A DNA stretch of 50,448 bases from Longimicrobiales bacterium (GTDB lineage: Bacteria > Gemmatimonadota > Gemmatimonadetes > Longimicrobiales > Gaopeijiaceae), in NCBI GenBank assembly GCA_046537985.1, contig JBKHJU010000001.1, positions 1 through 50,448 of the forward strand, given 5' to 3'. Made by a program: the position numbers and the translations under genes. This document shows positions 1 to 50,448 of this stretch, one piece after another. Positions within the stretch are counted from its first letter, which is position 1; every line of letters starts with the position of its first letter. The notes under the pieces were generated by a model. The model saw only the letters and a list, made by a program, of their open reading frames with translations. It made no database searches and was not told the DNA's origin.

Positions 1-304
1 GCGCCAGGGAGTCCTCGAGGAGCTGACCACCGAGAACCACGGCGGCGAGCCGTCCCGCGCCCGCCGCGGCCTCGATGTTGGGGAGGGAGCCGCCCGCGAT
101 GGCGGAGCGGAGGCGGTCCAGGTCCACGGACCCCTTCACCTGCTCGATGGCCTCCAGGAAGGCCTGGGCCGCGGCGGGCTCGAGCCTCTGGGCCAGGCGC
201 CGGGCGATCTCGAAGAACCGAGACCGGGGCCTCCCGGCGCCCTGCTGGACGGCGTAGTAGTCCGGAGCCCCGGGGTGGACCGGGCACGTCGGGGCCCAGG
301 TCAC
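1..304 (-). CDS. Hypothetical protein, N-terminal part. GTG start at 304; runs off position 1 and continues in frame at 50448..50426
   Basis: Open frame from GTG 304 to the window edge. Joining 1 to 50448 keeps the frame and ends with a TGA that overlaps the GTG of the next gene (GTGA), like about 29 other junctions. Confidence 0.35.
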   Translation of the reverse strand, partial: MTWAPTCPVHPGAPDYYAVQQGAGRPRSRFFEIARRLAQRLEPAAAQAFLEAIEQVKGSVDLDRLRSAIAGGSLPNIEAAAGAGRLAAVVLGGQLLEDSLA

Positions 305-371
305 CCCTCCCCCCGGATCTCCCTCAGCCTGCGGCGTCCCATCCGGTGGGCGTACCGGAGGGCTTCGTCCT

Positions 372-563
372 CTACCGTTCCCACGCCTCGGGCTCCTCCT
401 CGTCCGGTATCGCGTCCTGGAGCAGGGCCAGGACCACCATCGTCCTCGCCTCCTCCCTCGCCTTCTCCTCCGGCACCCCCTCCCGCCGGAGGTCCTCGAC
501 CAGGGCCACGTAGCTCCGGGCGACCTCCCGGGACTGGCGGGCGAGGTCCGAGGCCAGGCTCAC
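372..563 (-). CDS. Hypothetical 63-aa acidic protein
   Basis: GTG start overlaps the portal stop (GTGA at 560..563). C-terminal part of listed ORF 372..989; the rest overlaps the portal gene. Confidence 0.4.
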   Translation of the reverse strand: MSLASDLARQSREVARSYVALVEDLRREGVPEEKAREEARTMVVLALLQDAIPDEEEPEAWER

Positions 564-1966
564 GCCCCGACCTCCTCTCGGTCCACTAGGTGTACCCGGT
601 CCGACTCGATGACCACGAGCTCCCTCGGGTCGCCGCCGATCGGCGTGAGCGACTTCGCCGTCTCCGCCCTGGTCTTGGAGAGCTCCGCCTCGTCCTTCTC
701 GTCGAGCTGGAACCGGTTGGGCCACTCGAACCGGTACCCGCCCCGAGGCTCCGGGAGGGCGCCAATCTGGATCCAGCGGTCCACGAGCGGGCGGAGAATC
801 ACCGGCTCGGCGTGGTTCGTCTCGCGCTCCTGAATCCGGCCGAGCCACTCCTTCTGGTCCTCGGTGGAGGCCCTCTCCCCCGTGGTGTTCCCGAAGAGGA
901 TCCGGAACGGCACCTCCGCCCCGGCCCCGATCAGCATCATGTATAGCTCCGCAGGGTCGGCGGGGTTGGGGGGCTCGGCGTCCAGCCACTGGCCCTCGAT
1001 CCCGGAGCCCACTATCTGCCGTCGGAGGTCGTGCATCATCTCCTCCGCCGCCTTCCCGAGGGCGTCCCGGTCGTCCTTCCCGATCTCCACGTTGGGGTCT
1101 ATGGACAGGAGCAGGATCTTGTCGGCGAGCTGCCAGTACGCCTCGGCGGTCGCCGCCGTGATCTTCTCCAGGTCCATCAGCCGGTTGAACACCCTCTTGA
1201 GCGCGGGCCTCCCGTGGACCTCGTCGGAGAGGCGGTCCTCGGCGATGTGCACCACCCGCGAGTGGTGGATCTCCTCCTCCACGTCCGGGAAGTTCTCGAC
1301 GCCCTCGGACAGCTTGATCCGGTAGACCAGCGGCTGGCCGAACCTCTCTTTACCGGTGTCCTGCTCCCACTCCGTGACCTTCACGTCCCCCTGGTGGAAG
1401 GACGAGAGGTAGAGCACGTCCTCCGGGCCGTTCACGGACTCCAGCGGGTCCTTAAGCGTCTGGTCCACGCCGGGCGTCCCCATGAAGAGCACGCCGTACT
1501 GACCGATCCTCGAGAGGCGGTCCGCCCGCTCCAGGTGGTTCCAGAGCCCGAGCCGGTCGGCCAGCTCCCGGAAGGCGCGGGTGAAGTCGGTCTCCTCCTC
1601 CGAGTCCTTCTCGTGGATCTCGGGCGGGTGCCGCCAGGTCGTCTTCGGGGCCATGTCCACGATCCGGCCCGCGATGTCCTGGCGCTGGTACCGACTCCAG
1701 TAGTGGTCGAAGTCCAGGTCGGATTCCTGGACGTATCCCGCCACCGTGTACACGTCCCGCTCGTTCCCGTACTGAAACCCCGCTTTCCTGGCGAACCGGA
1801 GCCGGTTCATGCGGTCCGACGACCCCGAGTGCTGGTGCGCCCGAGTGGCCCCACCGTTCACCGCGGCCACGGCGTTGTCCAGGCCGCGCACCCGGAGCCC
1901 CCCAGGGGTTTCGTACCAGCCGTTCCTCCGGTCCACGATGACCTGCGGTCCGCCGCTGCCAGGCAT
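560..1966 (-). CDS. Phage portal protein (DUF1073/HI1409-like)
   Basis: 468 aa of portal size and composition, placed in the head module. SD GGGGAGG sits 6 nt before the ATG. Confidence 0.65.
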   Translation of the reverse strand: MPGSGGPQVIVDRRNGWYETPGGLRVRGLDNAVAAVNGGATRAHQHSGSSDRMNRLRFARKAGFQYGNERDVYTVAGYVQESDLDFDHYWSRYQRQDIAGRIVDMAPKTTWRHPPEIHEKDSEEETDFTRAFRELADRLGLWNHLERADRLSRIGQYGVLFMGTPGVDQTLKDPLESVNGPEDVLYLSSFHQGDVKVTEWEQDTGKERFGQPLVYRIKLSEGVENFPDVEEEIHHSRVVHIAEDRLSDEVHGRPALKRVFNRLMDLEKITAATAEAYWQLADKILLLSIDPNVEIGKDDRDALGKAAEEMMHDLRRQIVGSGIEGQWLDAEPPNPADPAELYMMLIGAGAEVPFRILFGNTTGERASTEDQKEWLGRIQERETNHAEPVILRPLVDRWIQIGALPEPRGGYRFEWPNRFQLDEKDEAELSKTRAETAKSLTPIGGDPRELVVIESDRVHLVDREEVGA

Positions 1967-1978
1967 GTCGGGCCTCCC

Positions 1979-2374
1979 CTATGGGTCCAGCGCGTCTCTG
2001 ACGATCCAGTACAGCGCGTCCATGATCCTTCGGTTCTTCTCCGCCGCGATCCTCGATGCGCGGGCGACCATCTCCACGCCCCGCCGGTAGTCCTGCTCCC
2101 GGTTCCGGGCGGAGAACTCCCGGTCCATCCACAGCGCCGCCCTCATCGTCTCGTGCTCGGAGAACGGGAGCTCGCCTCCGAGCTCGGCCCGGAGGTCGTC
2201 CAGAAACTGCCGCCGGGCCCTCGCCCGCGTCCGGCCCCAGGCGGTCCGAAGCTCGGGCTCCTCGCCGACGTTGGCCGTCCCGGCGCAGTCCCGGCAGACC
2301 CTCCGGTACCTCGGCGTCGGGCGGCCGCAGACGCCACACGGTACGTCCACGGTAATCACGCCGCCGCTCGCCAC
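1979..2374 (-). CDS. Hypothetical zinc-ribbon protein
   Basis: 131 aa with two CxxC pairs (CGVCG...CRDC). Confidence 0.45.
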   Translation of the reverse strand: MASGGVITVDVPCGVCGRPTPRYRRVCRDCAGTANVGEEPELRTAWGRTRARARRQFLDDLRAELGGELPFSEHETMRAALWMDREFSARNREQDYRRGVEMVARASRIAAEKNRRIMDALYWIVRDALDP

Positions 2375-2377
2375 GGT

Positions 2378-2962
2378 TCAGCCCTCCTCTCTCATCGTGA
2401 GCCACTCCCGGTCGGGGTATCCCAGGAACTCGCGGGTCCTGCCGCTCATGGATCGTACCCAACCCTGGAGCCTGTCCTCGTTGCTGGTCCAGGCGGGCCA
2501 GTGGGCGTCGGCGTGAACCCAGGGTTTCCCGTCCCACACGTCGTGGTAGTGGGGGCGCCGGTCCATCGGGACGCCGCAGAGAACGGCGAGGGGACAGTTC
2601 AGGATGTCGGCGACGGCCACCGCGAGGAGGCCGGAGGAGCCCCCGGCCCAGACCTCGACCTGGCGGTCCGCCAGCGTCGGGACCTCCCGGCGGGCCCACG
2701 TCACGTAGCCGTCCGGGTGACCGCGCTCCCGCCGCCTCCGGATCCACTCGCCACCCTTCCCCGGCTTACACTCCCGGTGGAACTTCTCCGGGTGCATGGA
2801 GACCCAGTGGTCCAGGGGTCGGTCCCAGTCCACGCCGGCGTTGTTTACGGCGATGACGACCCCGGGCCAGACTCCGCCCACCATGCGCTCCAGCTCCGCA
2901 ACGTCGTCCCAGAGACACTCGGCACCGCCAAGGATCATGGCGGGGGGGACTTCCGGGCTCAC
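2378..2962 (-). CDS. Hypothetical protein (194 aa)
   Basis: Long ORF with coding-like composition. GGGAGG lies upstream of the GTG. Confidence 0.45.
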   Translation of the reverse strand: MSPEVPPAMILGGAECLWDDVAELERMVGGVWPGVVIAVNNAGVDWDRPLDHWVSMHPEKFHRECKPGKGGEWIRRRRERGHPDGYVTWARREVPTLADRQVEVWAGGSSGLLAVAVADILNCPLAVLCGVPMDRRPHYHDVWDGKPWVHADAHWPAWTSNEDRLQGWVRSMSGRTREFLGYPDREWLTMREEG

Positions 2963-3002
2963 ACTTCCCCGTCCTCCCTGTGGGTGGCTCAGACCTGTAA
3001 CG

Positions 3003-3701
3003 TCACCTCACCAGCCAAGCTAAGGCGTCCCGCGGCCGGAGGCGAGGGAAACAGTCCACAAAGCTCTCCGGGGAGCCGTTGGCCACCAGGACACCGCGCT
3101 CCTGGAGCTGGGGCAGGGCGCCCCGGAAGAGGTGGGGCAGGTGCCCGAGGTAGAAGTTGGGGCTTCCGTCCCATCGCTCGCGCCCGTGGCCGTCTATCCC
3201 GAGGAGGGTGACGCGCTCGGCACCGAGAAGGCAGGCGAGTTGAAGGGCGCCGAACCCCGAGTTTCCGGTGTGGATCGCGCGGGGGTCCTCACTCATCCCC
3301 CCCACGATCTGGGCCCACACCCGCTCCTCGAACGGGCCCTCGGTCGGCTCCTCCGCCACGACCCTACGAAGGTAGAGGACGTGTTCCGGGACCGGAGGTC
3401 TCTGCCACCGGTGACGGGCCTCGGGGGTCCCAAACTCGTCCGGGACCGCGGCCACGTATCGGACGCCGTCCACCGGGTCACGCATCAGGTCCAGGTTCTC
3501 CCGGGACGGATCCAGCGTGAACCAGTAGTCCGCCGCCGGGACGTGCTCCACGGCACCGTTGACGGCGATGACCGCCACTGGGTGGTCCCGTCGGACCCGA
3601 TCGACCAGGCCGACGTCCACGTTTGCCCAGGACGGACCCTGCCCACAGACCACCCACCACGGGCGGGTCTCCTCGATCTCCCGCAGGCTCCCGAACCTCA
3701 C
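3003..3701 (-). CDS. DUF115 / Maf-like (MptE-like) protein
   Basis: Motifs WWVVCGQGPS, AVNGA and HTGNSGFGALQLACLLGAERVTLLGIDG match the DUF115/MAF_flag10 family. GTG start overlaps the upstream stop (GTGA). Confidence 0.6.
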   Translation of the reverse strand: MRFGSLREIEETRPWWVVCGQGPSWANVDVGLVDRVRRDHPVAVIAVNGAVEHVPAADYWFTLDPSRENLDLMRDPVDGVRYVAAVPDEFGTPEARHRWQRPPVPEHVLYLRRVVAEEPTEGPFEERVWAQIVGGMSEDPRAIHTGNSGFGALQLACLLGAERVTLLGIDGHGRERWDGSPNFYLGHLPHLFRGALPQLQERGVLVANGSPESFVDCFPRLRPRDALAWLVR

Positions 3702-4906
3702 ACCCTCAGCCACAGCCTCACGTGCCTCCCGTTCGTGTCCACCGACACCAACTCGAACTCCTCAGCCACCCTCTCGGCCCACCAGGTCGCGGAACGCACC
3801 GTTAGGTGGAGCCTCTCGCCGATCTCGTCCCCCTTCTCGTCCACGAACGTCGCCACCTGAAACCACGCCCCCCTCCGGGTGTGGGCGGCGATCTGGCGGA
3901 TGGCCTCCCCCACCCGAGGCTCCGGGAGGTGCTCGAGGACGTCCACGCAGAAGGCGAAGTCCGTCTTCGGGAGGCTCGCGGGGGGGCTCCAAATGGTGCC
4001 CTGCCAGAAGTCCGGATCGTCCAGCGTCTCGGTGGTCGGAATCAGGTCCACCCCGACCACTCTGTTCATCCTCTTCCGTAGCCACCTCATGGCCCTGCCG
4101 TGACCGCAACCCCAGTCGGTCGCGGACGTGGCCCCGAGTCCATGCGCCCACCCCCAGGCGACCGGCACGGCGCCGGCTCCGACCGAGAACTCGGGACGGT
4201 ACACCCCCTCGGCGTACACCCGGGCGTACTTCTTTCTCTCGGAGCGGTAGTCCTCGTCGTCGGTCAGGCGGTGACGCGCCACGAGGTTCCGCCCGTCCGC
4301 CTTCCGCACGTAGGAGTATCCCAGGCCGTCCAGTATGCCACGGACCCGCTCCTCGGCGTCGGGGTTCAGGACCTCGGCCAGGACGAGCGGCCAGCTCCCT
4401 CGCACGGTCCCGAGCGCGCCCCGAAGGACCTCCTCCTCCATCCCCTCGACGTCCACCTTGATGGCGCATACCGTCTCGATTCGGCCCACCACCGAGTCCA
4501 GGGTGACCACCCGTACTCCGTCCCCCGGCCTCATCCGGGTCGCCGAGGTCAGGCTCTCCCCGTCGTGGGAGAGGCGCGCGGTGCCCTCCTCCGCCGACAC
4601 GGCGTGGGGGAAACACCTCACCCGGTCGGTCAGCCCGTTCAGCTCGAGGTTGGCCCGGAGTCGATACATCGCGGCGGGGTTGGGTTCGAAGGCGTAGCAC
4701 CTGGCCCCCGCCCTGGCGGCCAGGAGGGTGTAGAGGCCGGTGTACGCCCCCACGTCCAGGGCGAGCTCGCCGGGCCGCAGCGACGCGGTCCAGGCGTCCA
4801 CCGACTCCGGCTCAAACCTCTCGCCGTCCCACTTCCTCTCGGAGGCTCGCAGGACCTGGTCTCCCGGAACGTACAGCCGCACCCCCTCGATCTCCCGGGA
4901 GGTCAC
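3698..4906 (-). CDS. Fused dual methyltransferase: FkbM-family domain plus class I SAM methyltransferase domain
   Basis: LDVGAYTGLYT...AFEPNP...IKVDVEGME is an FkbM signature. The C-terminal half has DWGCGHGR...VDVLEHLPEP, a class I SAM fold. The listed ORF's N-terminal 133 aa is low-complexity; the real GTG start at 4906 overlaps the upstream stop. Confidence 0.65.
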   Translation of the reverse strand: MTSREIEGVRLYVPGDQVLRASERKWDGERFEPESVDAWTASLRPGELALDVGAYTGLYTLLAARAGARCYAFEPNPAAMYRLRANLELNGLTDRVRCFPHAVSAEEGTARLSHDGESLTSATRMRPGDGVRVVTLDSVVGRIETVCAIKVDVEGMEEEVLRGALGTVRGSWPLVLAEVLNPDAEERVRGILDGLGYSYVRKADGRNLVARHRLTDDEDYRSERKKYARVYAEGVYRPEFSVGAGAVPVAWGWAHGLGATSATDWGCGHGRAMRWLRKRMNRVVGVDLIPTTETLDDPDFWQGTIWSPPASLPKTDFAFCVDVLEHLPEPRVGEAIRQIAAHTRRGAWFQVATFVDEKGDEIGERLHLTVRSATWWAERVAEEFELVSVDTNGRHVRLWLRV

Positions 4907-5559
4907 GTGTCGCCGCCGTCCCCAGCCCGCGCCCCGATCGTGAAGCGGCTCGGGTCCACCACCCTCCGGACCTCCTCCCGGTCCCACTCCAGGCCGACGC
5001 GTCGGCAGACCTCCCGATAGTCCGCGTCGTCGCCGAGAAACAGGTCCACGGGCTCGATCCCGACGTGCCCGTGCCCCACCCCATCCTCGAGCTCCCGGGC
5101 CCGGGAGTGGTGCTCCTCGATCACCCGCTCCCCGTCGAAGCCCGGCGTCCCCCGGGCCAGGGGCCACCGCGAGAACGACTCCGTGATCTCCTCCACCGGT
5201 CGCCAGACCGTGACCCACGTGGCCTCTGGGAACGCCTCCGCCCAGGCCCGCCAGGCGAAGACGAGCTTTACGTCCTTGAACATCCACACCCCCTCGCCTC
5301 CCCACCCCTCGCGGCGGAGGATGTCCAGTACCCGCTCCCGGAGGTCCTCGGCGTTCCAGGACTCCAGGTCGGCGAAGCTCTGGACCGCGATCGGGTCCAT
5401 GCCCGCCCGCCGGAGTTGGGGCTTCAGGATCTCCTGCTTGAGGCGGACGTTCTCACAGAGCGAGTTGGTCCTCCCGGCCCACGCCCCGCAGGCGCGGAAG
5501 GCGTGGGCGGTCAGGCTGGTCCCCGAGCGGGGACAGCCGGCGATGAGCAGGGGCTTCAC
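4903..5559 (-). CDS. Sulfotransferase-family protein
   Basis: N-terminal PLLIAGCPRSGTSLT resembles the PAPS 5'-phosphosulfate-binding loop. GTG start overlaps the upstream stop (GTGA). Confidence 0.5.
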   Translation of the reverse strand: MKPLLIAGCPRSGTSLTAHAFRACGAWAGRTNSLCENVRLKQEILKPQLRRAGMDPIAVQSFADLESWNAEDLRERVLDILRREGWGGEGVWMFKDVKLVFAWRAWAEAFPEATWVTVWRPVEEITESFSRWPLARGTPGFDGERVIEEHHSRARELEDGVGHGHVGIEPVDLFLGDDADYREVCRRVGLEWDREEVRRVVDPSRFTIGARAGDGGDT

Positions 5560-5966
5560 GTTCTCTCCGGTTCGTCGGTCACGGTTCCGTCCGGCCACAG
5601 GTAGGCCGGACCGGGGTCGTCGATCGTCGTCACTTCGATGGGTCCGAGCGGCTTCCTGCCGGAGGAGTTCGAGACGACGATCTCCGGACCGAACTCTCCG
5701 ATGATTGAGACCCCGCCAGCGCCCCTCTTCGACCCCTGTCCCGGGGGTGGCGTCTTCGGGCGGGGGCTTCCACCCTCCCCGCGATACCCTCGCCGGCGCG
5801 ACGACAGGATGGTCTGCCCGATCCGTGCGAAGCCCTCGGCGGAACGCCGTAGGAGCCTACCCCAGGCGCCCGGATGGAGGAAGACGAGCCTGACGACTTC
5901 GGCCGCCCCCCCGCACCAGCCGTCACACCAGCCGTCGTACCAGTCGCCCTCCCTAGCCTTCGGCAT
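5556..5966 (-). CDS. Hypothetical protein with GW/C-rich N-terminus
   Basis: ORF with internal ATG at 5966; the middle is low-complexity. Confidence 0.3.
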   Translation of the reverse strand: MPKAREGDWYDGWCDGWCGGAAEVVRLVFLHPGAWGRLLRRSAEGFARIGQTILSSRRRGYRGEGGSPRPKTPPPGQGSKRGAGGVSIIGEFGPEIVVSNSSGRKPLGPIEVTTIDDPGPAYLWPDGTVTDEPERT

Positions 5967-6129
5967 CGTCGTCCTCCCAGGGGCGGGTGGCGTACATGGA
6001 GACCAGGGAGCCAAGAGCCACGAGTGTTATGACGGCCACGGCGGGGTAGGTCCCGAGGACGCCGGCCAGGACCGCACCGACGAACGCCGGGCCGCAGAGG
6101 ATCAGGACAAGCGGCGCGGGGTCACGCAT
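5953..6129 (-). CDS. Small two-helix membrane protein (58 aa)
   Basis: Two hydrophobic stretches (LVLILCGPAFVGAVLAGVL / VAVITLVALGSLV). ATG overlaps the upstream stop by 8 nt. Confidence 0.4.
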   Translation of the reverse strand: MRDPAPLVLILCGPAFVGAVLAGVLGTYPAVAVITLVALGSLVSMYATRPWEDDDAEG

Positions 6130-6502
6130 CGTCTCGCCCCCCTCGTCGGTAGGTCTCACCCACCATATCCAGGTCCCTCAGCGTCACCCACGCCGTCAGA
6201 CCCTCACCCCGGATCCGGTCCACCGTGCCCCGGGCGACCCTCACCCAGTCGTGCCAGGGGCGCCAGGGCCACGAGAGCAACCGCTCCCTCCAGGTCCTCC
6301 TCCGGGTGTAGACGATCTCCCGACCCTCGCCTGCCAGGAGTTCCACCAGGGCGGCGCAGTCCGGCTCGTCCAGGTGGAACCGGACGGAGCCCCGGATCCT
6401 CGTGAGACCCTCAAGCTCCAGGTCCTCCCGGGGAACGGTCCCGGGGATTCTGAGGTTGACCATCTCCGGGCCGTCGTCTCTTGGCTTCTCTCCGTCAGCC
6501 AT
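6122..6502 (-). CDS. Hypothetical acidic protein (126 aa)
   Basis: ATG preceded by GAGGGAGAGAGAG. Confidence 0.5.
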   Translation of the reverse strand: MADGEKPRDDGPEMVNLRIPGTVPREDLELEGLTRIRGSVRFHLDEPDCAALVELLAGEGREIVYTRRRTWRERLLSWPWRPWHDWVRVARGTVDRIRGEGLTAWVTLRDLDMVGETYRRGGRDDA

Positions 6503-7142
6503 CTCTCTCTCCCTCGAACGTTATGACGTGGTGTGAGTCTGACCCCTCCCGGGTCGCCCACGTGTACCTACGCCCCGTCCGGTCCAGCGCCTCCTGGAGG
6601 GCCTTGGTACAGCCGGGCAGGAACCGGTCGTGAGTCTCGATGAAGAGGAGAGCCACGGTCCGGAGCCACTCGGGGTCCGCCTCCAGGATCTCCCTCTCCA
6701 TCCCCTCTACGTCCATTTTCACGAGGTCGGGCGTCCACCCCTCCGGCAGGGCCTCGTCCAGGTTCATCGTCGGAACCGTGGCGATTCTGGCGCCGTCGTG
6801 ACCCTCGAGGGTGCTCGCCGCCCACTCCCCGCGGTCAGAGTCCCGGAGGACGATCTCTTTGCCACTCTCGGCCGCGAGGGCCCGGGTCCGGATCAGAGCC
6901 AGGGGCGCGTTCACCCCGGCCAGCTTGGCGTGTTCCGGGTGGGGCTCAAACCCGAGGACCTTGGCCTCCGGGTATCGGTCACACAACCACCGGGTTGAGA
7001 TCCCCGTGTAGGCTCCGGCGTCCACGATGAGCACCGGCGGGACCGGACACTCCACGTCGAACACCCTTCGAAGGTAGACCTCCCCGAATACCGTCACGTC
7101 CGTGGTCCCCGGGCGGACCATGACCGGCGCCACGGGACTCAC
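6495..7142 (-). CDS. FkbM-family methyltransferase
   Basis: VDAGAYTG...GFEPHP...VKMDVEGME. GTG start at 7142 overlaps the GT stop (GTGA). Confidence 0.65.
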   Translation of the reverse strand: MSPVAPVMVRPGTTDVTVFGEVYLRRVFDVECPVPPVLIVDAGAYTGISTRWLCDRYPEAKVLGFEPHPEHAKLAGVNAPLALIRTRALAAESGKEIVLRDSDRGEWAASTLEGHDGARIATVPTMNLDEALPEGWTPDLVKMDVEGMEREILEADPEWLRTVALLFIETHDRFLPGCTKALQEALDRTGRRYTWATREGSDSHHVITFEGERDG

Positions 7143-7804
7143 GTCTCGCCCCCGAACGACACCCTGGTCCACTCCTCGTGAGCCCACCCGGCCCGGGGGC
7201 TCGAGAACCGGGGGTGCCCGTGCCCCACCACGAGCCTGGATCCCGGCGGAGGGCCCTCCCGCGCCTCCTCCTTGAAACTGACGATCTGGCCCGGGTACAG
7301 GTCCATGAGCCGGTCCGCCCGCCCCTCCAGGAGCGAGTTCAGGTAGCGCCCGTCCCCCCGGAAGTCCCTCATGTGTCGCCGGGGCGCCTCACTCCAGGAG
7401 CTCCACACCTCCCGGGTGAGCGGTCCGGGACGAAACGCCATGACCCCGCTCTGGAGGATGTCGTGGTAGATCCCGGTCATCATCCCGAAGTCACCCGGGT
7501 AGTGTGCCAGGTCCTCAGGGCTTCCCACGACCAGGGTGTCCAGGTCCAGGTAGAGGACCAGCTCCCCGTCCGGAAAGAGGCCGGGCCCGAAGAGCTCCAT
7601 CTTGGACCACCACCCGGGCCAGGTGTAGCGGAGGGGAAACGCCCACTGGGGTGGAACGGAGTTCACGTCGGTGAGACAGGCGAACCGGTACGGCAGCGAG
7701 AGGTGGCGGGCCACGCCCCGCTTGAGGGCGTAGACCCACCGGGGATCATAGTCACCGCCGGAGCGGAGAACGCAAGCCACCGTGAGCCGCGCCTCGTTAC
7801 TCAC
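7139..7804 (-). CDS. Putative GT-A fold glycosyltransferase (DxD motif)
   Basis: N-terminal TVACVLRSGGDY and YLDLDTLVVG (DxD) resemble nucleotide-sugar transferases. GTGA overlap at 7801..7804. Confidence 0.45.
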   Translation of the reverse strand: MSNEARLTVACVLRSGGDYDPRWVYALKRGVARHLSLPYRFACLTDVNSVPPQWAFPLRYTWPGWWSKMELFGPGLFPDGELVLYLDLDTLVVGSPEDLAHYPGDFGMMTGIYHDILQSGVMAFRPGPLTREVWSSWSEAPRRHMRDFRGDGRYLNSLLEGRADRLMDLYPGQIVSFKEEAREGPPPGSRLVVGHGHPRFSSPRAGWAHEEWTRVSFGGET

Positions 7805-8037
7805 CTCCCCAGGCAGCAAAGCAGAGTCGCCACCGCCGCCAGCGCCTCAAGCCCCTCTTTGGCCTCCACCGGGTGTCCGTCCCACACGTGGGCCTCGGGG
7901 TCCCGCGGGTTCCTCCCGACGAACACCTCCCCGGTCTCGAGGTTGATGCCCAGGTAGGGACCGGCCTCGCCGTTGCGGTGGACCTCGACCGCCTCCCGTG
8001 TCGTCTCCGCGAACCTCGTCCCTCCACCTCTCTCCAT
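7801..8037 (-). CDS. Hypothetical 78-aa protein
   Basis: ORF that fills the gap and is coupled to the downstream gene. Confidence 0.35.
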   Translation of the reverse strand: MERGGGTRFAETTREAVEVHRNGEAGPYLGINLETGEVFVGRNPRDPEAHVWDGHPVEAKEGLEALAAVATLLCCLGR

Positions 8038-8049
8038 CGCCCTCTCCCT

Positions 8050-8421
8050 CTATGGCTTGGCGTCCTGACCGGTCTTGAGGAGCATGTCCCCCTCAAAGTA
8101 CGGGGTCCAGTCCACCGGGTTGTTGTACTTCCTCCAGATCTGATAGAAGTAGTAACCGGCGTCGAGGCCGTCCGTGTCGGTTCGCTCGATCGGGATCTCC
8201 GTCTCCCCGTTCGTCGGGTCGGAGTGGCTCCCGCTGGCCACGGTCACCTCCACCAGCGTCTCGGTGCCGCGGTCCTCTCCCACCCGGAGGACGATGTCGT
8301 CGTTGGAGATGTCAATGGTGTTCCCGTTCTCGTCCTTGAAGACGGCAGTCAGCTTATAGTCCGCCGCCAGGACGAGCTCTAGGTCTACGACGGTCGGGGT
8401 AACCTTCAGGGTCGTGGCCAT
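8050..8421 (-). CDS. Hypothetical beta-rich protein (123 aa); possible virion or decoration protein
   Basis: Strong SD: GGAGG, 5-nt spacer, ATG. Alternating polar/hydrophobic pattern. Confidence 0.45.
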   Translation of the reverse strand: MATTLKVTPTVVDLELVLAADYKLTAVFKDENGNTIDISNDDIVLRVGEDRGTETLVEVTVASGSHSDPTNGETEIPIERTDTDGLDAGYYFYQIWRKYNNPVDWTPYFEGDMLLKTGQDAKP

Positions 8422-8431
8422 GCGGACCTCC

Positions 8432-9871
8432 TCACTGTGCCGAGATGGTCAGATCGCCGTCCGGGGTCTGGCCCCCGAGCGATCCCGAGAGACTGGCGAC
8501 GGGAACCTCCACGAACGTCGTCGCCGCCGGGTCGTCGTACACGAGGTACGGTCCCTCGCCGGAGTCGCCCCCGATCCAGACCGGTCGGTTCGATCCGGCC
8601 CCCGCCCCCCCGTCCATTTCGACCTCCAGCGTCAACTCCGAGTCGGCCGAGATGGCCACGTCAAGGTTCATCTGCCCCGGCTCGATCTCGACTTGGGAGC
8701 CACCGTCGATGCGGTAGAAGATCTTCGTCCTGAGCGTGTCCTCGCTCGTCTCGACGCCCGGCGTTCGGTCGGTGTCTCCCCAGAACTCCCTCCCGAGGGC
8801 TCCGGGGACGCCGATCCCCTTGAGCGTGACGCCCTGCGGGAACGACCCCGCGGCGAACGTCTTGGTCCAAGTGGCCTTCTGCGCCCCGGCGTTGATTCTG
8901 ACCCAGAGGGTCCCGCTGCGGTTGTCGAGCGGGACGAGGACGTACGGATCCCTGGCTCCGATCGCACCCCGGTCGATCTCGGAGGTCGCCCTCTCCGATT
9001 CGTGCATGTCGGTATCGCGCACGCCCATCACCGCCATGGTCTCCACCAGGGCGCCGTCCGCCACCCCGAGCAGTCTCATGTGCCCCGGGACGCCCGAGAG
9101 GTGGATCAGGTGGTCATCGTCCCATCTCGCGATACCGGAGACGATGCGATCGGAGCGGTGGTCCAAGTTCTCCGCAACCGGAAATTCGGACACCGGGGTC
9201 AGGTAGTTCGCCAGGATCGTTGAGGATGACGCCTCGTCCGAGATGAGGACGGTCGCACCGGTGCCAGACTGGACCACGATACCGTGGCTGGTCGCAACCG
9301 GCTTGTTCCGGTCGTTTAAGGCGACCGGCGACGTCACCGTTCTGACGAGGCTCCCGTCGGCGGGGTCGTAGACGAATATCTCGGAACCGTTTGCGTTTTC
9401 CGTGATGTAGACCAGACCGTTGTGCGGACCGAACTCGACTCGGATCGGGCGAAACGGAAGCGCCCACGTCCTCACGATCCCGCCGCCCGGATCGTCCAGG
9501 TCCCAGACCGCCACCTGGTTCGGATCGTCCGAAATGGCGTATATCTCGCGGGCCGACTCGTCCACCACCACCCCGAATATCCCTTTGAGGTCAACGGACT
9601 GCTGAAAGCTCAGGTCCTCGTCGTAGAAGTAGACCTTTTCGGCTCTCCGGTTCGAGAGAAGCACCTTCCCGGAGTCATAGAAAGCCCACTGAGGCCAGCC
9701 ATCGGGTGGCCAGAGTGTCGGGTCGTCAAACGCCGTTTGGCCCCACGTCCCGAAAAAGTGCGGCTCCTCGGTGGAGATCCTCCGGGGCAGCCCGTCCCCG
9801 GCGGAGACGATCTCCGCCCCTCCCGAGAGGGTGGCGTCGTCGAGCTCGAGCTCCTCGATCTGAACCGTCAT
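8432..9871 (-). CDS. Hypothetical 479-aa beta-propeller-like protein
   Basis: Long ORF with repetitive beta-strand motifs (VYD..G..V, IFVYDPADGSLV). Confidence 0.5.
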   Translation of the reverse strand: MTVQIEELELDDATLSGGAEIVSAGDGLPRRISTEEPHFFGTWGQTAFDDPTLWPPDGWPQWAFYDSGKVLLSNRRAEKVYFYDEDLSFQQSVDLKGIFGVVVDESAREIYAISDDPNQVAVWDLDDPGGGIVRTWALPFRPIRVEFGPHNGLVYITENANGSEIFVYDPADGSLVRTVTSPVALNDRNKPVATSHGIVVQSGTGATVLISDEASSSTILANYLTPVSEFPVAENLDHRSDRIVSGIARWDDDHLIHLSGVPGHMRLLGVADGALVETMAVMGVRDTDMHESERATSEIDRGAIGARDPYVLVPLDNRSGTLWVRINAGAQKATWTKTFAAGSFPQGVTLKGIGVPGALGREFWGDTDRTPGVETSEDTLRTKIFYRIDGGSQVEIEPGQMNLDVAISADSELTLEVEMDGGAGAGSNRPVWIGGDSGEGPYLVYDDPAATTFVEVPVASLSGSLGGQTPDGDLTISAQ

Positions 9872-9872
9872 C

Positions 9873-10175
9873 TCAGACGATCTCCCCGGAGGCGATGCCC
9901 TGCTCCCGGAGCCACCCGTAGAGGCTCTTCTTGACCCCGCTGTAGAGATCGGGGTCCTCGGCGACCAGTGCCCAGAAGTCCTCGGCCGGGATCTCGACGA
10001 TGCGGGAGCGCACCCAGACCGGCTTTCCGTCGTCGTCCTCGTACCCCCAGAGCACGTCCAGGCTGGCGGTCGTCGGCCCCTTCCTCTCGGCCAGCCCCCG
10101 GAACTCCACCCGGTCGATCGTGGTCAGCGTCAGCGGAGGATCCTGCTCGGGTTCGTCCAGTCTAACCGGCGTCAT
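9873..10175 (-). CDS. Hypothetical 100-aa protein
   Basis: Coding-like ORF; a 1-nt gap separates it from the downstream start. Confidence 0.45.
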   Translation of the reverse strand: MTPVRLDEPEQDPPLTLTTIDRVEFRGLAERKGPTTASLDVLWGYEDDDGKPVWVRSRIVEIPAEDFWALVAEDPDLYSGVKKSLYGWLREQGIASGEIV

Positions 10176-10557
10176 CGTTCCTCCCAGAAAGGTGTCGTTG
10201 GTTGGGTAGCGTGCCGGGTCGGGGCGTCTCTATAGACTTGAGGGTCTCCCTCCACCACCGGTCGCGCTCCCCCTGAGATATTGGTGAGGGTGGCGGTGGC
10301 GGGTAGGTACCCGGCCTCCAGACCCCGATCTCAGCCACACCGTCCAGGATCAGCACGCGGCAGTCGGGGAACGCCTGGGCCACGCTCCGGATGGTCTCGT
10401 TGTATTCCACGTCCGAGATGGTATGTTCGGGGGACAGCCGAACCACGATCGTGTCCCCCTCCTCGGGCCGGTATCTCCGAACCTCCTCCACCGCCTCCGG
10501 CAGCACCGGAACGCCCAACAGCCCGGCCAGCGACTTGAAAAACCCTCGCCGCAACAT
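10162..10557 (-). CDS. Protein with twin-arginine (Tat) signal peptide
   Basis: MLRRGFFKSLAGLLGVPVLPEA matches RRxFxK plus a hydrophobic region. SD GAGGAGG sits 5 nt before the start. Confidence 0.5.
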   Translation of the reverse strand: MLRRGFFKSLAGLLGVPVLPEAVEEVRRYRPEEGDTIVVRLSPEHTISDVEYNETIRSVAQAFPDCRVLILDGVAEIGVWRPGTYPPPPPSPISQGERDRWWRETLKSIETPRPGTLPNQRHLSGRNDDAG

Positions 10558-10756
10558 CTCTACCTCCTCACTCAGTTAGCTGGGGGGAAAAGTTTCCGCC
10601 CCCCGAACCTGCCCACCTCATCGCGGGTGGCGCCACGTACCTCCAAGTATTTTCCCCGGGGCGGCGAGCTCCGCCCGGATCCGGAAGTAGACCGCCAGGG
10701 CGCGGCGCCGCCGGCGCCCCGCCCACCGTCGAAGGTGTCTCATCTCTCCCCCCTCT

Positions 10757-12244
10757 CTACCTGAACCAGAACTCGCGGCCCTCCTCCCTCACCGTCAGGC
10801 GGTTGAAGGCGCCCACCGCCGCGTCCGCCGCGTCTATCAGTTTGGCCCCCGGCTCGAACCGCTGCAACTGCCGGAGCAGGCTCTCGTTCCAGGGACCCCG
10901 AACGAGCTTGACGTTTCCGGCCTCCGCCTGGGCGCTCATCGGTTTGGCTCTCGCCACCTTGTCGCCGGTCACCTTGTCCCGGTGAACGTCGTACCCGGCG
11001 AGGCGAGCCACCGCCGCCAGGGCCACGTCCTTTCCGGAGGAGCCGGGCTCCTGCTCGAGCCAGATGGCGACCCCGTTACCGTCCTCTTCCGCCACCTGGT
11101 CCTGAACGTCCTCCCGCTCCTTGGCGCTCCAGAACCCCTCGGTCACGTCCTCGATGTAGTAGGTGTCCCCAGCCTTCGACATCTTCACCCCGGCGGACCG
11201 TGCGGAGGCGCCCTCCTCCTTCGTGGTGGAGGCGGAGTCCCAGTACCGCACCCGCTCCGCCTCGGCCGGGGAAGCGTCCACGATCTCGAACCAACTCCGG
11301 TCGAACACCATCCCGGAGGTTTCCCGGACCATCCAGTTCCCGCCCCGGAGTCGGTCCCGGTCCACCTTGGGCAGCGCCTCGAGGATCGACAGGTACGTGG
11401 GGTCCTCCCTCATCAGGGTGGGGTTGTCCTCGAGCTTGGCTCGGATGAACGTGACCGACCGCGGGTGGATCCTCGGGTCCATGTCCCGGTCGTCCCGGAA
11501 GGCCACCGCCTCCTCCTCCGAGTCGAACCAATGGAGGTCGCCCTCGAAGCGGAGGAACCACCGGAGGACGCCGTCCCGCTCCTCGATCGGGAACCCGTCC
11601 TCGCCGATCCACCAGGAGAGGAGCTCGTGGAGCCACCCCCCGGTCTCGTCCTCCGGCGGGACCGGGTTGCAGGTCGCCCGGACGTAGGGCCTCACCCCAC
11701 AGGTCGAGCGGTTGCGGCTGGTGAGGTACCAGAACTGGCGCTCGGTGAACTCCTCCGCCTGATCCCACGCGATGAGCGGTATCTGTGAGGACTTCCACTC
11801 CAGCCGGTCCTTCTCGTGCTGGAGGTGGTGGAACGCCACCTTGGCGCCGGAGGGAAAACGCCACTCGTGGGAGGGGTTCTGGTAGGGCTCCGCCCCGAGC
11901 TCCGGGTATATCTTGTAGCTCGTGTCCCAGAGCCCGCCCTCCTGGGTGATGCGGGGCGACGTCCTCCGGAAGATCACCGCGTGGAAGTCGGGCACGTCGG
12001 TGTGGCGGCACGCCTCCATGAGGAGCCCGTAGGTCTTTCCGCCACCGGCCTCCCCGCCGTAGAAGACGATGTCCGCCCGGGTCTGGAGGAACCTCGCCTG
12101 CGGCCCGTCGTGGGGGCGGAGCGGCGGCTCCCCGAACTCGACCGAGTGGTCCTCCCCGGAGCGGACCAGGCCCTCGTAGAACATCGCGGCGAGCTGGTCC
12201 CGGACCGTGCCGCCCGCCCTCTTGCCCCTCAGCGGCGCGGCCAA
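10757..12244 (-). CDS. terL: Terminase large subunit
   Basis: Walker A GGEAGGGKTYGL, followed by a C-terminal nuclease-like domain. 495 aa. Confidence 0.85.
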   Translation of the reverse strand: MAAPLRGKRAGGTVRDQLAAMFYEGLVRSGEDHSVEFGEPPLRPHDGPQARFLQTRADIVFYGGEAGGGKTYGLLMEACRHTDVPDFHAVIFRRTSPRITQEGGLWDTSYKIYPELGAEPYQNPSHEWRFPSGAKVAFHHLQHEKDRLEWKSSQIPLIAWDQAEEFTERQFWYLTSRNRSTCGVRPYVRATCNPVPPEDETGGWLHELLSWWIGEDGFPIEERDGVLRWFLRFEGDLHWFDSEEEAVAFRDDRDMDPRIHPRSVTFIRAKLEDNPTLMREDPTYLSILEALPKVDRDRLRGGNWMVRETSGMVFDRSWFEIVDASPAEAERVRYWDSASTTKEEGASARSAGVKMSKAGDTYYIEDVTEGFWSAKEREDVQDQVAEEDGNGVAIWLEQEPGSSGKDVALAAVARLAGYDVHRDKVTGDKVARAKPMSAQAEAGNVKLVRGPWNESLLRQLQRFEPGAKLIDAADAAVGAFNRLTVREEGREFWFR

Positions 12245-12245
12245 G

Positions 12246-13034
12246 TCAGGCCCCCCTCCCGTTCGAGCTCTCCGGCGGGCGCCCGAGCCTCTCCATCATC
12301 CTCTTCCCGAGCTCGCGGCGGGCGTCCGGATCGTCCACCACGTCCCGGATGTCCTCGAGGACCTGAGAGAACAGCGCGATGACGACCCGCCGGTGCATGT
12401 ACTCCGCCTCCACCTGGTCCCGCCGCGTCTGAGAGTCGAACAGCTTGCGGACGTGGTCCTGCTGGCGCCGGACCTCGTCGAAGACCTCCCACCGCTCCGC
12501 CCCCCGGTCCACCGCCTCCTCGAGCCGGCGGAACCCCTCGCGCATCGCGCCGACGTTCTCCCGCCGGATGGCCTCCCGGATCTCCCGGACCGTGCCCCGG
12601 AGCTCCTCCCACGTGTCCGGTCCGCCACCGCCGTCCATCCTCCGGAGCAGGTCCGCCGTTATCGTCGTCGCCACCCGCATGTGCTCCAGGAGGGACATGA
12701 GCTCCGAGGAGTCCATCTCCTCGTAGACCCGGAGCAGGTCCCCCGGGAGGTACCGGGAGAAGCCCTTGCCCTCGTAGGCGGGATGAAGGGGCCCCCAGGC
12801 CGCGTTCGCGCCGTGGTGCTTGCAGCGCCCGTTCCGACCGTAGGGGTGTTGGGTGCACGGACGGGGCGCGGGTCCGACCTTCTCCGAGTCGCTCCGGGCG
12901 CGGCCCCCACATATCGGGTGACCGACGACCTCTTCCTCCACGTGGGCGCACCAGTCCGCCCAGGAGTCGTGCCCGACCTCCCGGGCCCGCTCGTCGTGGG
13001 CGTCCGACCATCCGTCCCTCGGAGCTACCGCCAT
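12246..13034 (-). CDS. Candidate terminase small subunit; Cys/His-rich
   Basis: Lies immediately upstream of terL with a 1-nt gap. 262 aa with CxxC...C...H metal-binding residues. Assigned by position only. Confidence 0.35.
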   Translation of the reverse strand: MAVAPRDGWSDAHDERAREVGHDSWADWCAHVEEEVVGHPICGGRARSDSEKVGPAPRPCTQHPYGRNGRCKHHGANAAWGPLHPAYEGKGFSRYLPGDLLRVYEEMDSSELMSLLEHMRVATTITADLLRRMDGGGGPDTWEELRGTVREIREAIRRENVGAMREGFRRLEEAVDRGAERWEVFDEVRRQQDHVRKLFDSQTRRDQVEAEYMHRRVVIALFSQVLEDIRDVVDDPDARRELGKRMMERLGRPPESSNGRGA

Positions 13035-13079
13035 GGGGTCGGTGGAACCCTCATGACGTCGGAGAGGTTCGGGGCCACG

Positions 13080-13268
13080 TCAGGACCCCCACCACCGGTC
13101 CGGGGGGAGCCCCACCACGTCGTACACGTCCACCCGGAGGAGGCGGTAGGCGGCGACCGCCCCGGTCTCCGTGTTCCGGATCACGGCCCGGGGCAGTGGC
13201 TCGAACTCCTCCCGGTCCGGGAGGGCCCACACGCAGAACCCGGCGTGCCGCAACGCGGCCTCGGTCAC
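13080..13268 (-). CDS. Hypothetical 62-aa protein
   Basis: GTG start with GTGA overlap at 13265..13268. Confidence 0.3.
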   Translation of the reverse strand: MTEAALRHAGFCVWALPDREEFEPLPRAVIRNTETGAVAAYRLLRVDVYDVVGLPPDRWWGS

Positions 13269-13597
13269 GTGTCGTCGTCCCGGGGAGCCGGGAGGGCGAT
13301 GGGGGTCCGGCCCCGGACCTCGTCCCGCTCCGGATCCCCGGGGGGCCGGTCCGGCCCGACGCCCACGTCCCGGTAGAAGTCCTCCCAGGAGTCCCAGACG
13401 CGCAGCTCCCGAACCAGTCGCCCCTCGATCATGGGGCGCATCCACCGCTCGGTCGCAAAGCGGGCCTCCACGGTGGCCCAGGCGGGATCGGCCGTGAGCT
13501 CCAGAGTCTCGGCGTGGATCGCGGCCATGACGACCCCCGTTCCCGGAACCTCCGTGACGACGATGGCCCGACTCGGAGCGCGGTGTGTCGGGGTCAC
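13265..13597 (-). CDS. Hypothetical 111-aa protein
   Basis: GTG at 13597 preceded by GAGGAGG with a 6-nt spacer. Confidence 0.4.
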   Translation of the reverse strand: MTPTHRAPSRAIVVTEVPGTGVVMAAIHAETLELTADPAWATVEARFATERWMRPMIEGRLVRELRVWDSWEDFYRDVGVGPDRPPGDPERDEVRGRTPIALPAPRDDDT

Positions 13598-13610
13598 TCT
13601 CTGCCTCCTC

Positions 13611-14171
13611 TCAGGGGTTGTCCCAGGGGTCCACGACCTCGGGGAGACGGCTCTTGCAGTTGGGGCAGCGCCCGTTCCCCATGGACCGAAGGTAGCGCCG
13701 CACGCGGTCCCGGACGCGCCAGGAGTCCGACAGCTTCTCAAGCCGGTCCGCAAGCAGGTGAGCGAACTCCACGGCCCACTCCCGGTCGTCGGTGCCGAGG
13801 GATCGGGCCTCGGTCACGTGCCTCCCCGTCTCGGGGTCCTCCCCCACGTAGAACCTGTAGTGGATCGAGCCGCCGGGCGACCTCTGTTTCACCCGGACGG
13901 TGTTCCCGTGGGTGCCGGTGGAGTAGCTCCAGCGCCCCTGCTCGTCCACCTCTCCCGGACCCTCGGTCCCCTCGACCTCCGGACCGTCCAAACCCCGCCG
14001 CGCCGCCCGGGCCATCCGGACCGCCTCCGCCGGGTCCCGCCTCACGTCCACGTCCGCCAGGGTCAGCGGACCCAGGGTCCAGAGCCCGTGCCCCCCGTAC
14101 TCCTCGGTCCACCCGAGCTCCTCCAACTCCGCCAGGGCCTCCTCGTAAGAGAGGGGGCGTCCAACGCTCAC
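13611..14171 (-). CDS. Hypothetical protein with C-terminal CPNC zinc ribbon
   Basis: GTG start overlaps the upstream stop (GTGA at 14168..14171). Confidence 0.45.
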   Translation of the reverse strand: MSVGRPLSYEEALAELEELGWTEEYGGHGLWTLGPLTLADVDVRRDPAEAVRMARAARRGLDGPEVEGTEGPGEVDEQGRWSYSTGTHGNTVRVKQRSPGGSIHYRFYVGEDPETGRHVTEARSLGTDDREWAVEFAHLLADRLEKLSDSWRVRDRVRRYLRSMGNGRCPNCKSRLPEVVDPWDNP

Positions 14172-14362
14172 TCGTCCAGGATGTGGAGGGTGACCCCGTT
14201 CTCCTCGGCGTACTCCAGGAGCCCGTCCCAGAGGTCGTGTGAGGCCAGGAGATCGTGGGCCGTCGGCTCGAAGTTGACACACTCCAGCCCCTCGTGCCGG
14301 TCAATGAACTGCCGGACGTTCCGCTCCACCGCTCGGGCCCGCTCCTCCGGCGATCCGCTCAC
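14168..14362 (-). CDS. Hypothetical 64-aa acidic protein
   Basis: NTGA coupling on both sides. Confidence 0.45.
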   Translation of the reverse strand: MSGSPEERARAVERNVRQFIDRHEGLECVNFEPTAHDLLASHDLWDGLLEYAEENGVTLHILDE

Positions 14363-14559
14363 AGCAGCACCACCTCTCGCTCGGTCCCGTCCTCACTCCT
14401 GGTCACCACGGTTCCCCCCTCCCCTCGGATCTCGTCCACGTAAAGGCCGAGCCGGACGAACTTCATGAGGACGCCCTTCACCGACTCGCCCCGCTCCTCG
14501 GCGAGCCGCTGGAGCTCCTCGTACGTGTCGTCCGGCAGGCTCAGGTTGTACCTCGCCAT
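14359..14559 (-). CDS. Ribbon-helix-helix (CopG/Arc-like) DNA-binding protein
   Basis: MARYNLSLPDDTYEELQRLAEERGESVKGVLMKFVRLGL has the typical RHH pattern. It is the C-terminal 66 aa of the listed ORF. Confidence 0.5.
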   Translation of the reverse strand: MARYNLSLPDDTYEELQRLAEERGESVKGVLMKFVRLGLYVDEIRGEGGTVVTRSEDGTEREVVLL

Positions 14560-14975
14560 CAGGGCCTCTGCCCCACGAGCCGCTTGAGCTTCCGGAAGGA
14601 CGCCGCGGGGATCTCCACCCGGTCGGGGTCGGTGCCGACGCCGATGACCTCCACCTCCCGGACCGCGTCCCTGAGCTCCTCCACCCATATCTCGTACTCC
14701 TCGTCCCCGGGCGTGGGGACGGCTCCCTCCACCAGGGTCCCCACGTACGCCTCCAGGTGACGGATGCGCTCCCGGAGGGCAACCTCCTCGGGCTCGGCCA
14801 GGGCTCCTGCGAGCTTGTTCAGCGCGGGTCGCAGCCGCCGCCTCGCCTCGTCCGTATGGACGGACGGGAGCCCCGCCAGGCACAGCACGACGACGAGGGC
14901 GTCCAGGACCTCCTGGGTCAGGACCTTCTCCAGCCTCTCCCGGGCGGTCTCCCGGGCCTCCTCAATCGCCACCAC
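14559..14975 (-). CDS. Hypothetical protein (about 139 aa)
   Basis: GTG start preceded by GGAGGGGG. The rest of listed ORF 14559..15029 upstream is intergenic. Confidence 0.4.
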   Translation of the reverse strand: MVAIEEARETARERLEKVLTQEVLDALVVVLCLAGLPSVHTDEARRRLRPALNKLAGALAEPEEVALRERIRHLEAYVGTLVEGAVPTPGDEEYEIWVEELRDAVREVEVIGVGTDPDRVEIPAASFRKLKRLVGQRP

Positions 14976-15146
14976 GATCCCCCTCCAGTCTCTCGGGCTC
15001 GAACTTGTCCACGAGCGCCCCGAGCCCACAAGAGCACTCCTCCGATGGGGCGTCGAGCCCCTCCGCCCGACAGCCGTCCTCCCTCCTGTGCCGGGCGTAC
15101 CTCCGAACCGCGCCCCGGAGCCGCAGGGGGTCCCCCACTTCCGACG

Positions 15147-16418
15147 TCACGTGACGGCCTTCACCAGCCACACCCGCTCCTCGCCCTCCACCAGGGACCT
15201 CTTGTAACCCTCTCTCTCGTACCACTCCTCGAGCCACGTGTCCGGACGGCAGGCCAACTCCACCATCTCCGAGCCGGCCGCCTCCTCCGCCGCCCGCAGC
15301 AGGCGCCGCCCATGACCGCGGCGCCGGTACTCGGGCCTCACGAAGAGATTGCAGACGGTGGGGTCCCCGGCCGAGGAGGACGGCCACTCCAACTCCACGC
15401 ACCCGACCGCCTCACCCCGCTCGGTGAGGAGAAAACGGGAGACCGCCAGCCCCTCCACGAGAGTGTCCAGGCGGATCAGGACCAGGTCGTCGGTCTCCGG
15501 CTCCTCTCCGTCCGACCGGTTCCGTGTCGTCCGCTCCTCCCGCCATGTCTCGTCGTCAAAGGGGCCGGCGCCGCACCCCGAGCAGGTGTCCTCTCCCTCC
15601 AGCGCGGCGGTCTGGCAGAGGGGACACCTCTTGAGCTCGGCTCCGACCCCCTGCCATCGACACTCCCGAAGGACGGGAAGAATCTGACGGGCGTAGACTT
15701 CCTCAACCCGGGCCCGCGCCCGCTGCAGTTCCGACCACGGAAGCCCCTGGCGCTCCGCCTCGGCAAAGTTCCGGAACGCCTCGGCCGCAGATCGCGCCGC
15801 CCTCCCACGCATCACCGACCGCTCCAGGTCGGTCAGGTCCCAGGCGTACAGCACCGCGTGGAGGTCGCCCCCTCCGATCCTCTTGAGGAGCAGCGGATCG
15901 GTGGGCGGGTCCGCCTCGATCCGGGTCGGGGACCACTCCTCCACCTCCCACAGAATGAAGTGATCCCGGAGGTAGCTCGCGCCACCGATCTTCCGGAGGC
16001 CCCCGGGGGGAACCATCGGGACCAGGGCGTACCAGCGCTCCATCTGACGGTAGTCCGACCACTCCTCCGTGGGGGGAGCCCCTCCCACGTCCACCCGAAC
16101 CTCCAGGGTGTCGGAGCGAACCGTGGCGCGCGGGCTCCGGGCGTCGAACTCCACGAACGTCCGCCCCCTGCGAAGGTTCAACTGGACCTGCTCACGGTCG
16201 GCCCTGGCCACCGCCAGGCGGGGGCGTCCACGGCGGTCGGCCCCGGCGGTCCTCATGGCGTCCCGGAGGCTGAGAAGCGACTCGCCGCTCGCCATCCTCT
16301 CGAGCCCGGCAAGGACCGCCTCGTACTCCTCGTCCGCCCGGCGCCGCAGCGCCCGGCGGTACTCCTCGGCCCTGGCCGCGGCCTCCGCCCGGTCCATCTC
16401 CATCGTCGGCACGTCCAT
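15147..16418 (-). CDS. Multi-domain protein with zinc ribbon and C-terminal GNAT acetyltransferase
   Basis: C-terminus VGCVELEW...VCNLFVRPEYRRRGHGRRLLRAAEEAA is a GNAT motif A. CPLCQ...CSGCG is a zinc ribbon. ATG at 16418 preceded by GAGAGGAGGGAG. Confidence 0.5.
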   Translation of the reverse strand: MDVPTMEMDRAEAAARAEEYRRALRRRADEEYEAVLAGLERMASGESLLSLRDAMRTAGADRRGRPRLAVARADREQVQLNLRRGRTFVEFDARSPRATVRSDTLEVRVDVGGAPPTEEWSDYRQMERWYALVPMVPPGGLRKIGGASYLRDHFILWEVEEWSPTRIEADPPTDPLLLKRIGGGDLHAVLYAWDLTDLERSVMRGRAARSAAEAFRNFAEAERQGLPWSELQRARARVEEVYARQILPVLRECRWQGVGAELKRCPLCQTAALEGEDTCSGCGAGPFDDETWREERTTRNRSDGEEPETDDLVLIRLDTLVEGLAVSRFLLTERGEAVGCVELEWPSSSAGDPTVCNLFVRPEYRRRGHGRRLLRAAEEAAGSEMVELACRPDTWLEEWYEREGYKRSLVEGEERVWLVKAVT

Positions 16419-16440
16419 CGGTCTCCCTCCTCTCAGGGGC

Positions 16441-16513
16441 CTGTGACACACACGAGACACACACGTCTAATATACTGGGGCCCCCGCGAGCGCAAACCCC
16501 GGACTGGGAAGCA
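16441..16513 (-). promoter_or_regulatory. Candidate promoter/leader region with TATATT -10-like hexamer and (GT/CA) alternating repeats
   Basis: Low-GC 53-bp gap. The minus strand reads ...TTTGCGCTCGCGGGGGCCCCAGTATATTAGACGTGTGTGTCTCGTGTGTGTCACAG.. before the RBS of gene 15147..16418. Confidence 0.3.
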
Positions 16514-17002
16514 TCAGGACTCGGGGGCGTCCCGCAGCGGGTGGGAGTCGGGCGTGTCCTCGTCGAGACCCTCCCACCGGATGCGGGTCTGCAGCGGGTG
16601 CTTGTCGACCCTGGGACGCGACGGCGTGTCCCAGCTGCGGGCCCGGACGGTGTGGACCCGCCGGTACCCGGCTCCCCTGAGGCTGGCCCCGCCCTCCTCC
16701 TCCAGGGTGTACGTCACCAGCCGGCGGTAGCCGAGCTCCCTGGCGGCCCTCCGGCAGGCGCCGAGCAGGAACGAGGGGGCGTTTCGGGTCCCGTCCGTGC
16801 ACAGCCGCGTCACCTCCGCGGTCCACCCGTCGTCGAGCACCCTGGAGACCGGCCGGCCGACGATCGCCACGCCGACGACCTCCCCGTCCTCGGCGGCCGC
16901 CATCGCCCAGAGCCCGCCGACCGGAGCGGGGGCGTGCCGGTGGTGACGGTCCACGAACACCCGGGCGTCAGACACCGAGCAGGGCACGACCTCGAGACTC
17001 AC
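16514..17002 (-). CDS. GNAT-family acetyltransferase (163 aa)
   Basis: AIVGRPVSR...RLCT...GACRRAARELGYRRLVTYT is a GNAT fold. GTG start overlaps the MTase stop (GTGA). The long listed ORF 16514..17767 is a frame artefact. Confidence 0.5.
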   Translation of the reverse strand: MSLEVVPCSVSDARVFVDRHHRHAPAPVGGLWAMAAAEDGEVVGVAIVGRPVSRVLDDGWTAEVTRLCTDGTRNAPSFLLGACRRAARELGYRRLVTYTLEEEGGASLRGAGYRRVHTVRARSWDTPSRPRVDKHPLQTRIRWEGLDEDTPDSHPLRDAPES

Positions 17003-18165
17003 GGGCCGTCCCCAGCGTCGACCAGAAGCGGGCCGATCCTCCGCGACATCAACTCGGCGTAGTCCGGGTTCAGGTCGATCAGGACGGCCTCCCGTCCGTG
17101 ACCGGTGGCCACCATTCCGGTCGTGCCCGAGCCGGCGAAGGGGTCGAGGACCACGCAGGGAACCGGGTCGTCCGCCTCCCCAAAGCACTCGCAGGTCGGG
17201 CGCCAGTCCACGTGCCGGCGTCGCCCCGCGCTCCTCATGTTTCCGCTGGCCTGCCGGCGGCCGTTCACGCCGACCCGCTCCCCGCGGTCCGAGCGAGCGA
17301 TCTCCATGGGCGTGACGTCGACGACCCTCTCGAGCGGGGCGAGGCACTCGGGGCAGGCCCCGGCCGCGCTGGTTCCGGCCAGGACGCACGGCTCGACGAG
17401 TTCCGGCGGGTAGACCGCGAAGTGGGCCTCCGGGTACGGCCTGGTCGTGACGGTCCAGACGCTCCGGAGGTTTCTCCTGGGCCCCTCGGCCCCGGGCACG
17501 TTCCTGGGCGGGAAGCCACCGCTCTTGTCCCGGTCGCGGCCCCTCGCGGCCGCCGTGCCCTGCTCCCCGCGCCCGGTGACCCTCGCCTTCTCGGGGTACC
17601 GCTCCGACTCGTCCGTCCGGGACGGCTCGGACACGGCGTCGGGGTCGTAGTAGTACCTCTCGCTCTTGGACAGCAGGAACAGGTACTCGTGGGCCCTCGT
17701 CGGGCGGTCGAGGACGCTCTCGGGCATCGGGTTCGGCTTCGACCACACGACGTCCGAGCGGAGCCACCAGCCGTCCGCCCGGAGCGCGAAGGCGACCCGC
17801 CAGGGGACCCCGACCAGGTCCTTCGGCTTGAGGCCGGAGACCCGGACGTCGCTCCTGGGGACCTCACTCCGGTCCCGCCTGCGCGACACCGTCGAGGATC
17901 CGAACGAGCGGGCCCCGGCGTAGCTGTCACCGAGGTTGAGCCACAGGGTGCCGTCGGGGCGGAGCACCCGGCGCACCTGCCGGAAGGCCTCGACCAGGGA
18001 CTCCACGTAGTCCTCGACGGTCTCCTCGAGGCCGACCTGACCCGCGACCCCGTAGTCCCGGAGGTTCCAGTAGGGAGGGCTCGTCACGCAGCAGTGGACG
18101 GACTCGGGCGGCAGGGAGCGCAGGACCTCCCGGCAGTCCCCGACGAGGACGCGCGCCCTGCTCAC
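16999..18165 (-). CDS. DNA methyltransferase, N4-cytosine/N6-adenine family (beta class)
   Basis: Motif IV SPPY near the N-terminus and motif I FAGSGTT near the C-terminus. ParB-less phage MTase architecture. Confidence 0.8.
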   Translation of the reverse strand: MSRARVLVGDCREVLRSLPPESVHCCVTSPPYWNLRDYGVAGQVGLEETVEDYVESLVEAFRQVRRVLRPDGTLWLNLGDSYAGARSFGSSTVSRRRDRSEVPRSDVRVSGLKPKDLVGVPWRVAFALRADGWWLRSDVVWSKPNPMPESVLDRPTRAHEYLFLLSKSERYYYDPDAVSEPSRTDESERYPEKARVTGRGEQGTAAARGRDRDKSGGFPPRNVPGAEGPRRNLRSVWTVTTRPYPEAHFAVYPPELVEPCVLAGTSAAGACPECLAPLERVVDVTPMEIARSDRGERVGVNGRRQASGNMRSAGRRRHVDWRPTCECFGEADDPVPCVVLDPFAGSGTTGMVATGHGREAVLIDLNPDYAELMSRRIGPLLVDAGDGP

Positions 18166-19421
18166 CCTACCGGCTCCCCGTGAAGCCTCTCCCAGAGAGC
18201 CAGGAACGCCACCGCCGCTGCCACCGGGTCCACTCCGTTCCCAATGGCTCGGAGCCGGTTAGGCCGATGGGCCATCGCATCAACCATTCCACAAAGCGCG
18301 GGTTCAAGCGACGGTGCGACTTCGAGCACTCGGGCCCACATCTCAAGCTGGTCGGGCCCGGGGGGATCGAGCGGGAGGCACCCAGAAGCGAGGGTTTCGA
18401 GCCGTCCGACCGGGTGATGTACTCCGTCGCGTTCTCCCCGTCCGCCCTCCGGGGGGTCGGCCACACCTCGGCCACCCGGTCGAGCTGGTCCCTCCGCTCG
18501 GCGAAGATCCCCGTCCCCTCCGTCCGGTTCGGAGGCACCCCGCCCTTGTAGTCCCTCGCGCTCGGGGTCGGCCAGCCCCGGATCGCGTCCGTGAGGCTTT
18601 CCCGCCCGGTGCTCTCCGAGTCGGTCGCCACGGGCGTCGGCCACTGGCGGGCCGTGTTGTTCAGCGCCCCGCCCATCCCCCGCTCTCGTCCCCCGCCCGG
18701 GTTGCCGTCCGAGGTCTTGTGGTCCTTCCCCCTGGGCGTCGGCCACTTCCGGGCCCAGGGAGAACCCGAGAACAAAGATCCTCTGCCGCTCGTGGTGAGC
18801 GCCGAGTCCTCCCGAGCTGACAGACGCCCACTCCGCATCGAACCCGAGGAGGGCAAGGTCCCGCAGTACGGCGGCGAGCCCCGAGTCGAAAACAAGGTGG
18901 GCTGTACGTCCCGCCAGATTCCGTCCACAAGCATCGCAAACGGATCCCGGTTCCCCTGGGGTCGCTGCACACCGGGGCCCGGGCGAGTTGACGCGACAGT
19001 GGATGCAGAGGGTGGCGTAGACATCACCGGAGGCGAGGCCGGGGACATTCTCGAGGAACACCCACCCGGGGCGGACCTCCCGGATGGCGCGGCGGATGTC
19101 GGGCCACAGCCACCGGTCGTCCTCGGTGCCCTTCCGTTGACCCGCATGGCTCCACGGCTGGCAGGGGAAGCCGGCAGCGACGAGATCCACCTTTCCGCGC
19201 CAGAGGTGGCCCGGGAAGGTTTGGAGATCGTCCCAAACAGGCGCCGGATCCATGACCTCCTCTTCCATGAGGGCCACGAGAGCGGCCGCAGAGAAGGCTT
19301 CCCGCTCACAATAGCCCACAACTCTGTATCCTCGGCCCAGGGCGAGTCGGAGACCGAGCTCCAGTCCTCCGACTCCAGCGCAGAGGGCGAGTCCAGTCCG
19401 GGGACGTGGAGCCACATTCAC
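18162..19421 (-). CDS. DNA (cytosine-5)-methyltransferase
   Basis: Motif I LCAGVGG, motif IV GFPCQPWS, ENV motif. The variable region is low-complexity. Confidence 0.8.
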   Translation of the reverse strand: MNVAPRPRTGLALCAGVGGLELGLRLALGRGYRVVGYCEREAFSAAALVALMEEEVMDPAPVWDDLQTFPGHLWRGKVDLVAAGFPCQPWSHAGQRKGTEDDRWLWPDIRRAIREVRPGWVFLENVPGLASGDVYATLCIHCRVNSPGPRCAATPGEPGSVCDACGRNLAGRTAHLVFDSGLAAVLRDLALLGFDAEWASVSSGGLGAHHERQRIFVLGFSLGPEVADAQGEGPQDLGRQPGRGTRAGDGRGAEQHGPPVADARGDRLGEHRAGKPHGRDPGLADPEREGLQGRGASEPDGGDGDLRRAEGPARPGGRGVADPPEGGRGERDGVHHPVGRLETLASGCLPLDPPGPDQLEMWARVLEVAPSLEPALCGMVDAMAHRPNRLRAIGNGVDPVAAAVAFLALWERLHGEPVG

Positions 19422-19428
19422 CGTCCCC

Positions 19429-19743
19429 TCACAGCAGCCGCTCCTGGCGGGACACGGTGCCGCCGCGGTCGTGGTACTCCTCCGCGTCCTCCGAGATCAC
19501 CCTCGTCTCTCCGAAGTGATGCACCACCAGGTCCTCAGCGTACTCCCCGAAGTCGATCGACACCCACCACCACCCCTCCTCCCACTCGTCGCCCGGCACC
19601 CACCTCCGGTCCTCCGCCGCCAGGTCGCACTTGAGCTCCTGGACGAAGTCGCGGAGGTACGGGGTGCGAACCGCGACGCCCCGCTCCCCGGTCTCCGGGT
19701 GCGAGACGCCCCACTCGACCTCGACCCTTCGGGGCTCACCCAT
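19429..19743 (-). CDS. Hypothetical 104-aa Trp-rich protein
   Basis: Coding-like ORF coupled to neighbours. Confidence 0.45.
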   Translation of the reverse strand: MGEPRRVEVEWGVSHPETGERGVAVRTPYLRDFVQELKCDLAAEDRRWVPGDEWEEGWWWVSIDFGEYAEDLVVHHFGETRVISEDAEEYHDRGGTVSRQERLL

Positions 19744-20200
19744 CGTCCGGGCCCCTCTCCTCGAGCCACCGGAGGTCCGTCTCTGCGATCTCCTCCAGGC
19801 GCTCCAGCGCCCTGCGGACGTTCGTCCTGCGTGACGGCCTCGGGGTCGTCTGGGCGGCCTCCAGGGCGTGCTCGGCCAGGTTGCGGAACCGGGCCAGCGT
19901 CTCCCGGGCGAGCGCCTCCAGGTCTCTCACGCGGCGACGCTTGCTGTCCTGGTCCCACTCGCGCATCATCCGCACGCTGTGTTCCCGATCGAGACGGGAG
20001 CGGAGGACCTCCACCTCCCTCTCGAGGAGTGCCACCTCCCGGAGCGAGCTCGTCACGGCCCCCCCGGCGATCTCGGCGGTGCGAACCCGGGGCGCGTTCT
20101 CCGGCGTCCACTCCCGGGCCTGGCTTCTGAGGGGGTCGGTCGTGGTCTCCGCGCCCCCCTCCCCGTCGGTGACGTCGCGGTCCCGCTCGCGGTCACTCAT
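19736..20200 (-). CDS. Hypothetical acidic coiled-coil protein (155 aa)
   Basis: Internal ATG at 20200 overlaps the upstream stop. The N-terminal 122 aa of the listed ORF is low-complexity. Confidence 0.4.
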   Translation of the reverse strand: MSDRERDRDVTDGEGGAETTTDPLRSQAREWTPENAPRVRTAEIAGGAVTSSLREVALLEREVEVLRSRLDREHSVRMMREWDQDSKRRRVRDLEALARETLARFRNLAEHALEAAQTTPRPSRRTNVRRALERLEEIAETDLRWLEERGPDDG

Positions 20201-20390
20201 CGTCGCCCACCTCCTCGACCCGCGCCTCGGTCTCGGGGGGTCCGCCCAGGCGCTCCCACACGCCGTAGGCGAGGTCCGCCAGCTTCTCGGGATGGACTGC
20301 GGAGTGACCCGTCGCCTCGACCTCCACGCGGGCGTGGCAGTCACCCACCGCCTCCTCCAGGGTGACCCGGACCATCTCGCCCTCAAACAT
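20193..20390 (-). CDS. Hypothetical 65-aa protein
   Basis: Compact acidic ORF coupled to the exonuclease gene. Confidence 0.4.
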   Translation of the reverse strand: MFEGEMVRVTLEEAVGDCHARVEVEATGHSAVHPEKLADLAYGVWERLGGPPETEARVEEVGDDE

Positions 20391-21150
20391 CGTGCCCCCC
20401 CAGGATCAGCCGACAGAAGGCCTTCGTCTCCGGCGGGAAGTCCGAGGTCAACATCCACTGAAGGTAGTCCGGGGCGGACGCGGCGGGCGCCCCCCTGTGC
20501 TTCCCGAAGTTGAACACGACCTCCCCGTCCTCCCTCCGGAACCTCCCGTCCCGGTCCACCTCCCACTCGGGGGTTGAGAGCTCCGCCATCTCCTCCAGGT
20601 CCAGGCCAAACGTCCGAGCCATCCCGACCGTCAGGTCCGGCAGCCCCTCCGTGTCGGCCTCGGCACCGTGGGCGCGGTCACCCAGGTCTATGCCCGCGAA
20701 CCGGAATAGCGCCTCCTCCAGCGTTCGGGGCTCGCTGCGGCGCCACACCTCGTACAGGTCCACCTCCGGGACGACGATCCGGTCCCACTCGTCGCGCTCG
20801 AGCCCATCCTCCCCGGCCAGCCGGAGCTCCCGGTCCAGCAGGACCGTGTCGAAGGCCCGGATGTTGTAACCGACCAGGACGCAGCCCCGGACGGCCTCCT
20901 GAATCTGCGGCGCCAACTCCTCGAAGATCGGCGCGTCGGCCACGTCGTCGTCGGAGATCCCGTGGACGGCGGTCGCCGCCTCCGGTATGAACCGGCCCGG
21001 GTGAACCAGGTGCTGCCACCGGGCCACGACCTCCCATCCGGCGCCGTGACGGTCCGCCACCACGGCGGCGATCTCGACCACGCGGTCGCCGTACGGGTCG
21101 GTACCGGTGGTCTCCAGGTCGAAGAAGAACGCTCTGTCTGGCAGTCCCAT
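20383..21150 (-). CDS. DnaQ-like 3'-5' exonuclease (DEDDh)
   Basis: Exo I FFDLETTG, Exo II VGYNIRAFD, Exo III HGAEADT. ATG preceded by GAGAGAGGAGAGAGAG. Confidence 0.75.
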   Translation of the reverse strand: MGLPDRAFFFDLETTGTDPYGDRVVEIAAVVADRHGAGWEVVARWQHLVHPGRFIPEAATAVHGISDDDVADAPIFEELAPQIQEAVRGCVLVGYNIRAFDTVLLDRELRLAGEDGLERDEWDRIVVPEVDLYEVWRRSEPRTLEEALFRFAGIDLGDRAHGAEADTEGLPDLTVGMARTFGLDLEEMAELSTPEWEVDRDGRFRREDGEVVFNFGKHRGAPAASAPDYLQWMLTSDFPPETKAFCRLILGGHDV

Positions 21151-21284
21151 CTCTCTCTCCTCTCTCGAGTAATGCCTATCCCTAACGAAACTGTGGCCTC
21201 AGACCTCCGGCGCCAGGACCTCGTCCCGAAGCGCTCGGGCGACGTGGTGGGCCATCGGGGGCGGGACGGAGTTTCCGACTCTCT

Positions 21285-21839
21285 TCACCTCTGCGCTCCC
21301 GTCTCTCGGTTAATCTCTCTCAGGATGCCCCGGGCCAGGGCCTCCCGCAACACGGCGTCCGGCAGCTCCCCCCGCTCTCGGAGGCGGCGGACGGCCCGCT
21401 CCACGTGGCGGCGGCCGTGCTCCTCGAGGGTCAGGCCGGTGGCCTCGAGGAGCTCCGCCGCGGCGACGGACGGGGGCTCCCCGGGGCGCCCGTGCAGCCG
21501 GTCGTGGACCAGCCCGCCGGCGGGGACCAGACCGTCCAGGTCGGACCGTCCCAGGTGGTGGGCGGTGTGACCGCCCCGGACGCTCCGGCGGCACTCGTGG
21601 CCCGGGTCCACCAGCAGCCAGATACACGGCTCGAGCCTGACCGTCTCCCAGACCGGGCCGTGTCGCAGGACCGTCCGCCTCTCGGACCAGGACCGGGAGC
21701 GGAGCCGCGAGTAGCGGACCAGCTCCGAGTTTCGGCGACGGTACCCCCGGCCCCGCTCCTCCTCCCTCTCGCAGGCGCACGGCACCAGCGGGGATCCGCA
21801 CTCCGGGCAGGGGAGCCCGCCGGAGTCTCTGGGCCTCAC
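21285..21839 (-). CDS. Hypothetical Cys/His-rich protein; possible nuclease
   Basis: CPECG...CAC and HTAHHLG..LVHDRLH. Only the C-terminal 185 aa of the listed ORF is credible. GTGA start. Confidence 0.35.
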   Translation of the reverse strand: MRPRDSGGLPCPECGSPLVPCACEREEERGRGYRRRNSELVRYSRLRSRSWSERRTVLRHGPVWETVRLEPCIWLLVDPGHECRRSVRGGHTAHHLGRSDLDGLVPAGGLVHDRLHGRPGEPPSVAAAELLEATGLTLEEHGRRHVERAVRRLRERGELPDAVLREALARGILREINRETGAQR

Positions 21840-22069
21840 ATTCTCCACAGCAGTCTCCTCGCGTCCGGATCGAGCCAGGGAAACGTCAGCAGGAAGTAGA
21901 GCAGGGCCCGGAGCCTGGCCTCGGTCAGGGTCGCGGCCCGCACCCGGACCACCGGGCCGGGGCCACTGTCCACCCTCAGTCGGAGCCGGTACTCGACGCG
22001 CTCGTCGTCCGGCTCGAGGGTGGAATCCAGGACCGCCAGCCGTTTCCGGATCTCCCTCTCCGTCTCCAT
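21836..22069 (-). CDS. Hypothetical 77-aa protein
   Basis: METEREIRKRL...; internal ATG of the listed ORF. Overlaps the upstream stop by 1 nt. Confidence 0.4.
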   Translation of the reverse strand: METEREIRKRLAVLDSTLEPDDERVEYRLRLRVDSGPGPVVRVRAATLTEARLRALLYFLLTFPWLDPDARRLLWRM

Positions 22070-22257
22070 CAGGCCTCCGGGCACGGGTGCCTCCCCCCGT
22101 CCGGGTCCAGGGCGACGAGCCGCCCCCTCCCGTCCGTGTCGAACGAGACCTCCTGACCGCACGCCCGGCACGCCGCCCGGGGGGCGCGGTCAACCGTGCT
22201 GGCCGAATTGGTGAGCGAACTCGGCACCGCCGGGTATCCCTCAGCCGAGTCGGCCAC
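22069..22257 (-). CDS. Small zinc-ribbon protein
   Basis: CRACGQ...HPCPEA. Start uncertain. Confidence 0.3.
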   Translation of the reverse strand: MADSAEGYPAVPSSLTNSASTVDRAPRAACRACGQEVSFDTDGRGRLVALDPDGGRHPCPEA

Positions 22258-22723
22258 GGTACTCGTCCTCCAGGTGGGGCTGGCCGAGGACGAGAAGTTC
22301 CAGGAGCTCCCCCTCCACCTCGTCGCGGGTCCACTCCTCGTCCAGAACGGTGAATGCGTAGTACCCGGCCACGTAGGGCAGGAACCACCGGGAGTGTGGG
22401 TGTGCGTACGTCTGGCCCATTCGGACCTTCGCCTGAACCTGGAGGTGGCAGACCTGGCAGAGCGCCGGCAGGTTCCACCACCGACAGTTCGCCTTGTCGC
22501 CGTCCAGGTGGTGGACGGTCAGGACGCGGCGGCGGCGATCGGACTCGTGCGTGCACGCCGCGTCACACGGCAGGTAGCCCCGGGCCGCACCCCGCACCTC
22601 ACACTCGCCCGGATCGTCGGGGTGGCCGCACCGGACGCAGCGCCAGCCGGCCTCCTCCTTCACCCGTCGGGCGACCTCGGGCCAGTCCTCCGGGTAGCTC
22701 CCGGACCCCCGGAAGCCGGTCAC
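22241..22723 (-). CDS. HNH endonuclease
   Basis: RCVRCGH...LTVHHLDGDKANCRWWNLPALCQVCH is a classical HNH with flanking Cys pairs. GTG start overlaps the upstream stop. Confidence 0.75.
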   Translation of the reverse strand: MTGFRGSGSYPEDWPEVARRVKEEAGWRCVRCGHPDDPGECEVRGAARGYLPCDAACTHESDRRRRVLTVHHLDGDKANCRWWNLPALCQVCHLQVQAKVRMGQTYAHPHSRWFLPYVAGYYAFTVLDEEWTRDEVEGELLELLVLGQPHLEDEYRGRLG

Positions 22724-23010
22724 CTCTCCCGCTCCAGGATCTTCTCCCCGCGGCGGGCCAGGACGTAGATCAGGTCGCCGTTCACGACCTCCCGTCGCGC
22801 GGGGCCCTCCGGCGTGGGCACCGCCCGGTCCCACCGCGCCGTCGTGCGGCGACACGGGGGGTGGAGGGGGGGCGGGGCGGCAACGGACTCGTCCACCCCG
22901 CCCTCGACGTCGGCCTCGGCCCAGGCGCGGAGCGCGCCGGCCACGCCACTGCCGACCAGTGGGGCCAGGAGGATCGAGGCCCCGACAAGCGCCCACTCGA
23001 GGGGGCTCAC
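22720..23010 (-). CDS. Hypothetical membrane-anchored protein (96 aa)
   Basis: N-terminal hydrophobic helix WALVGASILLAPLVGSGVAGAL. GTGA start at 23007..23010. Confidence 0.4.
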   Translation of the reverse strand: MSPLEWALVGASILLAPLVGSGVAGALRAWAEADVEGGVDESVAAPPPLHPPCRRTTARWDRAVPTPEGPARREVVNGDLIYVLARRGEKILERER

Positions 23011-23180
23011 GCCCCCGCCAGCCAGTAGCGGAACATCCGGAGCCACTCTCCCCCCCAGACCTGCTCGTTGAAGTTGACCAGGGCCAACGTCGTGAGGGCG
23101 AGGGCGGCGATGGTGGCAGTCAGTACGGCCCTGTCGGTCCTCGTCATGGTTCTCTCCTCGTTGTCGCGGGGCTCGGTCAT
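23007..23180 (-). CDS. Small membrane protein (57 aa), not in the ORF track
   Basis: MTEPRDNEERTMTRTDRAVLTATIAALALTTLALVNF... The internal ATG has GAGGAG 6 nt upstream. ATGA overlap with the upstream gene. Confidence 0.35.
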   Translation of the reverse strand: MTEPRDNEERTMTRTDRAVLTATIAALALTTLALVNFNEQVWGGEWLRMFRYWLAGA

Positions 23181-23812
23181 GGCTCCCGGCCCTCGGTGCC
23201 CAGGGTGCCGATCACCCAGTCGAGCTCGCCGTCCTCGCCGACGGCCGGCACGACGCTCACCACCCGCTTCCCCTGGTAGTGAGGCTCGGGCGGTGTGTAG
23301 TCAGCCTCGGGATCCGGCTCCTGGTCCCAATAATCCACCGGCCCCCAAGCGCAGCGGATCCGGTGGACGCAGTCGGGGTCGTGGTCCTCCGGGCATCTGC
23401 GGGCCTGCACCTTCCAGTAGCCGTCCCGGTAGCGACCGAGGGGGTCGGGGAAGCCCGGATCCCGCCAGGAGTCCGTCCAGCTCAGCCAGCTCCATGGCAC
23501 GGGGGAGAGACAGGTGTCCTCGCGGACCCGGACCACGTGGTATTCGAGGCGGGTGATCTCTTCGGGGCGGCGGGCGGCTTCCTCTCCAATCGCCCGGTCC
23601 GCTATGGCCTCTACGACCTCCGAATCCTCGACCACCTCACTAATGGCCTCCAACCATCGTCCGTCCTGCTCGTATGCTCCACTCATAACACCGACGGCGA
23701 AGGCTTCGTCCTCCCGACTCTTTGCCTCCTGGTCCTGGATTTCCTCCCAACAGTCCGGGCACGGGAACCGCTCGTCGTCCCAATCGTGGGTGCAGGTGGG
23801 GGGCTCAGTCAT
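23177..23812 (-). CDS. Hypothetical Cys-rich protein (MTEP-start paralog group)
   Basis: CTHDW..CPDCWEE and further Cys/His pairs. ATGA overlap. Confidence 0.45.
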   Translation of the reverse strand: MTEPPTCTHDWDDERFPCPDCWEEIQDQEAKSREDEAFAVGVMSGAYEQDGRWLEAISEVVEDSEVVEAIADRAIGEEAARRPEEITRLEYHVVRVREDTCLSPVPWSWLSWTDSWRDPGFPDPLGRYRDGYWKVQARRCPEDHDPDCVHRIRCAWGPVDYWDQEPDPEADYTPPEPHYQGKRVVSVVPAVGEDGELDWVIGTLGTEGREP

Positions 23813-24267
23813 GGCTCCTCTATCTCCACGGTTTCGCGCCCCGCGCACTCTGTCGGCGGACCCTTCCAGAAGTTTTCCCACCCGGAGCGGGATCGGTCCC
23901 TCGCCGTCACGTGCACCCTCATCGGCTCCGGAAACCGGATGTCGAGACCCGGGCCTCCGTTGATCGTCAGGTCTGGGTGCCGACAGAGCGTGCCGTCACG
24001 GTGGATGCAGTCCCGGCACAGATCCATGACGCCGGGCAGGGGCACGAGAGGGGTGTGGCGTCGATAGAGCCGGGGGTGATCCTCGATGATCGCGTCCGAG
24101 CAGTCCACACAGAGCTTCACGGCCCGGGGCTCTGGCCGGTCGCGGTCGTCGTGCTCCTGCCAGATGACCAACTCCCGCTCTTCGTGGCACTGAGGGCACC
24201 GGCCCCAATCGACGGGCGGCAGGTCCTCCGTCAGACGGGGCCACCCGGCGCTCATCGGCTCAGTCAT
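23809..24267 (-). CDS. Hypothetical Cys-rich protein
   Basis: CPQCHEE...CVDCS...CRDCIH pattern. Same ATGACTGAGCC start context as the two downstream genes. Confidence 0.45.
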   Translation of the reverse strand: MTEPMSAGWPRLTEDLPPVDWGRCPQCHEERELVIWQEHDDRDRPEPRAVKLCVDCSDAIIEDHPRLYRRHTPLVPLPGVMDLCRDCIHRDGTLCRHPDLTINGGPGLDIRFPEPMRVHVTARDRSRSGWENFWKGPPTECAGRETVEIEEP

Positions 24268-24419
24268 CGTCCGTCTGTGTCCTCAGGCATCCTCTTCCCT
24301 TTCCGAACCTGCCTCCACGCCCACCGCTCGGCCTTCCGGCGACTGGCACCTTTCTCCATGCACCTCGCCTCGAAGTATCGCAGGTGCGGCCCCAGGTTCT
24401 CTCGTCTCCGGTACACCAT
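24264..24419 (-). CDS. Candidate 51-aa highly basic small protein; may instead be non-coding
   Basis: Starts ATG with GGAG 5 nt upstream and is 16 R/K in 51 aa (sequence in the finding). Stop forms ATGA with the next gene. Lies in a lower-GC stretch with atypical codons. Confidence 0.2.
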   Translation of the reverse strand: MVYRRRENLGPHLRYFEARCMEKGASRRKAERWAWRQVRKGKRMPEDTDGR

Positions 24420-24432
24420 CTCTTCTCCGCCT

Positions 24433-24708
24433 TCAGGCATCCTTCTCTCCTTGCAGACGAGCCTCGCCCTTCACCAGGACGATTCTGTAATGGCGGATGT
24501 TCCACGAGTCCGCGATACCCTTCTCCTCGGCGAACTGACGTGTCCACGCAATCCGCCGCTCTGCAATACCTTTGGACCGGAAGAGGGTCGCGGGACGAGC
24601 ACGGTCGGCCAGGTAAAGGACGGTCTCGCCACTCTCGCGGGTTACCTCCACGGCGGGTTGACCGTCGATGAGGACGATACAGCCCCTCACGCTCTCAGTC
24701 GTCGGCAT
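24433..24708 (-). CDS. Hypothetical 91-aa protein
   Basis: ATG preceded by AAGGAGG with a 5-nt spacer. Confidence 0.5.
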   Translation of the reverse strand: MPTTESVRGCIVLIDGQPAVEVTRESGETVLYLADRARPATLFRSKGIAERRIAWTRQFAEEKGIADSWNIRHYRIVLVKGEARLQGEKDA

Positions 24709-24994
24709 CGTTTCCTCCTTCCTCGCCGTCGAAGTCCCAGTGCGTCGGCCTCCCCAGTGGCTGAGGGTCAAACCACCTCGCCACCAGGGTCGCGCCCAAC
24801 TCCGGATGCCGCTCCCCCTCCGGGCCGTCCATGTTGGGCTTCCCCCAGTAGCCCAGGTCGTGGACGAAGAACGCCACCCACAGCCGGGGGTCCCACGGGA
24901 ACCCGTACAGCTTCCACCACGCCCGGGCGACGAAGAACGGGTGCATCCAGAACGCGTGGACCCCGAAGAGCACCGACCTGGTCCCGACCCTCAT
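24695..24994 (-). CDS. Hypothetical 99-aa aromatic-rich protein
   Basis: NTGA-coupled to the upstream gene. Confidence 0.45.
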   Translation of the reverse strand: MRVGTRSVLFGVHAFWMHPFFVARAWWKLYGFPWDPRLWVAFFVHDLGYWGKPNMDGPEGERHPELGATLVARWFDPQPLGRPTHWDFDGEEGGNDADD

Positions 24995-25455
24995 GACTCC
25001 CCCTCGTTCGCCGGCGCCGGTCCGACGCCACCCCGGCGTATCAGCGCCCGGGCCTCACTCGGACTGACCATCGATCCGTACATGGCCGAGGCGAGGCGTC
25101 GGGCCAACTCCCCCAGGTAGCGCCGCCGCTTTCTGGGGTTCGCCTTCTGCCTCTTGAACGCCTCCCACTCCGCCCGGTGCGCCACCACCTCCTGGTCCAG
25201 CCGAAACTCCGCGTCCCGCAGGTAGCGATCCCACCACGCCTCCGGGTCCCCGTTCTGTTGACGAACGTGCTCCGTCTCGTGGGCGATCAGGGCGGGGCTC
25301 AGGTGTGCGCCGGACGGGTTGAAGATCGTGTCCGGACCCCACGCGAATATCTCGTTGCCCGTGAGGTCGAACGCGGCGCGGATCTCGCGGATGTTCGGCG
25401 GGTTCCGCTCCACGATCCTGACGCGGGGTCGGTCGGGGCGTCCGGTCTCGCTCAT
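24991..25455 (-). CDS. DUF4157-like putative zinc metallopeptidase (HExxH)
   Basis: LIAHETEHVRQQNGD matches the HExxHxxQQ signature of DUF4157. Confidence 0.5.
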   Translation of the reverse strand: MSETGRPDRPRVRIVERNPPNIREIRAAFDLTGNEIFAWGPDTIFNPSGAHLSPALIAHETEHVRQQNGDPEAWWDRYLRDAEFRLDQEVVAHRAEWEAFKRQKANPRKRRRYLGELARRLASAMYGSMVSPSEARALIRRGGVGPAPANEGES

Positions 25456-25952
25456 ACCGCCGCCAGCTCCCGCTCCGGCTCGGCCTCCTCCTCGGCGTCG
25501 GGCTCCCCGGTCGTCACCCGCTGACCGGAGGCGTAGGAGTGGGCCTGATCCGTGAGCTCCCGGATCCTCCCGCTCATGTCGGCGTTCATCCAGCCGGCGC
25601 CGGTCTCGGTCTCGCCGAGGAGGTCCGCGCTCTTGTCCCGGATGCGGGGGGTGTTCACCGCGTACTTCCCGGCCTCCACCTCGACCACGCCCGAGATCAC
25701 GACCCCCATCTGGTCGTTGGTCCCGTAGCTGAAACTCACGGTCGTGACCGTCAGCTTCTCGAGGAACGCCTCCGGGAGCTCCAGGATGCGGACCACGTCC
25801 TCGGCCAGGGCGTCCAGGGCCTCCTGGAACATACCCCGAGGCCTGTCCTCGGACTCGAGCTCGTGGCGCTCCCAGTCGTCGCCGTTACGGGTCCCCCACC
25901 TCAGCTCCACCGATTTCCCCTCGTGGTACTTCACCTTCAGCCATCTCGCCAC
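25452..25952 (-). CDS. Hypothetical 166-aa protein
   Basis: GTG preceded by GGAGGAG with a 6-nt spacer. Confidence 0.5.
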   Translation of the reverse strand: MARWLKVKYHEGKSVELRWGTRNGDDWERHELESEDRPRGMFQEALDALAEDVVRILELPEAFLEKLTVTTVSFSYGTNDQMGVVISGVVEVEAGKYAVNTPRIRDKSADLLGETETGAGWMNADMSGRIRELTDQAHSYASGQRVTTGEPDAEEEAEPERELAAV

Positions 25953-26136
25953 GGTTCTCCTCCTCTCTCTGCTCCCGGGCCGCCGCTCGGAGGCTCTCCC
26001 CGATCCGGTCCCGGTTCTCGTCTATCGCCCTGGACAGCACCTCCTCGGCCGCGTCCGGGTCGGACGCCAGCCTCCCCGCCAGCCGGAGCAGGTCCGAGTC
26101 CACCCAGACGAGGGCCGGGCACATGCGCCGAGTCAC
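25885..26136 (-). CDS. Candidate 83-aa acidic helical protein
   Basis: GTGA-coupled to the upstream peptide gene. Overlaps the next gene out of frame by 68 nt. Confidence 0.3.
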   Translation of the reverse strand: MTRRMCPALVWVDSDLLRLAGRLASDPDAAEEVLSRAIDENRDRIGESLRAAAREQREEENRGEMAEGEVPRGEIGGAEVGDP

Positions 26137-26246
26137 CGTCTCGTCCGGAGCCGCCGCTCCGCCTCCCGGTCGGCCAGGTCCACCTGGTGGAGGACCAGCG
26201 CCAGGGTCAGAGACCCGACGCCCACCGAGACCAGCACCCCGATCAC
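26133..26246 (-). CDS. Candidate 37-aa hydrophobic peptide
   Basis: VIGVLVSVGVGSLTLALVLHQVDL... with GTGA overlaps on both sides. Confidence 0.25.
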   Translation of the reverse strand: MIGVLVSVGVGSLTLALVLHQVDLADREAERRLRTRR

Positions 26247-27049
26247 GACCCCGCCCCGTGCTTGAACCACGCGCCCTTGCACCTCTCGTATACCGGCGTC
26301 ATGTCCCTCCTCCAGAACACGGCCATGGAGACCTGCTCGTCGTCCGACCACGGGGGTCGGCCCCCGTTCCGTCCGGAGCCCTCCCTCCAGGTCCTCGGGT
26401 CCCTGAGCATGGTCATGGCGCCGGTCACGACCTCCGGCCCGTCCCGCTCGGCCAGCCGGTTCCAGATGTCCAGCGCCCGGGCCACGCTCCACGGCGCGGC
26501 GTCGTCCCGGTCCGGCGGGTCCCGGCCGAGGAGAAACGCCTCCCGGTAGATCCCCGCCGCCCTGCTCCTCCACCCGTGGAGGTTCTCATCGTCGGGGGGC
26601 TCCCCCCCGGAGGGTTTACCCTCCGAACCACTAAACTCCTTCTTACTACCTCCTTCTTTGTATGCGTCCCGATTTCCCGCGTCCGGATTTCCCGCGTCCG
26701 GATTTTCCACGTCCGGAAAATCGGGATGTGGTGAATCTGGCTCTATGGTTAGGCTCTCGGGGAGCGCCAACTCCCACTCCGTCCCGACGAACTGCCCCTC
26801 GTCGCGCACCCGGCGGATCCGGAGGTACCCGGCCTCCTGGAGCTCGCAGATCCCGGTGTGAAGCGAGTGCTTCCCGTCGCTGGAGACGGTCACCAGGTGC
26901 GCGCGTCGGACCTGCCAGTCGGGCGGGCGACCCGCGAGGTAGGAGAAGAGGCCCTTGGCCTTCCACGACAGGTCCTCGTCGTTGAGGACCTCGTGGGGCA
27001 CCTGGGCGAAGGGGACGAGGGATCTCTTGAGCCGAACGAGGTCGGACAC
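26243..27049 (-). CDS. Replication initiator with winged-HTH N-terminal domain (lambda O-like organisation)
   Basis: N-terminus LSWKAKGLFSYLAGRPP...SLHTGICELQEAGYL is a wHTH. The origin-like iterons and AT-rich segment lie inside the inter-domain linker. Confidence 0.55.
   Translation of the reverse strand: MSDLVRLKRSLVPFAQVPHEVLNDEDLSWKAKGLFSYLAGRPPDWQVRRAHLVTVSSDGKHSLHTGICELQEAGYLRIRRVRDEGQFVGTEWELALPESLTIEPDSPHPDFPDVENPDAGNPDAGNRDAYKEGGSKKEFSGSEGKPSGGEPPDDENLHGWRSRAAGIYREAFLLGRDPPDRDDAAPWSVARALDIWNRLAERDGPEVVTGAMTMLRDPRTWREGSGRNGGRPPWSDDEQVSMAVFWRRDMTPVYERCKGAWFKHGAGS
26664..26726. repeat. Origin-like iterons: three direct 15-bp repeats plus one inverted copy
   Basis: gcgtcccgatttccc / gcgtccggatttccc / gcgtccggattttcc, then tccggaaaatcggga inverted. 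Adjacent 26631..26663 is 38 % GC against a 70 % background. Confidence 0.55.
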
Positions 27050-27127
27050 TACCGACCCCCCCGTGCCGAGTGGTCCACGACTCTCCTCTCAGGGGTGGAC
27101 GATCTCTCGGGGTCACACTACGTGGAC

Positions 27128-28891
27128 TCAACCTCCGCCGCCACTCGAGAAGAGGTCGGGGCCGGACCCGCCCGCCCCCTCTCCTCCGCCCTTGATCTGC
27201 CAGAACCTGGCCTCCAGTGGTTCCATCGCACGGGCCAGCGCGTCCCGGTCACCCGCGTCCTTCGCCTCCTCCACCGCCGCCGCCTCCTCCTCGGAGAGCT
27301 TCCCGGTCTGAGCCAGGAACGTGGTCACCTTGTCGGCCCGGTCCCGCTCCTCCCTCCGGATACCCTCCGGCTCCGGCTCCCGGCCCACGGAGGAGCCGTC
27401 ACCGTCGCTCTGAGGCGGATCGGACTGCGCCCCCCCCGTATCCCCTCCGCCGTTTTCGAGGCGCTCGAGGCGGGCGACGATGCGCGCCCACTTGGACTGT
27501 GGCCCCTCTCCCCGGGCTCCCTCCACCGATTCCACGCAGATGGCCACGACGTCGGGGGAGAGGTCCTCGTCCTCCGGGACCTCGTCCGGCAGCCGGGGGT
27601 GGTGGCGGAAGAACGCCGACACCTGCTGGTCGGTCGCGCCAGCCTCGTCCAGGAAGCCGGTCCACTTCTCCAGCAGGGCGCCCGGGCTCTGGATCTCCCT
27701 CCGGAGGGCGTCGAGCTCGGAGCGGAGCCGGTCCTTCAGGGACTCGGGGACCTGGGTACACTTGTCCGTCAGGACGTACCGGCGCAGGTAGCCCGTTCCA
27801 CTCTTGCGGTCGCCGTCCTCGGTCCAGCCGTACACCAGGTCCCGCCAGGTGAGATCCCCGTGTTTGCCGAAGCCGACTTTCCGGTCCAGCGGATCTGCGG
27901 GCTCGCTCTCCGCCTCACCGCCGTCCCCGGCCTCCGCCAGGGCCTCCAGGATCTCCTCCCTTAGCGCGTCCGGCGTCCGGTCCGCCTCCTCCGCCGCCCA
28001 CCGTGCCCAACCGGGGTCCTGCTCGATGACCTCCCGCCAGGTGAGACTCCGCTTCTCCTTCCCGAACCCCACCCTGTCGTCCAGGCTCGGCGGAGATCCG
28101 GAGCTGGATGACCGCCCGTAGGCCCGCTCGTCTCCACCCTGGACCTCCTCGTAGGAGACCTCCCCGGCGGCGACCAGGTTGCTCACGGCCCGGTTCGTGG
28201 CCCGAGTCTCGGCCGTCGCCACGCAGTCGTGACGGGCCTTTGCCAGCGCGGTCGGGTTCGGAACCCGGGTGCCGACGAGCTTCGGATCGTAGTCCCCCTC
28301 CTGGAGCTCGGTGCCGTCGTCGGCGCACCGGAAGTGGTTGTCCCACGAGTCGTCCTTCCGATTGTCGAACATCCTGCCGCCGCAGGTGGGACAGGGAGGG
28401 TAAGCCATCCGGAACCGAAGCTCCTCCGTGGAGCAGGAGCCGAGCGCCTCCGTGTACTGGCCCCAGGGCGCCACGGCACGGACCACCACGTCGGCGACGA
28501 AGGTCCGCTCGCCGTCCACCCGACTCCAGCCGGCCTCCTTTGAGACGACCTGGGTGGAGAGGTGGAAGAACCGGGCCATCTTGCGCCACGCCGACTTCCG
28601 CTTGAACGGGCGCCCGCCCTCCTCCTCCACGTCGTTCGGACCTATCAGCGCGTGGACCGCCCGGTCGTACGCCTCCATGAGCTTCTGCTGCTCCTCGATG
28701 GCCTCGTCCGTTGCGAGACCCTCTAGGAACTCCCGGAGCGAGACGGGCTCCTGCATGATGAGTGGCGGTGAGCGGTCCGGGGCGCTCGGCCCGCCGATCT
28801 CGGGGTGGCGCATCGGCACGGAGGGCGGTGGGGTGATCTCCCCGGAGTCCGAGTCCACCACGGTCCCGTCCTCGAGTCTCTCCTCTGGCAT
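27128..28891 (-). CDS. Putative single-strand annealing/recombination protein (Erf/Rad52-like N-terminus) with repeated C-terminal motifs
   Basis: Position beside SSB and Gam. N-terminal basic patch GRPFKRKSAWRK. Two VGFGK..LTWR repeats. ATG preceded by GAGGAGAGAGAG. Confidence 0.4.
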   Translation of the reverse strand: MPEERLEDGTVVDSDSGEITPPPSVPMRHPEIGGPSAPDRSPPLIMQEPVSLREFLEGLATDEAIEEQQKLMEAYDRAVHALIGPNDVEEEGGRPFKRKSAWRKMARFFHLSTQVVSKEAGWSRVDGERTFVADVVVRAVAPWGQYTEALGSCSTEELRFRMAYPPCPTCGGRMFDNRKDDSWDNHFRCADDGTELQEGDYDPKLVGTRVPNPTALAKARHDCVATAETRATNRAVSNLVAAGEVSYEEVQGGDERAYGRSSSSGSPPSLDDRVGFGKEKRSLTWREVIEQDPGWARWAAEEADRTPDALREEILEALAEAGDGGEAESEPADPLDRKVGFGKHGDLTWRDLVYGWTEDGDRKSGTGYLRRYVLTDKCTQVPESLKDRLRSELDALRREIQSPGALLEKWTGFLDEAGATDQQVSAFFRHHPRLPDEVPEDEDLSPDVVAICVESVEGARGEGPQSKWARIVARLERLENGGGDTGGAQSDPPQSDGDGSSVGREPEPEGIRREERDRADKVTTFLAQTGKLSEEEAAAVEEAKDAGDRDALARAMEPLEARFWQIKGGGEGAGGSGPDLFSSGGGG

Positions 28892-28922
28892 CTCTCTCTC
28901 CTCTATCTCTGTGACCCTCTCC

Positions 28923-28949
28923 GGGGGGAGGGGAGAACCCCCTCCCCCC
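28923..28949. other. Perfect 11-bp G/C hairpin with 5-nt loop: GGGGGGAGGGG-AGAAC-CCCCTCCCCCC
   Basis: Exact inverted repeat in the 75-bp gap between the Gam-like and SSAP genes. Confidence 0.5.
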
Positions 28950-28966
28950 TGTTGGTTGGAAGGTTA

Positions 28967-29614
28967 CTACTCCTTGGGCTTCACGTAAAACGTCCCACGG
29001 GCGTCACCGGGCACGAACCGAACCCCGTGCTCCTCGGCGTCCAGGACCTCCCCGGTCTCGGCCAGGACGCCCTCGTCGGTGAGCGCGTCCAGGATCGGCG
29101 TCTTGAGGACCGACCGGGTCACCTTGACCGCCTCGGGCACCGCGCTCCCGGCCCACTTTACGGCCCGCTCCTCGTTCACGACCTCGACGGTGGGACGAGT
29201 CGCCCGGAACCCGAACGTCCCGTGGGGCAGGTTCCGGGACTTCTTCCGCTTGAAGTCGTAGCCGCCCAGGGCCAGGAGTCGAACCTTGTTCTCCAGGTAC
29301 TCCACGGATGCCTCCAGGGAGTACCTCTCCCCCTTAAAGTGGTCCCGGATCATCTGGACCCTGCGCTCCTCCACCTCCTCGCTCTCCCGGATCTCCGCCC
29401 TGCGCTCGGCGATCCTCTCCAGGAGCGCGTCGATGCGGGAGTCTAACTCCGGGTTTCTCTCCACCGCCCGCACCTCCTCGTCCTCTCCCGCGTCCTCGAG
29501 GGCGATCTCCGCCCGCTTCACGTCGTCGGCGAGGCCGATCCGGCGGAGGAAGTCGTCCTCCTCACGCTCGATCTCGTCCACGATCTCCGGCCTGTCCCGC
29601 GCTGCGTCCGCCAT
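28967..29614 (-). CDS. Mu Gam-like host-nuclease inhibitor
   Basis: Coiled-coil N-terminal half and a C-terminal GTFGFRATRPTVEVVNEERAVKWAG...GVRFVPGDARGTFYVKPK resembling the Gam/Ku-like fold. Confidence 0.55.
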   Translation of the reverse strand: MADAARDRPEIVDEIEREEDDFLRRIGLADDVKRAEIALEDAGEDEEVRAVERNPELDSRIDALLERIAERRAEIRESEEVEERRVQMIRDHFKGERYSLEASVEYLENKVRLLALGGYDFKRKKSRNLPHGTFGFRATRPTVEVVNEERAVKWAGSAVPEAVKVTRSVLKTPILDALTDEGVLAETGEVLDAEEHGVRFVPGDARGTFYVKPKE

Positions 29615-29649
29615 CTCTCTCTCCTCCGCTGCTTGGGTAGGGTGTCTCC

Positions 29650-29988
29650 TCAGTCCTTCGGTGGGCTGAGGAGCACGAGCTCCCGGACCACCACGTCTGG
29701 GGTCGGGATGGTGACTCCGTCTCGGTCGTAGGACCCGTACTGGAGGCGCCCCTCCACGTAGACTCGGTCCCCCTTGTGGACGTAGTCCTCCACGAACTGC
29801 GCCATCCGGCCCCAGGCGGTCAGCCGGTGCCAGTCGGTCCGGTCGTGCTCCCGGTCGTTGGAGTCCCTCCAGTAATGGTTCGTCGCCAGCGGAAAGTTGG
29901 CGACCTTCGTGCCGTCCCCGGTGCTCCGGACGTCGGGGTCCGCCCCGACGTGGCCCACGAGGATCAGCTTGTTAACGGACCTGGCCAT
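29650..29988 (-). CDS. ssb: Single-stranded DNA-binding protein (bacterial OB-fold type)
   Basis: NKLILVGHVGADPDVRST..G..VANFPLATN...W....G......WHRL..WGRMAQFVEDYVHKGDRVYVEGRLQ is a canonical SSB core. Confidence 0.8.
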   Translation of the reverse strand: MARSVNKLILVGHVGADPDVRSTGDGTKVANFPLATNHYWRDSNDREHDRTDWHRLTAWGRMAQFVEDYVHKGDRVYVEGRLQYGSYDRDGVTIPTPDVVVRELVLLSPPKD

Positions 29989-30415
29989 CTCTCCCTCCCC
30001 TCTCGGTTGAGCCTGCGCCCCGGCCCCGAACGGGCGGGGGCAGTCGATCGGTCAGCCATCTCCAGTTCCTGCCGCTCCAGATTCTCCGAACCGCGCTCTC
30101 CCCCACGGGGAGCCCGAAGGCCTGGACCACGTCCTCGGGGTGCCACCCGGAGAGCCGGACCGCCCACACGGCCCGGACCTGGTCCTCGGTCAGCTTCGAG
30201 TTGTGGTGTTTTTCGCCGCGCATCCACCAGTGTGGTCCCCCGTTCCCCGGGTTCGGAAGGACGGGCTCGCGACAGCCGGGGAGGTCCTCCTCGTACAGGT
30301 ACCGGTGTGCGGTCCGGCGGGAGCAGGACCAGAGCGCGGCCACGTGTCCCGAGGTCACTGTCCGCTCCCGGACGAGCCTCCTGGCCGCGTCGACGGCCCG
30401 CGCCGGCGGCGTCAC
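29972..30415 (-). CDS. HTH DNA-binding protein
   Basis: VTSGHVAALWSCSRRTAHRYL, plus a second helical segment. GTG start overlaps the upstream stop. The N-terminal 90 aa of the listed ORF is discarded. Confidence 0.45.
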   Translation of the reverse strand: MTPPARAVDAARRLVRERTVTSGHVAALWSCSRRTAHRYLYEEDLPGCREPVLPNPGNGGPHWWMRGEKHHNSKLTEDQVRAVWAVRLSGWHPEDVVQAFGLPVGESAVRRIWSGRNWRWLTDRLPPPVRGRGAGSTERGGRDGQVR

Positions 30416-30831
30416 TCCGCCCCCTCCCGGAGGGCCCGCACCCACGCCCGCAGGACGCGGTCCTCGGGCTCGACGTCGAGGCGTCCGTCCACGAAGATGG
30501 CATAGGCGTCCGCCCCGTACGGCCCCACCCCGGGCAGGTCCTCGGGGTGTTCCCACCACCCGAGTGCCATCTGACGGGCCATATCTCTGAGCAGCCTGGC
30601 CCGCCGGTTCGGGAAGCCGAGTGGCCTCAGAGCCTCGGCGAGCTCCTCCGGATCCGCCGTGGCCATGACCCGCGCAGTCGGCCACCGCCGTAAGACCTCC
30701 GGCAGGACTCGGCGGGCCACCGTTCCGGTCGCCCGGTTCAGGAGCTGGCAGACCAGGAGGACTCGGTAGGGGTCGCCACGGATCTCGGGGTCCGCCTGGA
30801 TCGGCGGCAGTTTGTCGGCGACCGCCGTCAC
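30412..30831 (-). CDS. HhH-GPD family protein (short DNA-glycosylase-like domain)
   Basis: LPGVGPYGADAYAIF is a helix-hairpin-helix followed by a Gly/Pro-rich loop and Asp. GTGA start at 30828..30831. Confidence 0.5.
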   Translation of the reverse strand: MTAVADKLPPIQADPEIRGDPYRVLLVCQLLNRATGTVARRVLPEVLRRWPTARVMATADPEELAEALRPLGFPNRRARLLRDMARQMALGWWEHPEDLPGVGPYGADAYAIFVDGRLDVEPEDRVLRAWVRALREGAE

Positions 30832-31310
30832 GGGACCGACCGTAGCGGGCTCCGCCCCGTGCCCCGGGGTGGCAGTGCGTCCAGGAGTCGCAGGACCGCC
30901 GCCACGGGAGTCGGCTCCGGCCGAGGGCTGTAACCCTCCGGCGCGATGCCCGCGGCGAGACAGACCCACCCGCCGCCGTCCCGGTCGGTGCGTATCACCT
31001 TTCCGAGAAACTCCTCACCTCGGTACAGGTCCCACCCCTCCTCGCAGGGGACGAGAGAGGGCAACGGTCCCCGTTGCCACTCGTCCTCGAGGCTCGCCAC
31101 CAGGTCGCCCAGGGCCAGATAGAGACCCGGGCTCCCCCTGCCTAGCCTCATCAGCAGGGAGGCGAAGTTTGCCATCCCCGCGGCGGAGGACCGCTCCTCC
31201 GTTGGCCCGAGCTCGGACTCACACCCGGGGCAGGGACCGCCCACGATGGGCTGGTCCGTCATGACCCGAAGCCCACACCGTTCGCAACGTCTCTCGCTCC
31301 ACGTGTCCAT
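30828..31310 (-). CDS. Hypothetical zinc-ribbon protein (160 aa)
   Basis: CERCG...CPGCE. ATG preceded by GAGGAGAGAGAG. Confidence 0.45.
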   Translation of the reverse strand: MDTWSERRCERCGLRVMTDQPIVGGPCPGCESELGPTEERSSAAGMANFASLLMRLGRGSPGLYLALGDLVASLEDEWQRGPLPSLVPCEEGWDLYRGEEFLGKVIRTDRDGGGWVCLAAGIAPEGYSPRPEPTPVAAVLRLLDALPPRGTGRSPLRSVP

Positions 31311-31392
31311 CTCTCTCTCCTCTCGGTTGGCTCTCTCTCGCCGCGACCCCCCGGCGCCGACGGTGGGGGGCTCCGCCGACCCCGGGGGGACT

Positions 31393-31662
31393 TCATCCGA
31401 TGGACTGAAGCGTCGTCAGCAGCTTCGCCCGGGCCTCGTCCTCGAGGTCCTCGAGCACCTCCAGCACCTCCGGGGGCGCCTCCTTCGATCCGCCACAGTA
31501 CCGGGAGACCGTGGAGCGTGCCATGCTCAGGTCCCGCCTCGCCTCCAGTTGCCGCCGAAACCACGCCTGGGCGCCCCGGGGGGACTCCTGGCCCTCGAGC
31601 ACCACGTAGACCCGCTCGACGCGGTCGCCGATTCCCGCCGCCCCGCCGTCCCGACGACTCAC
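31393..31662 (-). CDS. Small HTH protein (89 aa)
   Basis: LSMARSTVSRYCGG is an HTH-like segment. Confidence 0.45.
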   Translation of the reverse strand: MSRRDGGAAGIGDRVERVYVVLEGQESPRGAQAWFRRQLEARRDLSMARSTVSRYCGGSKEAPPEVLEVLEDLEDEARAKLLTTLQSIG

Positions 31663-31757
31663 GACCGGGGCTCCCGCAGGGCACGGTCGGGGTCGGACGA
31701 TTGCCGCCCCGTCTCCCCGCAGCAGGTACAGGCCCCCACGATCTCGGTCCGGCTCAT
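31659..31757 (-). CDS. Candidate 32-aa Cys-rich micro-protein
   Basis: MSRTEIVGACTCCGETGRQ... SD AGGAGGG 5 nt upstream. ATGA and GTGA overlaps with the flanking genes. Confidence 0.2.
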   Translation of the reverse strand: MSRTEIVGACTCCGETGRQSSDPDRALREPRS

Positions 31758-32431
31758 CGGTTCCCTCCTGCCAGGGGTCTGGCCTCCACGGATCGGACGC
31801 AGCGGCGACATTGGTGCGTCACCTCCCGGTGTTCCTCGGCCCACTCCGTCAGGACCTCTCTGAGGTCGGACGCCGCCACGTGGTGGCCGTCCGCTCTCGC
31901 CCCTGCCGCCAGCTCGTCGGCCGCGTCCCGGATCACCGCCTCCCAGCCGTCGCGGAGGACCGCCTCGGGGTCCTCCAGCACGTCCGCCAGGTCGTCGTAC
32001 TGGAGCCAGTCGGCGGCGTCCCAGTACCGCCCCAGTGCCCCGGCGGCCTCGGCCCACGCCGCGCGGAGCTCGTCGGTCCCCTGGAGCCACTCGTCGCTGC
32101 CCCTGACCCGGCGATCGCTGCCGTCCCACCTGCTGCCGGGGTAGGCAACGTCCAGAGACGCAAGCAGCCCGTCCAGAGAGCGGAGCGCGTCCAGGGCGGA
32201 GGCGCCTACCGTGTCCGGGCGGAGGTCGCCGATCCAGACCCAGCGGCCGTGCACGGCAGGCATGGGAACGCTGGAGCCACCGATCGAGTGGTGCAGGGCG
32301 ATCTCGGGACCGCCCTCCCGGGTGGGCACGAAGTAGATTCTCAGCGCGTCGCCGGACCGGAGGCCGTGGGTGTCCAGGGCGCTCGCGTCCGGGTAGGTGA
32401 TACGCGTCGTGGTCGTCGTGTCGGTGCTCAT
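31754..32431 (-). CDS. Hypothetical acidic protein (226 aa)
   Basis: Internal ATG (MSTDTTTTT...) preceded by a GAGAGGGGAGAGAGA leader. Confidence 0.45.
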   Translation of the reverse strand: MSTDTTTTTRITYPDASALDTHGLRSGDALRIYFVPTREGGPEIALHHSIGGSSVPMPAVHGRWVWIGDLRPDTVGASALDALRSLDGLLASLDVAYPGSRWDGSDRRVRGSDEWLQGTDELRAAWAEAAGALGRYWDAADWLQYDDLADVLEDPEAVLRDGWEAVIRDAADELAAGARADGHHVAASDLREVLTEWAEEHREVTHQCRRCVRSVEARPLAGGNR

Positions 32432-32514
32432 CGGTCTCTCTCCCCTCTCAGGTGTGATATGGCGTACCGGACCTGGATCCGCTCCCGGGGACCCGCTCCC
32501 CAGGGACAGCATCG

Positions 32515-32808
32515 TTACCAGACGAGTTTTCCGGTGTCGAGGTAGTACCAGTCCCCGTCCAGCCAGAGCGCATCCAGCAGGTCCTGTCCGCTCAGTGCGG
32601 CGCGGTCATCGTCGCTCGGGGTCAGCACCTCGTACCTGATCTCGACGCCCTCGCGGGTGGCGGCCTCGTGAGTGTGGTGGCCGTCCACCAGCACGTAGAG
32701 GTCGTCGGCGTAGTGGATAACCGGGAGTGTCACGGGAGACCGCAGGTCGGCCGCCTTGGCCTCGACCTTGGCCTCATCCCGGTAGTGTTGGCTGCTGATG
32801 ATACGCAT
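32515..32808 (-). CDS. Hypothetical 97-aa protein
   Basis: Internal ATG of the listed ORF; the N-terminal 143 aa is low-complexity. Confidence 0.4.
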   Translation of the reverse strand: MRIISSQHYRDEAKVEAKAADLRSPVTLPVIHYADDLYVLVDGHHTHEAATREGVEIRYEVLTPSDDDRAALSGQDLLDALWLDGDWYYLDTGKLVW

Positions 32809-32822
32809 CGTTCGGCCCCCCC

Positions 32823-32999
32823 TTATCGTCCGGAGACGCCGGGCTGTATCTCGTCGGCCCGGTCCCAGCACTCCGTCGCCGCCGCCTCCGCGACGCGGGC
32901 GTCCTCCTCCATGCCGTGCTCCCGGTAGGCGCGGGCGATCTTCAGGTGGGCGTCCCCGGTCCGCAGGTGGCGGCGGGCCTCGGTCTGGACCTGACTCAT
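32823..32999 (-). CDS. Hypothetical 58-aa protein; first gene after the early promoter
   Basis: ATG preceded by GAGAGAGGAGAGAGAG. Sits 45 nt downstream of the predicted -10. Confidence 0.45.
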   Translation of the reverse strand: MSQVQTEARRHLRTGDAHLKIARAYREHGMEEDARVAEAAATECWDRADEIQPGVSGR

Positions 33000-33043
33000 C
33001 TCTCTCTCCTCTCTCGGTGGTCCCTCTCTCATCCGTACATCCA

Positions 33044-33072
33044 AATATACGCGCCCCCTGGAACAATGTCAA
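33044..33072 (-). promoter_or_regulatory. Sigma70-type promoter: -35 TTGACA (33072..33067), 17-nt spacer, -10 TATATT (33049..33044)
   Basis: Consensus hexamers with exact 17-bp spacing, in a 335-bp non-coding gap of a 70 % GC genome. Confidence 0.5.
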
Positions 33073-33088
33073 GGCTTTGTTCCAGGGG
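33055..33088. promoter_or_regulatory. Operator-like inverted repeat overlapping the promoter: CCCCTGGAACAA-N10-TTGTTCCAGGGG
   Basis: Perfect 12-bp arms. The loop contains the -35 hexamer. Confidence 0.5.
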
Positions 33089-33335
33089 TGGGGCGAGGTC
33101 TCCGGAGGGGGTTGGGTCTCGCGCATGCGGTGGGGAAAGAGAAAACGCCCGGCCCACGAAAGGGACCGGGCGTCTCCCACACAGAGGTGGCGGGCCTCGC
33201 CAGAGAGATAGAAGAGAGTCGGCCGGGGACGAGGCACCGCCGGATCCCGCTGAGAGGTCCCGGCTCCGACGCTCGAAACCTAACCGGGTGCGGTCCCGGC
33301 GGACAACTCCCCGGGCGGACGTTTCACGTGGAACG

Positions 33336-34031
33336 TCACGGCAGCCCGGCGCGTCCGAGGGCGTAGGAGGTCGCCGCCACGGTCGCCAGCTTCCCGGCGC
33401 TCCTCCCGAGCTCGGCGAGGAACCCCGGCTCCGCCGCCTCCCTCCACCGGTCCCTGGCCCGCCGCGTTGCCTCCAGCTCCTCGATCAGGGACCGCATCCT
33501 CCCGTCCCGGGCCCGGATCCGGGAGCGGAGGTCGGCGTTGTCCTCCCGGAGGAGCGCCGCCCGGCGCTCGAGGCCCGCCCGGATCCGGGCGGCGGCCGAC
33601 TCCTGGCGGTCGTCGGCCCGCTCCCTCCTCTCCAGCGCGGCGAGGCTCGAGTCCGCCAGCGGCAGAAGGACCTCGGGCCTCACGGGCGCCGCGCTCATGG
33701 CCAGGCGCCGGATATCGTGGAGGTTCCTTTCCAGGTCCGACGACGCCCGGGCCTCGGCACCCGCGGCCTCGCCCTCGTCTCTCCGGGCGATCCGGAGCTC
33801 CCGGCGCAGAGAGTCGGACTCCTCGGCCCGGCGGGTGCTGTCCGTGGCGTAGGTTTCCTCCAAGTCGGCGAGTCGGGCGGAGTCTCGCCTCGCCCGCTCC
33901 ACGGCCCGCTCCGCCCGAGTGTCCGCCTCCCGAGCCCGGCCCACGAGCTCCGCCCGCTCCGAGGCGCCCCAGGCCGCGAGTCCGAGAAGGGACGCGGCGA
34001 GGACCCACCCCCCCACGCAGGCCCACCTCAC
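33336..34031 (-). CDS. Membrane-anchored coiled-coil protein (spanin-like or lysis accessory)
   Basis: N-terminal hydrophobic segment WVLAASLLGLAAW, followed by about 200 aa of heptad-rich sequence. GTGA start. Confidence 0.45.
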   Translation of the reverse strand: MRWACVGGWVLAASLLGLAAWGASERAELVGRAREADTRAERAVERARRDSARLADLEETYATDSTRRAEESDSLRRELRIARRDEGEAAGAEARASSDLERNLHDIRRLAMSAAPVRPEVLLPLADSSLAALERRERADDRQESAAARIRAGLERRAALLREDNADLRSRIRARDGRMRSLIEELEATRRARDRWREAAEPGFLAELGRSAGKLATVAATSYALGRAGLP

Positions 34032-34333
34032 GGATCCAACCCCCGCTCGTCCAGCCTTCCCTCCACGCGGGAGACCCGGTCCCGGACGTCGTCAATCTTC
34101 CGGTGGAGGGCGGCGCGGCTCTCGGAGTTCGAGTCACGCAGCGACTGAAGGCCGTCCTCCAGGTCCCGGCGCAGGCTCGGGAGCTTCTCCTCCTCGATCC
34201 GGGTCAGCTTCTCGTTCTGGTCCGTGTCCGACTCCAGCGCCGATCTCACTCGGCTTTCCAGCCTCGCCCACCCCAGGGCGATGGTGACCACCCACCCGAG
34301 GAGGTAGCCGAGGTCCCTCAGCCCGAGGTCCAC
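34028..34333 (-). CDS. Small TM plus coiled-coil protein (101 aa)
   Basis: LGYLLGWVVTIALGW is a transmembrane segment, then a coiled coil. GTG start 1 nt after the endolysin stop. Confidence 0.4.
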   Translation of the reverse strand: MDLGLRDLGYLLGWVVTIALGWARLESRVRSALESDTDQNEKLTRIEEEKLPSLRRDLEDGLQSLRDSNSESRAALHRKIDDVRDRVSRVEGRLDERGLDP

Positions 34334-34334
34334 G

Positions 34335-34904
34335 CTACTCCCCCATCTCGGGCAGGCCCCGGGACCGGAGGGCCTCGTTCGCCCGGCGGAGAAGGTCGCC
34401 CTCGAGACGGAGCGGGCGTCGGGGAACCGCGAGCTCCACGTGGGGAAGGTCGTCAAAGGACTGGTCGTGGAACTCGTCGTCCATGTCCCAGTCCACCCCG
34501 TGCCGGATCTCCACCCCGTTCTCGTGGGCCAGAGCGGCGAGGGCGCCGTGCATGTAGTAGAACCTTCCGGCGTCCTTCGCGTAGCCCCGAATCGCCCGGC
34601 GGAGCTCCGGGGAGACCTCGGGCATCCGGGGCCACCGAACCGGGTAGGGTGCGGCGTCGACCGCCTGGGCGTGCTCCTCGGGGTCGTACCTCCCCTCGCC
34701 GTCCCGGGGGATGTGCCGGGAGTCCATCGTCCTGGACGCCCCACGGCGAACGTTCCGGACCTGCTGCCGGGGGTCCCTCCCGGCCTCGAGGATGGACACG
34801 TCAAAGAACTGGATCAGCTTCTCGAAGAGGAGGGCCAGTTCCGGGTGCGCCTCCTCGAGCTCGGCCCGCGAGTTACTCCCGTACCGGTAAGGTCCACCGC
34901 TCAC
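34335..34904 (-). CDS. Endolysin, peptidase M15 (VanY / L-Ala-D-Glu peptidase type)
   Basis: SRHIPRDGEG...AVDAAPY and HGVDWDMDDEFHD...PHVEL are M15 zinc-ligand motifs. GTG start preceded by GGGAGG with a 5-nt spacer. Confidence 0.6.
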   Translation of the reverse strand: MSGGPYRYGSNSRAELEEAHPELALLFEKLIQFFDVSILEAGRDPRQQVRNVRRGASRTMDSRHIPRDGEGRYDPEEHAQAVDAAPYPVRWPRMPEVSPELRRAIRGYAKDAGRFYYMHGALAALAHENGVEIRHGVDWDMDDEFHDQSFDDLPHVELAVPRRPLRLEGDLLRRANEALRSRGLPEMGE

Positions 34905-34914
34905 GTCTGCCTCC

Positions 34915-35208
34915 CTACTCGTAGCCGGGCGGGTGCTCTCCCCGCTCCGGGCGGTTGTACGTTCCGTGATAGCTGCGCCGTCCCGGGAGACGCTCCGCCG
35001 CGTTGGGGAGCTGGCTCCCGCCGGCGACGATCCCCAGGAACACGAAGAAACCCCCGAGTCCCCGCTCCAGGATCCGGAGCCATGCGCCGCCCTCCCAGGC
35101 GGCCATGACAAAGACCACCGCGAAGGCTACGAACCCGAGTCCGGTGGACCAGAGGAGGATGGCGTAGGCCCTGCCACCGTCCGACTTCGGTGACCAGAAG
35201 AAACTCAC
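34915..35208 (-). CDS. Holin-like two-TM membrane protein (97 aa)
   Basis: Two hydrophobic helices (AILLWSTGLGFVAFAVVFVMAAW / GGFFVFLGIVAG). NTGA-coupled to the upstream membrane protein. Confidence 0.45.
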   Translation of the reverse strand: MSFFWSPKSDGGRAYAILLWSTGLGFVAFAVVFVMAAWEGGAWLRILERGLGGFFVFLGIVAGGSQLPNAAERLPGRRSYHGTYNRPERGEHPPGYE

Positions 35209-35642
35209 GGGTCCACCAGGCCCTCGTTACCCAGGCTCGGCCTCCCCCCCGTCTCCACCGCGTACAGGACGCGGTCCAGTTTCTCGTCCATGCTTTCCAC
35301 CCGGTCGCACATCCCACCCTCCCGCCGTCCCGTCTGACGGTTCTCGGGTCCGAGGATGACGTCCTCGAGTTTCGCCAGCCTCCTCTCCCGTGAGTCCAGG
35401 AACCGGACCGTCCTCGCCACGACCGAGGCGGACAGCAGGACGATGGCCACGACGATCCCTAGAGGGACCAGAGACTGGTCGTCCAGGACCGGCTGGTCCT
35501 GGAGCCACCAGGTCGCCAGACCGCTCGCCGTGGCCGAGAGAACGACCGAAAATCCGAAGAGTATTTTCACGCCAGTCAACTCCCGGCTTTGGTGGTTCTT
35601 CCCAAATTCCTCCTCGGCCCTGGGGGGCTGGGCCATTCTCAT
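35205..35642 (-). CDS. Holin-like membrane protein (145 aa)
   Basis: Two TM helices then a charged C-terminus. ATG preceded by AGGAGGGAGG with a 6-nt spacer. Confidence 0.45.
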   Translation of the reverse strand: MRMAQPPRAEEEFGKNHQSRELTGVKILFGFSVVLSATASGLATWWLQDQPVLDDQSLVPLGIVVAIVLLSASVVARTVRFLDSRERRLAKLEDVILGPENRQTGRREGGMCDRVESMDEKLDRVLYAVETGGRPSLGNEGLVDP

Positions 35643-35668
35643 GTCGTGCCTCCCTCCTGTCGGAAGGG

Positions 35669-36544
35669 TCAGGACGCCTCGTACTCGTCACCGCCCCAAA
35701 CGCCGTCGCCGGGGGTGAGGCTGGCGACCTCGTTGTCGTCCGGGTCGAGCACCTTGACCGTCGTCGCCGGCAGGGCCCAGCCCTCCGGGTCGATCCTCAC
35801 CTCGCCACCGCTCTCCTCAACCGGCGTGCGCTCGTCGACCTGGATCTTCTCGCCGGTCTCGAGGCCGGTCACGACGATCTCCCGGCCGCACACGAAGAAC
35901 TCGTCAAAGTCTGAGTCTCCGGCGTTCGAGCCGTCCCCGACCTGAAGTCCGTACCAGTCCTGGAGATCGGGCGCGTCGGTGTCCAACACCGAGAGCACGA
36001 ACGTCGGATCGACGTCGAGCGTCTGGAGGTCCGTGATACCTTCGGCGACGAACACCCGGACGCGGTGGTCCGAGCCCTCCTCTTTCACGATGAGGCGAAT
36101 ACCGGCGTTCACGCCGATACCGGGGGCGCTTCCCCCGCTGCCAAGGAGCTCACCGGTGCCGCCCTTGAAGATCCGGTAGCCCTCTCCGGCCTTGACGCTC
36201 AACCCATAGGCGCCGGTGGTGTCGTGCGGGTCGAGTGACGTCGCACCGGCCCGGAGCGTCACGAGGACTTCCTCGCTGTTCCGCACGGCGTTTACCTGGA
36301 CGATGACGTCTCTCTCGCCGAGGCCAAGATTGTTGTACGCCTGGCGTGCTCCGTCCACGGCCCACCGTGCCTCGACCACGTTGGAGGCAATCTGATAGCT
36401 GCCGGGGTCGCTCTCTTCCCACCCGTTATAGCCGTCGAGTTGCTGGTCGGCGGCCGTGAACTGCTCTCGGAAGAACAGACCCTCGGTCGTCCGGGTAATC
36501 TGCAACCCCGAGGCTGCGACCGCCCCCATCAGTCCGGGAAGCAT
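35669..36544 (-). CDS. Hypothetical structural protein (291 aa); tail-fibre-region gene
   Basis: Beta-rich sequence directly downstream of the tail tip module. Confidence 0.45.
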   Translation of the reverse strand: MLPGLMGAVAASGLQITRTTEGLFFREQFTAADQQLDGYNGWEESDPGSYQIASNVVEARWAVDGARQAYNNLGLGERDVIVQVNAVRNSEEVLVTLRAGATSLDPHDTTGAYGLSVKAGEGYRIFKGGTGELLGSGGSAPGIGVNAGIRLIVKEEGSDHRVRVFVAEGITDLQTLDVDPTFVLSVLDTDAPDLQDWYGLQVGDGSNAGDSDFDEFFVCGREIVVTGLETGEKIQVDERTPVEESGGEVRIDPEGWALPATTVKVLDPDDNEVASLTPGDGVWGGDEYEAS

Positions 36545-37114
36545 CTAGGGCTCCAGGTTCCCGAAGACCGACCACGTATCGGTCCCTACCTTGATCAGCC
36601 CGCCCACCGCGTGCTGTCCCGTGGTCGTCAGTTTCGAGCTTTCGGCCTCCAGGGTGACGCCGCTAACCGGCGTGACCGTGACCTTCCCGGCGTCGCCCTG
36701 GCGGAAGAGTATCTGAGTCCCGACCGGAAAGGCCTCGCTCGCGTTCAGCGGGACCGTGAGGGTCGTCGCCGATCCGTGGGAGAGCGTGACGAGCTTCCCG
36801 GCGTCGGCGAGGACGAGGGTGTAGTTCGATCCGCTCTCGTCCTTCTCCGTGACCAGAACGTCGTCGCCGGAATGGGTATGGTCGGAGGGAGGGACCGTCT
36901 CCCAGCCGTCGTTCGCCGCGTTCCTGACATTGATCCGGAGCAGGGTATCAGGCTGGCTCGCCTGGTGCTCGAGCCACCAGAGGCCAGGGAAGACCCCGTC
37001 GTCTCCTCCGACGCCATAGGTGACCGCCGGGTCGGTATCGGAGAGAATGGCGGGGATGTGAATCTCCACCCCCTTCTCCGTTGTCGCAGATACGTCTCGA
37101 TGCAACTTTCCCAT
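36545..37114 (-). CDS. Hypothetical structural protein (189 aa)
   Basis: Lies between the tail tip protein and the 291-aa gene. Confidence 0.45.
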   Translation of the reverse strand: MGKLHRDVSATTEKGVEIHIPAILSDTDPAVTYGVGGDDGVFPGLWWLEHQASQPDTLLRINVRNAANDGWETVPPSDHTHSGDDVLVTEKDESGSNYTLVLADAGKLVTLSHGSATTLTVPLNASEAFPVGTQILFRQGDAGKVTVTPVSGVTLEAESSKLTTTGQHAVGGLIKVGTDTWSVFGNLEP

Positions 37115-37119
37115 GGGCC

Positions 37120-40100
37120 CTACTCGTTCGTTATGGGGTTCAGGTCGTTGTCGAAGACCAGGTTGAGGTCATTCGTGAGGACTAGTCTGTCTAGTGCCCC
37201 AGCCTGAGCCTCGGCGCTGAGGGCGGGTCGCTGCCTCGATATCCTCCTTCGCCGACCCTGGTCTCCGCCGACCGATCCTCCGGAGAACGTCTCCCAGGCC
37301 TCCAGGTCGATCGTGATGTACTGCTCTCGCGAGATGGATAGCTGGATCTCGTAGCTACCGGCCGATGCGTCGGCGTCTGTGAGGAGCGGCAGGTCCGGAT
37401 CCAGGTCTCCCGCGGAGGCGTCGGCGTCGTGCCTGAGAGCCCGGATCCTCACTCCCCCGGTATAGGGGTTCGCCGACCACTCGAGCGTCGCCCTACCGCT
37501 GGACGAAATCGAGAGCGAGACGCTGAGGAAGTCGGGGGTCTCGGTCAACGTCTCGGAGGTCGTGGTGCCCCAGTCGGATGGCTGGTAATCCCGCGCCTCG
37601 GCACGGACCCTCTTCCAGAGGCGGCCGCCGTTCTGAAGCGTCCCCGTGTACAGGCACCCGGGCGCGTCCAGGAAACCCGCGAGCGTCCAGTCGGAGGAGT
37701 CCTCGTCGGGCTCCGGATCGCTCGGTCCGGTTACGGCGTACTCGACTCGGACCCGATACCCCGGGAGGTCGATGACCGGCCATTCGTCCTCGGAGACGCA
37801 GATCTGGAGGCCCTGGGCCTCCGTCTCAGCCGTGGACGTGATCTCTGGGGCCGTTAGCGATGGGGGAGCCCCGGCGTAGATGACCGCGACGAAGCCGTCC
37901 GTGCCCGCGCTCGCGCCACCGGTCGCAGACGCCCCGCCCCCCCCGGCCCCGAAGTCTCCGCCGCCCCGAGCCCCGGGGTTGTCGATCTGGACGGTCCCGT
38001 CGATCTCGCGGAAATACTCTCCGCCGTCCCCGCCGCCGCCGGCCGTGATGCCCCAGTCGTTCAGCGCCGTCTCGCCGCCGCCGGCGCCGGCACTCGTGGT
38101 GTTGCCCGCAACGTCGGCTGTTCCGTTCTCGCCTTCGGCCGCGAGCGAACCACCGCCGCCGCCGCCACCGCTGATCTCGTCGCCGGAGCCGTTGGATCCC
38201 TGACCGTCGCCGCCGTCGTTCCCCTGGCCGCTCTCGCTGCCCCCGCCGACCTGATTCTCCGCCGTACCGCCGGCCATGAATCCGCCGCCGCCACCGCCGC
38301 TTCCGCCAGCGCGCGGCGATCCGTTCGACCCGCCCCCTCGCCCGCCCCCCACGGCGGTCGTCTCGCTCGGTGCTGGGTCGCTGTCGGGGTCCAGGGCGGC
38401 CCCCGTGCTTGGGTCCCTCCAGAGGATCGAGTCCCCCCCGTCAGCCCCGACCGGCCCACCAGAGCCGACCGTGACTGGTATCGACTCGCCCGCCGGGATC
38501 GTGAGCTCTGCGATCTGGACGACGCCACCCGCGCCGGCGCCGCCGCCCACCCAGTCGCCGTTCGAGTCTCCGCCGCCTCCGCCGCCTCCGATCAGGACGA
38601 CCTGAACGGTCAGGTCCTTCGAGCAGGAGTTGACGATGTGGCCGTCCTCGAGGAAGTACCGGAGGCTGGCCCCCGAGGGAGCGGGGAAGAGCGTGCCGCC
38701 GATTGCGGTTCCTCCGGCCAGGCAGTCGACCCCTCCCTCGTCAACGAGGTCGGGGTCTTCGCTGAAGTCCGGGACGTTGCCGTCGACGAGGTACAGCTCC
38801 CGCCTCTCGGTCGAGACGTCCGAGATCCCGTAGATCTGCATATACCTTCGAAGGCCGCGCTTCCCGGTCGCGTACTCCGGGAGCCAGTCGACCGAGACGA
38901 GGAGCCAGTCGCCGATGTGGTGCTGGAGGTTTTCGTCCGTCGCCTGGACGGTCGCGACGTAGGTCGGCGCCCCCCTCTTGAACCTCGGCAGCACGATCCC
39001 GAAGGCCTTCTCGGCCAGGGGCTTGACGGGGTCGTGGTGCCACTCCTCGGAGTAGACCAGGCCGCCGCGGTGCCCCATCGCCCGGACGGTTATCGGGTTG
39101 TAGTCGAGGACCTTCGCCCCGGCGACTGCGTCGTCCGCCTCTTCGGAGAGCGTGACCTCCTCCTCCTCGATTCGGTCCCAGGGGTCGACGGGCTCGTCAT
39201 CGTCCAGGTCGTTAATTGTTCGGTAGACCTCCTCGGAGAGGAGGTGCTCTCGGATGTAGGTGTAGTTGACGCGCCGGATGGCGTTGCCGGTCCCGTGCTC
39301 CCATTCGCCGACGGGCTCGACCGAGTCGGCGTCGAGGACCGGGATCGACTCGGCATTGTTTGGAAGCTCCCAGGATGCCGGGAAGATCCTGTAGTTGTCG
39401 TTGAACGCCGGCGCCCGGAAGGCGACCTTGTAGACGTTCTCCTCGACCCACTTCCTCCTGTCCTTGACCTTCTCCCGAAGGATCATGCGGGCGACTGGCG
39501 ACTCACTCCTGAAGGCAGTCAGCTCCGCCTCGTCGTACCTCTCCCGGGGCGGCGTGTCGGAGTGCTCCCCGTCCACGATCTCCTGGAGCAGGTTCCCGAG
39601 GCTGCCGCCGTCCCAGAAGAAGGGATGCTCGCTCGAGACCTCCTCGGCCAGGACCTGGAACTCGATCTCCTGGCCGGTCGCCGGGATGTCGCTCTCGTCC
39701 AGACTCCCGAACCAGATCGCCTGCTTCGAGACCGCCTGCTCGCCGCCCCCCGGGATCACGTTCGGACCCTGGAGGATGCCCCAGCGGTCGTCCACGACGT
39801 TCCGGTTGCTCCGGGTCGGGAGCGCGGGCATGTCCCGGAGGACCGTCCAGTCGTCGTCGGATCCCTTCGCCCGCCAGCGGATCCGGATCTGCGTGTACTT
39901 CGGGAGGCCGTCCGAGTTGTCGACGATCGGCTCGCCGAGGTCCGGGAGGTCGAGCTTCCTCGTGACCGTCTCGCCGTTGACCTCCACCTCGGTCTCGACC
40001 GTGGCGAAGCCGCCGTAGATCTCGCCACCGAGGTAGGTCAGGTCGGAGAATCTCTTGAAGTGGTCGATCCCGCCGTCGTCCACGGACTCGAACGGCTCGA

Positions 40101-40671
40101 CGGCTTCGAGCATCGGCCTGGCGAGAGAACCGAAGACCGCGCGGATCCCCGGGTGCTCGCCGTAGTCGATCGCGGGACCCCTGGCGCCGTCCTTGCCCCA
40201 GAGGACGAAGTTGCTCGAGAACAGACCGTCGTCCCTCTCGAACTCGCGCCCGTCCCGGATGTTGAGGTCCAGGGCGACGACCTCCGGGGCCAGGCGGTGG
40301 CTCCCCACCGGCCCGTCGAGGATCGTGACCCAGGTTCCCGCGCTCGGGCGGTACCTCCGGAGGATCGCCCGGGCGCCGGTGACCCGGTCCGCCACCGAGG
40401 TGAGGATGCCCGAGTCCTGGTCCCCCTCCGTGAGCCGTTTGTCGAGGAGCCGGACCGACACCACTCCGATCGTGGAGGTGCCGCGGGGAAAGTCCACCTT
40501 CGCCGAAGTGAAGTCCTCCGGCGGGAGGAGGTAGGGACGGTCGTGGGAGAGGACCGGGTCCCGAGTCTGGAAGTCGGACTCGGAGACGACGTCGCCGCTG
40601 GAGAGGGATCCGAAGAACGGCTCCCCGCTCTCGTCCACCAGGGTGAGGTCGTAGACCGCTCGGGTCGCCAT
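37120..40671 (-). CDS. Tail tip / host-specificity protein (1183 aa) with central glycine-rich domain
   Basis: Size and position after the tape measure and distal tail genes, as in the lambda J position. Central 300 aa is G/S/D-rich low complexity. Confidence 0.6.
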   Translation of the reverse strand: MATRAVYDLTLVDESGEPFFGSLSSGDVVSESDFQTRDPVLSHDRPYLLPPEDFTSAKVDFPRGTSTIGVVSVRLLDKRLTEGDQDSGILTSVADRVTGARAILRRYRPSAGTWVTILDGPVGSHRLAPEVVALDLNIRDGREFERDDGLFSSNFVLWGKDGARGPAIDYGEHPGIRAVFGSLARPMLEAVEPFESVDDGGIDHFKRFSDLTYLGGEIYGGFATVETEVEVNGETVTRKLDLPDLGEPIVDNSDGLPKYTQIRIRWRAKGSDDDWTVLRDMPALPTRSNRNVVDDRWGILQGPNVIPGGGEQAVSKQAIWFGSLDESDIPATGQEIEFQVLAEEVSSEHPFFWDGGSLGNLLQEIVDGEHSDTPPRERYDEAELTAFRSESPVARMILREKVKDRRKWVEENVYKVAFRAPAFNDNYRIFPASWELPNNAESIPVLDADSVEPVGEWEHGTGNAIRRVNYTYIREHLLSEEVYRTINDLDDDEPVDPWDRIEEEEVTLSEEADDAVAGAKVLDYNPITVRAMGHRGGLVYSEEWHHDPVKPLAEKAFGIVLPRFKRGAPTYVATVQATDENLQHHIGDWLLVSVDWLPEYATGKRGLRRYMQIYGISDVSTERRELYLVDGNVPDFSEDPDLVDEGGVDCLAGGTAIGGTLFPAPSGASLRYFLEDGHIVNSCSKDLTVQVVLIGGGGGGGDSNGDWVGGGAGAGGVVQIAELTIPAGESIPVTVGSGGPVGADGGDSILWRDPSTGAALDPDSDPAPSETTAVGGGRGGGSNGSPRAGGSGGGGGGFMAGGTAENQVGGGSESGQGNDGGDGQGSNGSGDEISGGGGGGGSLAAEGENGTADVAGNTTSAGAGGGETALNDWGITAGGGGDGGEYFREIDGTVQIDNPGARGGGDFGAGGGGASATGGASAGTDGFVAVIYAGAPPSLTAPEITSTAETEAQGLQICVSEDEWPVIDLPGYRVRVEYAVTGPSDPEPDEDSSDWTLAGFLDAPGCLYTGTLQNGGRLWKRVRAEARDYQPSDWGTTTSETLTETPDFLSVSLSISSSGRATLEWSANPYTGGVRIRALRHDADASAGDLDPDLPLLTDADASAGSYEIQLSISREQYITIDLEAWETFSGGSVGGDQGRRRRISRQRPALSAEAQAGALDRLVLTNDLNLVFDNDLNPITNE

Positions 40672-41150
40672 CAGGTTATCAGCCCGTCGAAGTTACCGCC
40701 GTCCACCCGGCGGAGGATCGGGGTCGCCATCCACTCTCCGAAGCTCCAGCGCAGCGGGTCGGGCTCCACCGGCACGTCTCCGACCTTCCTCTCTCCGGCC
40801 ACCCGGACCAGCTTGGCGTCGTACGTGGCGCCACTCGCGCCCTCGGGACGATAGGTGAGGGTGCGGTCGTTCCAGCGGGCCTCCTTCAGCATGGTCCGGA
40901 GTAGGTCCGGCTGGTCGTCGAACCGGATCTGAGCCCGGACCACGTCCGTCTCGCTCCCGATCTGGTACTGTTCCCGGGCGGTCCGGTCGGCGTTCCACAG
41001 CTCGAAGAGGCGCGCCTCGAGGGTGGCCGAGAACTCGTACTGAGGGGAGATGATGAGCGGGATGGCCAGAAGAAACTGGGTCTCCGTGCCCCCGAGAGGG
41101 GTGTACAGAAAGTCCGCCGATCCGCCCAGGTAGTGCGAGCTCGCCACGGC
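40671..41150 (-). CDS. Distal tail protein-like (160 aa)
   Basis: GTG preceded by GAGGAGAGGAG. Sits between the tape measure and tip proteins. The listed ORF extends spuriously to 41213. Confidence 0.4.
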   Translation of the reverse strand, partial: AVASSHYLGGSADFLYTPLGGTETQFLLAIPLIISPQYEFSATLEARLFELWNADRTAREQYQIGSETDVVRAQIRFDDQPDLLRTMLKEARWNDRTLTYRPEGASGATYDAKLVRVAGERKVGDVPVEPDPLRWSFGEWMATPILRRVDGGNFDGLIT

Positions 41151-41151
41151 T

Positions 41152-43650
41152 CTAGCTCCTCTCCTCGTGGTCCCTGGCCAGGGAGGCGAACGCCACCCGC
41201 CACCAGGCGTCAAACCGGACCTCCCTGGGGCTCTGCGGCCGAGGCGGAGGCCCGAGCCGGGAGAGGATGGCCGAGGCCACCTGTCCGGCCCCGGGTCCGC
41301 CGCTCCTGGCCCCCGCGGCGGCCAGCGCCCGGTTCGGCACCACGCGCCCGGTCCGCCCGGGAACGAAGAGCTCCGGCCCGGCCTCGCCGACGATGTGGGC
41401 CCTCCCCGCGATCGCGATCCCGCCGTGCTGCAGCCCGGCGATGTCTCCGAGACCGAGCAGCTCCGCCGCCCCGAGCCCCCCGGTGTCGATCCCGAGCGCC
41501 GCCAGGGTGATCTTGAGGGCGACCAGTCGGGCGAGTATACGGGCGATCTCGGCGATGATCCCGGTCGCCAGGTTCCGAAACGCCTCCAGGAGGCCCTGGC
41601 TTCCGGTGACCACCCCGACGAACGCCTCCTCGAAGCTGCGGGAGAACTGCTGCGCCGCGGCCATCCCCACCTGGCCGAGTCGCTGGGTCTCCTCCGTCAG
41701 AACCGAGACCTGCTCCCTGAGTCCCTCCGGGATCCGCAGCGCGAACCGCTCCCGCCCGGCCCGCTCCTCCCCGGCGAGCCCCCCGTCCTCACCCAGGCCG
41801 AAGAACCCGGTGGTGGGTCCCCGTCCGAACGCCTGACCCCCGAGGACGGAGCCGCCGCCGAACGTCCGCTCGGCCAGCGCCCGGAGCTCGGCGAGCTTCC
41901 GGTTGATCGCCGCGAGGGCGGCGTCCGCTCCCTCTCCCACGAAGTCCACGAACCCGGCCACGTAGTCCGTCCCAAACGCCTCCACCGCGGCCTCCGAGAT
42001 CCGCTGCCCGAGGTTCCTTCCCGCCTCGGCTCCCTCCTCCCGCACGTCGTCGTCCTGGAAGATCGAGGTCACGCGCTCGATCAGGCCCGAGAAGAACTCC
42101 AGGCTGCCCTGCCCCACGGCCGCCAGGGACCGGATGATCTGCGGAATGACCCGTGCCGCCGTGTCCCGCATGGTCTCGAAGGCGTCCACCGCCACGTCTC
42201 GCACGAACTCCTCCCACACGATCTTCGCCACCGATCCGAGGAACCGGAAGTGCCCTATGACGGCGTTGACCACTGGACGGGAGATGCGGTCCACGACCCG
42301 GAACGCCTCCGTCGCTCCTGTCACCACCACGTCGAACGTCCGGGCGACCACGTCCCCGATGCCGAACCAGTTCTGCCGGATGGCGAGGGCGCCCGCCGCC
42401 ACCGCGGCGAGGACCGCCGTGACGGGGTTCAGCAGACCGGCCAGGGTGGAGAGGGTGGAGACCATGATCCCCAGCCCCACGAGGGCCGGGCCGACGACCG
42501 CGGCCACCGCCGCGAGCTGGACCCCGAGGTCCAGGGTCGCGGGGGAGACGCCGGCGAGTCGGTCCGAGAGCTCCGAGACGAGCCGGACCAGGGTGGGCAG
42601 CATGCGCTGGCCGATCCGGATGCCGGTCGCCTGGAGCTCCGCCAGCGCGGAGTTGAACCGGAAGCTCGCGGTGTCCGCGGCGACCCCGAACGCCGTCTCC
42701 GCCACCCCGGCGCTGTCCGCCACGCCCCGGAGCACCGAGTCCACGGTGTCGGCGTCCTGGGAGAGCGCGTTCATGACGCCCCGGAAGGCCCGCTGCTCCG
42801 GGAACAACTGCGCCAGCGCGGCCTCGTTGTCCTCGAACGTCTCCTCCAGGAGCCTCATGACCCCGATGAGCCCCTGGGGTCCCCGGGCGATGTCCCGGAG
42901 CGTGGCCAGGCTCAGGCCCGCGTCCTCGAGCATCTCCACCGCCGGGCCGGTGTTCCTCTGGAGGGTGCTCATGAGCCGCTGGAGCGAGGTGGCGGCGGAG
43001 GCCGCGTCCGCACCCGTCCTCGAGAACACCGCCAGTATCCCGGCGACCTGCTGGAACGAGATGCCCATCGCCGAGGCGGTCGGCAGCAGGTTTCCCAGGA
43101 CCGGCGCCAGGCTCTCGGCCTCGAGCTTGCCCTCCCGGACCGCGGCGGTCAGCACGTCCGTCGCCTGGCCGGCGGAGAGGTTTTCCGCGCCGTACGCGTT
43201 CACCGCGGAGGTGACGGCGTCCGCGATCGTGGCGACCGCGCCCAGGCCGGCGGCGCTGGCCTTCGCCGCCTGCTCCAGCACGTCCATGGCCTCGGCTCCA
43301 CGGAACCCGGCGGAGGTCACGAAGAAGAGGCCCCGGGCGAGCTCCTGGGGCGCGGTCCCGAGCCGTGGGGCCATCCGGAGGATGTCCTGACCCCACCGGT
43401 TGACCTGGTCGGAGGCGATCCCCACCAGGCCCTCCACTCGGCTCATCTCCCGCTCGAAGGTCGTGGCGACCTTGGCGGAGGCGCCGCCCACGGCGAGGAG
43501 GGGGGCGGTCAGGGAGAACGTGAGTCGGCGCCCGATCCCCCGCATGCGCTGACCCACCCGGTTGAACGTGCCGAGCGCCCGGTTCATCTGGCGGGAGAAG
43601 TGGGAGGAGTCCCCCCGGAGCTCCACCGTTGCGCTGCCGACCACGGTCAC
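41152..43650 (-). CDS. Tail tape measure protein
   Basis: 832 aa, Ala/Gly-rich and helical. TP901-type core (VTSAGFRGAEAMDVLEQAAKASAAGLG) and conserved C-terminal GEAGPELFVPG motif. Confidence 0.85.
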   Translation of the reverse strand: MTVVGSATVELRGDSSHFSRQMNRALGTFNRVGQRMRGIGRRLTFSLTAPLLAVGGASAKVATTFEREMSRVEGLVGIASDQVNRWGQDILRMAPRLGTAPQELARGLFFVTSAGFRGAEAMDVLEQAAKASAAGLGAVATIADAVTSAVNAYGAENLSAGQATDVLTAAVREGKLEAESLAPVLGNLLPTASAMGISFQQVAGILAVFSRTGADAASAATSLQRLMSTLQRNTGPAVEMLEDAGLSLATLRDIARGPQGLIGVMRLLEETFEDNEAALAQLFPEQRAFRGVMNALSQDADTVDSVLRGVADSAGVAETAFGVAADTASFRFNSALAELQATGIRIGQRMLPTLVRLVSELSDRLAGVSPATLDLGVQLAAVAAVVGPALVGLGIMVSTLSTLAGLLNPVTAVLAAVAAGALAIRQNWFGIGDVVARTFDVVVTGATEAFRVVDRISRPVVNAVIGHFRFLGSVAKIVWEEFVRDVAVDAFETMRDTAARVIPQIIRSLAAVGQGSLEFFSGLIERVTSIFQDDDVREEGAEAGRNLGQRISEAAVEAFGTDYVAGFVDFVGEGADAALAAINRKLAELRALAERTFGGGSVLGGQAFGRGPTTGFFGLGEDGGLAGEERAGRERFALRIPEGLREQVSVLTEETQRLGQVGMAAAQQFSRSFEEAFVGVVTGSQGLLEAFRNLATGIIAEIARILARLVALKITLAALGIDTGGLGAAELLGLGDIAGLQHGGIAIAGRAHIVGEAGPELFVPGRTGRVVPNRALAAAGARSGGPGAGQVASAILSRLGPPPRPQSPREVRFDAWWRVAFASLARDHEERS

Positions 43651-43653
43651 CGT

Positions 43654-44012
43654 TCAGGCCCTCACGTTCTGGTTGATGCTCTGCGCCCACGTCATGAGAC
43701 GCCGGGCGCCCTCTTCTGGGGTGACTTCCTGGACGGAGCCCCTGGGCTCCGAGTCGCCGAGGAAGTCCTCGGGCCGGACCGGTCGTGACCCCTTCTCACG
43801 GTGGATGTTTACGAGGGTCGCGGCGACCAGGGCGTGGTTCAGGAAGTCCTGCCTCCGCCGACCCTCCTCGGCGTCTATCGCCTGGTCGAAAAAGGCCCCC
43901 ACCTCGAGCGGGGTGGAGGCCCAGAACTCCGAGGACGGAAGGCCCAGGACAACGGCCCGGGCCTCCAACTCCACGAGGTCCTCTACACGGCTCTCACCCG
44001 CCCCCCTTTTTC
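43654..44012 (-). CDS. -1 frameshift extension of the tail chaperone (GT-like product)
   Basis: The -1 frame stays open from the A5G6 tract (44001..44012) to 43654. Frame arithmetic fits a -1 slip. Confidence 0.45.
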
Positions 44013-44417
44013 GGCCTCGTCGGCCTCGTCCTTCTCCCGGGGAGACTGAGCCGCCCGGACGCTCGCCTCCTCGAGCGTACCTCCCATGGCCCTCATCATG
44101 GCCGTCCCGACCGCCTCCATGGTCTGCATGTCCACGTTCTCGGCGACCCACTCCTGGGTGATGCGGGGCTCTGGATCCTGCCCGATCCCGAGCCGAGCGA
44201 GCAGGCGCCGCCAGAGCGAGGGCGGGCCGGGATCCTCGTGGCGCAGCCCGAGCCAGATGAGCCAGATGAAGTCGTCCAGGTTCTCCGTCTGGAACTCCTC
44301 GCCCTTGACCATGTTGATCTCGAACCGGTCCTCCACCTCCCGGACGGCGGACATGGGGTAGCGGAGTCGCCGCTCCCGGTCCATCTCGATCGGAACCCCG
44401 CGGTCGGCGCCGGCCAC
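43983..44417 (-). CDS. Tail assembly chaperone (G-like)
   Basis: 144-aa acidic protein between the major tail and tape measure genes. Its 3' end overlaps a -1 frame ORF. Confidence 0.6.
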   Translation of the reverse strand: MAGADRGVPIEMDRERRLRYPMSAVREVEDRFEINMVKGEEFQTENLDDFIWLIWLGLRHEDPGPPSLWRRLLARLGIGQDPEPRITQEWVAENVDMQTMEAVGTAMMRAMGGTLEEASVRAAQSPREKDEADEAEKGGRVRAV

Positions 44418-44420
44418 GAC

Positions 44421-44849
44421 TCAGACCACCGCCACGATCACGCCACCGGTGACCTTGAACTCGAAGGTGACCATCGCGGCCTCGGCCGCGACCTGCGGCA
44501 GCGACTCCTCGATGTTCCTCACCCAGGCGTCGAAGGTGAACGTCCCCACGGTGGAGTCGTCCGTGGCACCGCTCGGGAGGGTGATGGCGACCTCCTTCGT
44601 GTCGCCGTTGTCCTTGGCGGTCCGGAGAGCGGCCTGCCCCGGCTCGCCGATGTACATGCGGCAGTTGAGGGTGAGCGACCCACCGACTTCCTTCCCGGGG
44701 ACGGTTTCCTCCTTCCCTCCGGAGTCGTTGTCCGTGGTCTCGACCTCCTCCACGGTGGAGCCCGAGAGCTCGATGGACTCGATCCCCTCAATGTCCTGCC
44801 CGTCCCAGGTGACCGTGGTCCCGTGGGGCCAGAATGGAATGCCCGCCAT
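44421..44849 (-). CDS. Major tail protein (TP901-1/phi13 family-like tail tube)
   Basis: 142 aa with the characteristic W.G....IESIELSG...D.T...GSLTL.C....GEPGQ pattern. Position before the chaperones. Confidence 0.7.
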   Translation of the reverse strand: MAGIPFWPHGTTVTWDGQDIEGIESIELSGSTVEEVETTDNDSGGKEETVPGKEVGGSLTLNCRMYIGEPGQAALRTAKDNGDTKEVAITLPSGATDDSTVGTFTFDAWVRNIEESLPQVAAEAAMVTFEFKVTGGVIVAVV

Positions 44850-44867
44850 GTCGCTCCTCCTCCGTCG

Positions 44868-45299
44868 TTAGGCCGGCGCCGCCTGAGCGGTCTGGCACCG
44901 GAAGCTGATGCTGAACTCGGGTCTGTTGTTGTCGTCCGCACCCACCTCTATCGGGTCCGAGGTCACCGCCTCGATCCCCCAGTAGCGGGTGCCGTCCATC
45001 GTGACGCCGGTCCTCCCGTGCAGGTGGTCCAGGATCTCCCGCGCCTTCGCCTCCGCCTCGTCGCCCTTCCCGGCCCGGCCCCGGCAGCGCACCTGAACGC
45101 CGGGGTTCCGCGCCGCCGCGGACCCGAGGCCCTGGCTCGTCCCGACCTCCGGGGCGGGCCCTCCGTCCACAGCGATCGTCACCAGCCGGGCCTGCCCGTC
45201 GTGGGGCTGGTGGCGGGTCGAGACCCAGTCCGTGTCGCCGTCCACGATCCCCTGGGCCGCCAGGTACGTCTGGAGGTCGCTCACGAGGCTCGAGCTCAC
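44868..45299 (-). CDS. Tail terminator/completion-like protein (143 aa)
   Basis: Position between the gp10-like and major tail genes. NTGA-coupled. Confidence 0.4.
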   Translation of the reverse strand: MSSSLVSDLQTYLAAQGIVDGDTDWVSTRHQPHDGQARLVTIAVDGGPAPEVGTSQGLGSAAARNPGVQVRCRGRAGKGDEAEAKAREILDHLHGRTGVTMDGTRYWGIEAVTSDPIEVGADDNNRPEFSISFRCQTAQAAPA

Positions 45300-45703
45300 G
45301 CCTGCACCTTCCCGAGGCGGACCAGCTCCTCTCCGACCTCCCTCAGCGCCCGCAGCGGAGCGCCCTCGTCGGAGGCACGCTCCACCCCTCGGACCAGGTA
45401 GCGGGCCTCCCCGAGGCGGTGGCTGAAGTCCGTCCGCTCGTGCTGGACGACGGCGTAGGGCGCCGACGCGCCGCCGAACGTGAGCCGGACCACCCCGTCC
45501 GTGTCGGGCCCGGTCACCCTGCCGGTGTTCCTCAGCGTGCCGCGGTCCACCGGCACGCCCCTCCCGGGCCTGGCGTTTTTCACGTCCGTCACGACGTGCT
45601 CGCCGAGTATCCGGGTGCCGCTGGCCGTCTCAGCCCCCGCCTCGGAGGCCATCCTTTTCAACTTCCGCCGCACGCGGTCGAAGCCCCTGAACCGTACGCT
45701 CAC
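45296..45703 (-). CDS. HK97 gp10-like tail component
   Basis: 135 aa, basic N-terminus (RVRRKLKRM), typical length and position. Confidence 0.5.
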   Translation of the reverse strand: MSVRFRGFDRVRRKLKRMASEAGAETASGTRILGEHVVTDVKNARPGRGVPVDRGTLRNTGRVTGPDTDGVVRLTFGGASAPYAVVQHERTDFSHRLGEARYLVRGVERASDEGAPLRALREVGEELVRLGKVQA

Positions 45704-46062
45704 GGGAGCGCCCGCTCCCCGAGGAGCTCCCGGACCAGGTCCCGGACGTCGCCGACCAGGAAGGCGCCGTCCGCCCCGGAGCCCTCAAGCCCCTCGAAGT
45801 CCTCCCAGGTGAGGACCCTGCCGTCCGCCTCCCGGCGGGAGTCCCTGGCGACCTCGTACGCCCGGTCCGACCCGAAGTCCACGCCCGCGAACCTGGACAG
45901 CTCCGGGTCGTGGTCCTCCGTGGTCCCGAGGTACCGCAGCTTGTGTCGCCTGCGGACCACGTCCGGGTCCCGCCTCCCGGCCACGAGCTCGCCGCCGGAC
46001 GGGACCGTCCGGCCGTCCTCGGTCTCGAACGGCGCCCCCTCGTTCAGCCATCGCATGGTCAC
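45700..46062 (-). CDS. Head-tail adaptor/head closure-like protein (120 aa)
   Basis: Position in the connector block. Confidence 0.4.
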   Translation of the reverse strand: MTMRWLNEGAPFETEDGRTVPSGGELVAGRRDPDVVRRRHKLRYLGTTEDHDPELSRFAGVDFGSDRAYEVARDSRREADGRVLTWEDFEGLEGSGADGAFLVGDVRDLVRELLGERALP

Positions 46063-46069
46063 GGTCGGC

Positions 46070-46408
46070 TCACTCCTCCCGGCAGAGGCACTTGTGGTGG
46101 TCCACCGCCCCCGCCTCGCTCATGATCCGCTTCACCACGTCAGCGGAGACGACCACGAACGCCGTGCCGGAGATCGTGAGCCGCCAGCCCTGCCGGGGCA
46201 GCGCCTCCTGGCCCCCGTCCACGTAGACCGTCCGGGTCGTCACCACGTCCTCCCCGTCGCCGGTTCGGACGAGCTCCTCCCGCTCGAGCACCCTCGCCTC
46301 GATGTCCGTGGAGGAGCCGTACTCCCTTCCGCCCTGCCCGTCCCACCCCGTGGGCGCCTCCGCCCCGATCGTCTCCAGCGGAACGACGCGCTCCAGGATC
46401 CGGCTCAC
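46070..46408 (-). CDS. Head-tail joining protein (112 aa)
   Basis: GTGA-coupled to the connector gene. Confidence 0.45.
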   Translation of the reverse strand: MSRILERVVPLETIGAEAPTGWDGQGGREYGSSTDIEARVLEREELVRTGDGEDVVTTRTVYVDGGQEALPRQGWRLTISGTAFVVVSADVVKRIMSEAGAVDHHKCLCREE

Positions 46409-46803
46409 GAGGAGCTCCCGGGCAGGTCCAGCGTGTCGTCGTAACCCTCCGAGACCCGGAACGTCGCCTTGGGGGCGCCGCCGCTGACGAGCTTGGCCTC
46501 GATGGTCCCCGTGGGGTCCAGGGACGCGGCGGTCCGGAGGTACTCGGAGACCCGAGGGTCCCGCTGGTACGTCTCCGCAACGTCGTCGAGTTGCGCCCGG
46601 GTGAGGCGCGGGTCCCGGAGGGTTATCAGGTGCGCGGCCAGGTACTTCTCGATCGTCTTGAGAAGGTTGGCCGAGAGGGACGTGTACCCTCCCAGGTTCT
46701 CGTTCACCCAGGTGTTGGCGTCCCCTATCAGCGCGCTGACCTGCTCGGTCTTCAGGCTGGTGTCTATGACCAGCTTGACCTCCGCCACGCTGACGCGCGC
46801 CAC
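46405..46803 (-). CDS. gp6-like head-tail connector protein
   Basis: 132 aa; the ANLLKTIEKYLAAHLITLRD segment resembles the gp6 family. Placed after the capsid gene. Confidence 0.55.
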   Translation of the reverse strand: MARVSVAEVKLVIDTSLKTEQVSALIGDANTWVNENLGGYTSLSANLLKTIEKYLAAHLITLRDPRLTRAQLDDVAETYQRDPRVSEYLRTAASLDPTGTIEAKLVSGGAPKATFRVSEGYDDTLDLPGSSS

Positions 46804-47229
46804 CTAGTCCTCCCCGGGCTCGTCGCCCCCCTCCGAGGCGTGCTCACGGCCCTCCCCCTCGCCCCCGCCGTCCGTCTCGCCCCGGGCGTCCGTCTCGGGC
46901 TCCGAGCCGGCCAGCAGGGCCTCCAGGGCGGCCTCCCTCCCCCGGACCTGTCCCACGCCCGGGATGTCGTAGTACCCGCCGCCCTTGTGGTACTGCGTCA
47001 CGTCCGGCAGGTCGGGACCGTCCTCCCCGCCGCCGTCACTCCCCTCCCCGGACGGGCCGGAGGGGGCGGGAGCCCCGCCCCACACCGGCTCGAACTTCTC
47101 CGGGAAGGCCAGACCGTCGATCTCCTCCCGGGTCAGGTGCGCGACCTTCCCCTGACCGACGCGGCGTCCGCTCACCAGCCGGTGCGGCCCGCCGGTGTTC
47201 CTGTGAGGTCCAGGCTTCAGTCCGGCCAT
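46804..47229 (-). CDS. Hypothetical Gly/Asp/Glu-rich protein (141 aa)
   Basis: Fills the gap between the capsid and connector genes, a lambda FI-like position. Confidence 0.35.
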   Translation of the reverse strand: MAGLKPGPHRNTGGPHRLVSGRRVGQGKVAHLTREEIDGLAFPEKFEPVWGGAPAPSGPSGEGSDGGGEDGPDLPDVTQYHKGGGYYDIPGVGQVRGREAALEALLAGSEPETDARGETDGGGEGEGREHASEGGDEPGED

Positions 47230-47286
47230 CTCTGCTACCTCCCGTCAGGGCTCGCCTCTCGGCTCACCCCCGTCTACTCGGTGGGA

Positions 47287-48348
47287 TCAGGGCGCCGAGC
47301 GCAGGTGCACGATCCCGTGGATGGTGGTGTCCTGGTCCGTGGCGTTGCTCTTGATCTGAGGGCCGCCGACGAAGAGGACTCGGAACTTCGTGATGAAGGG
47401 GTTCTTCTCCCACTGGACGGTCGTGATGGCCTGGGCCTCGGTGAGGTCCAGGACGTTCCTGGTCATCTGGACCAGGACCACGTTGTCGTCCGCCAGGGCG
47501 TCGTTGGGACGGACCGCCTCGATGTCCTCGAACGCCATGATCCGCTCCATGACGGTGCGGTTGATGACCGCCCCGCCCGAAGTCTCGTAGTCCGACTGGA
47601 CCTCGGCCCAGTAGTTCTTCGGGACGTACATGACGAACGGCCCGAAGAGGCTGGAGGCGTACGCCTCCGCCAGCATGCGCTCGGTGTCGCCCACCGGGTC
47701 GCCGCTGGCCCCGTCCCAGTCGTCGTTCAGGTCCACCGTCAGGCGGTTGCTCGCCGACGTGAGCCCGGGGATTCCGCCGCCGGTCGGACCGCCCAGCGCG
47801 AGCCCGTTGGTGATGAGGTCCTCGAGACGCCTGGCGACCTTCGCCGCGGCGAGCTCAGCGTTCGTGGTGTCCAGGGGCTCCCCCTTCGTGCGGCTCGCGG
47901 CGAGCTGCCGCCAGTCCACCCGGAAGCCCTTGGCGATCACGGGCACCGGAATGAGGTCGCCCTCGAAGTTCGCGCGGTCCTCCTGGGGAGCCGTGTCGCC
48001 GTCGAAGCTGACCTCGGCGTCCTCGAAGTCCTCCACGCGCTGCGTCCTCCGGGTGACCGTTCCGATGGAGACGGGCTCCACCAGACCGCGATTCCGGAGG
48101 TCCTCCACGATGGTGAGGCGCTCCCGGAGGACGCCGTTCACAATCGAGTCCAGCCGCTCCCACTCGTGCTTGAGCAGGGTGGCGTTGTGAACGTTGATCT
48201 CGGAGTAGGGGTTGGCGTTCGCGGCGAGGACCGGACGCATGTACCGCATGATCCTCCGGTCCCCGAGCCCGGACCCCACGTTGCCGAGCTGGTGGTGGTC
48301 CAGGTCCACCCCGTACGGGTTGATGAGCTGCACGTTCGGGGGAGTCAT
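47287..48348 (-). CDS. Major capsid protein (HK97 fold; lambda gpE-like placement)
   Basis: 353 aa, preceded by a decoration-like gene and the scaffold gene. Acidic. Confidence 0.7.
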   Translation of the reverse strand: MTPPNVQLINPYGVDLDHHQLGNVGSGLGDRRIMRYMRPVLAANANPYSEINVHNATLLKHEWERLDSIVNGVLRERLTIVEDLRNRGLVEPVSIGTVTRRTQRVEDFEDAEVSFDGDTAPQEDRANFEGDLIPVPVIAKGFRVDWRQLAASRTKGEPLDTTNAELAAAKVARRLEDLITNGLALGGPTGGGIPGLTSASNRLTVDLNDDWDGASGDPVGDTERMLAEAYASSLFGPFVMYVPKNYWAEVQSDYETSGGAVINRTVMERIMAFEDIEAVRPNDALADDNVVLVQMTRNVLDLTEAQAITTVQWEKNPFITKFRVLFVGGPQIKSNATDQDTTIHGIVHLRSAP

Positions 48349-48782
48349 CAGGCCACCTCCACGGCGATGCGGACGGCGGAGCCGCCCGTGGTGTTGTTCT
48401 TGTCCTCGGCCGCATAGCCGACGATGCGGTCCGGGTCGCTCCCGGCCGCTGCGTGCAGGGTACCGTCCCCCGCACTGGTGAGCGCCGCGCCCTCGGAGAC
48501 GTTCTCCCCGTAGGCGAGCAGCGCGTTGACTTCCTCCCCGGGGGCGAAGACCGCGTACTGGACGGTCTCTCCCGAGGCGTAGTCATCGTCGATGTCGTCA
48601 CCGACGAGATCGTTCTCCAGCGCGAAGGCGGGTAGGGCGTTCCCGTTGGCGCTGGAGTGCTTCTGGACGTCGTTGGCGCCGCCGCGCTCGATCAGGTGAC
48701 CGGGCGTGACTGCCTCGTCCGTGACCCCCTCCTTCCGGAGCGGGCCGCCCTCTCGACTCTTGAGAATGACGGAGTTCGCCAT
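48348..48782 (-). CDS. Head decoration-like protein (gpD/DUF2190-like, 144 aa)
   Basis: Sits between the scaffold and capsid genes. Ala/Gly-rich. Confidence 0.4.
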   Translation of the reverse strand: MANSVILKSREGGPLRKEGVTDEAVTPGHLIERGGANDVQKHSSANGNALPAFALENDLVGDDIDDDYASGETVQYAVFAPGEEVNALLAYGENVSEGAALTSAGDGTLHAAAGSDPDRIVGYAAEDKNNTTGGSAVRIAVEVA

Positions 48783-48785
48783 GGG

Positions 48786-50429
48786 TCAGTCCTCCTCTCC
48801 GCTGCCGGAGCTCTCCTGGGTGGCGTAGTAGGGCGTCGGGTCCATGAAGGCGTCCTCCGCCTCCTGGTGGGCCTGTACCTTCGGCCCGCCCTTCGGTGCG
48901 TAGGAGACGCCCCGGGACATGGAGTACAGCTTGCGGAGCTCCTCCGTGGGCTTGCCCTCGAGATCCTCCTCCTCGAAGGGGCACCGCTCGTTCTGAGCCA
49001 GGTGGGAGATCATGGACTTCCTCTCCCGCTGGCCCTCCTCGATTGCGGGGGCCAGGTCCTCCCGGAGGTTCTGGACCTCCGAGCGGATCAGGTCCCGCAC
49101 CTCGCCCAGCAGGGCGTTCGCCGCCTCGCCGTCCTCGGCGGTCGGCTGCGGGTCCCCGTCCCCCTTCCCGGAGGGCTCGGTCTCCAGCTCCGTGCCCTCC
49201 TCCAGGTCCAGGTCCTCCGTCGAGTTGGCGACGTGGAGGAGCTCCTCGTCGCTCATCCCGTCCAGCGTCTCCCGCCGGAAGGGGACGGACTCGCACTCGC
49301 AGAGCGAGTTCACCAATTCCTCGCGCCTCATGTTGTCTCCCTCCTCGGGAGTGGGGTTTGTGGCCCGGTACTCGTACCGCGCCTCGATCGTCCTGTCGCC
49401 GTCCTCGTTCTCCACGGGGACGAACTCCACCTCTCTCCGGACCTCCACCCGCTCGGCTACGTCGAGCTCGATCTCGCCGCCCTCCACGGAGTAGGGGACC
49501 CGGAACAGCTTGGCCTCTCCGCCCTGGGGGTCCACCTCATAGACCACCTCGTCCTCCCGGAACCCGCCCTGGGGGATGTGAACCCAGACGCCCTGCCCGC
49601 CGACCAGCGAGTCCAGCGCCTCCTCCACGAGGCGGCGCCGCTCGTCCAGGCTGATGTCGCCGTCCTGGTTCGCCGCCCGGGAGTCCCCGTTCCCGAGGCC
49701 GACCAGGCGCCGGAGCGCGTTGACCGCGGTCCGGAGCAGGTTCTCGGCGTCCTCGTCCTCCTCCCCCTCCCCACCCTCGTCGGCGTAGTGGTCCGCCCGG
49801 AGGGTGTCCACGGTGGACTGGATTCCCTCCGGGTCGGGGAGGTCGGCGTCGCGTGCCCCGCCGGCGGCCGCCGCCGCGGCGTTGAGGGCTCCCTCGTTCA
49901 GGTTGTCGGTCGAGGGGTTCACCACGGGCACCGAGATCAGGTCCGCCTCGGTCTCTGCCTCAACGTCCCCGAGGACCGTGCGGGCGGCGATCGCGGCCCG
50001 GGTGGACTCGGAGAGGTCGGCCACGTCCGAGCCCTCCTCCTCCTCCGTCCCGTAGGCCGAGACGAACGCCTCCAGGGTCGTGTCCACCTCGCCCCACGGC
50101 TGCGCCTCGGCGGTCTCCGTCCCGGAGAACTCGATCTCCGAGGCGGGGCGGGCCGTCTCCCGGCGATTCACCAGGAGTCCACACCCGTCCTCCAGTGAGC
50201 ACGCCCCCTTCCTGTGCTCGGCGAAGAGGGCCAGGTGGTCGAACGCCGCGGGTCGGAGGACCTTGTCGTACTTCCGCCCCTCGAACGTCCCGGACGCACG
50301 TTCCAGGCCCCGGAGCGGGAATCCGGTCGAGAGCTCCACGGGCTCGAGCGCCTCCAGCTTCGTCAGGATGGTCCCCAGGTCGCTCACGTCCTCCACCCGG
50401 GCCGGGTCCAGGTAGACGTCGGCCTTCAC
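48786..50429 (-). CDS. Scaffolding / prohead-processing protein (547 aa, very acidic C-terminal half)
   Basis: Precedes the decoration and capsid genes. Extensive Glu/Asp coiled-coil region. GTG start overlaps the stop of the wrap-around gene. Confidence 0.5.
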   Translation of the reverse strand: MKADVYLDPARVEDVSDLGTILTKLEALEPVELSTGFPLRGLERASGTFEGRKYDKVLRPAAFDHLALFAEHRKGACSLEDGCGLLVNRRETARPASEIEFSGTETAEAQPWGEVDTTLEAFVSAYGTEEEEGSDVADLSESTRAAIAARTVLGDVEAETEADLISVPVVNPSTDNLNEGALNAAAAAAGGARDADLPDPEGIQSTVDTLRADHYADEGGEGEEDEDAENLLRTAVNALRRLVGLGNGDSRAANQDGDISLDERRRLVEEALDSLVGGQGVWVHIPQGGFREDEVVYEVDPQGGEAKLFRVPYSVEGGEIELDVAERVEVRREVEFVPVENEDGDRTIEARYEYRATNPTPEEGDNMRREELVNSLCECESVPFRRETLDGMSDEELLHVANSTEDLDLEEGTELETEPSGKGDGDPQPTAEDGEAANALLGEVRDLIRSEVQNLREDLAPAIEEGQRERKSMISHLAQNERCPFEEEDLEGKPTEELRKLYSMSRGVSYAPKGGPKVQAHQEAEDAFMDPTPYYATQESSGSGEED

Positions 50430-50448
50430 GGCGGGGACGGCTCCGGTC

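Follow-up and report, generated by a model that had tools for sequence, protein, structure and literature searches.

Gene content of the terL–portal interval

In the window (the whole 50,448-nt stretch of DNA analysed), the genes for the large terminase subunit (terL) and the portal protein are separated by an interval of 8.79 kb that contains 15 ORFs and a 41-codon gene remnant (Table 1). All real genes at 1–13 kb lie on the minus strand in a GC3 frame plot. The interval genes are co-oriented and translationally coupled within the late structural operon, as the preliminary description of this DNA had proposed: five GTGA start/stop overlaps are present (7801–7804, 7139–7142, 5556–5559, 4903–4906 and 3698–3701), the only intergenic gap longer than 40 nt is the 199 nt that follow terL, and no terminator-like site in the interval exceeds the shuffled expectation. 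The placement between terL and portal given in that description also stands, but the label 'lambda-like' does not, because at family level terL is of the Terminase_6 type and the head module of the MuF type. The coordinates 3003–10557, described there as 8.7 kb, cover 7.55 kb and leave out the second DUF115 paralog (2378–2962) and the conserved zinc-ribbon gene (1979–2374). Nor is the interval a single island, because the 100-, 479-, 123-, 78-, 126- and 136-aa genes are missing in the close relative L001. It brings together a horizontally mobile late enzyme cassette and cargo genes that are unrelated to it and lineage-specific.

Table 1. Genes and gene remnants from terL to the portal gene, in order of transcription (E-values follow the profile names)
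Feature	Coordinates	Strand	Evidence and remarks
terL, large terminase subunit	10757..12244	-	Terminase_6N 2.2e-14, Terminase_6C 5.4e-06, phrog_979 1.8e-132; upstream boundary
41-codon gene remnant	10618..10743	-	full gene 112 aa in L001
131-aa protein, N-terminal RRGFFK, candidate Tat signal	10162..10557	-	56% identity with L001 5891-6235
100-aa lineage-specific ORF	9873..10175	-	GC3 frame support; no family match; missing in L001
479-aa cargo protein	8432..9871	-	outside enzyme cassette; missing in L001
123-aa beta-rich cargo protein	8050..8421	-	phrog_1084 6.6e-11 (unknown function), phrog_20633 'tail protein' 1.5e-4
78-aa ORF	7801..8037	-	GC3 frame; stop overlaps glycosyltransferase start (GTGA); no family match; missing in L001
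GT8-family (retaining GT-A) glycosyltransferase	7139..7804	-	P1 PmgQ-like; cassette core
FkbM-family SAM methyltransferase	6495..7142	-	PF05050 2e-11, TIGR01444 2.3e-16, phrog_8156 3.5e-14
126-aa lineage-specific ORF	6122..6502	-	GC3 frame; no family match; missing in L001
68-aa membrane protein, two hydrophobic segments	5953..6159	-	maximum 19-residue Kyte-Doolittle score 2.54
136-aa lineage-specific ORF	5556..5966	-	GC3 frame; no family match; missing in L001
PAPS-type sulfotransferase (Sulfotransfer_3-like)	4903..5559	-	conserved PAPS-binding motifs; PF13469 below cut-off
FkbM + class-I SAM methyltransferase fusion	3698..4906	-	PF05050 1.4e-12, PF13489 1.1e-13, TIGR01444 5.9e-27
DUF115/MptE-like protein, Maf/GT42 sialyltransferase-type fold	3003..3701	-	P1 PmgP-like; cassette core
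Second, divergent DUF115 paralog	2378..2962	-	single-linkage family shared with the PmgP-like DUF115 protein
131-aa zinc-ribbon protein	1979..2374	-	CxxC...CxxC motif; weak DZR_2 match 0.035
Portal protein	560..1966	-	Phage_portal_3 PF06381 1.2e-37, phrog_146 1.5e-64; downstream boundary

The remnant (LRRW...VYFRIRAELA) aligns locally with residues 4–28 of L001_3136-3474, indicating a gene replacement just after terL. The 131-aa RRGFFK protein has no Pfam, PHROG or NCBIfam match, and its neighbourhood to the glycosyltransferase is kept in L001. Its earlier reading as a Tat-signal protein is unproven: RRGFFK is kept in the one homolog, but the uncharged stretches span 12 and 11 residues and an AxA site is missing. 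The beta-propeller once suggested for the 479-aa protein is likewise unproven, its one support being a weak olfactomedin match (E 0.043). Fifty-one representatives match this protein over residues ~1–70 and ~320–470 only, the middle being variable, and the L087 homolog has a 549-aa portal-like gene on one side and MuF on the other. Strong expression had been ascribed to the 123-aa protein, for which the one basis is a GAGGAGG consensus Shine-Dalgarno sequence upstream of its ATG. In L001, L076 and L078, the slot of the 126-aa ORF is taken by a glycosyltransferase-like gene of 195 aa.

The cassette enzymes

The inventory originally given for the cassette (a GT-A enzyme, two FkbM methyltransferases with one of them fused, a sulfotransferase and a DUF115/Maf-like protein) is upheld by profile and structure comparisons. 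Even with E values up to 5 allowed, the GT8 protein (221 aa) matched no Pfam model, Glyco_transf_8 among them; near systems are the CAZy GT8 enzymes Skp1 alpha-galactosyltransferase, GlyE, glycogenin and LgtC, and the window protein is shorter. The stand-alone FkbM methyltransferase is 82% identical to its L001 counterpart and 49–52% identical to those of L076 and L078.

The sulfotransferase matches PF13469 at 4.8e-05 and 24.2 bits, below the 27-bit Pfam gathering cut-off, and PF13469 is precomputed for 14 of the 22 further homologs listed. Its invariant residues form the PRSGTS loop (P10-R11-S12-G13-T14-S15) and the R120/S128 pair. The 5'-phosphosulfate loop and 3'-phosphate Arg/Ser pair are common to Sulfotransfer_3 enzymes such as mycobacterial Stf1 and TPST1/2, to which profile matches are weak (Stf1 2zq5, 0.002; TPST1/2, ~0.03). 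No match to the protein was found by tblastn among 50,697 GenBank phage records.

The fusion protein comprises an FkbM part (residues ~42–205; TIGR01444 match at 50–179) and a class-I SAM methyltransferase part (residues ~253–385; Methyltransf_23/11/25 matches at 264–381), and also matches phrog_8156 (2e-29) and phrog_24759 (3e-10). A GC3 frame switch near 4900 indicates that its real start is 4906. In L001, L076 and L078, its slot is held by a second sulfotransferase. The cassette enzymes all have zero hydrophobic segments by Kyte-Doolittle analysis, from which a cytoplasmic location is predicted.

The DUF115 pair lies at the portal end of the cassette. The divergent paralog scores 8.6e-10 against the HMM of the PmgO-like group and 1.2e-08 against that of the PmgP-like group, has lost the GPS and Asp motifs by motif comparison, and is 76% identical to its L001 counterpart and 40–43% identical to those of L076 and L078; in L078 the two paralogs are joined as one 423-aa ORF. 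A near system for the pair is the Maf flagellin nonulosonic-acid glycosyltransferases (DUF115/PF01973; Magnetospirillum Maf, PDB 5mu5). The zinc-ribbon gene, directly upstream of portal, encodes a protein 70% identical to L001 11862-12251.

Recurrence and mobility of the cassette

The cassette core is widespread and not unique to the window. Of 74 other phage loci, 62 have two DUF115 paralogs and 68 a GT8 gene, usually adjacent, and the core recurs as pmgO/pmgP/pmgQ of phage P1. The cassette core is horizontally mobile. Relative to L001, the cassette proteins are 76–82% identical, with gene swaps, against 89–93% for terS, terL (89%), decoration and capsid proteins and 83% for portal, so that on these identities the cassette evolves faster than its flanks.

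The sulfotransferase-bearing version occurs on three unrelated phage backbones, in head-gene blocks every time, and was unmatched in 50,697 GenBank phage records. L076 carries its cassette between a lambda-type GpA terminase and Phage_portal_2, and L078 between MuF and a Gp13-like capsid gene. The order GT8 – FkbM – GT-like – ST – ST – DUF115 – DUF115 is kept at 45–58% identity across three backbones with unrelated terminases, which points to selection on the gene set. Such order, and the company of the DUF115 pair and GT8 gene in 62–68 of the 74 loci, argue against a recombination hot spot that gathers unrelated morons, whose enzymes would have different substrates (the sulfotransferase could act on protein tyrosine, for example, and the methyltransferases on proteins or small molecules). 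We regard this as quite unlikely, even though several slots differ in gene content between the window and L001, a truncated gene follows terL, the sulfotransferase profile also fits protein-tyrosine sulfotransferases, and partial sets exist: the cassettes of L085 and L086, both sulfotransferase-bearing contigs, are incomplete or rearranged.

Recognised head/connector genes adjoin the cassette in 46 of 73 loci (on both sides in 20 of these); typically, the major head protein gene flanks it on one side and the head-tail adaptor/Hc1 on the other. In 13 loci no neighbour was recognised. The adjoining genes in 14 jumbo-phage loci are instead those for ribonucleotide reductase, as would suit DNA hypermodification, in which the glycosyltransferase, methyltransferases and sulfotransferase would decorate phage DNA bases against restriction. 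Pyrophosphokinases share the DUF115 fold, and pyrophosphorylation is a known way of activation in thymidine hypermodification. Moreover, 5hmC in DNA is glycosylated by GT-A enzymes of phages that are related in structure to WaaJ/WaaO and PBCV-1 A64R (bioRxiv 10.1101/2023.12.21.572611). DNA-modification clusters, however, adjoin replication/nucleotide genes and ThyS or 5mYOX (same reference), unlike the window cassette with its position in the head operon. The window ORFs scanned include an N6/N4 methylase only, with no thymidylate-synthase-like, 5mYOX/TET or C5-methyltransferase gene. Nor is glycosylation known for P1 DNA. DNA hypermodification is accordingly the least probable of the readings considered.

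Relation to the pmg genes of phage P1

The pmgO-pmgP-(ppp)-pmgQ genes of P1, annotated as 'putative morphogenetic function', are homologous to the core of the window cassette and have homologs in P7, SJ46 and Citrobacter phage phiNP. P1, a classic phage, carries a reduced form of the transferable sugar-adding, methylating and sulfating set that the uncultured phage of the window has, a set present in many unrelated phages and unstudied so far. PmgP is 33% identical to the PmgP-like DUF115 protein and PmgQ 28–31% identical to the GT8 enzyme, and PmgO belongs to a sister DUF115 subfamily. P1 differs from the window in having no FkbM methyltransferases or sulfotransferase, in the inserted phosphatase gene and in a cassette site away from terL–portal; in phiNP the site is between Rz and terS, in a late operon after antitermination Q genes. 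The P1 genes are adjacent, co-oriented and driven by the late promoter LPpmgL; lying behind LPpmgL and C1 operators, they are repressed in lysogeny. Plaques form without pmgO, pmgP and pmgQ, which are nonessential (PMC10695390).

Proposed function

The comparisons above establish which genes the cassette holds, the folds and catalytic motifs of its proteins, its place in the operon, its recurrence and its mobility; it probably decorates proteins of the virus particle. In the fuller scheme, late-expressed enzymes in the cytoplasm would equip a virion protein with a glycan that is methylated and sulfated. Here we infer the donors, the reaction order and, above all, the acceptor, and we offer the scheme tentatively, our confidence in it falling slightly short of even. 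Transcribed together with the head genes and coupled to them in translation, the cassette would yield soluble enzymes working in the cytoplasm during virion assembly. From host nucleotide sugars, namely UDP-hexose and a CMP-activated ulosonic acid (for instance Kdo), the DUF115 pair and GT8 enzyme may assemble a short O-linked glycan on a virion protein exposed at the surface, the likely acceptor being the major capsid, decoration or tail protein. The FkbM and class-I methyltransferases would methylate with SAM as donor and the sulfotransferase would sulfate with PAPS, giving the virion a variable, charged surface coat. Several observations count against this scheme. Nucleotide-sugar synthesis genes were found neither in the cassette nor in the scanned ORFs of the window, and the phage DUF115 proteins do not have the domains that Maf carries at its N and C termini. 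The pmgO, pmgP and pmgQ genes of P1 are not needed for plaques, the L085 and L086 cassettes are incomplete or rearranged, and the cassette adjoins ribonucleotide reductase genes in the 14 jumbo-phage loci and no recognised gene in 13 others.

The 68-aa protein is the sole membrane protein of the interval (79% identical to L001 8477-8653). Its conservation within the cassette of the window lineage counts against a cytoplasmic, virion-directed pathway and in favour of envelope remodelling, in which the enzymes, on the cytoplasmic side of the inner membrane, would tailor lipid-linked LPS core, O-antigen, capsule or S-layer/flagellin glycans. The host surface would then be altered in lytic growth, for instance blocking adsorption of progeny or competitors to infected cells and debris. 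FkbM methyltransferases and sulfotransferases do tailor surface or secreted glycans (NoeI/NoeE of rhizobial Nod factors, O-antigen end caps), the neighbouring 131-aa RRGFFK protein bears a twin-arginine motif, and the PHROG category of phrog_1962 is 'moron, auxiliary metabolic gene and host takeover'. Yet the seroconversion genes known from phages are switched on in lysogeny, and membrane glycosyltransferases or flippases are among them, whereas the cassette lies in late operons (under C1 repression in P1), has no flippase, GT-C or polymerase gene and, in L076 and L078, no membrane protein. Late expression would also leave little time to replace surface glycans before lysis. Envelope remodelling therefore seems unlikely, if the strongest of the alternatives.

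As first proposed, a combined glycosyl, methyl and sulfo set in a phage structural operon was not found in the literature searched. Virion glycosylation itself has a precedent in Cluster O mycobacteriophages, which have one O-methyltransferase gene and three glycosyltransferase genes inserted between those for portal and protease (PMC4351075, PMC11600133; Corndog gp35 and gp36–38, respectively; Freeman et al. 2023, cited in PMC11600133); these enzymes are reported to modify capsid and tail tube and not to be virion components themselves. Both systems place glycosyltransferase and O-methyltransferase genes in a virion structural operon beside portal; Cluster O differs in the portal–protease site, the actinobacterial host and the lack of DUF115/Maf-like and sulfotransferase genes. 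The FkbM and sulfotransferase proteins of the window gave zero mycobacteriophage matches (tblastn, 50,697 phage records), and the window cassette is analogous, not homologous, to Cluster O glycosylation.

Organization of the interval between terL and portal

The window, a whole 50,448-bp contig from a metagenome-assembled genome labelled Longimicrobiales, represents nearly all of a circularly permuted phage genome; judged against L001, a close relative phage, about 1.4 kb appears to be missing. Because the DNA is ~70% GC and has many six-frame ORFs, these were filtered by third-position GC content (GC3), and all genes with frame support between 1 and 13 kb lie on the minus strand. The permuted layout, with its head and tail genes, places the terL–portal interval inside the late structural operon. 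The preliminary description had assigned the enzyme genes to such an operon, which the arrangement of terL, portal, capsid, decoration and tail genes bears out, but it called the module lambda-like, whereas the genes are of the Terminase_6/MuF type. It also confined the set to positions 3003–10557 (7.55 kb) and so left out two genes at 1979–2962; the interval spans 8.79 kb.

Principal features of the phage genome and of the terL–portal interval
Feature	Coordinates	Strand	Assignment or remark
MuF-like gene, N-terminus	2–289		cut by left contig end
portal	560–1966	−	Phage_portal_3, 1.2e-37
second DUF115 paralog	2378–2962	−	divergent member of same DUF115 family
DUF115/Maf-like protein	3003–3701	−	phrog_2111 (8e-32); phrog_4603 'alpha-2,3-sialyltransferase'
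FkbM + class-I SAM methyltransferase fusion, 402 aa	3698–4906	−	FkbM part: TIGR01444 94.9 bits (cut-off 37.7), PF05050 48.5 bits (cut-off 22.7)
predicted sulfotransferase, 218 aa	4903–5559	−	Sulfotransfer_3 (PF13469) 24.2 bits, E 4.8e-05, below 27-bit cut-off
68-aa membrane gene	5953–6159	−
FkbM methyltransferase	6495–7142	−	TIGR01444 60.5 bits (cut-off 37.7), PF05050 44.8 bits (cut-off 22.7)
predicted GT8 glycosyltransferase	7139–7804	−	phrog_1962, 4.4e-36
479-aa protein	8432–9871	−
41-codon remnant	10618–10743	−	directly after terL
terL	10757–12244	−	Terminase_6N/6C; phrog_979, 1.8e-132
1183-aa tail protein	37120–40671		after likely tape-measure gene
likely tape-measure protein	41152–43650		basis: size and position
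major capsid protein	47287–48348
head decoration protein	48348–48782		phrog_766
homolog of 657-aa head-region protein	48786–50447		cut by right contig end

The interval contains 15 ORFs and a 41-codon remnant. GTGA overlaps occur at five start/stop junctions, the only spacer longer than 40 nt is the 199 nt after terL, and terminator-like sites in the interval show no excess over the shuffled expectation. A 535-aa ORF at 3698–5305 was ruled out as a real gene by a GC3 frame switch near 4900, which resolves this segment into the 218-aa gene followed by the 402-aa gene in different frames. Plus-strand ORFs in the region (e.g. 3132–3860 and 1031–3211) were rejected on GC3 as shadow ORFs of high-GC DNA. 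The 41-codon ORF aligns with residues 4–28 of a 112-aa gene that L001 has in the corresponding position and is therefore the truncated leftover of a gene that was replaced. Just upstream of the gene for a 131-aa protein lies a G6...C6 hairpin (10582–10604). Elsewhere in the genome, the region upstream of the packaging genes encodes a protein of 437 aa whose C-terminal domain is a GNAT acetyltransferase (15147–16460) and an N6/N4 DNA methyltransferase (16999–18165), and in the central to C-terminal region of the 1183-aa tail protein a long tract is glycine-rich and of low complexity.

The glycosyltransferase and the DUF115/Maf-like pair

The cassette core consists of one glycosyltransferase and two DUF115/Maf-like paralogs. 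We predict that the glycosyltransferase is a retaining-type GT8 enzyme with its metal motif. A profile of 35 sequences matches the GT8 structures 6mw5 (4.7e-07) and 5gvv (4.4e-04), the DxD metal/nucleotide-sugar motif (D87-L88-D89) is invariant in all 35, and the fold is Rossmann-like GT-A with GT8 members closest. Profiles were needed for these assignments, as single-sequence PDB searches with the glycosyltransferase or the sulfotransferase returned no match. Pfam and NCBIfam searches at permissive thresholds left the glycosyltransferase, both DUF115 paralogs and the 131-, 100-, 479-, 123-, 126- and 136-aa proteins without a match; for the glycosyltransferase and for the paralog at 3003–3701, no Pfam family matched at E up to 5. 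Structure prediction covered the two core enzymes.

The paralog at 3003–3701 has the Maf central-domain (GT42-like) fold, and PF01973 is precomputed on many of its 69 homologs. It lacks the N- and C-terminal domains of Maf, which are thought to engage flagellin. The neighbors of the DUF115 genes in the window are phage head genes, and a scan of the terL–portal interval and of other window ORFs found no genes for flagellin or nonulosonic-acid synthesis. The DUF115 fold is common to CMP-ulosonic acid transferases and pyrophosphokinases. The second paralog, at 2378–2962, has neither the GxGPS loop nor the conserved Asp residues of the first paralog and of PmgO and PmgP of phage P1, and may be a non-catalytic partner subunit. 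In L078, a sulfotransferase-bearing locus on another backbone, both paralogs are fused in one 423-aa ORF (11190–12461 of that locus), which suggests that the two work as a pair, elsewhere as a heterodimer. The nearest solved structures (Maf, GlyE, Skp1 GalT, glycogenin and PBCV-1 A64R) are protein-glycosylation enzymes.

Methyltransferases, sulfotransferase and cellular location

Members of the FkbM family commonly O-methylate sugars. One of the two in the interval stands alone, and the other forms the N-terminal half of a fusion whose C-terminal half is a class-I SAM methyltransferase. The gene at 4903–5559 encodes a predicted sulfotransferase whose PAPS motifs are intact. Of the 22 other homologs listed, 14 carry a precomputed PF13469 assignment, and the profile weakly matches Stf1 and tyrosylprotein sulfotransferases (TPST) across the PAPS motifs. 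In the N-terminal loop, G8 and R11-S12-G13-T14-S15 are invariant and P10 nearly so (22 sequences); this PRSGTS loop aligns with the TPST sequence GGVPRSGTTL, which is the 5'-phosphosulfate-binding loop. The invariant R120 and S128 align with the R...S segment of TPST1 and Stf1, the 3'-phosphate-binding pair, and the spacing of the motifs fits the two PAPS sites. When searched by tblastn against 50,697 deposited phage genomes, the sulfotransferase gave no match and the FkbM enzyme only four.

No cassette enzyme has a hydrophobic segment, and only the 68-aa product looks membrane-embedded. The interval holds a co-oriented, translationally coupled set of soluble enzymes within a late head operon.

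Distribution of the core and its occurrence in phage P1

A DUF115 protein profile retrieved 73 IMG/VR loci, or 74 with L001. GT8 is also encoded in 68 of the 74, two DUF115 paralogs in 62 and an FkbM methyltransferase in 31, and the three types of gene are usually contiguous. BLAST scores to the two window paralogs did not separate the DUF115 family; spectral clustering and HMMs divided it into two subfamilies, with one member of each in 58 loci. A contig scan with one stringent pattern found five loci, all proteobacterial, and is therefore not a census.

Among GenBank phages, both core genes match pmgO, pmgP and pmgQ of P1, P7 and SJ46, as well as Citrobacter phage phiNP and jumbo phages of Xanthomonas and Stenotrophomonas; jumbo phages of Caulobacter are matched as well, by the DUF115 protein alone. 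In P1 these genes lie behind the late promoter LPpmgL and C1 operators and are annotated only as 'putative morphogenetic function'. They were nonessential in a CRISPRi screen (PMC10695390), and our literature search found no paper on their function or on DUF115 proteins in phage. In phiNP (L084), a cultured lambdoid prophage of Citrobacter rodentium, the DUF115–GT8 core (6140–7651) is flanked by Rz and terS and belongs to the late operon that follows the antitermination Q genes. Since expression of the cassette is late or repressor-controlled in P1 and phiNP, we consider a role in lysogeny unlikely.

Genomic position and mobility

Recognized head or connector genes lie beside the cassette in 46 of the 73 loci, and on both sides in 20. 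In a typical case, the cassette separates the major head protein gene from the head–tail adaptor/Hc1 gene. Thirteen loci have no recognized neighbor gene, and the other 14 are jumbo-phage contexts in which the cassette adjoins ribonucleotide reductase genes. That setting would suit DNA hypermodification, as would the WaaJ/WaaO-like GT-A enzymes that glycosylate phage DNA (bioRxiv 10.1101/2023.12.21.572611), but we regard this role as very unlikely; the window ORFs scanned include no ThyS, 5mYOX or C5-methyltransferase gene.

In the sulfotransferase-bearing form the genes run GT8, FkbM, GT-like, sulfotransferase, sulfotransferase, DUF115, DUF115, and this order recurs at 45–58% identity on two further backbones. 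In L076 the cassette lies between a lambda-type GpA terminase and Phage_portal_2, and in L078, which has a P22-like terS, between MuF and a Gp13-like capsid gene. The terminases of these backbones are unrelated, so the genes are transferred horizontally as one set. Partial sets occur on two other sulfotransferase contigs. Gene order kept across unrelated backbones contradicts the idea that the genes are unrelated morons, which we consider improbable. The main correction to the preliminary description is that the window holds one form, enlarged by methyl- and sulfotransferases, of a widespread and mobile phage late-operon cassette whose core P1 also carries.

Cargo genes and exchange of tailoring enzymes

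The terL–portal interval of L001 is also ~9 kb. Both phages carry the 131-aa gene, GT8, FkbM, the 68-aa membrane gene, a sulfotransferase, both DUF115 paralogs and a zinc-ribbon gene. L001 lacks the 100-, 479-, 123-, 78-, 126- and 136-aa genes and the methyltransferase fusion, and has instead a 195-aa GT-like gene, a second sulfotransferase and seven other small genes. The cassette proteins are 76–82% identical between the two phages, compared with 89–93% for terS, terL (89%), the decoration protein and the capsid protein (93%), and 83% for portal. Tailoring enzymes are exchanged slot by slot between these near-identical phages: the GT-like gene of L001 (7893–8480 of that locus) occupies the slot of the 126-aa ORF in the window, and its second sulfotransferase (9421–10008) that of the FkbM/class-I fusion. 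Such swapping suggests diversifying selection on the product, as would be expected if this were a surface structure with a part in adsorption, immunity or the evasion of defences.

Three other proteins of the interval had been described from the sequence as a Tat-signal protein (131 aa), a beta-propeller-like protein (479 aa) and a beta-rich protein (123 aa). The first starts MLRRGFFK, in which residues 2–8 (L-R-R-G-F-F-K) form an S/T-R-R-x-F-L-K-like motif, and RRGFFK is kept in its only homolog, in L001. The uncharged stretch is 12 residues long (11 in the homolog) and is followed by Glu, and no AxA site is present; the TATFIND threshold for a Tat h-region is ~13 or more uncharged residues. 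For the 479-aa protein, the single support for a beta-propeller is an olfactomedin match (E 0.043), with no family match, and PHROG scans of ten homologs returned nothing informative. Its relatives (51 representatives) have conserved N-terminal (~70) and C-terminal (~150) residues around a hypervariable middle, an architecture reminiscent of virion-attached binding proteins. One homolog, in phage locus L087 (8001–9392), is encoded between a portal-like gene and MuF. The 123-aa protein matches phrog_1084 (function unknown) and, weakly, a 'tail protein' family.

Proposed function of the cassette

We tentatively propose, as one possible reading, that tailed phages of Gram-negative and related bacteria share a hitherto unrecognized mobile 'virion glycocalyx' cassette. 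Its Maf-like pair and GT8 would assemble an O-glycan on capsid or tail proteins, and exchangeable methyl- and sulfotransferases would vary it. With host nucleotide sugars, SAM and PAPS as substrates, the enzymes would make and modify a single glycan in the cytoplasm, and the acceptor would be a virion surface protein. More speculatively, the donor of the DUF115 pair could be CMP-Kdo, because P1 grows in E. coli K-12, which makes no nonulosonic acids. A virion acceptor is favored by the recurrence of the cassette in head operons, its lytic-only expression in P1 and phiNP, the protein-glycosylation enzymes among the nearest solved structures, a turnover exceeding that of the flanking structural genes, and the precedent of the Cluster O mycobacteriophages. 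In the latter, a portal-adjacent O-methyltransferase and glycosyltransferases are reported to modify capsid and tail tube (PMC4351075, PMC11600133). The window resembles Cluster O in having glycosyltransferase and methyltransferase genes embedded in a virion structural operon (PMC4351075), but differs in that its GT8, DUF115, FkbM and sulfotransferase proteins have no mycobacteriophage matches among 50,697 phage records.

The glycan could alternatively be destined for the host envelope. GT8 includes LPS-core enzymes, and a small membrane protein is encoded inside the cassette in the window lineage; the late, repressor-controlled expression and the lack of a flippase or membrane glycosyltransferase speak against this target, which we hold to be doubtful. 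The preliminary description, which named both virion proteins and the host surface glycan as possible substrates, was largely right in what it observed, and its interpretation is plausible and unproven. Sulfate on phage particles would be new.

To date, most demonstrations of virion glycosylation come from actinobacteriophages, where the modification blunts antibody recognition, an effect relevant to phage therapy. If virion glycosylation by the cassette is correct, it would reach many further phage lineages, of Proteobacteria and Gemmatimonadota, and would employ different enzymes (GT8 and the Maf-like pair) and a new chemistry (methylation and sulfation); the glycan would be the first on any phage virion to carry sulfate. 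P1 pmgO, pmgP and pmgQ, unassigned for two decades, would also gain a function. As P1 and the Citrobacter prophage both carry the core, common laboratory systems allow a direct test of the hypothesis, phiNP being a convenient one besides P1.

In six jumbo-phage loci (L025, L043, L045, L046, L054 and L059), the cassette is followed by genes for one to three large paralogous proteins. Several of these, together with two encoded upstream on the opposite strand (L043 and L046), end in long (Thr-Pro-Thr-Val)n tracts, which resemble mucin-type linkers and could be O-glycosylation acceptors.

Follow-up and report, generated by a model that had tools for sequence, protein, structure and literature searches.

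Why should a block of short tandem repeats, set beside DNA as AT rich as any in a 69.8%-GC genome, lie in the middle of a gene for a putative replication initiator? The DNA analyzed here (the window) is an entire 50,448-bp contig, deposited as "MAG: Longimicrobiales bacterium." All confident ORFs are on the minus strand. Because the contig encodes a portal (560 to 1966), a large terminase (10757 to 12244), and an ORF of tape-measure size (37120 to 40671; 1,183 amino acids), together with an SSB, a Mu Gam-like protein, a DnaQ-like exonuclease, and a DNA methylase, we regard it as a tailed-phage genome or prophage. Although deposited as a bacterial MAG, the contig is gene dense, has its genes on one strand, and resembles a phage over its whole length; it probably represents all or nearly all of a phage genome that was binned with its presumed host. 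A check of the contig ends for an overlap indicating circularity found none, and a DNA similarity search with positions 25000 to 29000 against 50,697 phage records returned no match. The packaging and head module has an unusual interruption, with ∼9 kb separating the large terminase from the portal; the interval 2378 to 10175 contains FkbM-type methyltransferase-like and sulfotransferase-like ORFs and several unknowns. A 437-amino-acid protein with a GNAT domain is encoded at 15147 to 16460.

The first-pass annotation had described the block as an intragenic origin-like element within the initiator gene. At the level of sequence, this reading is supported by homology to phage TP901-1, by the layout of the element, by codon choice, by conservation across a protein family, and by a natural chimera in a related locus (L003). 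We conclude that positions 26608 to 26738, which lie where the phage's own initiator gene encodes the linker, are, in all likelihood, the replication origin of this tailed phage of roughly 50 kb. GC skew, which had been proposed as a check on the origin, was uninformative, since every gene has the same orientation and the cumulative skew runs monotonically.

The gene in question (26243 to 27049, minus strand; GTG start, 268 amino acids, GC3 of 0.87) was assigned as a replication initiator or replisome organizer by ORF analysis, PHROG, BLASTP, and tblastn. It is located in a recombination/replication module beside the SSB and Gam genes, as in TP901-1. The encoded protein has a winged-helix domain at its N terminus, joined by a linker to a helical C-domain. 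The N-terminal DNA-binding domain (about amino acids 1 to 100; 26750 to 27049, minus strand) is a divergent winged helix of the HTH_36 type according to homology and predicted secondary structure (helices and a beta hairpin), and is the presumed reader of the repeats. PHROG replication initiation families matched amino acids 14 to 125 (e.g., phrog_4707 at 4e-14). No Pfam family, HTH_36 included, matched the window initiator at an E value of ≤0.1; Pfam HTH_36 was matched by its relatives TP901-1 Rep, Aleemily gp46, and a Bacteroides phage protein. Searching annotated phages by tblastn yielded 235 records matching the initiator, TP901-1 rep among them, and the annotations among the matches listed were mostly replication initiation protein, RepA-like initiator, and HTH DNA-binding protein. 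PDB sequence and profile searches with the initiator gave nothing significant, the profile search returning weak matches to wHTH regulators (E value of 0.12 to 0.4).

In contrast to the N-terminal ∼140 residues, which were matched by 14,648 representative relatives in an exhaustive HMMER search, the C-terminal part was matched by only one, P0003, the initiator of locus L003. This all-helical domain of unassigned family (about amino acids 148 to 268; 26246 to 26607, minus strand), delimited by comparison with P0003 and P0002 (the initiator of loci L001 and L002) and by a structure model, is 82 to 84% identical in these two proteins, with no other occurrence found. No relative of either the full-length protein or its C-domain turned up in scans of viral, metagenome, and genome collections. 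The model of the C-domain was poor (pLDDT 56), and a Foldseek search with it against the PDB returned only noise (E value of ≥1.3). By analogy with other initiators, we infer that the C-domain recruits host replication proteins. Neither Pfam nor PHROG gave a helicase-loader match in the two downstream ORFs searched (25452 to 25952 and 24991 to 25455). The AlphaFold model of the whole initiator was also poor (pLDDT 41.6), with amino acids 95 to 153 lacking secondary structure, and conservation between the initiator and P0003 restarted at about amino acids 142 to 147. Taken with the extent of the PHROG matches, these boundaries place the repeats and the AT-rich stretch in the linker between the wHTH N-domain and the C-domain, as first annotated.

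Two neighbors of the initiator deserve mention. Between it and the Gam-like gene lies an ORF for a 587-amino-acid protein (27128 to 28891, minus strand) without a Pfam or PHROG family; it is conserved in L001 (595 amino acids) and L003 (599 amino acids) and carries a zinc-ribbon-like motif (CPTCGG...FRCADDG). This protein could be a missing replication or recombination partner. Immediately upstream of the initiator is a 9-codon leader mini-ORF (27049 to 27078, minus strand; GTG GAC CAC TCG GCA CGG GGG GGT CGG TAG), preceded by a strong Shine-Dalgarno sequence, GAGAGGAGAG, its TAG stop sharing one base with the initiator's GTG start. The mini-ORF is kept in L001 (L001:2704-2744), there with an ATG start; in L003 (9560 to 9575) the same Shine-Dalgarno sequence and ATG instead open an uncalled wHTH-HNH ORF (about 9573 to 10001). 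These arrangements suggest translational coupling or a remnant of the insertion or loss of an HNH gene.

The repeats form an array of five 15-bp units (26664 to 26738, minus strand), defined by Tandem Repeats Finder, a repeat search, and comparison with the family and TP901-1. On the coding strand it reads CCAGATTCACCACAT (degenerate), CCCGATTTTCCGGAC (opposite orientation), GTGGAAAATCCGGAC, GCGGGAAATCCGGAC, and GCGGGAAATCGGGAC; it is encoded by amino acids 104 to 128 of 268 and translates as PDSPHPDFPDVENPDAGNPDAGNRD. Tandem Repeats Finder reported positions 26664 to 26717 with a period of 15, 3.6 copies, and 92% matches; the score of 87 was the highest in the window and exceeded the maximum of 80 across 40 triplet-block shuffles. 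The three direct 15-bp repeats and one inverted copy described initially were all recovered, and the array extends to four to five units. The direct copies occupy 26664 to 26678, 26679 to 26693, and 26694 to 26708. In the fourth unit (26709 to 26723), ACGTCCGG is retained with AAAA in place of TTT, which produces an inverted pair (26667 to 26679 and 26714 to 26726; 92% complementary). A fifth, degenerate unit at 26724 to 26738 is suggested by sequence comparison with L001. No iteron unit was found elsewhere in the window at up to 2 mismatches. The core GGAAAWYC is common to the window iterons and the family. Complete recoding of the window core, GGAAAATCC, by synonymous changes is impossible.

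Adjoining the array is an AT-rich stretch (26626 to 26663, minus strand; 36.8% GC by a GC scan of the window), purine rich on the coding strand and presumed to be a DNA unwinding element. The 33-bp stretch annotated earlier at 38% GC is present (26631 to 26663) and differs trivially in composition: its GC content is 36.4%, which ties for the lowest of any 33-mer among all 50,416 positions. The tract is encoded by amino acids 129 to 141 of 268 and contains two 11-mers 14 bp apart, AAGAAGGAGGT (26648 to 26658) and AAGAAGGAGTT (26634 to 26644), a pair that is exact in L001. Elsewhere in the window, GC content is also low at about 8123 and 35549; neither spot has a repeat array, and the codons at about 8123 are mostly the preferred G/C-ending ones. 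No second site in the window joins repeats with an AT-rich tract. No internal promoter or terminator was found. On the C-domain side of the tract is a perfect 7-bp palindrome with a 4-nucleotide loop (26608 to 26625, minus strand; coding strand CGGAGGG TAAA CCCTCCG), which is identical in L001. The order along the gene is iterons, AT-rich stretch, and short palindrome. That of ori-lambda is iterons, AT-rich tract, and palindrome, with the palindrome beyond the AT-rich tract.

The linker also stands out in what it encodes. The peptide KEGGSKKEFSGSEGK (amino acids 131 to 145) contains 4 lysines in 15 residues in a proteome with 2.0% lysine, a density reached by 2 of 12,271 windows, and bears out the reported lysine-rich peptide in a lysine-poor proteome. 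Genes of the contig have a GC3 of 0.90; among 13,055 codons, the two 15-codon windows with the lowest GC3 (5/15 each) are both in the linker, one in the AT-rich stretch and the other in the iteron part. For linker codons 100 to 144, the synonymous-codon log-likelihood was −77.5, the lowest of 10,591 windows (mean, −35.0; standard deviation, 7.3; z about −5.8). All three Asn codons of the linker are AAT (4% usage), and its Asp, Phe, Glu, Lys, Gly, and Ser codons are rare A/T-ending ones. Since no other part of the contig departs so far from the norm in its choice among synonymous codons, the constraint acts on nucleotides and not on amino acids alone. The original proposal of DNA-level selection therefore holds, with synonymous codons providing a better argument than the forcing of lysines by AT-rich DNA. 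The odd peptide (PDFPDVENPDAGNPDAGN...KEGGSKKEF) would largely be a passenger translation of DNA signals in a disordered linker.

Comparison with L001, whose initiator is 84% identical to that of the window at the amino acid level, showed how the array changes. The L001 array is in the same place and keeps the 15-bp register, but most units have T4 where the window has A4 (GATTTTCCGGA versus GAAAATCCGGA), and the number of units differs (4 to 5 in the window versus 5 to 6 in L001). For the peptide, the exchange of A4 to T4 converts NPD to FPD, a radical change from Asn to Phe. For the DNA, it amounts to the same 8-mer (GATTTTCC / GGAAAATC) inverted beside a palindromic TCCGGA, such that iteron orientation can flip in place with the reading frame intact. 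Over the ∼60 nucleotides that begin where the array ends and take in the AT-rich tract and the hairpin, the window and L001 differ at only 2 positions, both nonsynonymous; outside this stretch, the gene has about 86% nucleotide identity with L001, as read from the alignment. By a rough binomial estimate from the aligned sequences, the AT-rich tract would be more conserved than the rest of the gene, at marginal significance.

The initiator of L003 is a natural chimera: its C-domain is 82% identical to that of the window initiator, and its N-part is different (HTH_36 plus HNH). Nucleotide homology between the window and L003 starts exactly at the hairpin. At the junction, L003 has three TGGAC-N6-GTCCA dyads (L003:10621-10682) with 23-bp spacing, clustered there only, followed by a 12-bp tandem repeat, the GC and GC3 minimum of the gene, the hairpin, and the shared C-domain. 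The palindrome reads CGGAGGA TAAA TCCTCCG in L003 (CGGAGGATAAATCCTCCG versus CGGAGGGTAAACCCTCCG in the window), a double change that keeps the pairing while altering two amino acids (G to D and P to S); this compensatory change is a single event, drawn from two close relatives. In the chimera, N-domain and repeats thus travel together, as expected of an origin specificity cassette. In lambdoid phages, the N-domain plus iterons form such an exchangeable cassette. The HNH motif in the L003 initiator (L003:10001-11116), between HTH_36 and the shared C-domain, is unusual for a replication initiator, and the separate wHTH-HNH ORF that precedes this gene (L003:9573-10001) is a second of this kind. 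GTCCAC words upstream of the window gene were considered as half-sites of the L003 type and rejected; they are unconserved in the alignment and probably due to chance.

The closest characterized counterparts are the lactococcal-type replisome organizers. According to PMC8965321, the replisome organizers TP901-1 ORF13 and Tuc2009 Rep2009 each recognize and bind direct repeats in their own genes, the repeats are described as determined to be the phage ori (citing Ostergaard 2001), and the repeats provided in trans give a phage interference phenotype. The TP901-1 Rep N-domain is homologous to that of the window (BLASTP, 31% identity over amino acids 5 to 172, E value of 1e-19; tblastn, 36.8% identity, E value of 2e-12). 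In both, direct repeats come right after the N-domain, followed by an AT-rich tract with short repeats of its own, and genes for SSB and recombination are found directly upstream. The repeats themselves hardly differ as DNA (GATTTTCCAGATGTGG in TP901-1 and GATTTTCCGGACGTGG in the window, with GATTTTCCRGAYGTGG common to both), and the last unit of each array is an inverted GGAAATC. The coding strand of TP901-1 has CCAGAT TCC GATTTTCCAGATGTGG CTTTTCCAGATGTGG GAAATCAG, followed by an AT-rich tract that shows a 15-bp periodicity; that of the window has CCAGAT TCACCACATCCC GATTTTCCGGACGTGG AAAATCCGGACGCGG GAAATCCGGACGCGG GAAATCGGGAC, followed by its AT-rich tract. This likeness holds between phages whose host genomes are ∼35% GC (TP901-1) and 70% GC, and the window needs rare codons for it. 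The hosts differ, a 70%-GC Gemmatimonadota-type organism versus a 35%-GC Firmicute, and it is because of the 70%-GC host that the window element stands out by composition. The window also has more units than TP901-1, mostly in the opposite orientation. TP901-1 Rep combines HTH_36 with a DnaB_2/DnaD-like C-domain (PF07261, 2.5e-11), whereas the C-domain of the window initiator is an unrelated, helical orphan. Since C-domains differ widely among N-domain relatives, we treated the DnaD-like domain as a variable module and not as family defining.

To place the element in its family, we assembled loci encoding relatives of the N-domain, drawing on IMG/VR, GTDB genomes, and JGI metagenomes, which gave 177 distinct proteins with a complete linker from many phyla. 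The distance from the conserved Trp (W) of the WKAKG motif to the lowest-GC 33-mer downstream in the ORF had a median of 103 codons (interquartile range, 94 to 112; n = 177), and this 33-mer was at W+80 to W+135 in 85% of the relatives; in the window it is at W+100. Tandem repeats were detected by Tandem Repeats Finder in the linker zone of 153 of the 177 (86%), with a period of 15 or 30 in 112 of these. GGAAAWYC occurred at 8.0 per kb in the linker zone versus 0.17 per kb elsewhere in the loci, a 47-fold enrichment. At the 21 loci with a GC content of at least 0.55, the minimum falls to 0.21 to 0.45. Well-conserved 16- or 17-bp repeats were present in 31 relatives, where they are read in three frames and yield no peptide repeat; in L025, for example, CAGGAGTCCAGAAAAC is present in 3.3 copies at 97% identity and encodes SGVQKTRSPENQESRKPG. 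Because periods of 16 and 17 bp cannot encode a peptide repeat, these repeats must be kept as DNA. Annotated actinophage, Bacteroides, and Lactococcus examples have the same layout. Peptides such as x-P-D/E-x-x and S/T-K-K-E recur across the family. One N-domain relative, L167 (JASFMV010000001.1, 45033 to 48275), was recovered from a 65-kb contig assigned by binning to a Nitrosopumilaceae archaeon MAG; this contig may be a misbinned phage or something more interesting.

The element is thus of an ordinary kind, its arrangement having been proven already for TP901-1 and being known from lambda and SPP1. Lambda O was the model suggested by the first-pass annotation, and the intragenic layout is indeed alike: in lambda, iterons and an AT-rich tract lie in the middle of O (PMC7466680). 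In both, the origin (putative in the window) is mid-gene, where the linker joining the DNA-binding N-domain to the C-domain is encoded, and extra iterons add residues to the protein; the lambda O C-domain recruits a helicase loader. However, lambda O has no detectable sequence relationship to the window initiator, which lacks a Pfam Phage_rep_O match; lambda iterons are ∼19 bp and dyad symmetric versus 15 bp in the window; and no lambda P-like gene was recognized downstream of the window initiator. The shared mid-gene origin therefore shows how the element works and not membership in the lambda O family, and the closest model is the TP901-1/Tuc2009 replisome organizer type. SPP1 G38P likewise is a non-AAA+ replisome organizer with intragenic sites, its binding repeats (AB boxes) and DUE being embedded in its own gene 38 (PMC5737612). 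The window initiator has no Pfam match to the N- or C-terminal families of G38P, and SPP1 encodes its own loader and helicase (G39P and G40P), neither of which was recognized on the window contig. Iteron plasmids (RepA/RepE/pi, Rep_3) also combine a winged-helix initiator with tandem iterons beside an AT-rich DUE, and actinophage annotators name homologues of the window protein "RepA-like replication initiator." Plasmid iterons, however, are about 17 to 22 bp and lie outside the rep gene, whereas those of the window are intragenic, and the window initiator has no Pfam match to Rep_3.

Homology to TP901-1 ORF13/Tuc2009 Rep2009, together with analogy to lambda O and SPP1 G38P, suggests how such an origin would operate. 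The N-terminal winged-helix domain would bind the 15-bp iterons (core GGAAAATCC, both orientations), and the bound initiators would oligomerize and distort the DNA, such that the adjoining 38-bp AT-rich tract could melt. The C-terminal helical domain would then bring in the host helicase and loader, the neighboring phage SSB would stabilize the bubble, and replication would start here. We propose recruitment of host proteins because no helicase, primase, or polymerase was recognized on the contig. Helicase recruitment is the weakest link of this scheme, given an orphan C-domain and the lack of any recognized loader gene.

Other explanations of the block were weighed against an origin. Iterons commonly have control roles, such as autoregulation and copy control, and the array could accordingly be an initiator-binding cluster for autoregulation or titration/handcuffing, with replication starting elsewhere or otherwise (e.g., by a recombination-dependent route). 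The presence of the Gam-like protein, SSB, and DnaQ-like exonuclease on the contig and the lack of a recognized helicase or loader gene are consistent with this idea. However, a pure operator needs no tract of lowest GC, yet the array abuts one; this pairing of repeats and AT-rich DNA occurs at no other site in the window; and in the homologous TP901-1, the intragenic repeats are the ori according to the passage cited above (PMC8965321). We consider a solely regulatory array unlikely. We assign a still lower probability, amounting to serious doubt, to selection of the linker as protein, in which a slippage-prone, low-complexity pentapeptide repeat would serve as a flexible Pro/Asp/Asn spacer with a charged Lys/Glu patch and the DNA would have no role. 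Such a linker would agree with the predicted lack of structure, with the difference in copy number between the window and L001, and with the recurrence of similar peptides in the family, but it would not account for the most deviant synonymous codon choice in the contig or for changes between the window and L001 that are radical for the peptide and keep the DNA motif and register. Nor does it fit the 16- and 17-bp repeats of 31 relatives, which encode no peptide repeat in their three frames, or the reporting of the TP901-1 repeats as ori (PMC8965321).

The atypical composition could instead mark a recombination junction, or recently imported DNA, between protein modules and have no function of its own. 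The exchange of N- and C-modules exactly at the linker in L003 points in this direction, although a mosaic boundary at a cassette of ori plus N-domain is what the origin model itself predicts. A nonfunctional junction is difficult to reconcile with a layout that recurs, at an equivalent position, in 177 relatives whose GC contents vary widely, or with an AT-rich tract that is nearly identical in L001 though the gene as a whole has diverged to about 86% nucleotide identity, and we give it very little credence. Finally, the AT-rich tract contains a Shine-Dalgarno-like AAGGAGGT, and the first of its 11-mers is a perfect anti-Shine-Dalgarno match, with an out-of-frame GTG at 26631; these words might drive internal translation (of a C-domain protein or of an overlapping 68-amino-acid ORF, 26425 to 26631) or ribosome pausing. 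No in-frame ATG, GTG, or TTG lies between the Shine-Dalgarno-like word and the C-domain, however, and the AT-rich tracts of other family members are without such words. The GTG is lost in L001 (AGTGG to AGAGG), and we rejected the internal start and overlapping ORF on the basis of this lack of conservation; a translational role as a whole seems hardly credible.

An origin embedded in its own initiator gene is thus the reading that we retain. It leaves the known working of such origins unchanged and provides a concrete candidate, ∼130 bp of origin plus an initiator, for a phage of a poorly studied and largely uncultivated lineage (Longimicrobiales, Gemmatimonadota), useful both in the construction of replicons or vectors and in inferring the state of replication from metagenomic coverage. 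It also yields a rule for locating origins of this type, namely, a GC minimum with tandem repeats about 70 to 130 codons after the WKAKG motif, and cautions against overinterpreting odd low-complexity peptides in such proteins, since the conserved thing is the DNA.

The most noteworthy by-product is a family-wide regularity: a shared iteron core, non-triplet periods, and flips of orientation. We lean, by a modest degree, toward the view that one and the same origin cassette is very widespread and that the window exemplifies it; in this cassette, a winged helix, its own 15- to 17-bp iterons (core GGAAAAYCC), and an unwinding tract would share one reading frame in phages and prophages assigned to many bacterial phyla, including Bacillota, Bacteroidota, Actinomycetota, Nitrospirota, Verrucomicrobiota, Gemmatimonadota, and others. 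The general principle is already known; what may be unreported so far is its breadth and the conserved core. If this view is correct, the "xENPx...TNKE/SKKE" peptides of thousands of proteins annotated as "HTH" or "hypothetical" would be passenger translations of the origin, and the origins of thousands of uncultivated phages could be readable directly from sequence.

Follow-up and report, generated by a model that had tools for sequence, protein, structure and literature searches.

A Predicted Early Promoter With a Candidate Operator Bracketing Its -35 Hexamer in a Phage Binned With Longimicrobiales

Introduction

Phage lambda carries three tandem 17-bp operators with a half-site spacing of about 9 bp and a divergent PRM promoter. 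A different arrangement is described for the C repressors of the P2 family (P2 C, P2 Hy dis C, and WPhi C), whose half-sites of 8 to 10 bp bracket a hexamer of the early promoter, Pe, and lie 22 to 26 bp apart, 22 bp centre to centre in P2 itself (PMC1904268). The small dimeric repressor bound at this Pe operator blocks RNA polymerase (PMC1904268).

The locus described here lies on the minus strand of a 50,448-nt contig segment, hereafter the window, and combines a predicted sigma70 promoter with an inverted repeat. It resembles the P2 family in that half-sites flank a core hexamer of the putative early promoter at the 22-bp spacing of P2. In contrast, P2-type half-sites are direct repeats, whereas ours form a perfect inverted repeat with longer arms; furthermore, our searches found neither a C-repressor homolog nor an integrase, nor a divergent Pc promoter, and transcription runs in one direction. 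With the lambdoid OR and OL regions, served by CI and Cro, the locus shares a dyad, here a candidate operator, on a strong early sigma70-type promoter that would gate the early program, and a position at a mosaic boundary. Unlike lambda, it has one dyad, its half-sites are spaced by 22 bp, a divergent gene is lacking, and no protein matches the HTH_3 or Cro family at curated thresholds. A search of the literature for transcription signals of Gemmatimonadota or Longimicrobiales phages found no relevant work.

Phage Identity and Probable Host

The contig is a near-complete, uncultured phage that was binned in a Longimicrobiales (Gemmatimonadota) metagenome-assembled genome and bears this label at NCBI. 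Its endolysin matches phrog_465 at 1e-23 as well as T5-type L-Ala-D-Glu peptidase/M15C structures, has homologs named CwlK, and targets bacterial peptidoglycan; the phage also encodes a holin-like protein, a bacterial-type SSB, and Mu Gam, and it contains intrinsic terminators with U-tracts. It is a phage of the tailed type, associated with a high-GC and probably halophilic bacterium. A search with lysin homologs disclosed its sole relative found, L015, a syntenic phage with about 80% DNA identity.

We also considered an archaeal host, under which TATATT would serve as a TATA box and the TTGACA would be coincidental. The top portal match is Halorubrum phage Hardycor1 (36.5%), followed by further haloarchaeal viruses, and the proteome is acidic (D+E 16.5%, median pI 5.2). 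However, in capsid and portal the phage is just as close to Brevundimonas phages, and the acidity is explained by Longimicrobiales living in hypersaline habitats. By our own calculation, at this base composition a 6/6 TTGACA would lie exactly 17 nt upstream by chance with a probability of about 2e-4. The peptidoglycan L-Ala-D-Glu endopeptidase, the holin-like gene, Mu Gam, and the U-tract terminators speak against it as well. An archaeal host is thus hardly credible, and we rejected it because endolysin, SSB, and taxonomic label all argue against it.

Layout of the Promoter and the Inverted Repeat

A promoter scan of both strands returned a single sigma70-like site in the whole window, co-oriented with the genes, all of which lie on one strand of a genome of 70% GC. 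Its elements, together with those of the inverted repeat that overlaps it, are the following:

33077..33088, minus strand: left (promoter-distal) dyad arm, CCCCTGGAACAA, spanning about -51 to -40 as counted from the predicted start; 12/12 identical in L015
AGCC, minus strand: the 4 nt between the left arm and the -35 hexamer, read directly from the sequence
33067..33072, minus strand: -35 hexamer TTGACA, 6/6 to consensus, forming the 3' six bases of the 10-nt loop between the arms
33055..33066, minus strand: right (promoter-proximal) dyad arm, TTGTTCCAGGGG, at about -29 to -18, filling the 12 nt of the 17-nt promoter spacer that adjoin the -35 hexamer
GCGCG, minus strand: the last 5 nt of the promoter spacer, between the right arm and the -10 hexamer
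33044..33049, minus strand: -10 hexamer TATATT, 5/6 to consensus and keeping the A2 and T6 of TATAAT, 17 nt from the -35 hexamer
33036..33038, minus strand: predicted transcription start, 6 to 8 nt past the -10 hexamer, placed by standard sigma70 geometry

The hexamers end 44 nt upstream of ATG 32999, on the coding strand, within the non-coding gap 33000-33335. The first-pass annotation had described a consensus sigma70 promoter with its -35 box in the loop of a perfect 12-bp palindrome, and both parts hold: the hexamers and spacer together match consensus at 11/12 positions, with the site unique and its spacing kept in L015, and the palindrome can be read directly at 33088-33055. It had also called the 335-bp gap the largest non-coding stretch, which is borne out on a GC3-based gene map that is itself approximate.

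Direct reading and a repeat search agree on an inverted repeat of 12 perfect base pairs per arm around a 10-nt loop. The dyad core, 10 bp per arm, is CCTGGAACAA-N10-TTGTTCCAGG, with TTGTTCCAGG as the core of the right arm. The arms bracket the -35 hexamer, so that the dyad centre, at about -34.5, falls on it, and the two half-sites are 22 bp apart from centre to centre, which amounts to about two helical turns and places them on the same face of the DNA.

To gauge rarity, 300 first-order Markov genomes matched in composition to the window were simulated. A promoter match of at least 11/12 appeared in none of them (0/300), and matches of at least 10/12 averaged 0.07 per genome. By chance, 0.3 perfect 12-bp inverted repeats with loops of 0 to 20 nt would arise per genome. 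The palindrome is therefore unremarkable by itself; what is improbable is its superposition on the sole promoter. The repeat is unique, with no second paired copy in the window. Since many phage repressors bind several sites, this single copy per genome was counted against a repressor-operator reading. Unpaired half-sites with at most one mismatch occur at 10884, 13618, 25823, and 42798, mostly in coding DNA; four were seen where about 1.6 would be expected by chance, all unpaired, and they are unconvincing as extra operators.

Two other readings of the same letters were discarded. A sigma54 promoter in TGGAAC...TTGA would have its GG/GC one base out of register, and in place of the GC the window has GA, whereas L015 has GG. 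As DNA, the hairpin reaches only -12.5 kcal/mol with a 10-nt loop, and a weak DNA hairpin with such a loop is unfavorable for cruciform extrusion.

Surroundings of the Promoter

The promoter-like site sits between the terminator of the late operon and the first early gene, with the dyad 57 nt downstream of that terminator. The neighboring features are:

33000..33035, minus strand: 5' leader ending in a GA-rich Shine-Dalgarno block, GAGAGAGGGACCACCGAGAGAGGAGAGAGAG, a motif repeated before other genes
32823..32999, minus strand: first early gene, 58 aa, with no family match; a cargo gene, not conserved in L015
33136..33173, minus strand: intrinsic terminator that closes the late/lysis operon, ACGCCCGGTCC-CTTTCGT-GGGCCGGGCGT followed by TTTCTCTTT; RNA fold of -30.8 kcal/mol, z = -4.9
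33185..33287, minus strand: ultra-conserved non-coding block with a hairpin that has a CU-repeat loop; 96/103 identical to L015, P of about 6e-15
33318..33337, minus strand: zero-spacer palindrome that overlaps the stop codon of the final late gene; GACGTTCCAC directly followed by GTGAAACGTC

The GAGAGGAGAGAGAG leader recurs ahead of at least seven other genes, which supports ATG 32999 as the gene start. The automatic gene call, 73 aa from TTG 33044 and overlapping the -10 hexamer, is probably too long. The terminator retains its structure in L015 through compensatory pairs, while its sequence identity is 45%.

The ultra-conserved block shares the regulatory gap with the promoter. Two 1-nt indels relative to L015 rule it out as coding, and an Rfam search with it found no family at gathering score. 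Pairing between its CU loop and the GA leaders was dismissed as a composition effect, 27 of 200 shuffles being as good, and the best specific match is not kept in L015. The zero-spacer palindrome is kept at 16/20 positions in L015 with its CACGTG core intact. An analogous palindrome occurs at the same relative position in L023.

Conservation in the Related Phage

Four-fold sites set the neutral baseline between the two phages at 59% identity (n = 1347). In this one relative, the arms are identical at 23/24 positions (P = 6e-5), the 10-bp arm cores at 20/20 (P = 3e-5), and the entire 45 nt at 40/45 (P = 1.3e-5). The only change in the arms falls in the right one (11/12), where the outer GGGG reads GGAG. 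The -10 TATATT is retained at 6/6 with its spacing unchanged. The -35 hexamer keeps its position but reads TGGACA in L015 (5/6); it is less conserved than the arms, and this counts against the reading that we favor. Loop and spacer lengths are equal in the two phages, the promoter spacer being 17 nt in both, and the site is again the sole one of promoter-like sequence, in 20 kb there.

Conservation is confined on both sides: the flanks of the 45-nt module are neutral-like, with 29% and 52% identity, the latter on the side of 33015-33043. The distal part of the leader is conserved. DNA homology then stops exactly at the ATG, beyond which the genes are swapped, and the first genes, of 58 aa here and 55 aa in L015, show no similarity to each other. 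Because homology ends at the ATG while the downstream genes are exchanged, the unit that has been kept appears to be a promoter-operator-leader module. Furthermore, the nearby terminator hairpin has drifted to 45% identity and the dyad has not, which argues for constraint on the dyad sequence itself, as on a protein-binding site. These data support the dyad as a candidate operator. The earlier proposal of an operator for a repressor of early transcription is thereby strengthened in its first part by a footprint in one relative, while the repressor is something that we infer.

Candidate Binding Proteins

Three proteins named in the first-pass annotation could bind the dyad:

29972..30415, minus strand: 147 aa, candidate for binding the dyad; contains two three-helix units that resemble HTH motifs; 80% identical in L015
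31393..31662, minus strand: candidate regulator, 89 aa; homology with L015 sets in again from this gene on, at 56% identity
14359..14559, minus strand: candidate ribbon-helix-helix protein, 66 aa; RHH_5 at 25.1 bits against a cutoff of 26, RHH_1 at 19.5 against 20.5

Every match to HTH and RHH profiles, including those of all three candidates, fell below the curated cutoff. The 147-aa protein has sub-threshold matches to HTH_17 and HTH_23 and a low-confidence AF2 model (pLDDT 56). The 89-aa protein reaches 17.4 bits for HTH_31 against a cutoff of 27, its AF2 model (pLDDT 65) shows three long helices, and a search for its homologs returned only itself. Foldseek comparison of these two low-confidence models with the PDB gave nothing meaningful. 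The 58-aa first gene product was rejected as the conserved ligand of the dyad, as L015 lacks it.

No integrase, CI, Cro, or antirepressor was detected in any ORF scanned, and no divergent promoter was found, all genes lying on one strand. The locus does not qualify as a classical CI/Cro-type temperate immunity switch, and since integrase, CI/Cro, and antirepressor were not found, a classical immunity function is without support.

Searches for Related Loci

Megablast of the region found no close relatives among GenBank phages. IMG/VR yielded none either, with the dyad core, the conserved block, three proteins from the flanks, and an alignment built on the 587-aa protein as queries. The one exact IMG/VR match, L002, is an unrelated low-GC contig. 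The pattern GGAACAA-N4-TTGACA-TTGTTCC gave seven matches in genomes and metagenomes, all low-GC and unrelated by tblastx, several of them ordinary terminator hairpins. The dyad is absent from the other lysin contexts (L016, L018, L020, L022, L023, and the P0033 contig), which are different phages.

A homolog search with the ParB-like gene recovered nothing but distant phages, a group whose switch is different. The distant metagenomic phages L010-L014 carry TTGACA-18-TACTAT with a perfect palindrome, TGACACGTACGTGTCA, on the -35 element, next to a Cro/C1-type HTH_26 gene. They share with our locus a TTGACA-type promoter with a palindrome on the -35, a GAGAGGAGA-type leader, and a homologous ParB-like nuclease gene downstream (P0002, 51% identity). 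However, their palindrome differs in sequence, has 8-bp arms without a spacer, and starts inside the -35; their HTH_26 gene and divergent intergenic region have no counterpart here, and the promoter regions are not homologous.

Discussion

The locus is most likely an ordinary on/off switch, in which a DNA-binding protein would block early transcription. Specifically, we favor an early promoter for the host RNA polymerase with a dyad operator bracketing the -35 hexamer, the target of a repressing DNA-binding protein, and from the sequence evidence we give this reading a probability of roughly 55%. Host RNA polymerase with a sigma70/SigA-type factor would start the early/replication operon from the promoter at 33088-33044 on the minus strand, just past the late/lysis terminator, and transcription would begin about 37 nt before the GA-rich ribosome-binding leader. 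The operator would consist of the two 10- to 12-bp half-sites around the -35, and a dimeric (or dimer-of-dimers) sequence-specific protein would occupy the -35 together with the upstream half of the spacer, excluding sigma region 4 and turning early transcription off. Both arms overlap the core promoter, and a steric block of RNA polymerase is what we infer from this placement. The binding protein is most likely encoded by the phage and common to both related phages, and its role may be early shut-off by negative feedback, or immunity. It counts against this reading that operators are typically shorter and less exact than these perfect 12-bp arms, which look like a structural hairpin.

The dyad could bind a protein other than a repressor of this promoter. 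Such a protein might be an activator of a class-II-like type, a nucleoid protein or global regulator of the host, or a factor of replication or recombination acting, for instance, at an origin or initiator site. Sequence conservation argues for a protein and is silent on its kind, and the imperfect -35 of L015 could suggest a need for activation. One of the phage genes (26243-27049) codes for a replication initiator that carries an HTH at its N-terminus, the junction with the swapped genes is 90 nt away, and the dyad lies in the largest non-coding region. Activators usually sit at -41.5 or -61.5, whereas a dyad centred on the -35 with a half-site in the spacer would collide with RNA polymerase; spacer activators of the MerR type are ruled out by the spacer length of 17 nt, and the -35 of the window is already consensus. 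No iterons or AT-rich unwinding element were found nearby, L015 keeps the dyad but lacks the adjoining ParB-like gene, and when bacterial genomes were scanned with the composite pattern, which misses sites without TTGACA, only unrelated low-GC sequences came up. We consider such a ligand unlikely. Somewhat less likely still, the repeat may act in RNA, as a hairpin in late read-through transcripts that serves as a U-tract-poor back-up terminator, an insulator, or a 3'-end stabilizer shielding the early promoter, with the -35 in its loop by chance. The RNA hairpin is stable (-22 kcal/mol, z = -4.2) and persists when the entire gap is folded; like a Rho-independent terminator, it has a perfect GC-containing stem, follows an operon, and lies on the transcribed strand, 57 nt past a bona fide terminator. 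Long perfect arms are typical of structural hairpins, and unrelated low-GC metagenome matches to the same pattern were terminator hairpins. Unlike terminators, however, the dyad has a large 10-nt loop and no U-tract abutting the stem, where GCGCG stands in the window and GGGTG in L015 (the stem is followed by GCGCGUAUAUUU and GGGUGUAUAUUC, respectively), and a terminator scanner made no call. A strong canonical terminator already lies upstream. The pattern of change also separates the two: the dyad is conserved by sequence rather than structure, with 0 changes at 20 core stem positions against 59% neutral identity, no compensatory pairs, and a broken outer stem pair in L015 that is not compensated, in contrast to the compensated drift of the true terminator nearby.

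That the promoter is real and the palindrome a chance or historical feature without a function of its own is very unlikely. The expectation of 0.3 such palindromes per genome (loop of at most 20 nt) and the single copy would fit this, but the palindrome coincides with the single promoter, and arms so far above neutral identity (23/24 against 59%, P = 6e-5) stand next to adjoining flanks that are neutral-like.

Beyond the early promoter with its putative operator, a broader scheme may be entertained, though we regard it as doubtful. The 335-nt gap would be an integrated control hub, the phage in essence one genome-long unit transcribed from one host-type promoter, the dyad regulator a protein of unrecognized fold, and the 103-nt element a late, 3'-UTR-derived RNA whose CU loop pairs with GA-rich leaders. 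The unrecognized fold is proposed because no conserved early protein passes the thresholds of DNA-binding families. If this were true, early genes would be turned off both transcriptionally, through the dyad, and translationally, through an anti-leader RNA.

A repressor site over an early promoter is a familiar design, and the payoff of this locus would be practical rather than paradigm-changing. Experimental knowledge of the transcription signals of such phages is apparently nil, and their host phylum is widespread and barely cultured; the locus offers a concrete, testable promoter-operator module. The 45-bp fragment could serve as bait for the binding protein, as a basis for expression tools in high-GC halophilic bacteria, and as an anchor for a map of early and late transcription. 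A predicted promoter of the canonical TTGACA-17-TATAAT type, used in a 70% GC background, stands out so clearly that a single scan may find the entry point of the phage program.

Gene Order and the Late/Early Junction

GC3 frame analysis placed all credible genes of the window, which is ~70% GC with a negative GC skew throughout, on the minus strand. As read on that strand, the landmarks of the gene order are as follows.

10757–12244, minus strand: terminase
560–1966, minus strand: portal, after the terminase
47287–48348, minus strand: capsid, reached across the contig ends
34335–34904, minus strand: endolysin, after the holin-like genes
33173–33136, minus strand: strong intrinsic terminator at the opening of the gap
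32823–32999, minus strand: first early gene (58 aa), directly after the gap

The capsid gene is followed by those for the tape-measure protein, a 1183-aa tail protein, and the holin-like proteins. After the endolysin come genes for a 101-aa product and for a membrane/coiled-coil protein of 231 aa, the latter ending at 33336, and then a 335-nt non-coding gap. After the 58-aa gene come a ParB-like nuclease, 252-aa, 89-aa, HhH-GPD, and 147-aa proteins, SSB, Mu-Gam, a 587-aa protein, the replication initiator, a DnaQ-type exonuclease, two DNA methylases, and further genes. The gap therefore runs from the end of a late/lysis operon to the start of an early/replication operon. Its terminator (−30.8 kcal/mol, z = −4.9; TTTCTCTTT after the stem) lies 57 nt upstream of the inverted repeat, or dyad, described below.

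A Single Predicted Promoter with an Inverted Repeat around Its −35 Box

Direct reading of the minus strand within the gap gave four elements.

33088–33077, minus strand: left arm of the dyad, CCCCTGGAACAA, followed by AGCC
33072–33067, minus strand: −35 hexamer TTGACA
33066–33055, minus strand: right arm of the dyad, TTGTTCCAGGGG, followed by GCGCG
33049–33044, minus strand: −10 hexamer TATATT

The first-pass annotation had described a consensus sigma70 promoter whose −35 box sits in the loop of a perfect 12-bp inverted repeat, and direct reading, consensus scanner, and repeat finder agree on this arrangement. The repeat finder returned 12-nt arms, 100% complementary, separated by a 10-nt loop whose last six bases are the −35 hexamer, while the right arm makes up the −35-proximal 12 nt of the 17-nt promoter spacer. 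TTGACA-17-TATATT matches the consensus at 11 of 12 positions and was the sole promoter-like match on both strands of the 50,448-bp window, in the scanner as in a separate scan of our own. A match of at least 11/12 occurred in none of 300 first-order Markov genomes simulated at the window's composition, in which matches of at least 10/12 averaged 0.07 per genome. The inverted repeat is unremarkable by itself, since 0.3 perfect 12-bp repeats with a loop of ≤20 nt are expected per genome; its coincidence with the window's single promoter is not chance, and the joint observation is confirmed as far from random expectation. No second paired copy of the half-sites was present elsewhere in the window. 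The reading of 33088–33044 as a predicted promoter is strongly supported.

The purine-rich leader noted earlier ahead of the first early gene was also found: GAGAGGAGAGAGAG directly precedes ATG 32999 and recurs ahead of at least seven other genes, which supports this ATG as the start. The automatic 73-aa call from TTG 33044 overlaps the −10 hexamer and is probably too long; the 58-aa reading that follows the GA-rich leader is the likelier one. Near-identical copies of this unusually long, stereotyped GA-repeat/Shine–Dalgarno leader precede ATGs 32999, 31310, 29988, 29614, 28891, 21150, and 6502; the relative L015 has it too, and the unrelated L010 phages carry it in the form GAGAGGAGAccgag.

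Conservation in a Syntenic Relative

Close relatives were absent from GenBank phages and IMG/VR. A search for endolysin homologs yielded one relative, L015, a 56.8-kb Logan contig whose lysin is 80% identical; synteny extends from the tape-measure gene as far as the 587-aa gene, with a DNA identity of ~79%. Its gap reads CCCCTGGAACAA-ACCC-TGGACA-TTGTTCCAGGAG-GGGTG-TATATT, with the 10-nt loop and 17-nt spacer of the window, and this element is the sole promoter-like site in 20 kb. Eleven shared genes supplied 1,347 four-fold degenerate sites, whose 59% identity was taken as the neutral level.

Identity of the promoter region to L015, with P against 59% neutral identity
Both dyad arms: 23/24, P = 6e-5
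Two 10-bp arm cores: 20/20, P = 3e-5
−10 hexamer: 6/6, P = 0.04
Loop, including TTGACA to TGGACA: 8/10, not significant
Whole 45 nt: 40/45, P = 1.3e-5
Upstream flank 33089–33134: 29%, with a 53-nt indel, neutral-like
Stretch 33015–33043: 52%, neutral-like

With neutral-like flanks on either side, the dyad-promoter is a conserved island in drifting DNA. Homology spans the promoter and leader up to the first early gene's ATG, beyond which the cargo is exchanged; it is therefore the promoter-operator-leader unit that selection retains. Window positions 32995–31648 (58-aa, ParB-like nuclease, and 252-aa genes) are replaced by unrelated genes at L015 11391–14170, which puts a mosaic junction precisely at the first early start codon. 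The 58-aa and 252-aa proteins face unrelated 55-aa and 256-aa proteins, the ParB-like gene is absent from L015, and homology picks up again in the 89-aa gene. The common GA-rich leader may have served as a recombination boundary. At the end of the lysis cassette, L015 (10888–10990) keeps only ~30 N-terminal codons of the 231-aa gene (33336–34031), which is therefore dispensable or strain-specific.

Perfectly paired arms could also be constrained as an RNA or DNA hairpin, and as DNA the dyad folds at −12.5 kcal/mol with a 10-nt loop, values unfavourable for cruciform extrusion. The terminator 57 nt upstream, compared in the same two phages, served as internal control: its hairpin and T-run are kept while the sequence is 45% identical with compensatory pair changes, so structure-only hairpins evolve freely in these phages. 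In the dyad, 0 of 20 core positions changed, the single outer change disrupts a pair and is not compensatory, and neither phage has an adjacent U-tract. A hairpin constraint fits these data less well than sequence-specific recognition, that is, a predicted protein-binding site. Of the earlier proposal of an operator for an early-gene repressor, the operator part is supported by the clean arm footprint from this single relative; on the repressor part, no window ORF matched an integrase or CI/Cro-type repressor family in Pfam or PHROGs.

Candidate Ligands and Proposed Mechanism

The 58-aa product cannot be the common dyad ligand, its counterpart in L015 being unrelated. The following candidates are either conserved in L015 or plausible on other grounds.

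29972–30415: 147-aa protein, 80% identical in L015, sub-threshold HTH_17/HTH_23
31393–31662: 89-aa protein, 56% identical in L015, HTH_31 at 17.4 bits (cutoff 27)
14359–14559: 66-aa RHH-like ORF, just under Pfam cutoffs, outside the region compared with L015

These are the HTH/RHH proteins proposed at the outset; HTH/RHH-like signals were recovered in them, all below cutoffs. The 147-aa protein gave a low-confidence model (pLDDT 56) of two three-helix units and the 89-aa protein one of three long helices (pLDDT 65); fold searches gave no meaningful match. It is also possible that the putative ligand is encoded by the host. Separately, an unannotated ORF at 21285–21836 (minus strand) has a CxxC...CxC zinc-ribbon-like N-terminus, a helical C-terminus, and no family match, and is possibly a further regulator in the early/middle region.

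Presuming a transcription start at ~33037, the half-site centres fall at ~−45.5 and ~−23.5, with the dyad axis at the 5′ edge of the −35 box; their 22-bp spacing places both on the same helix face. A dimer or dimer of dimers on the dyad would occupy the −35 together with half of the spacer, competing with sigma region 4, and such occlusion would make the ligand a repressor. The 17-nt spacer and consensus −35 speak against an activator of the MerR type or of class II. With no lysogeny module in evidence, we infer that a conserved early protein more probably acts in early shut-off or negative feedback than in prophage immunity.

Source and Host

By exact-protein look-up the window equals one entire NCBI contig of 50,448 bp. 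The contig is filed within a Longimicrobiales (Gemmatimonadota) MAG, yet is a near-complete tailed-phage genome with genes all on one strand. At both ends ORFs are cut off, and the ends do not join in frame. One Logan contig, 4.5 kb long, matches the window at 100% identity. Portal and capsid are both nearest to Brevundimonas phages and to tailed viruses of haloarchaea (Hardycor1), the two groups that gave the best portal matches. These portal matches and an acidic proteome (D+E 16.5%, median pI 5.2) raised the idea of an archaeal host, with TATATT as a TATA box. It was rejected on four grounds: the lysin, which matches a PHROG endolysin (1.2e-23) and phage T5 L-alanyl-D-glutamate peptidase/M15C structures and has homologs named CwlK; the SSB of bacterial type; the U-tract terminators; and the acidity itself, explained by the reported origin of Longimicrobiales MAGs in hypersaline soils and lakes. 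Host assignment from binning alone is tentative.

Other Elements in the Gap and Elsewhere

An ultra-conserved non-coding block (33287–33185, minus strand) follows the last late gene, ahead of the terminator, and is 96/103 identical to L015 (P ~6e-15 versus 59% neutral); two 1-nt indels relative to L015 show that it is not coding. The predicted fold is a long hairpin, and its CU-repeat loop CUCUCUUCUAUCUCUCU complements the GA-rich leaders that precede many phage genes; the pairing signal is composition-driven (27/200 shuffles equal it), and its best specific match is not conserved in L015. No covariation was seen in L015 and no Rfam family reached threshold; the block could be a 3′-UTR-derived sRNA or anti-leader element. 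A zero-spacer palindrome, GACGTTCCAC|GTGAAACGTC (33318–33337), over the stop codon of the 231-aa gene is largely conserved in L015, including its CACGTG core. In L023, a distant lysin-bearing phage, a perfect 24-bp zero-spacer palindrome, CCGGGAATTTCC|GGAAATTCCCGG (11361–11384), occupies the same relative position directly after the last late gene.

Elsewhere, an AT-rich intergenic patch (16416–16513, minus strand) carries a −10-like TATATT (16475–16470) and a G-rich spacer, no −35, and then two tandem copies of CGTGTGTGTC (period 11 nt). The patch is a candidate promoter of the middle or late class and would depend on a phage factor.

Comparison with Known Systems

The closest documented geometry is that of the P2 family. 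The two 8-bp half-sites of P2 C, 22 bp apart, flank the −10, and those of P2 Hy dis sit either side of the −35 (PMC1904268). P2-family half-sites are direct repeats, however, whereas the dyad is inverted, and nothing found in the window is related to the P2-family proteins. Lambdoid OR/OL share the logic of the dyad promoter but not its layout. An analogous design occurs in the distant metagenomic phages L010–L014, whose ParB-like gene is 51% identical to that of the window: TTGACA-18-TACTAT with palindrome TGACACGTACGTGTCA on the −35, an adjoining Cro/C1-type HTH gene, and a similar GA-rich leader. More distant lysin-bearing phages share the terminator-then-strong-promoter layout at the late/early junction (TTGACA-17-TAGACT in L023) but lack the dyad.

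The dyad promoter belongs to a well-known kind of element, found here in a phage lineage and host phylum without characterised transcription signals, and the ultra-conserved block and stop-codon palindrome beside it may outweigh the promoter itself in importance.
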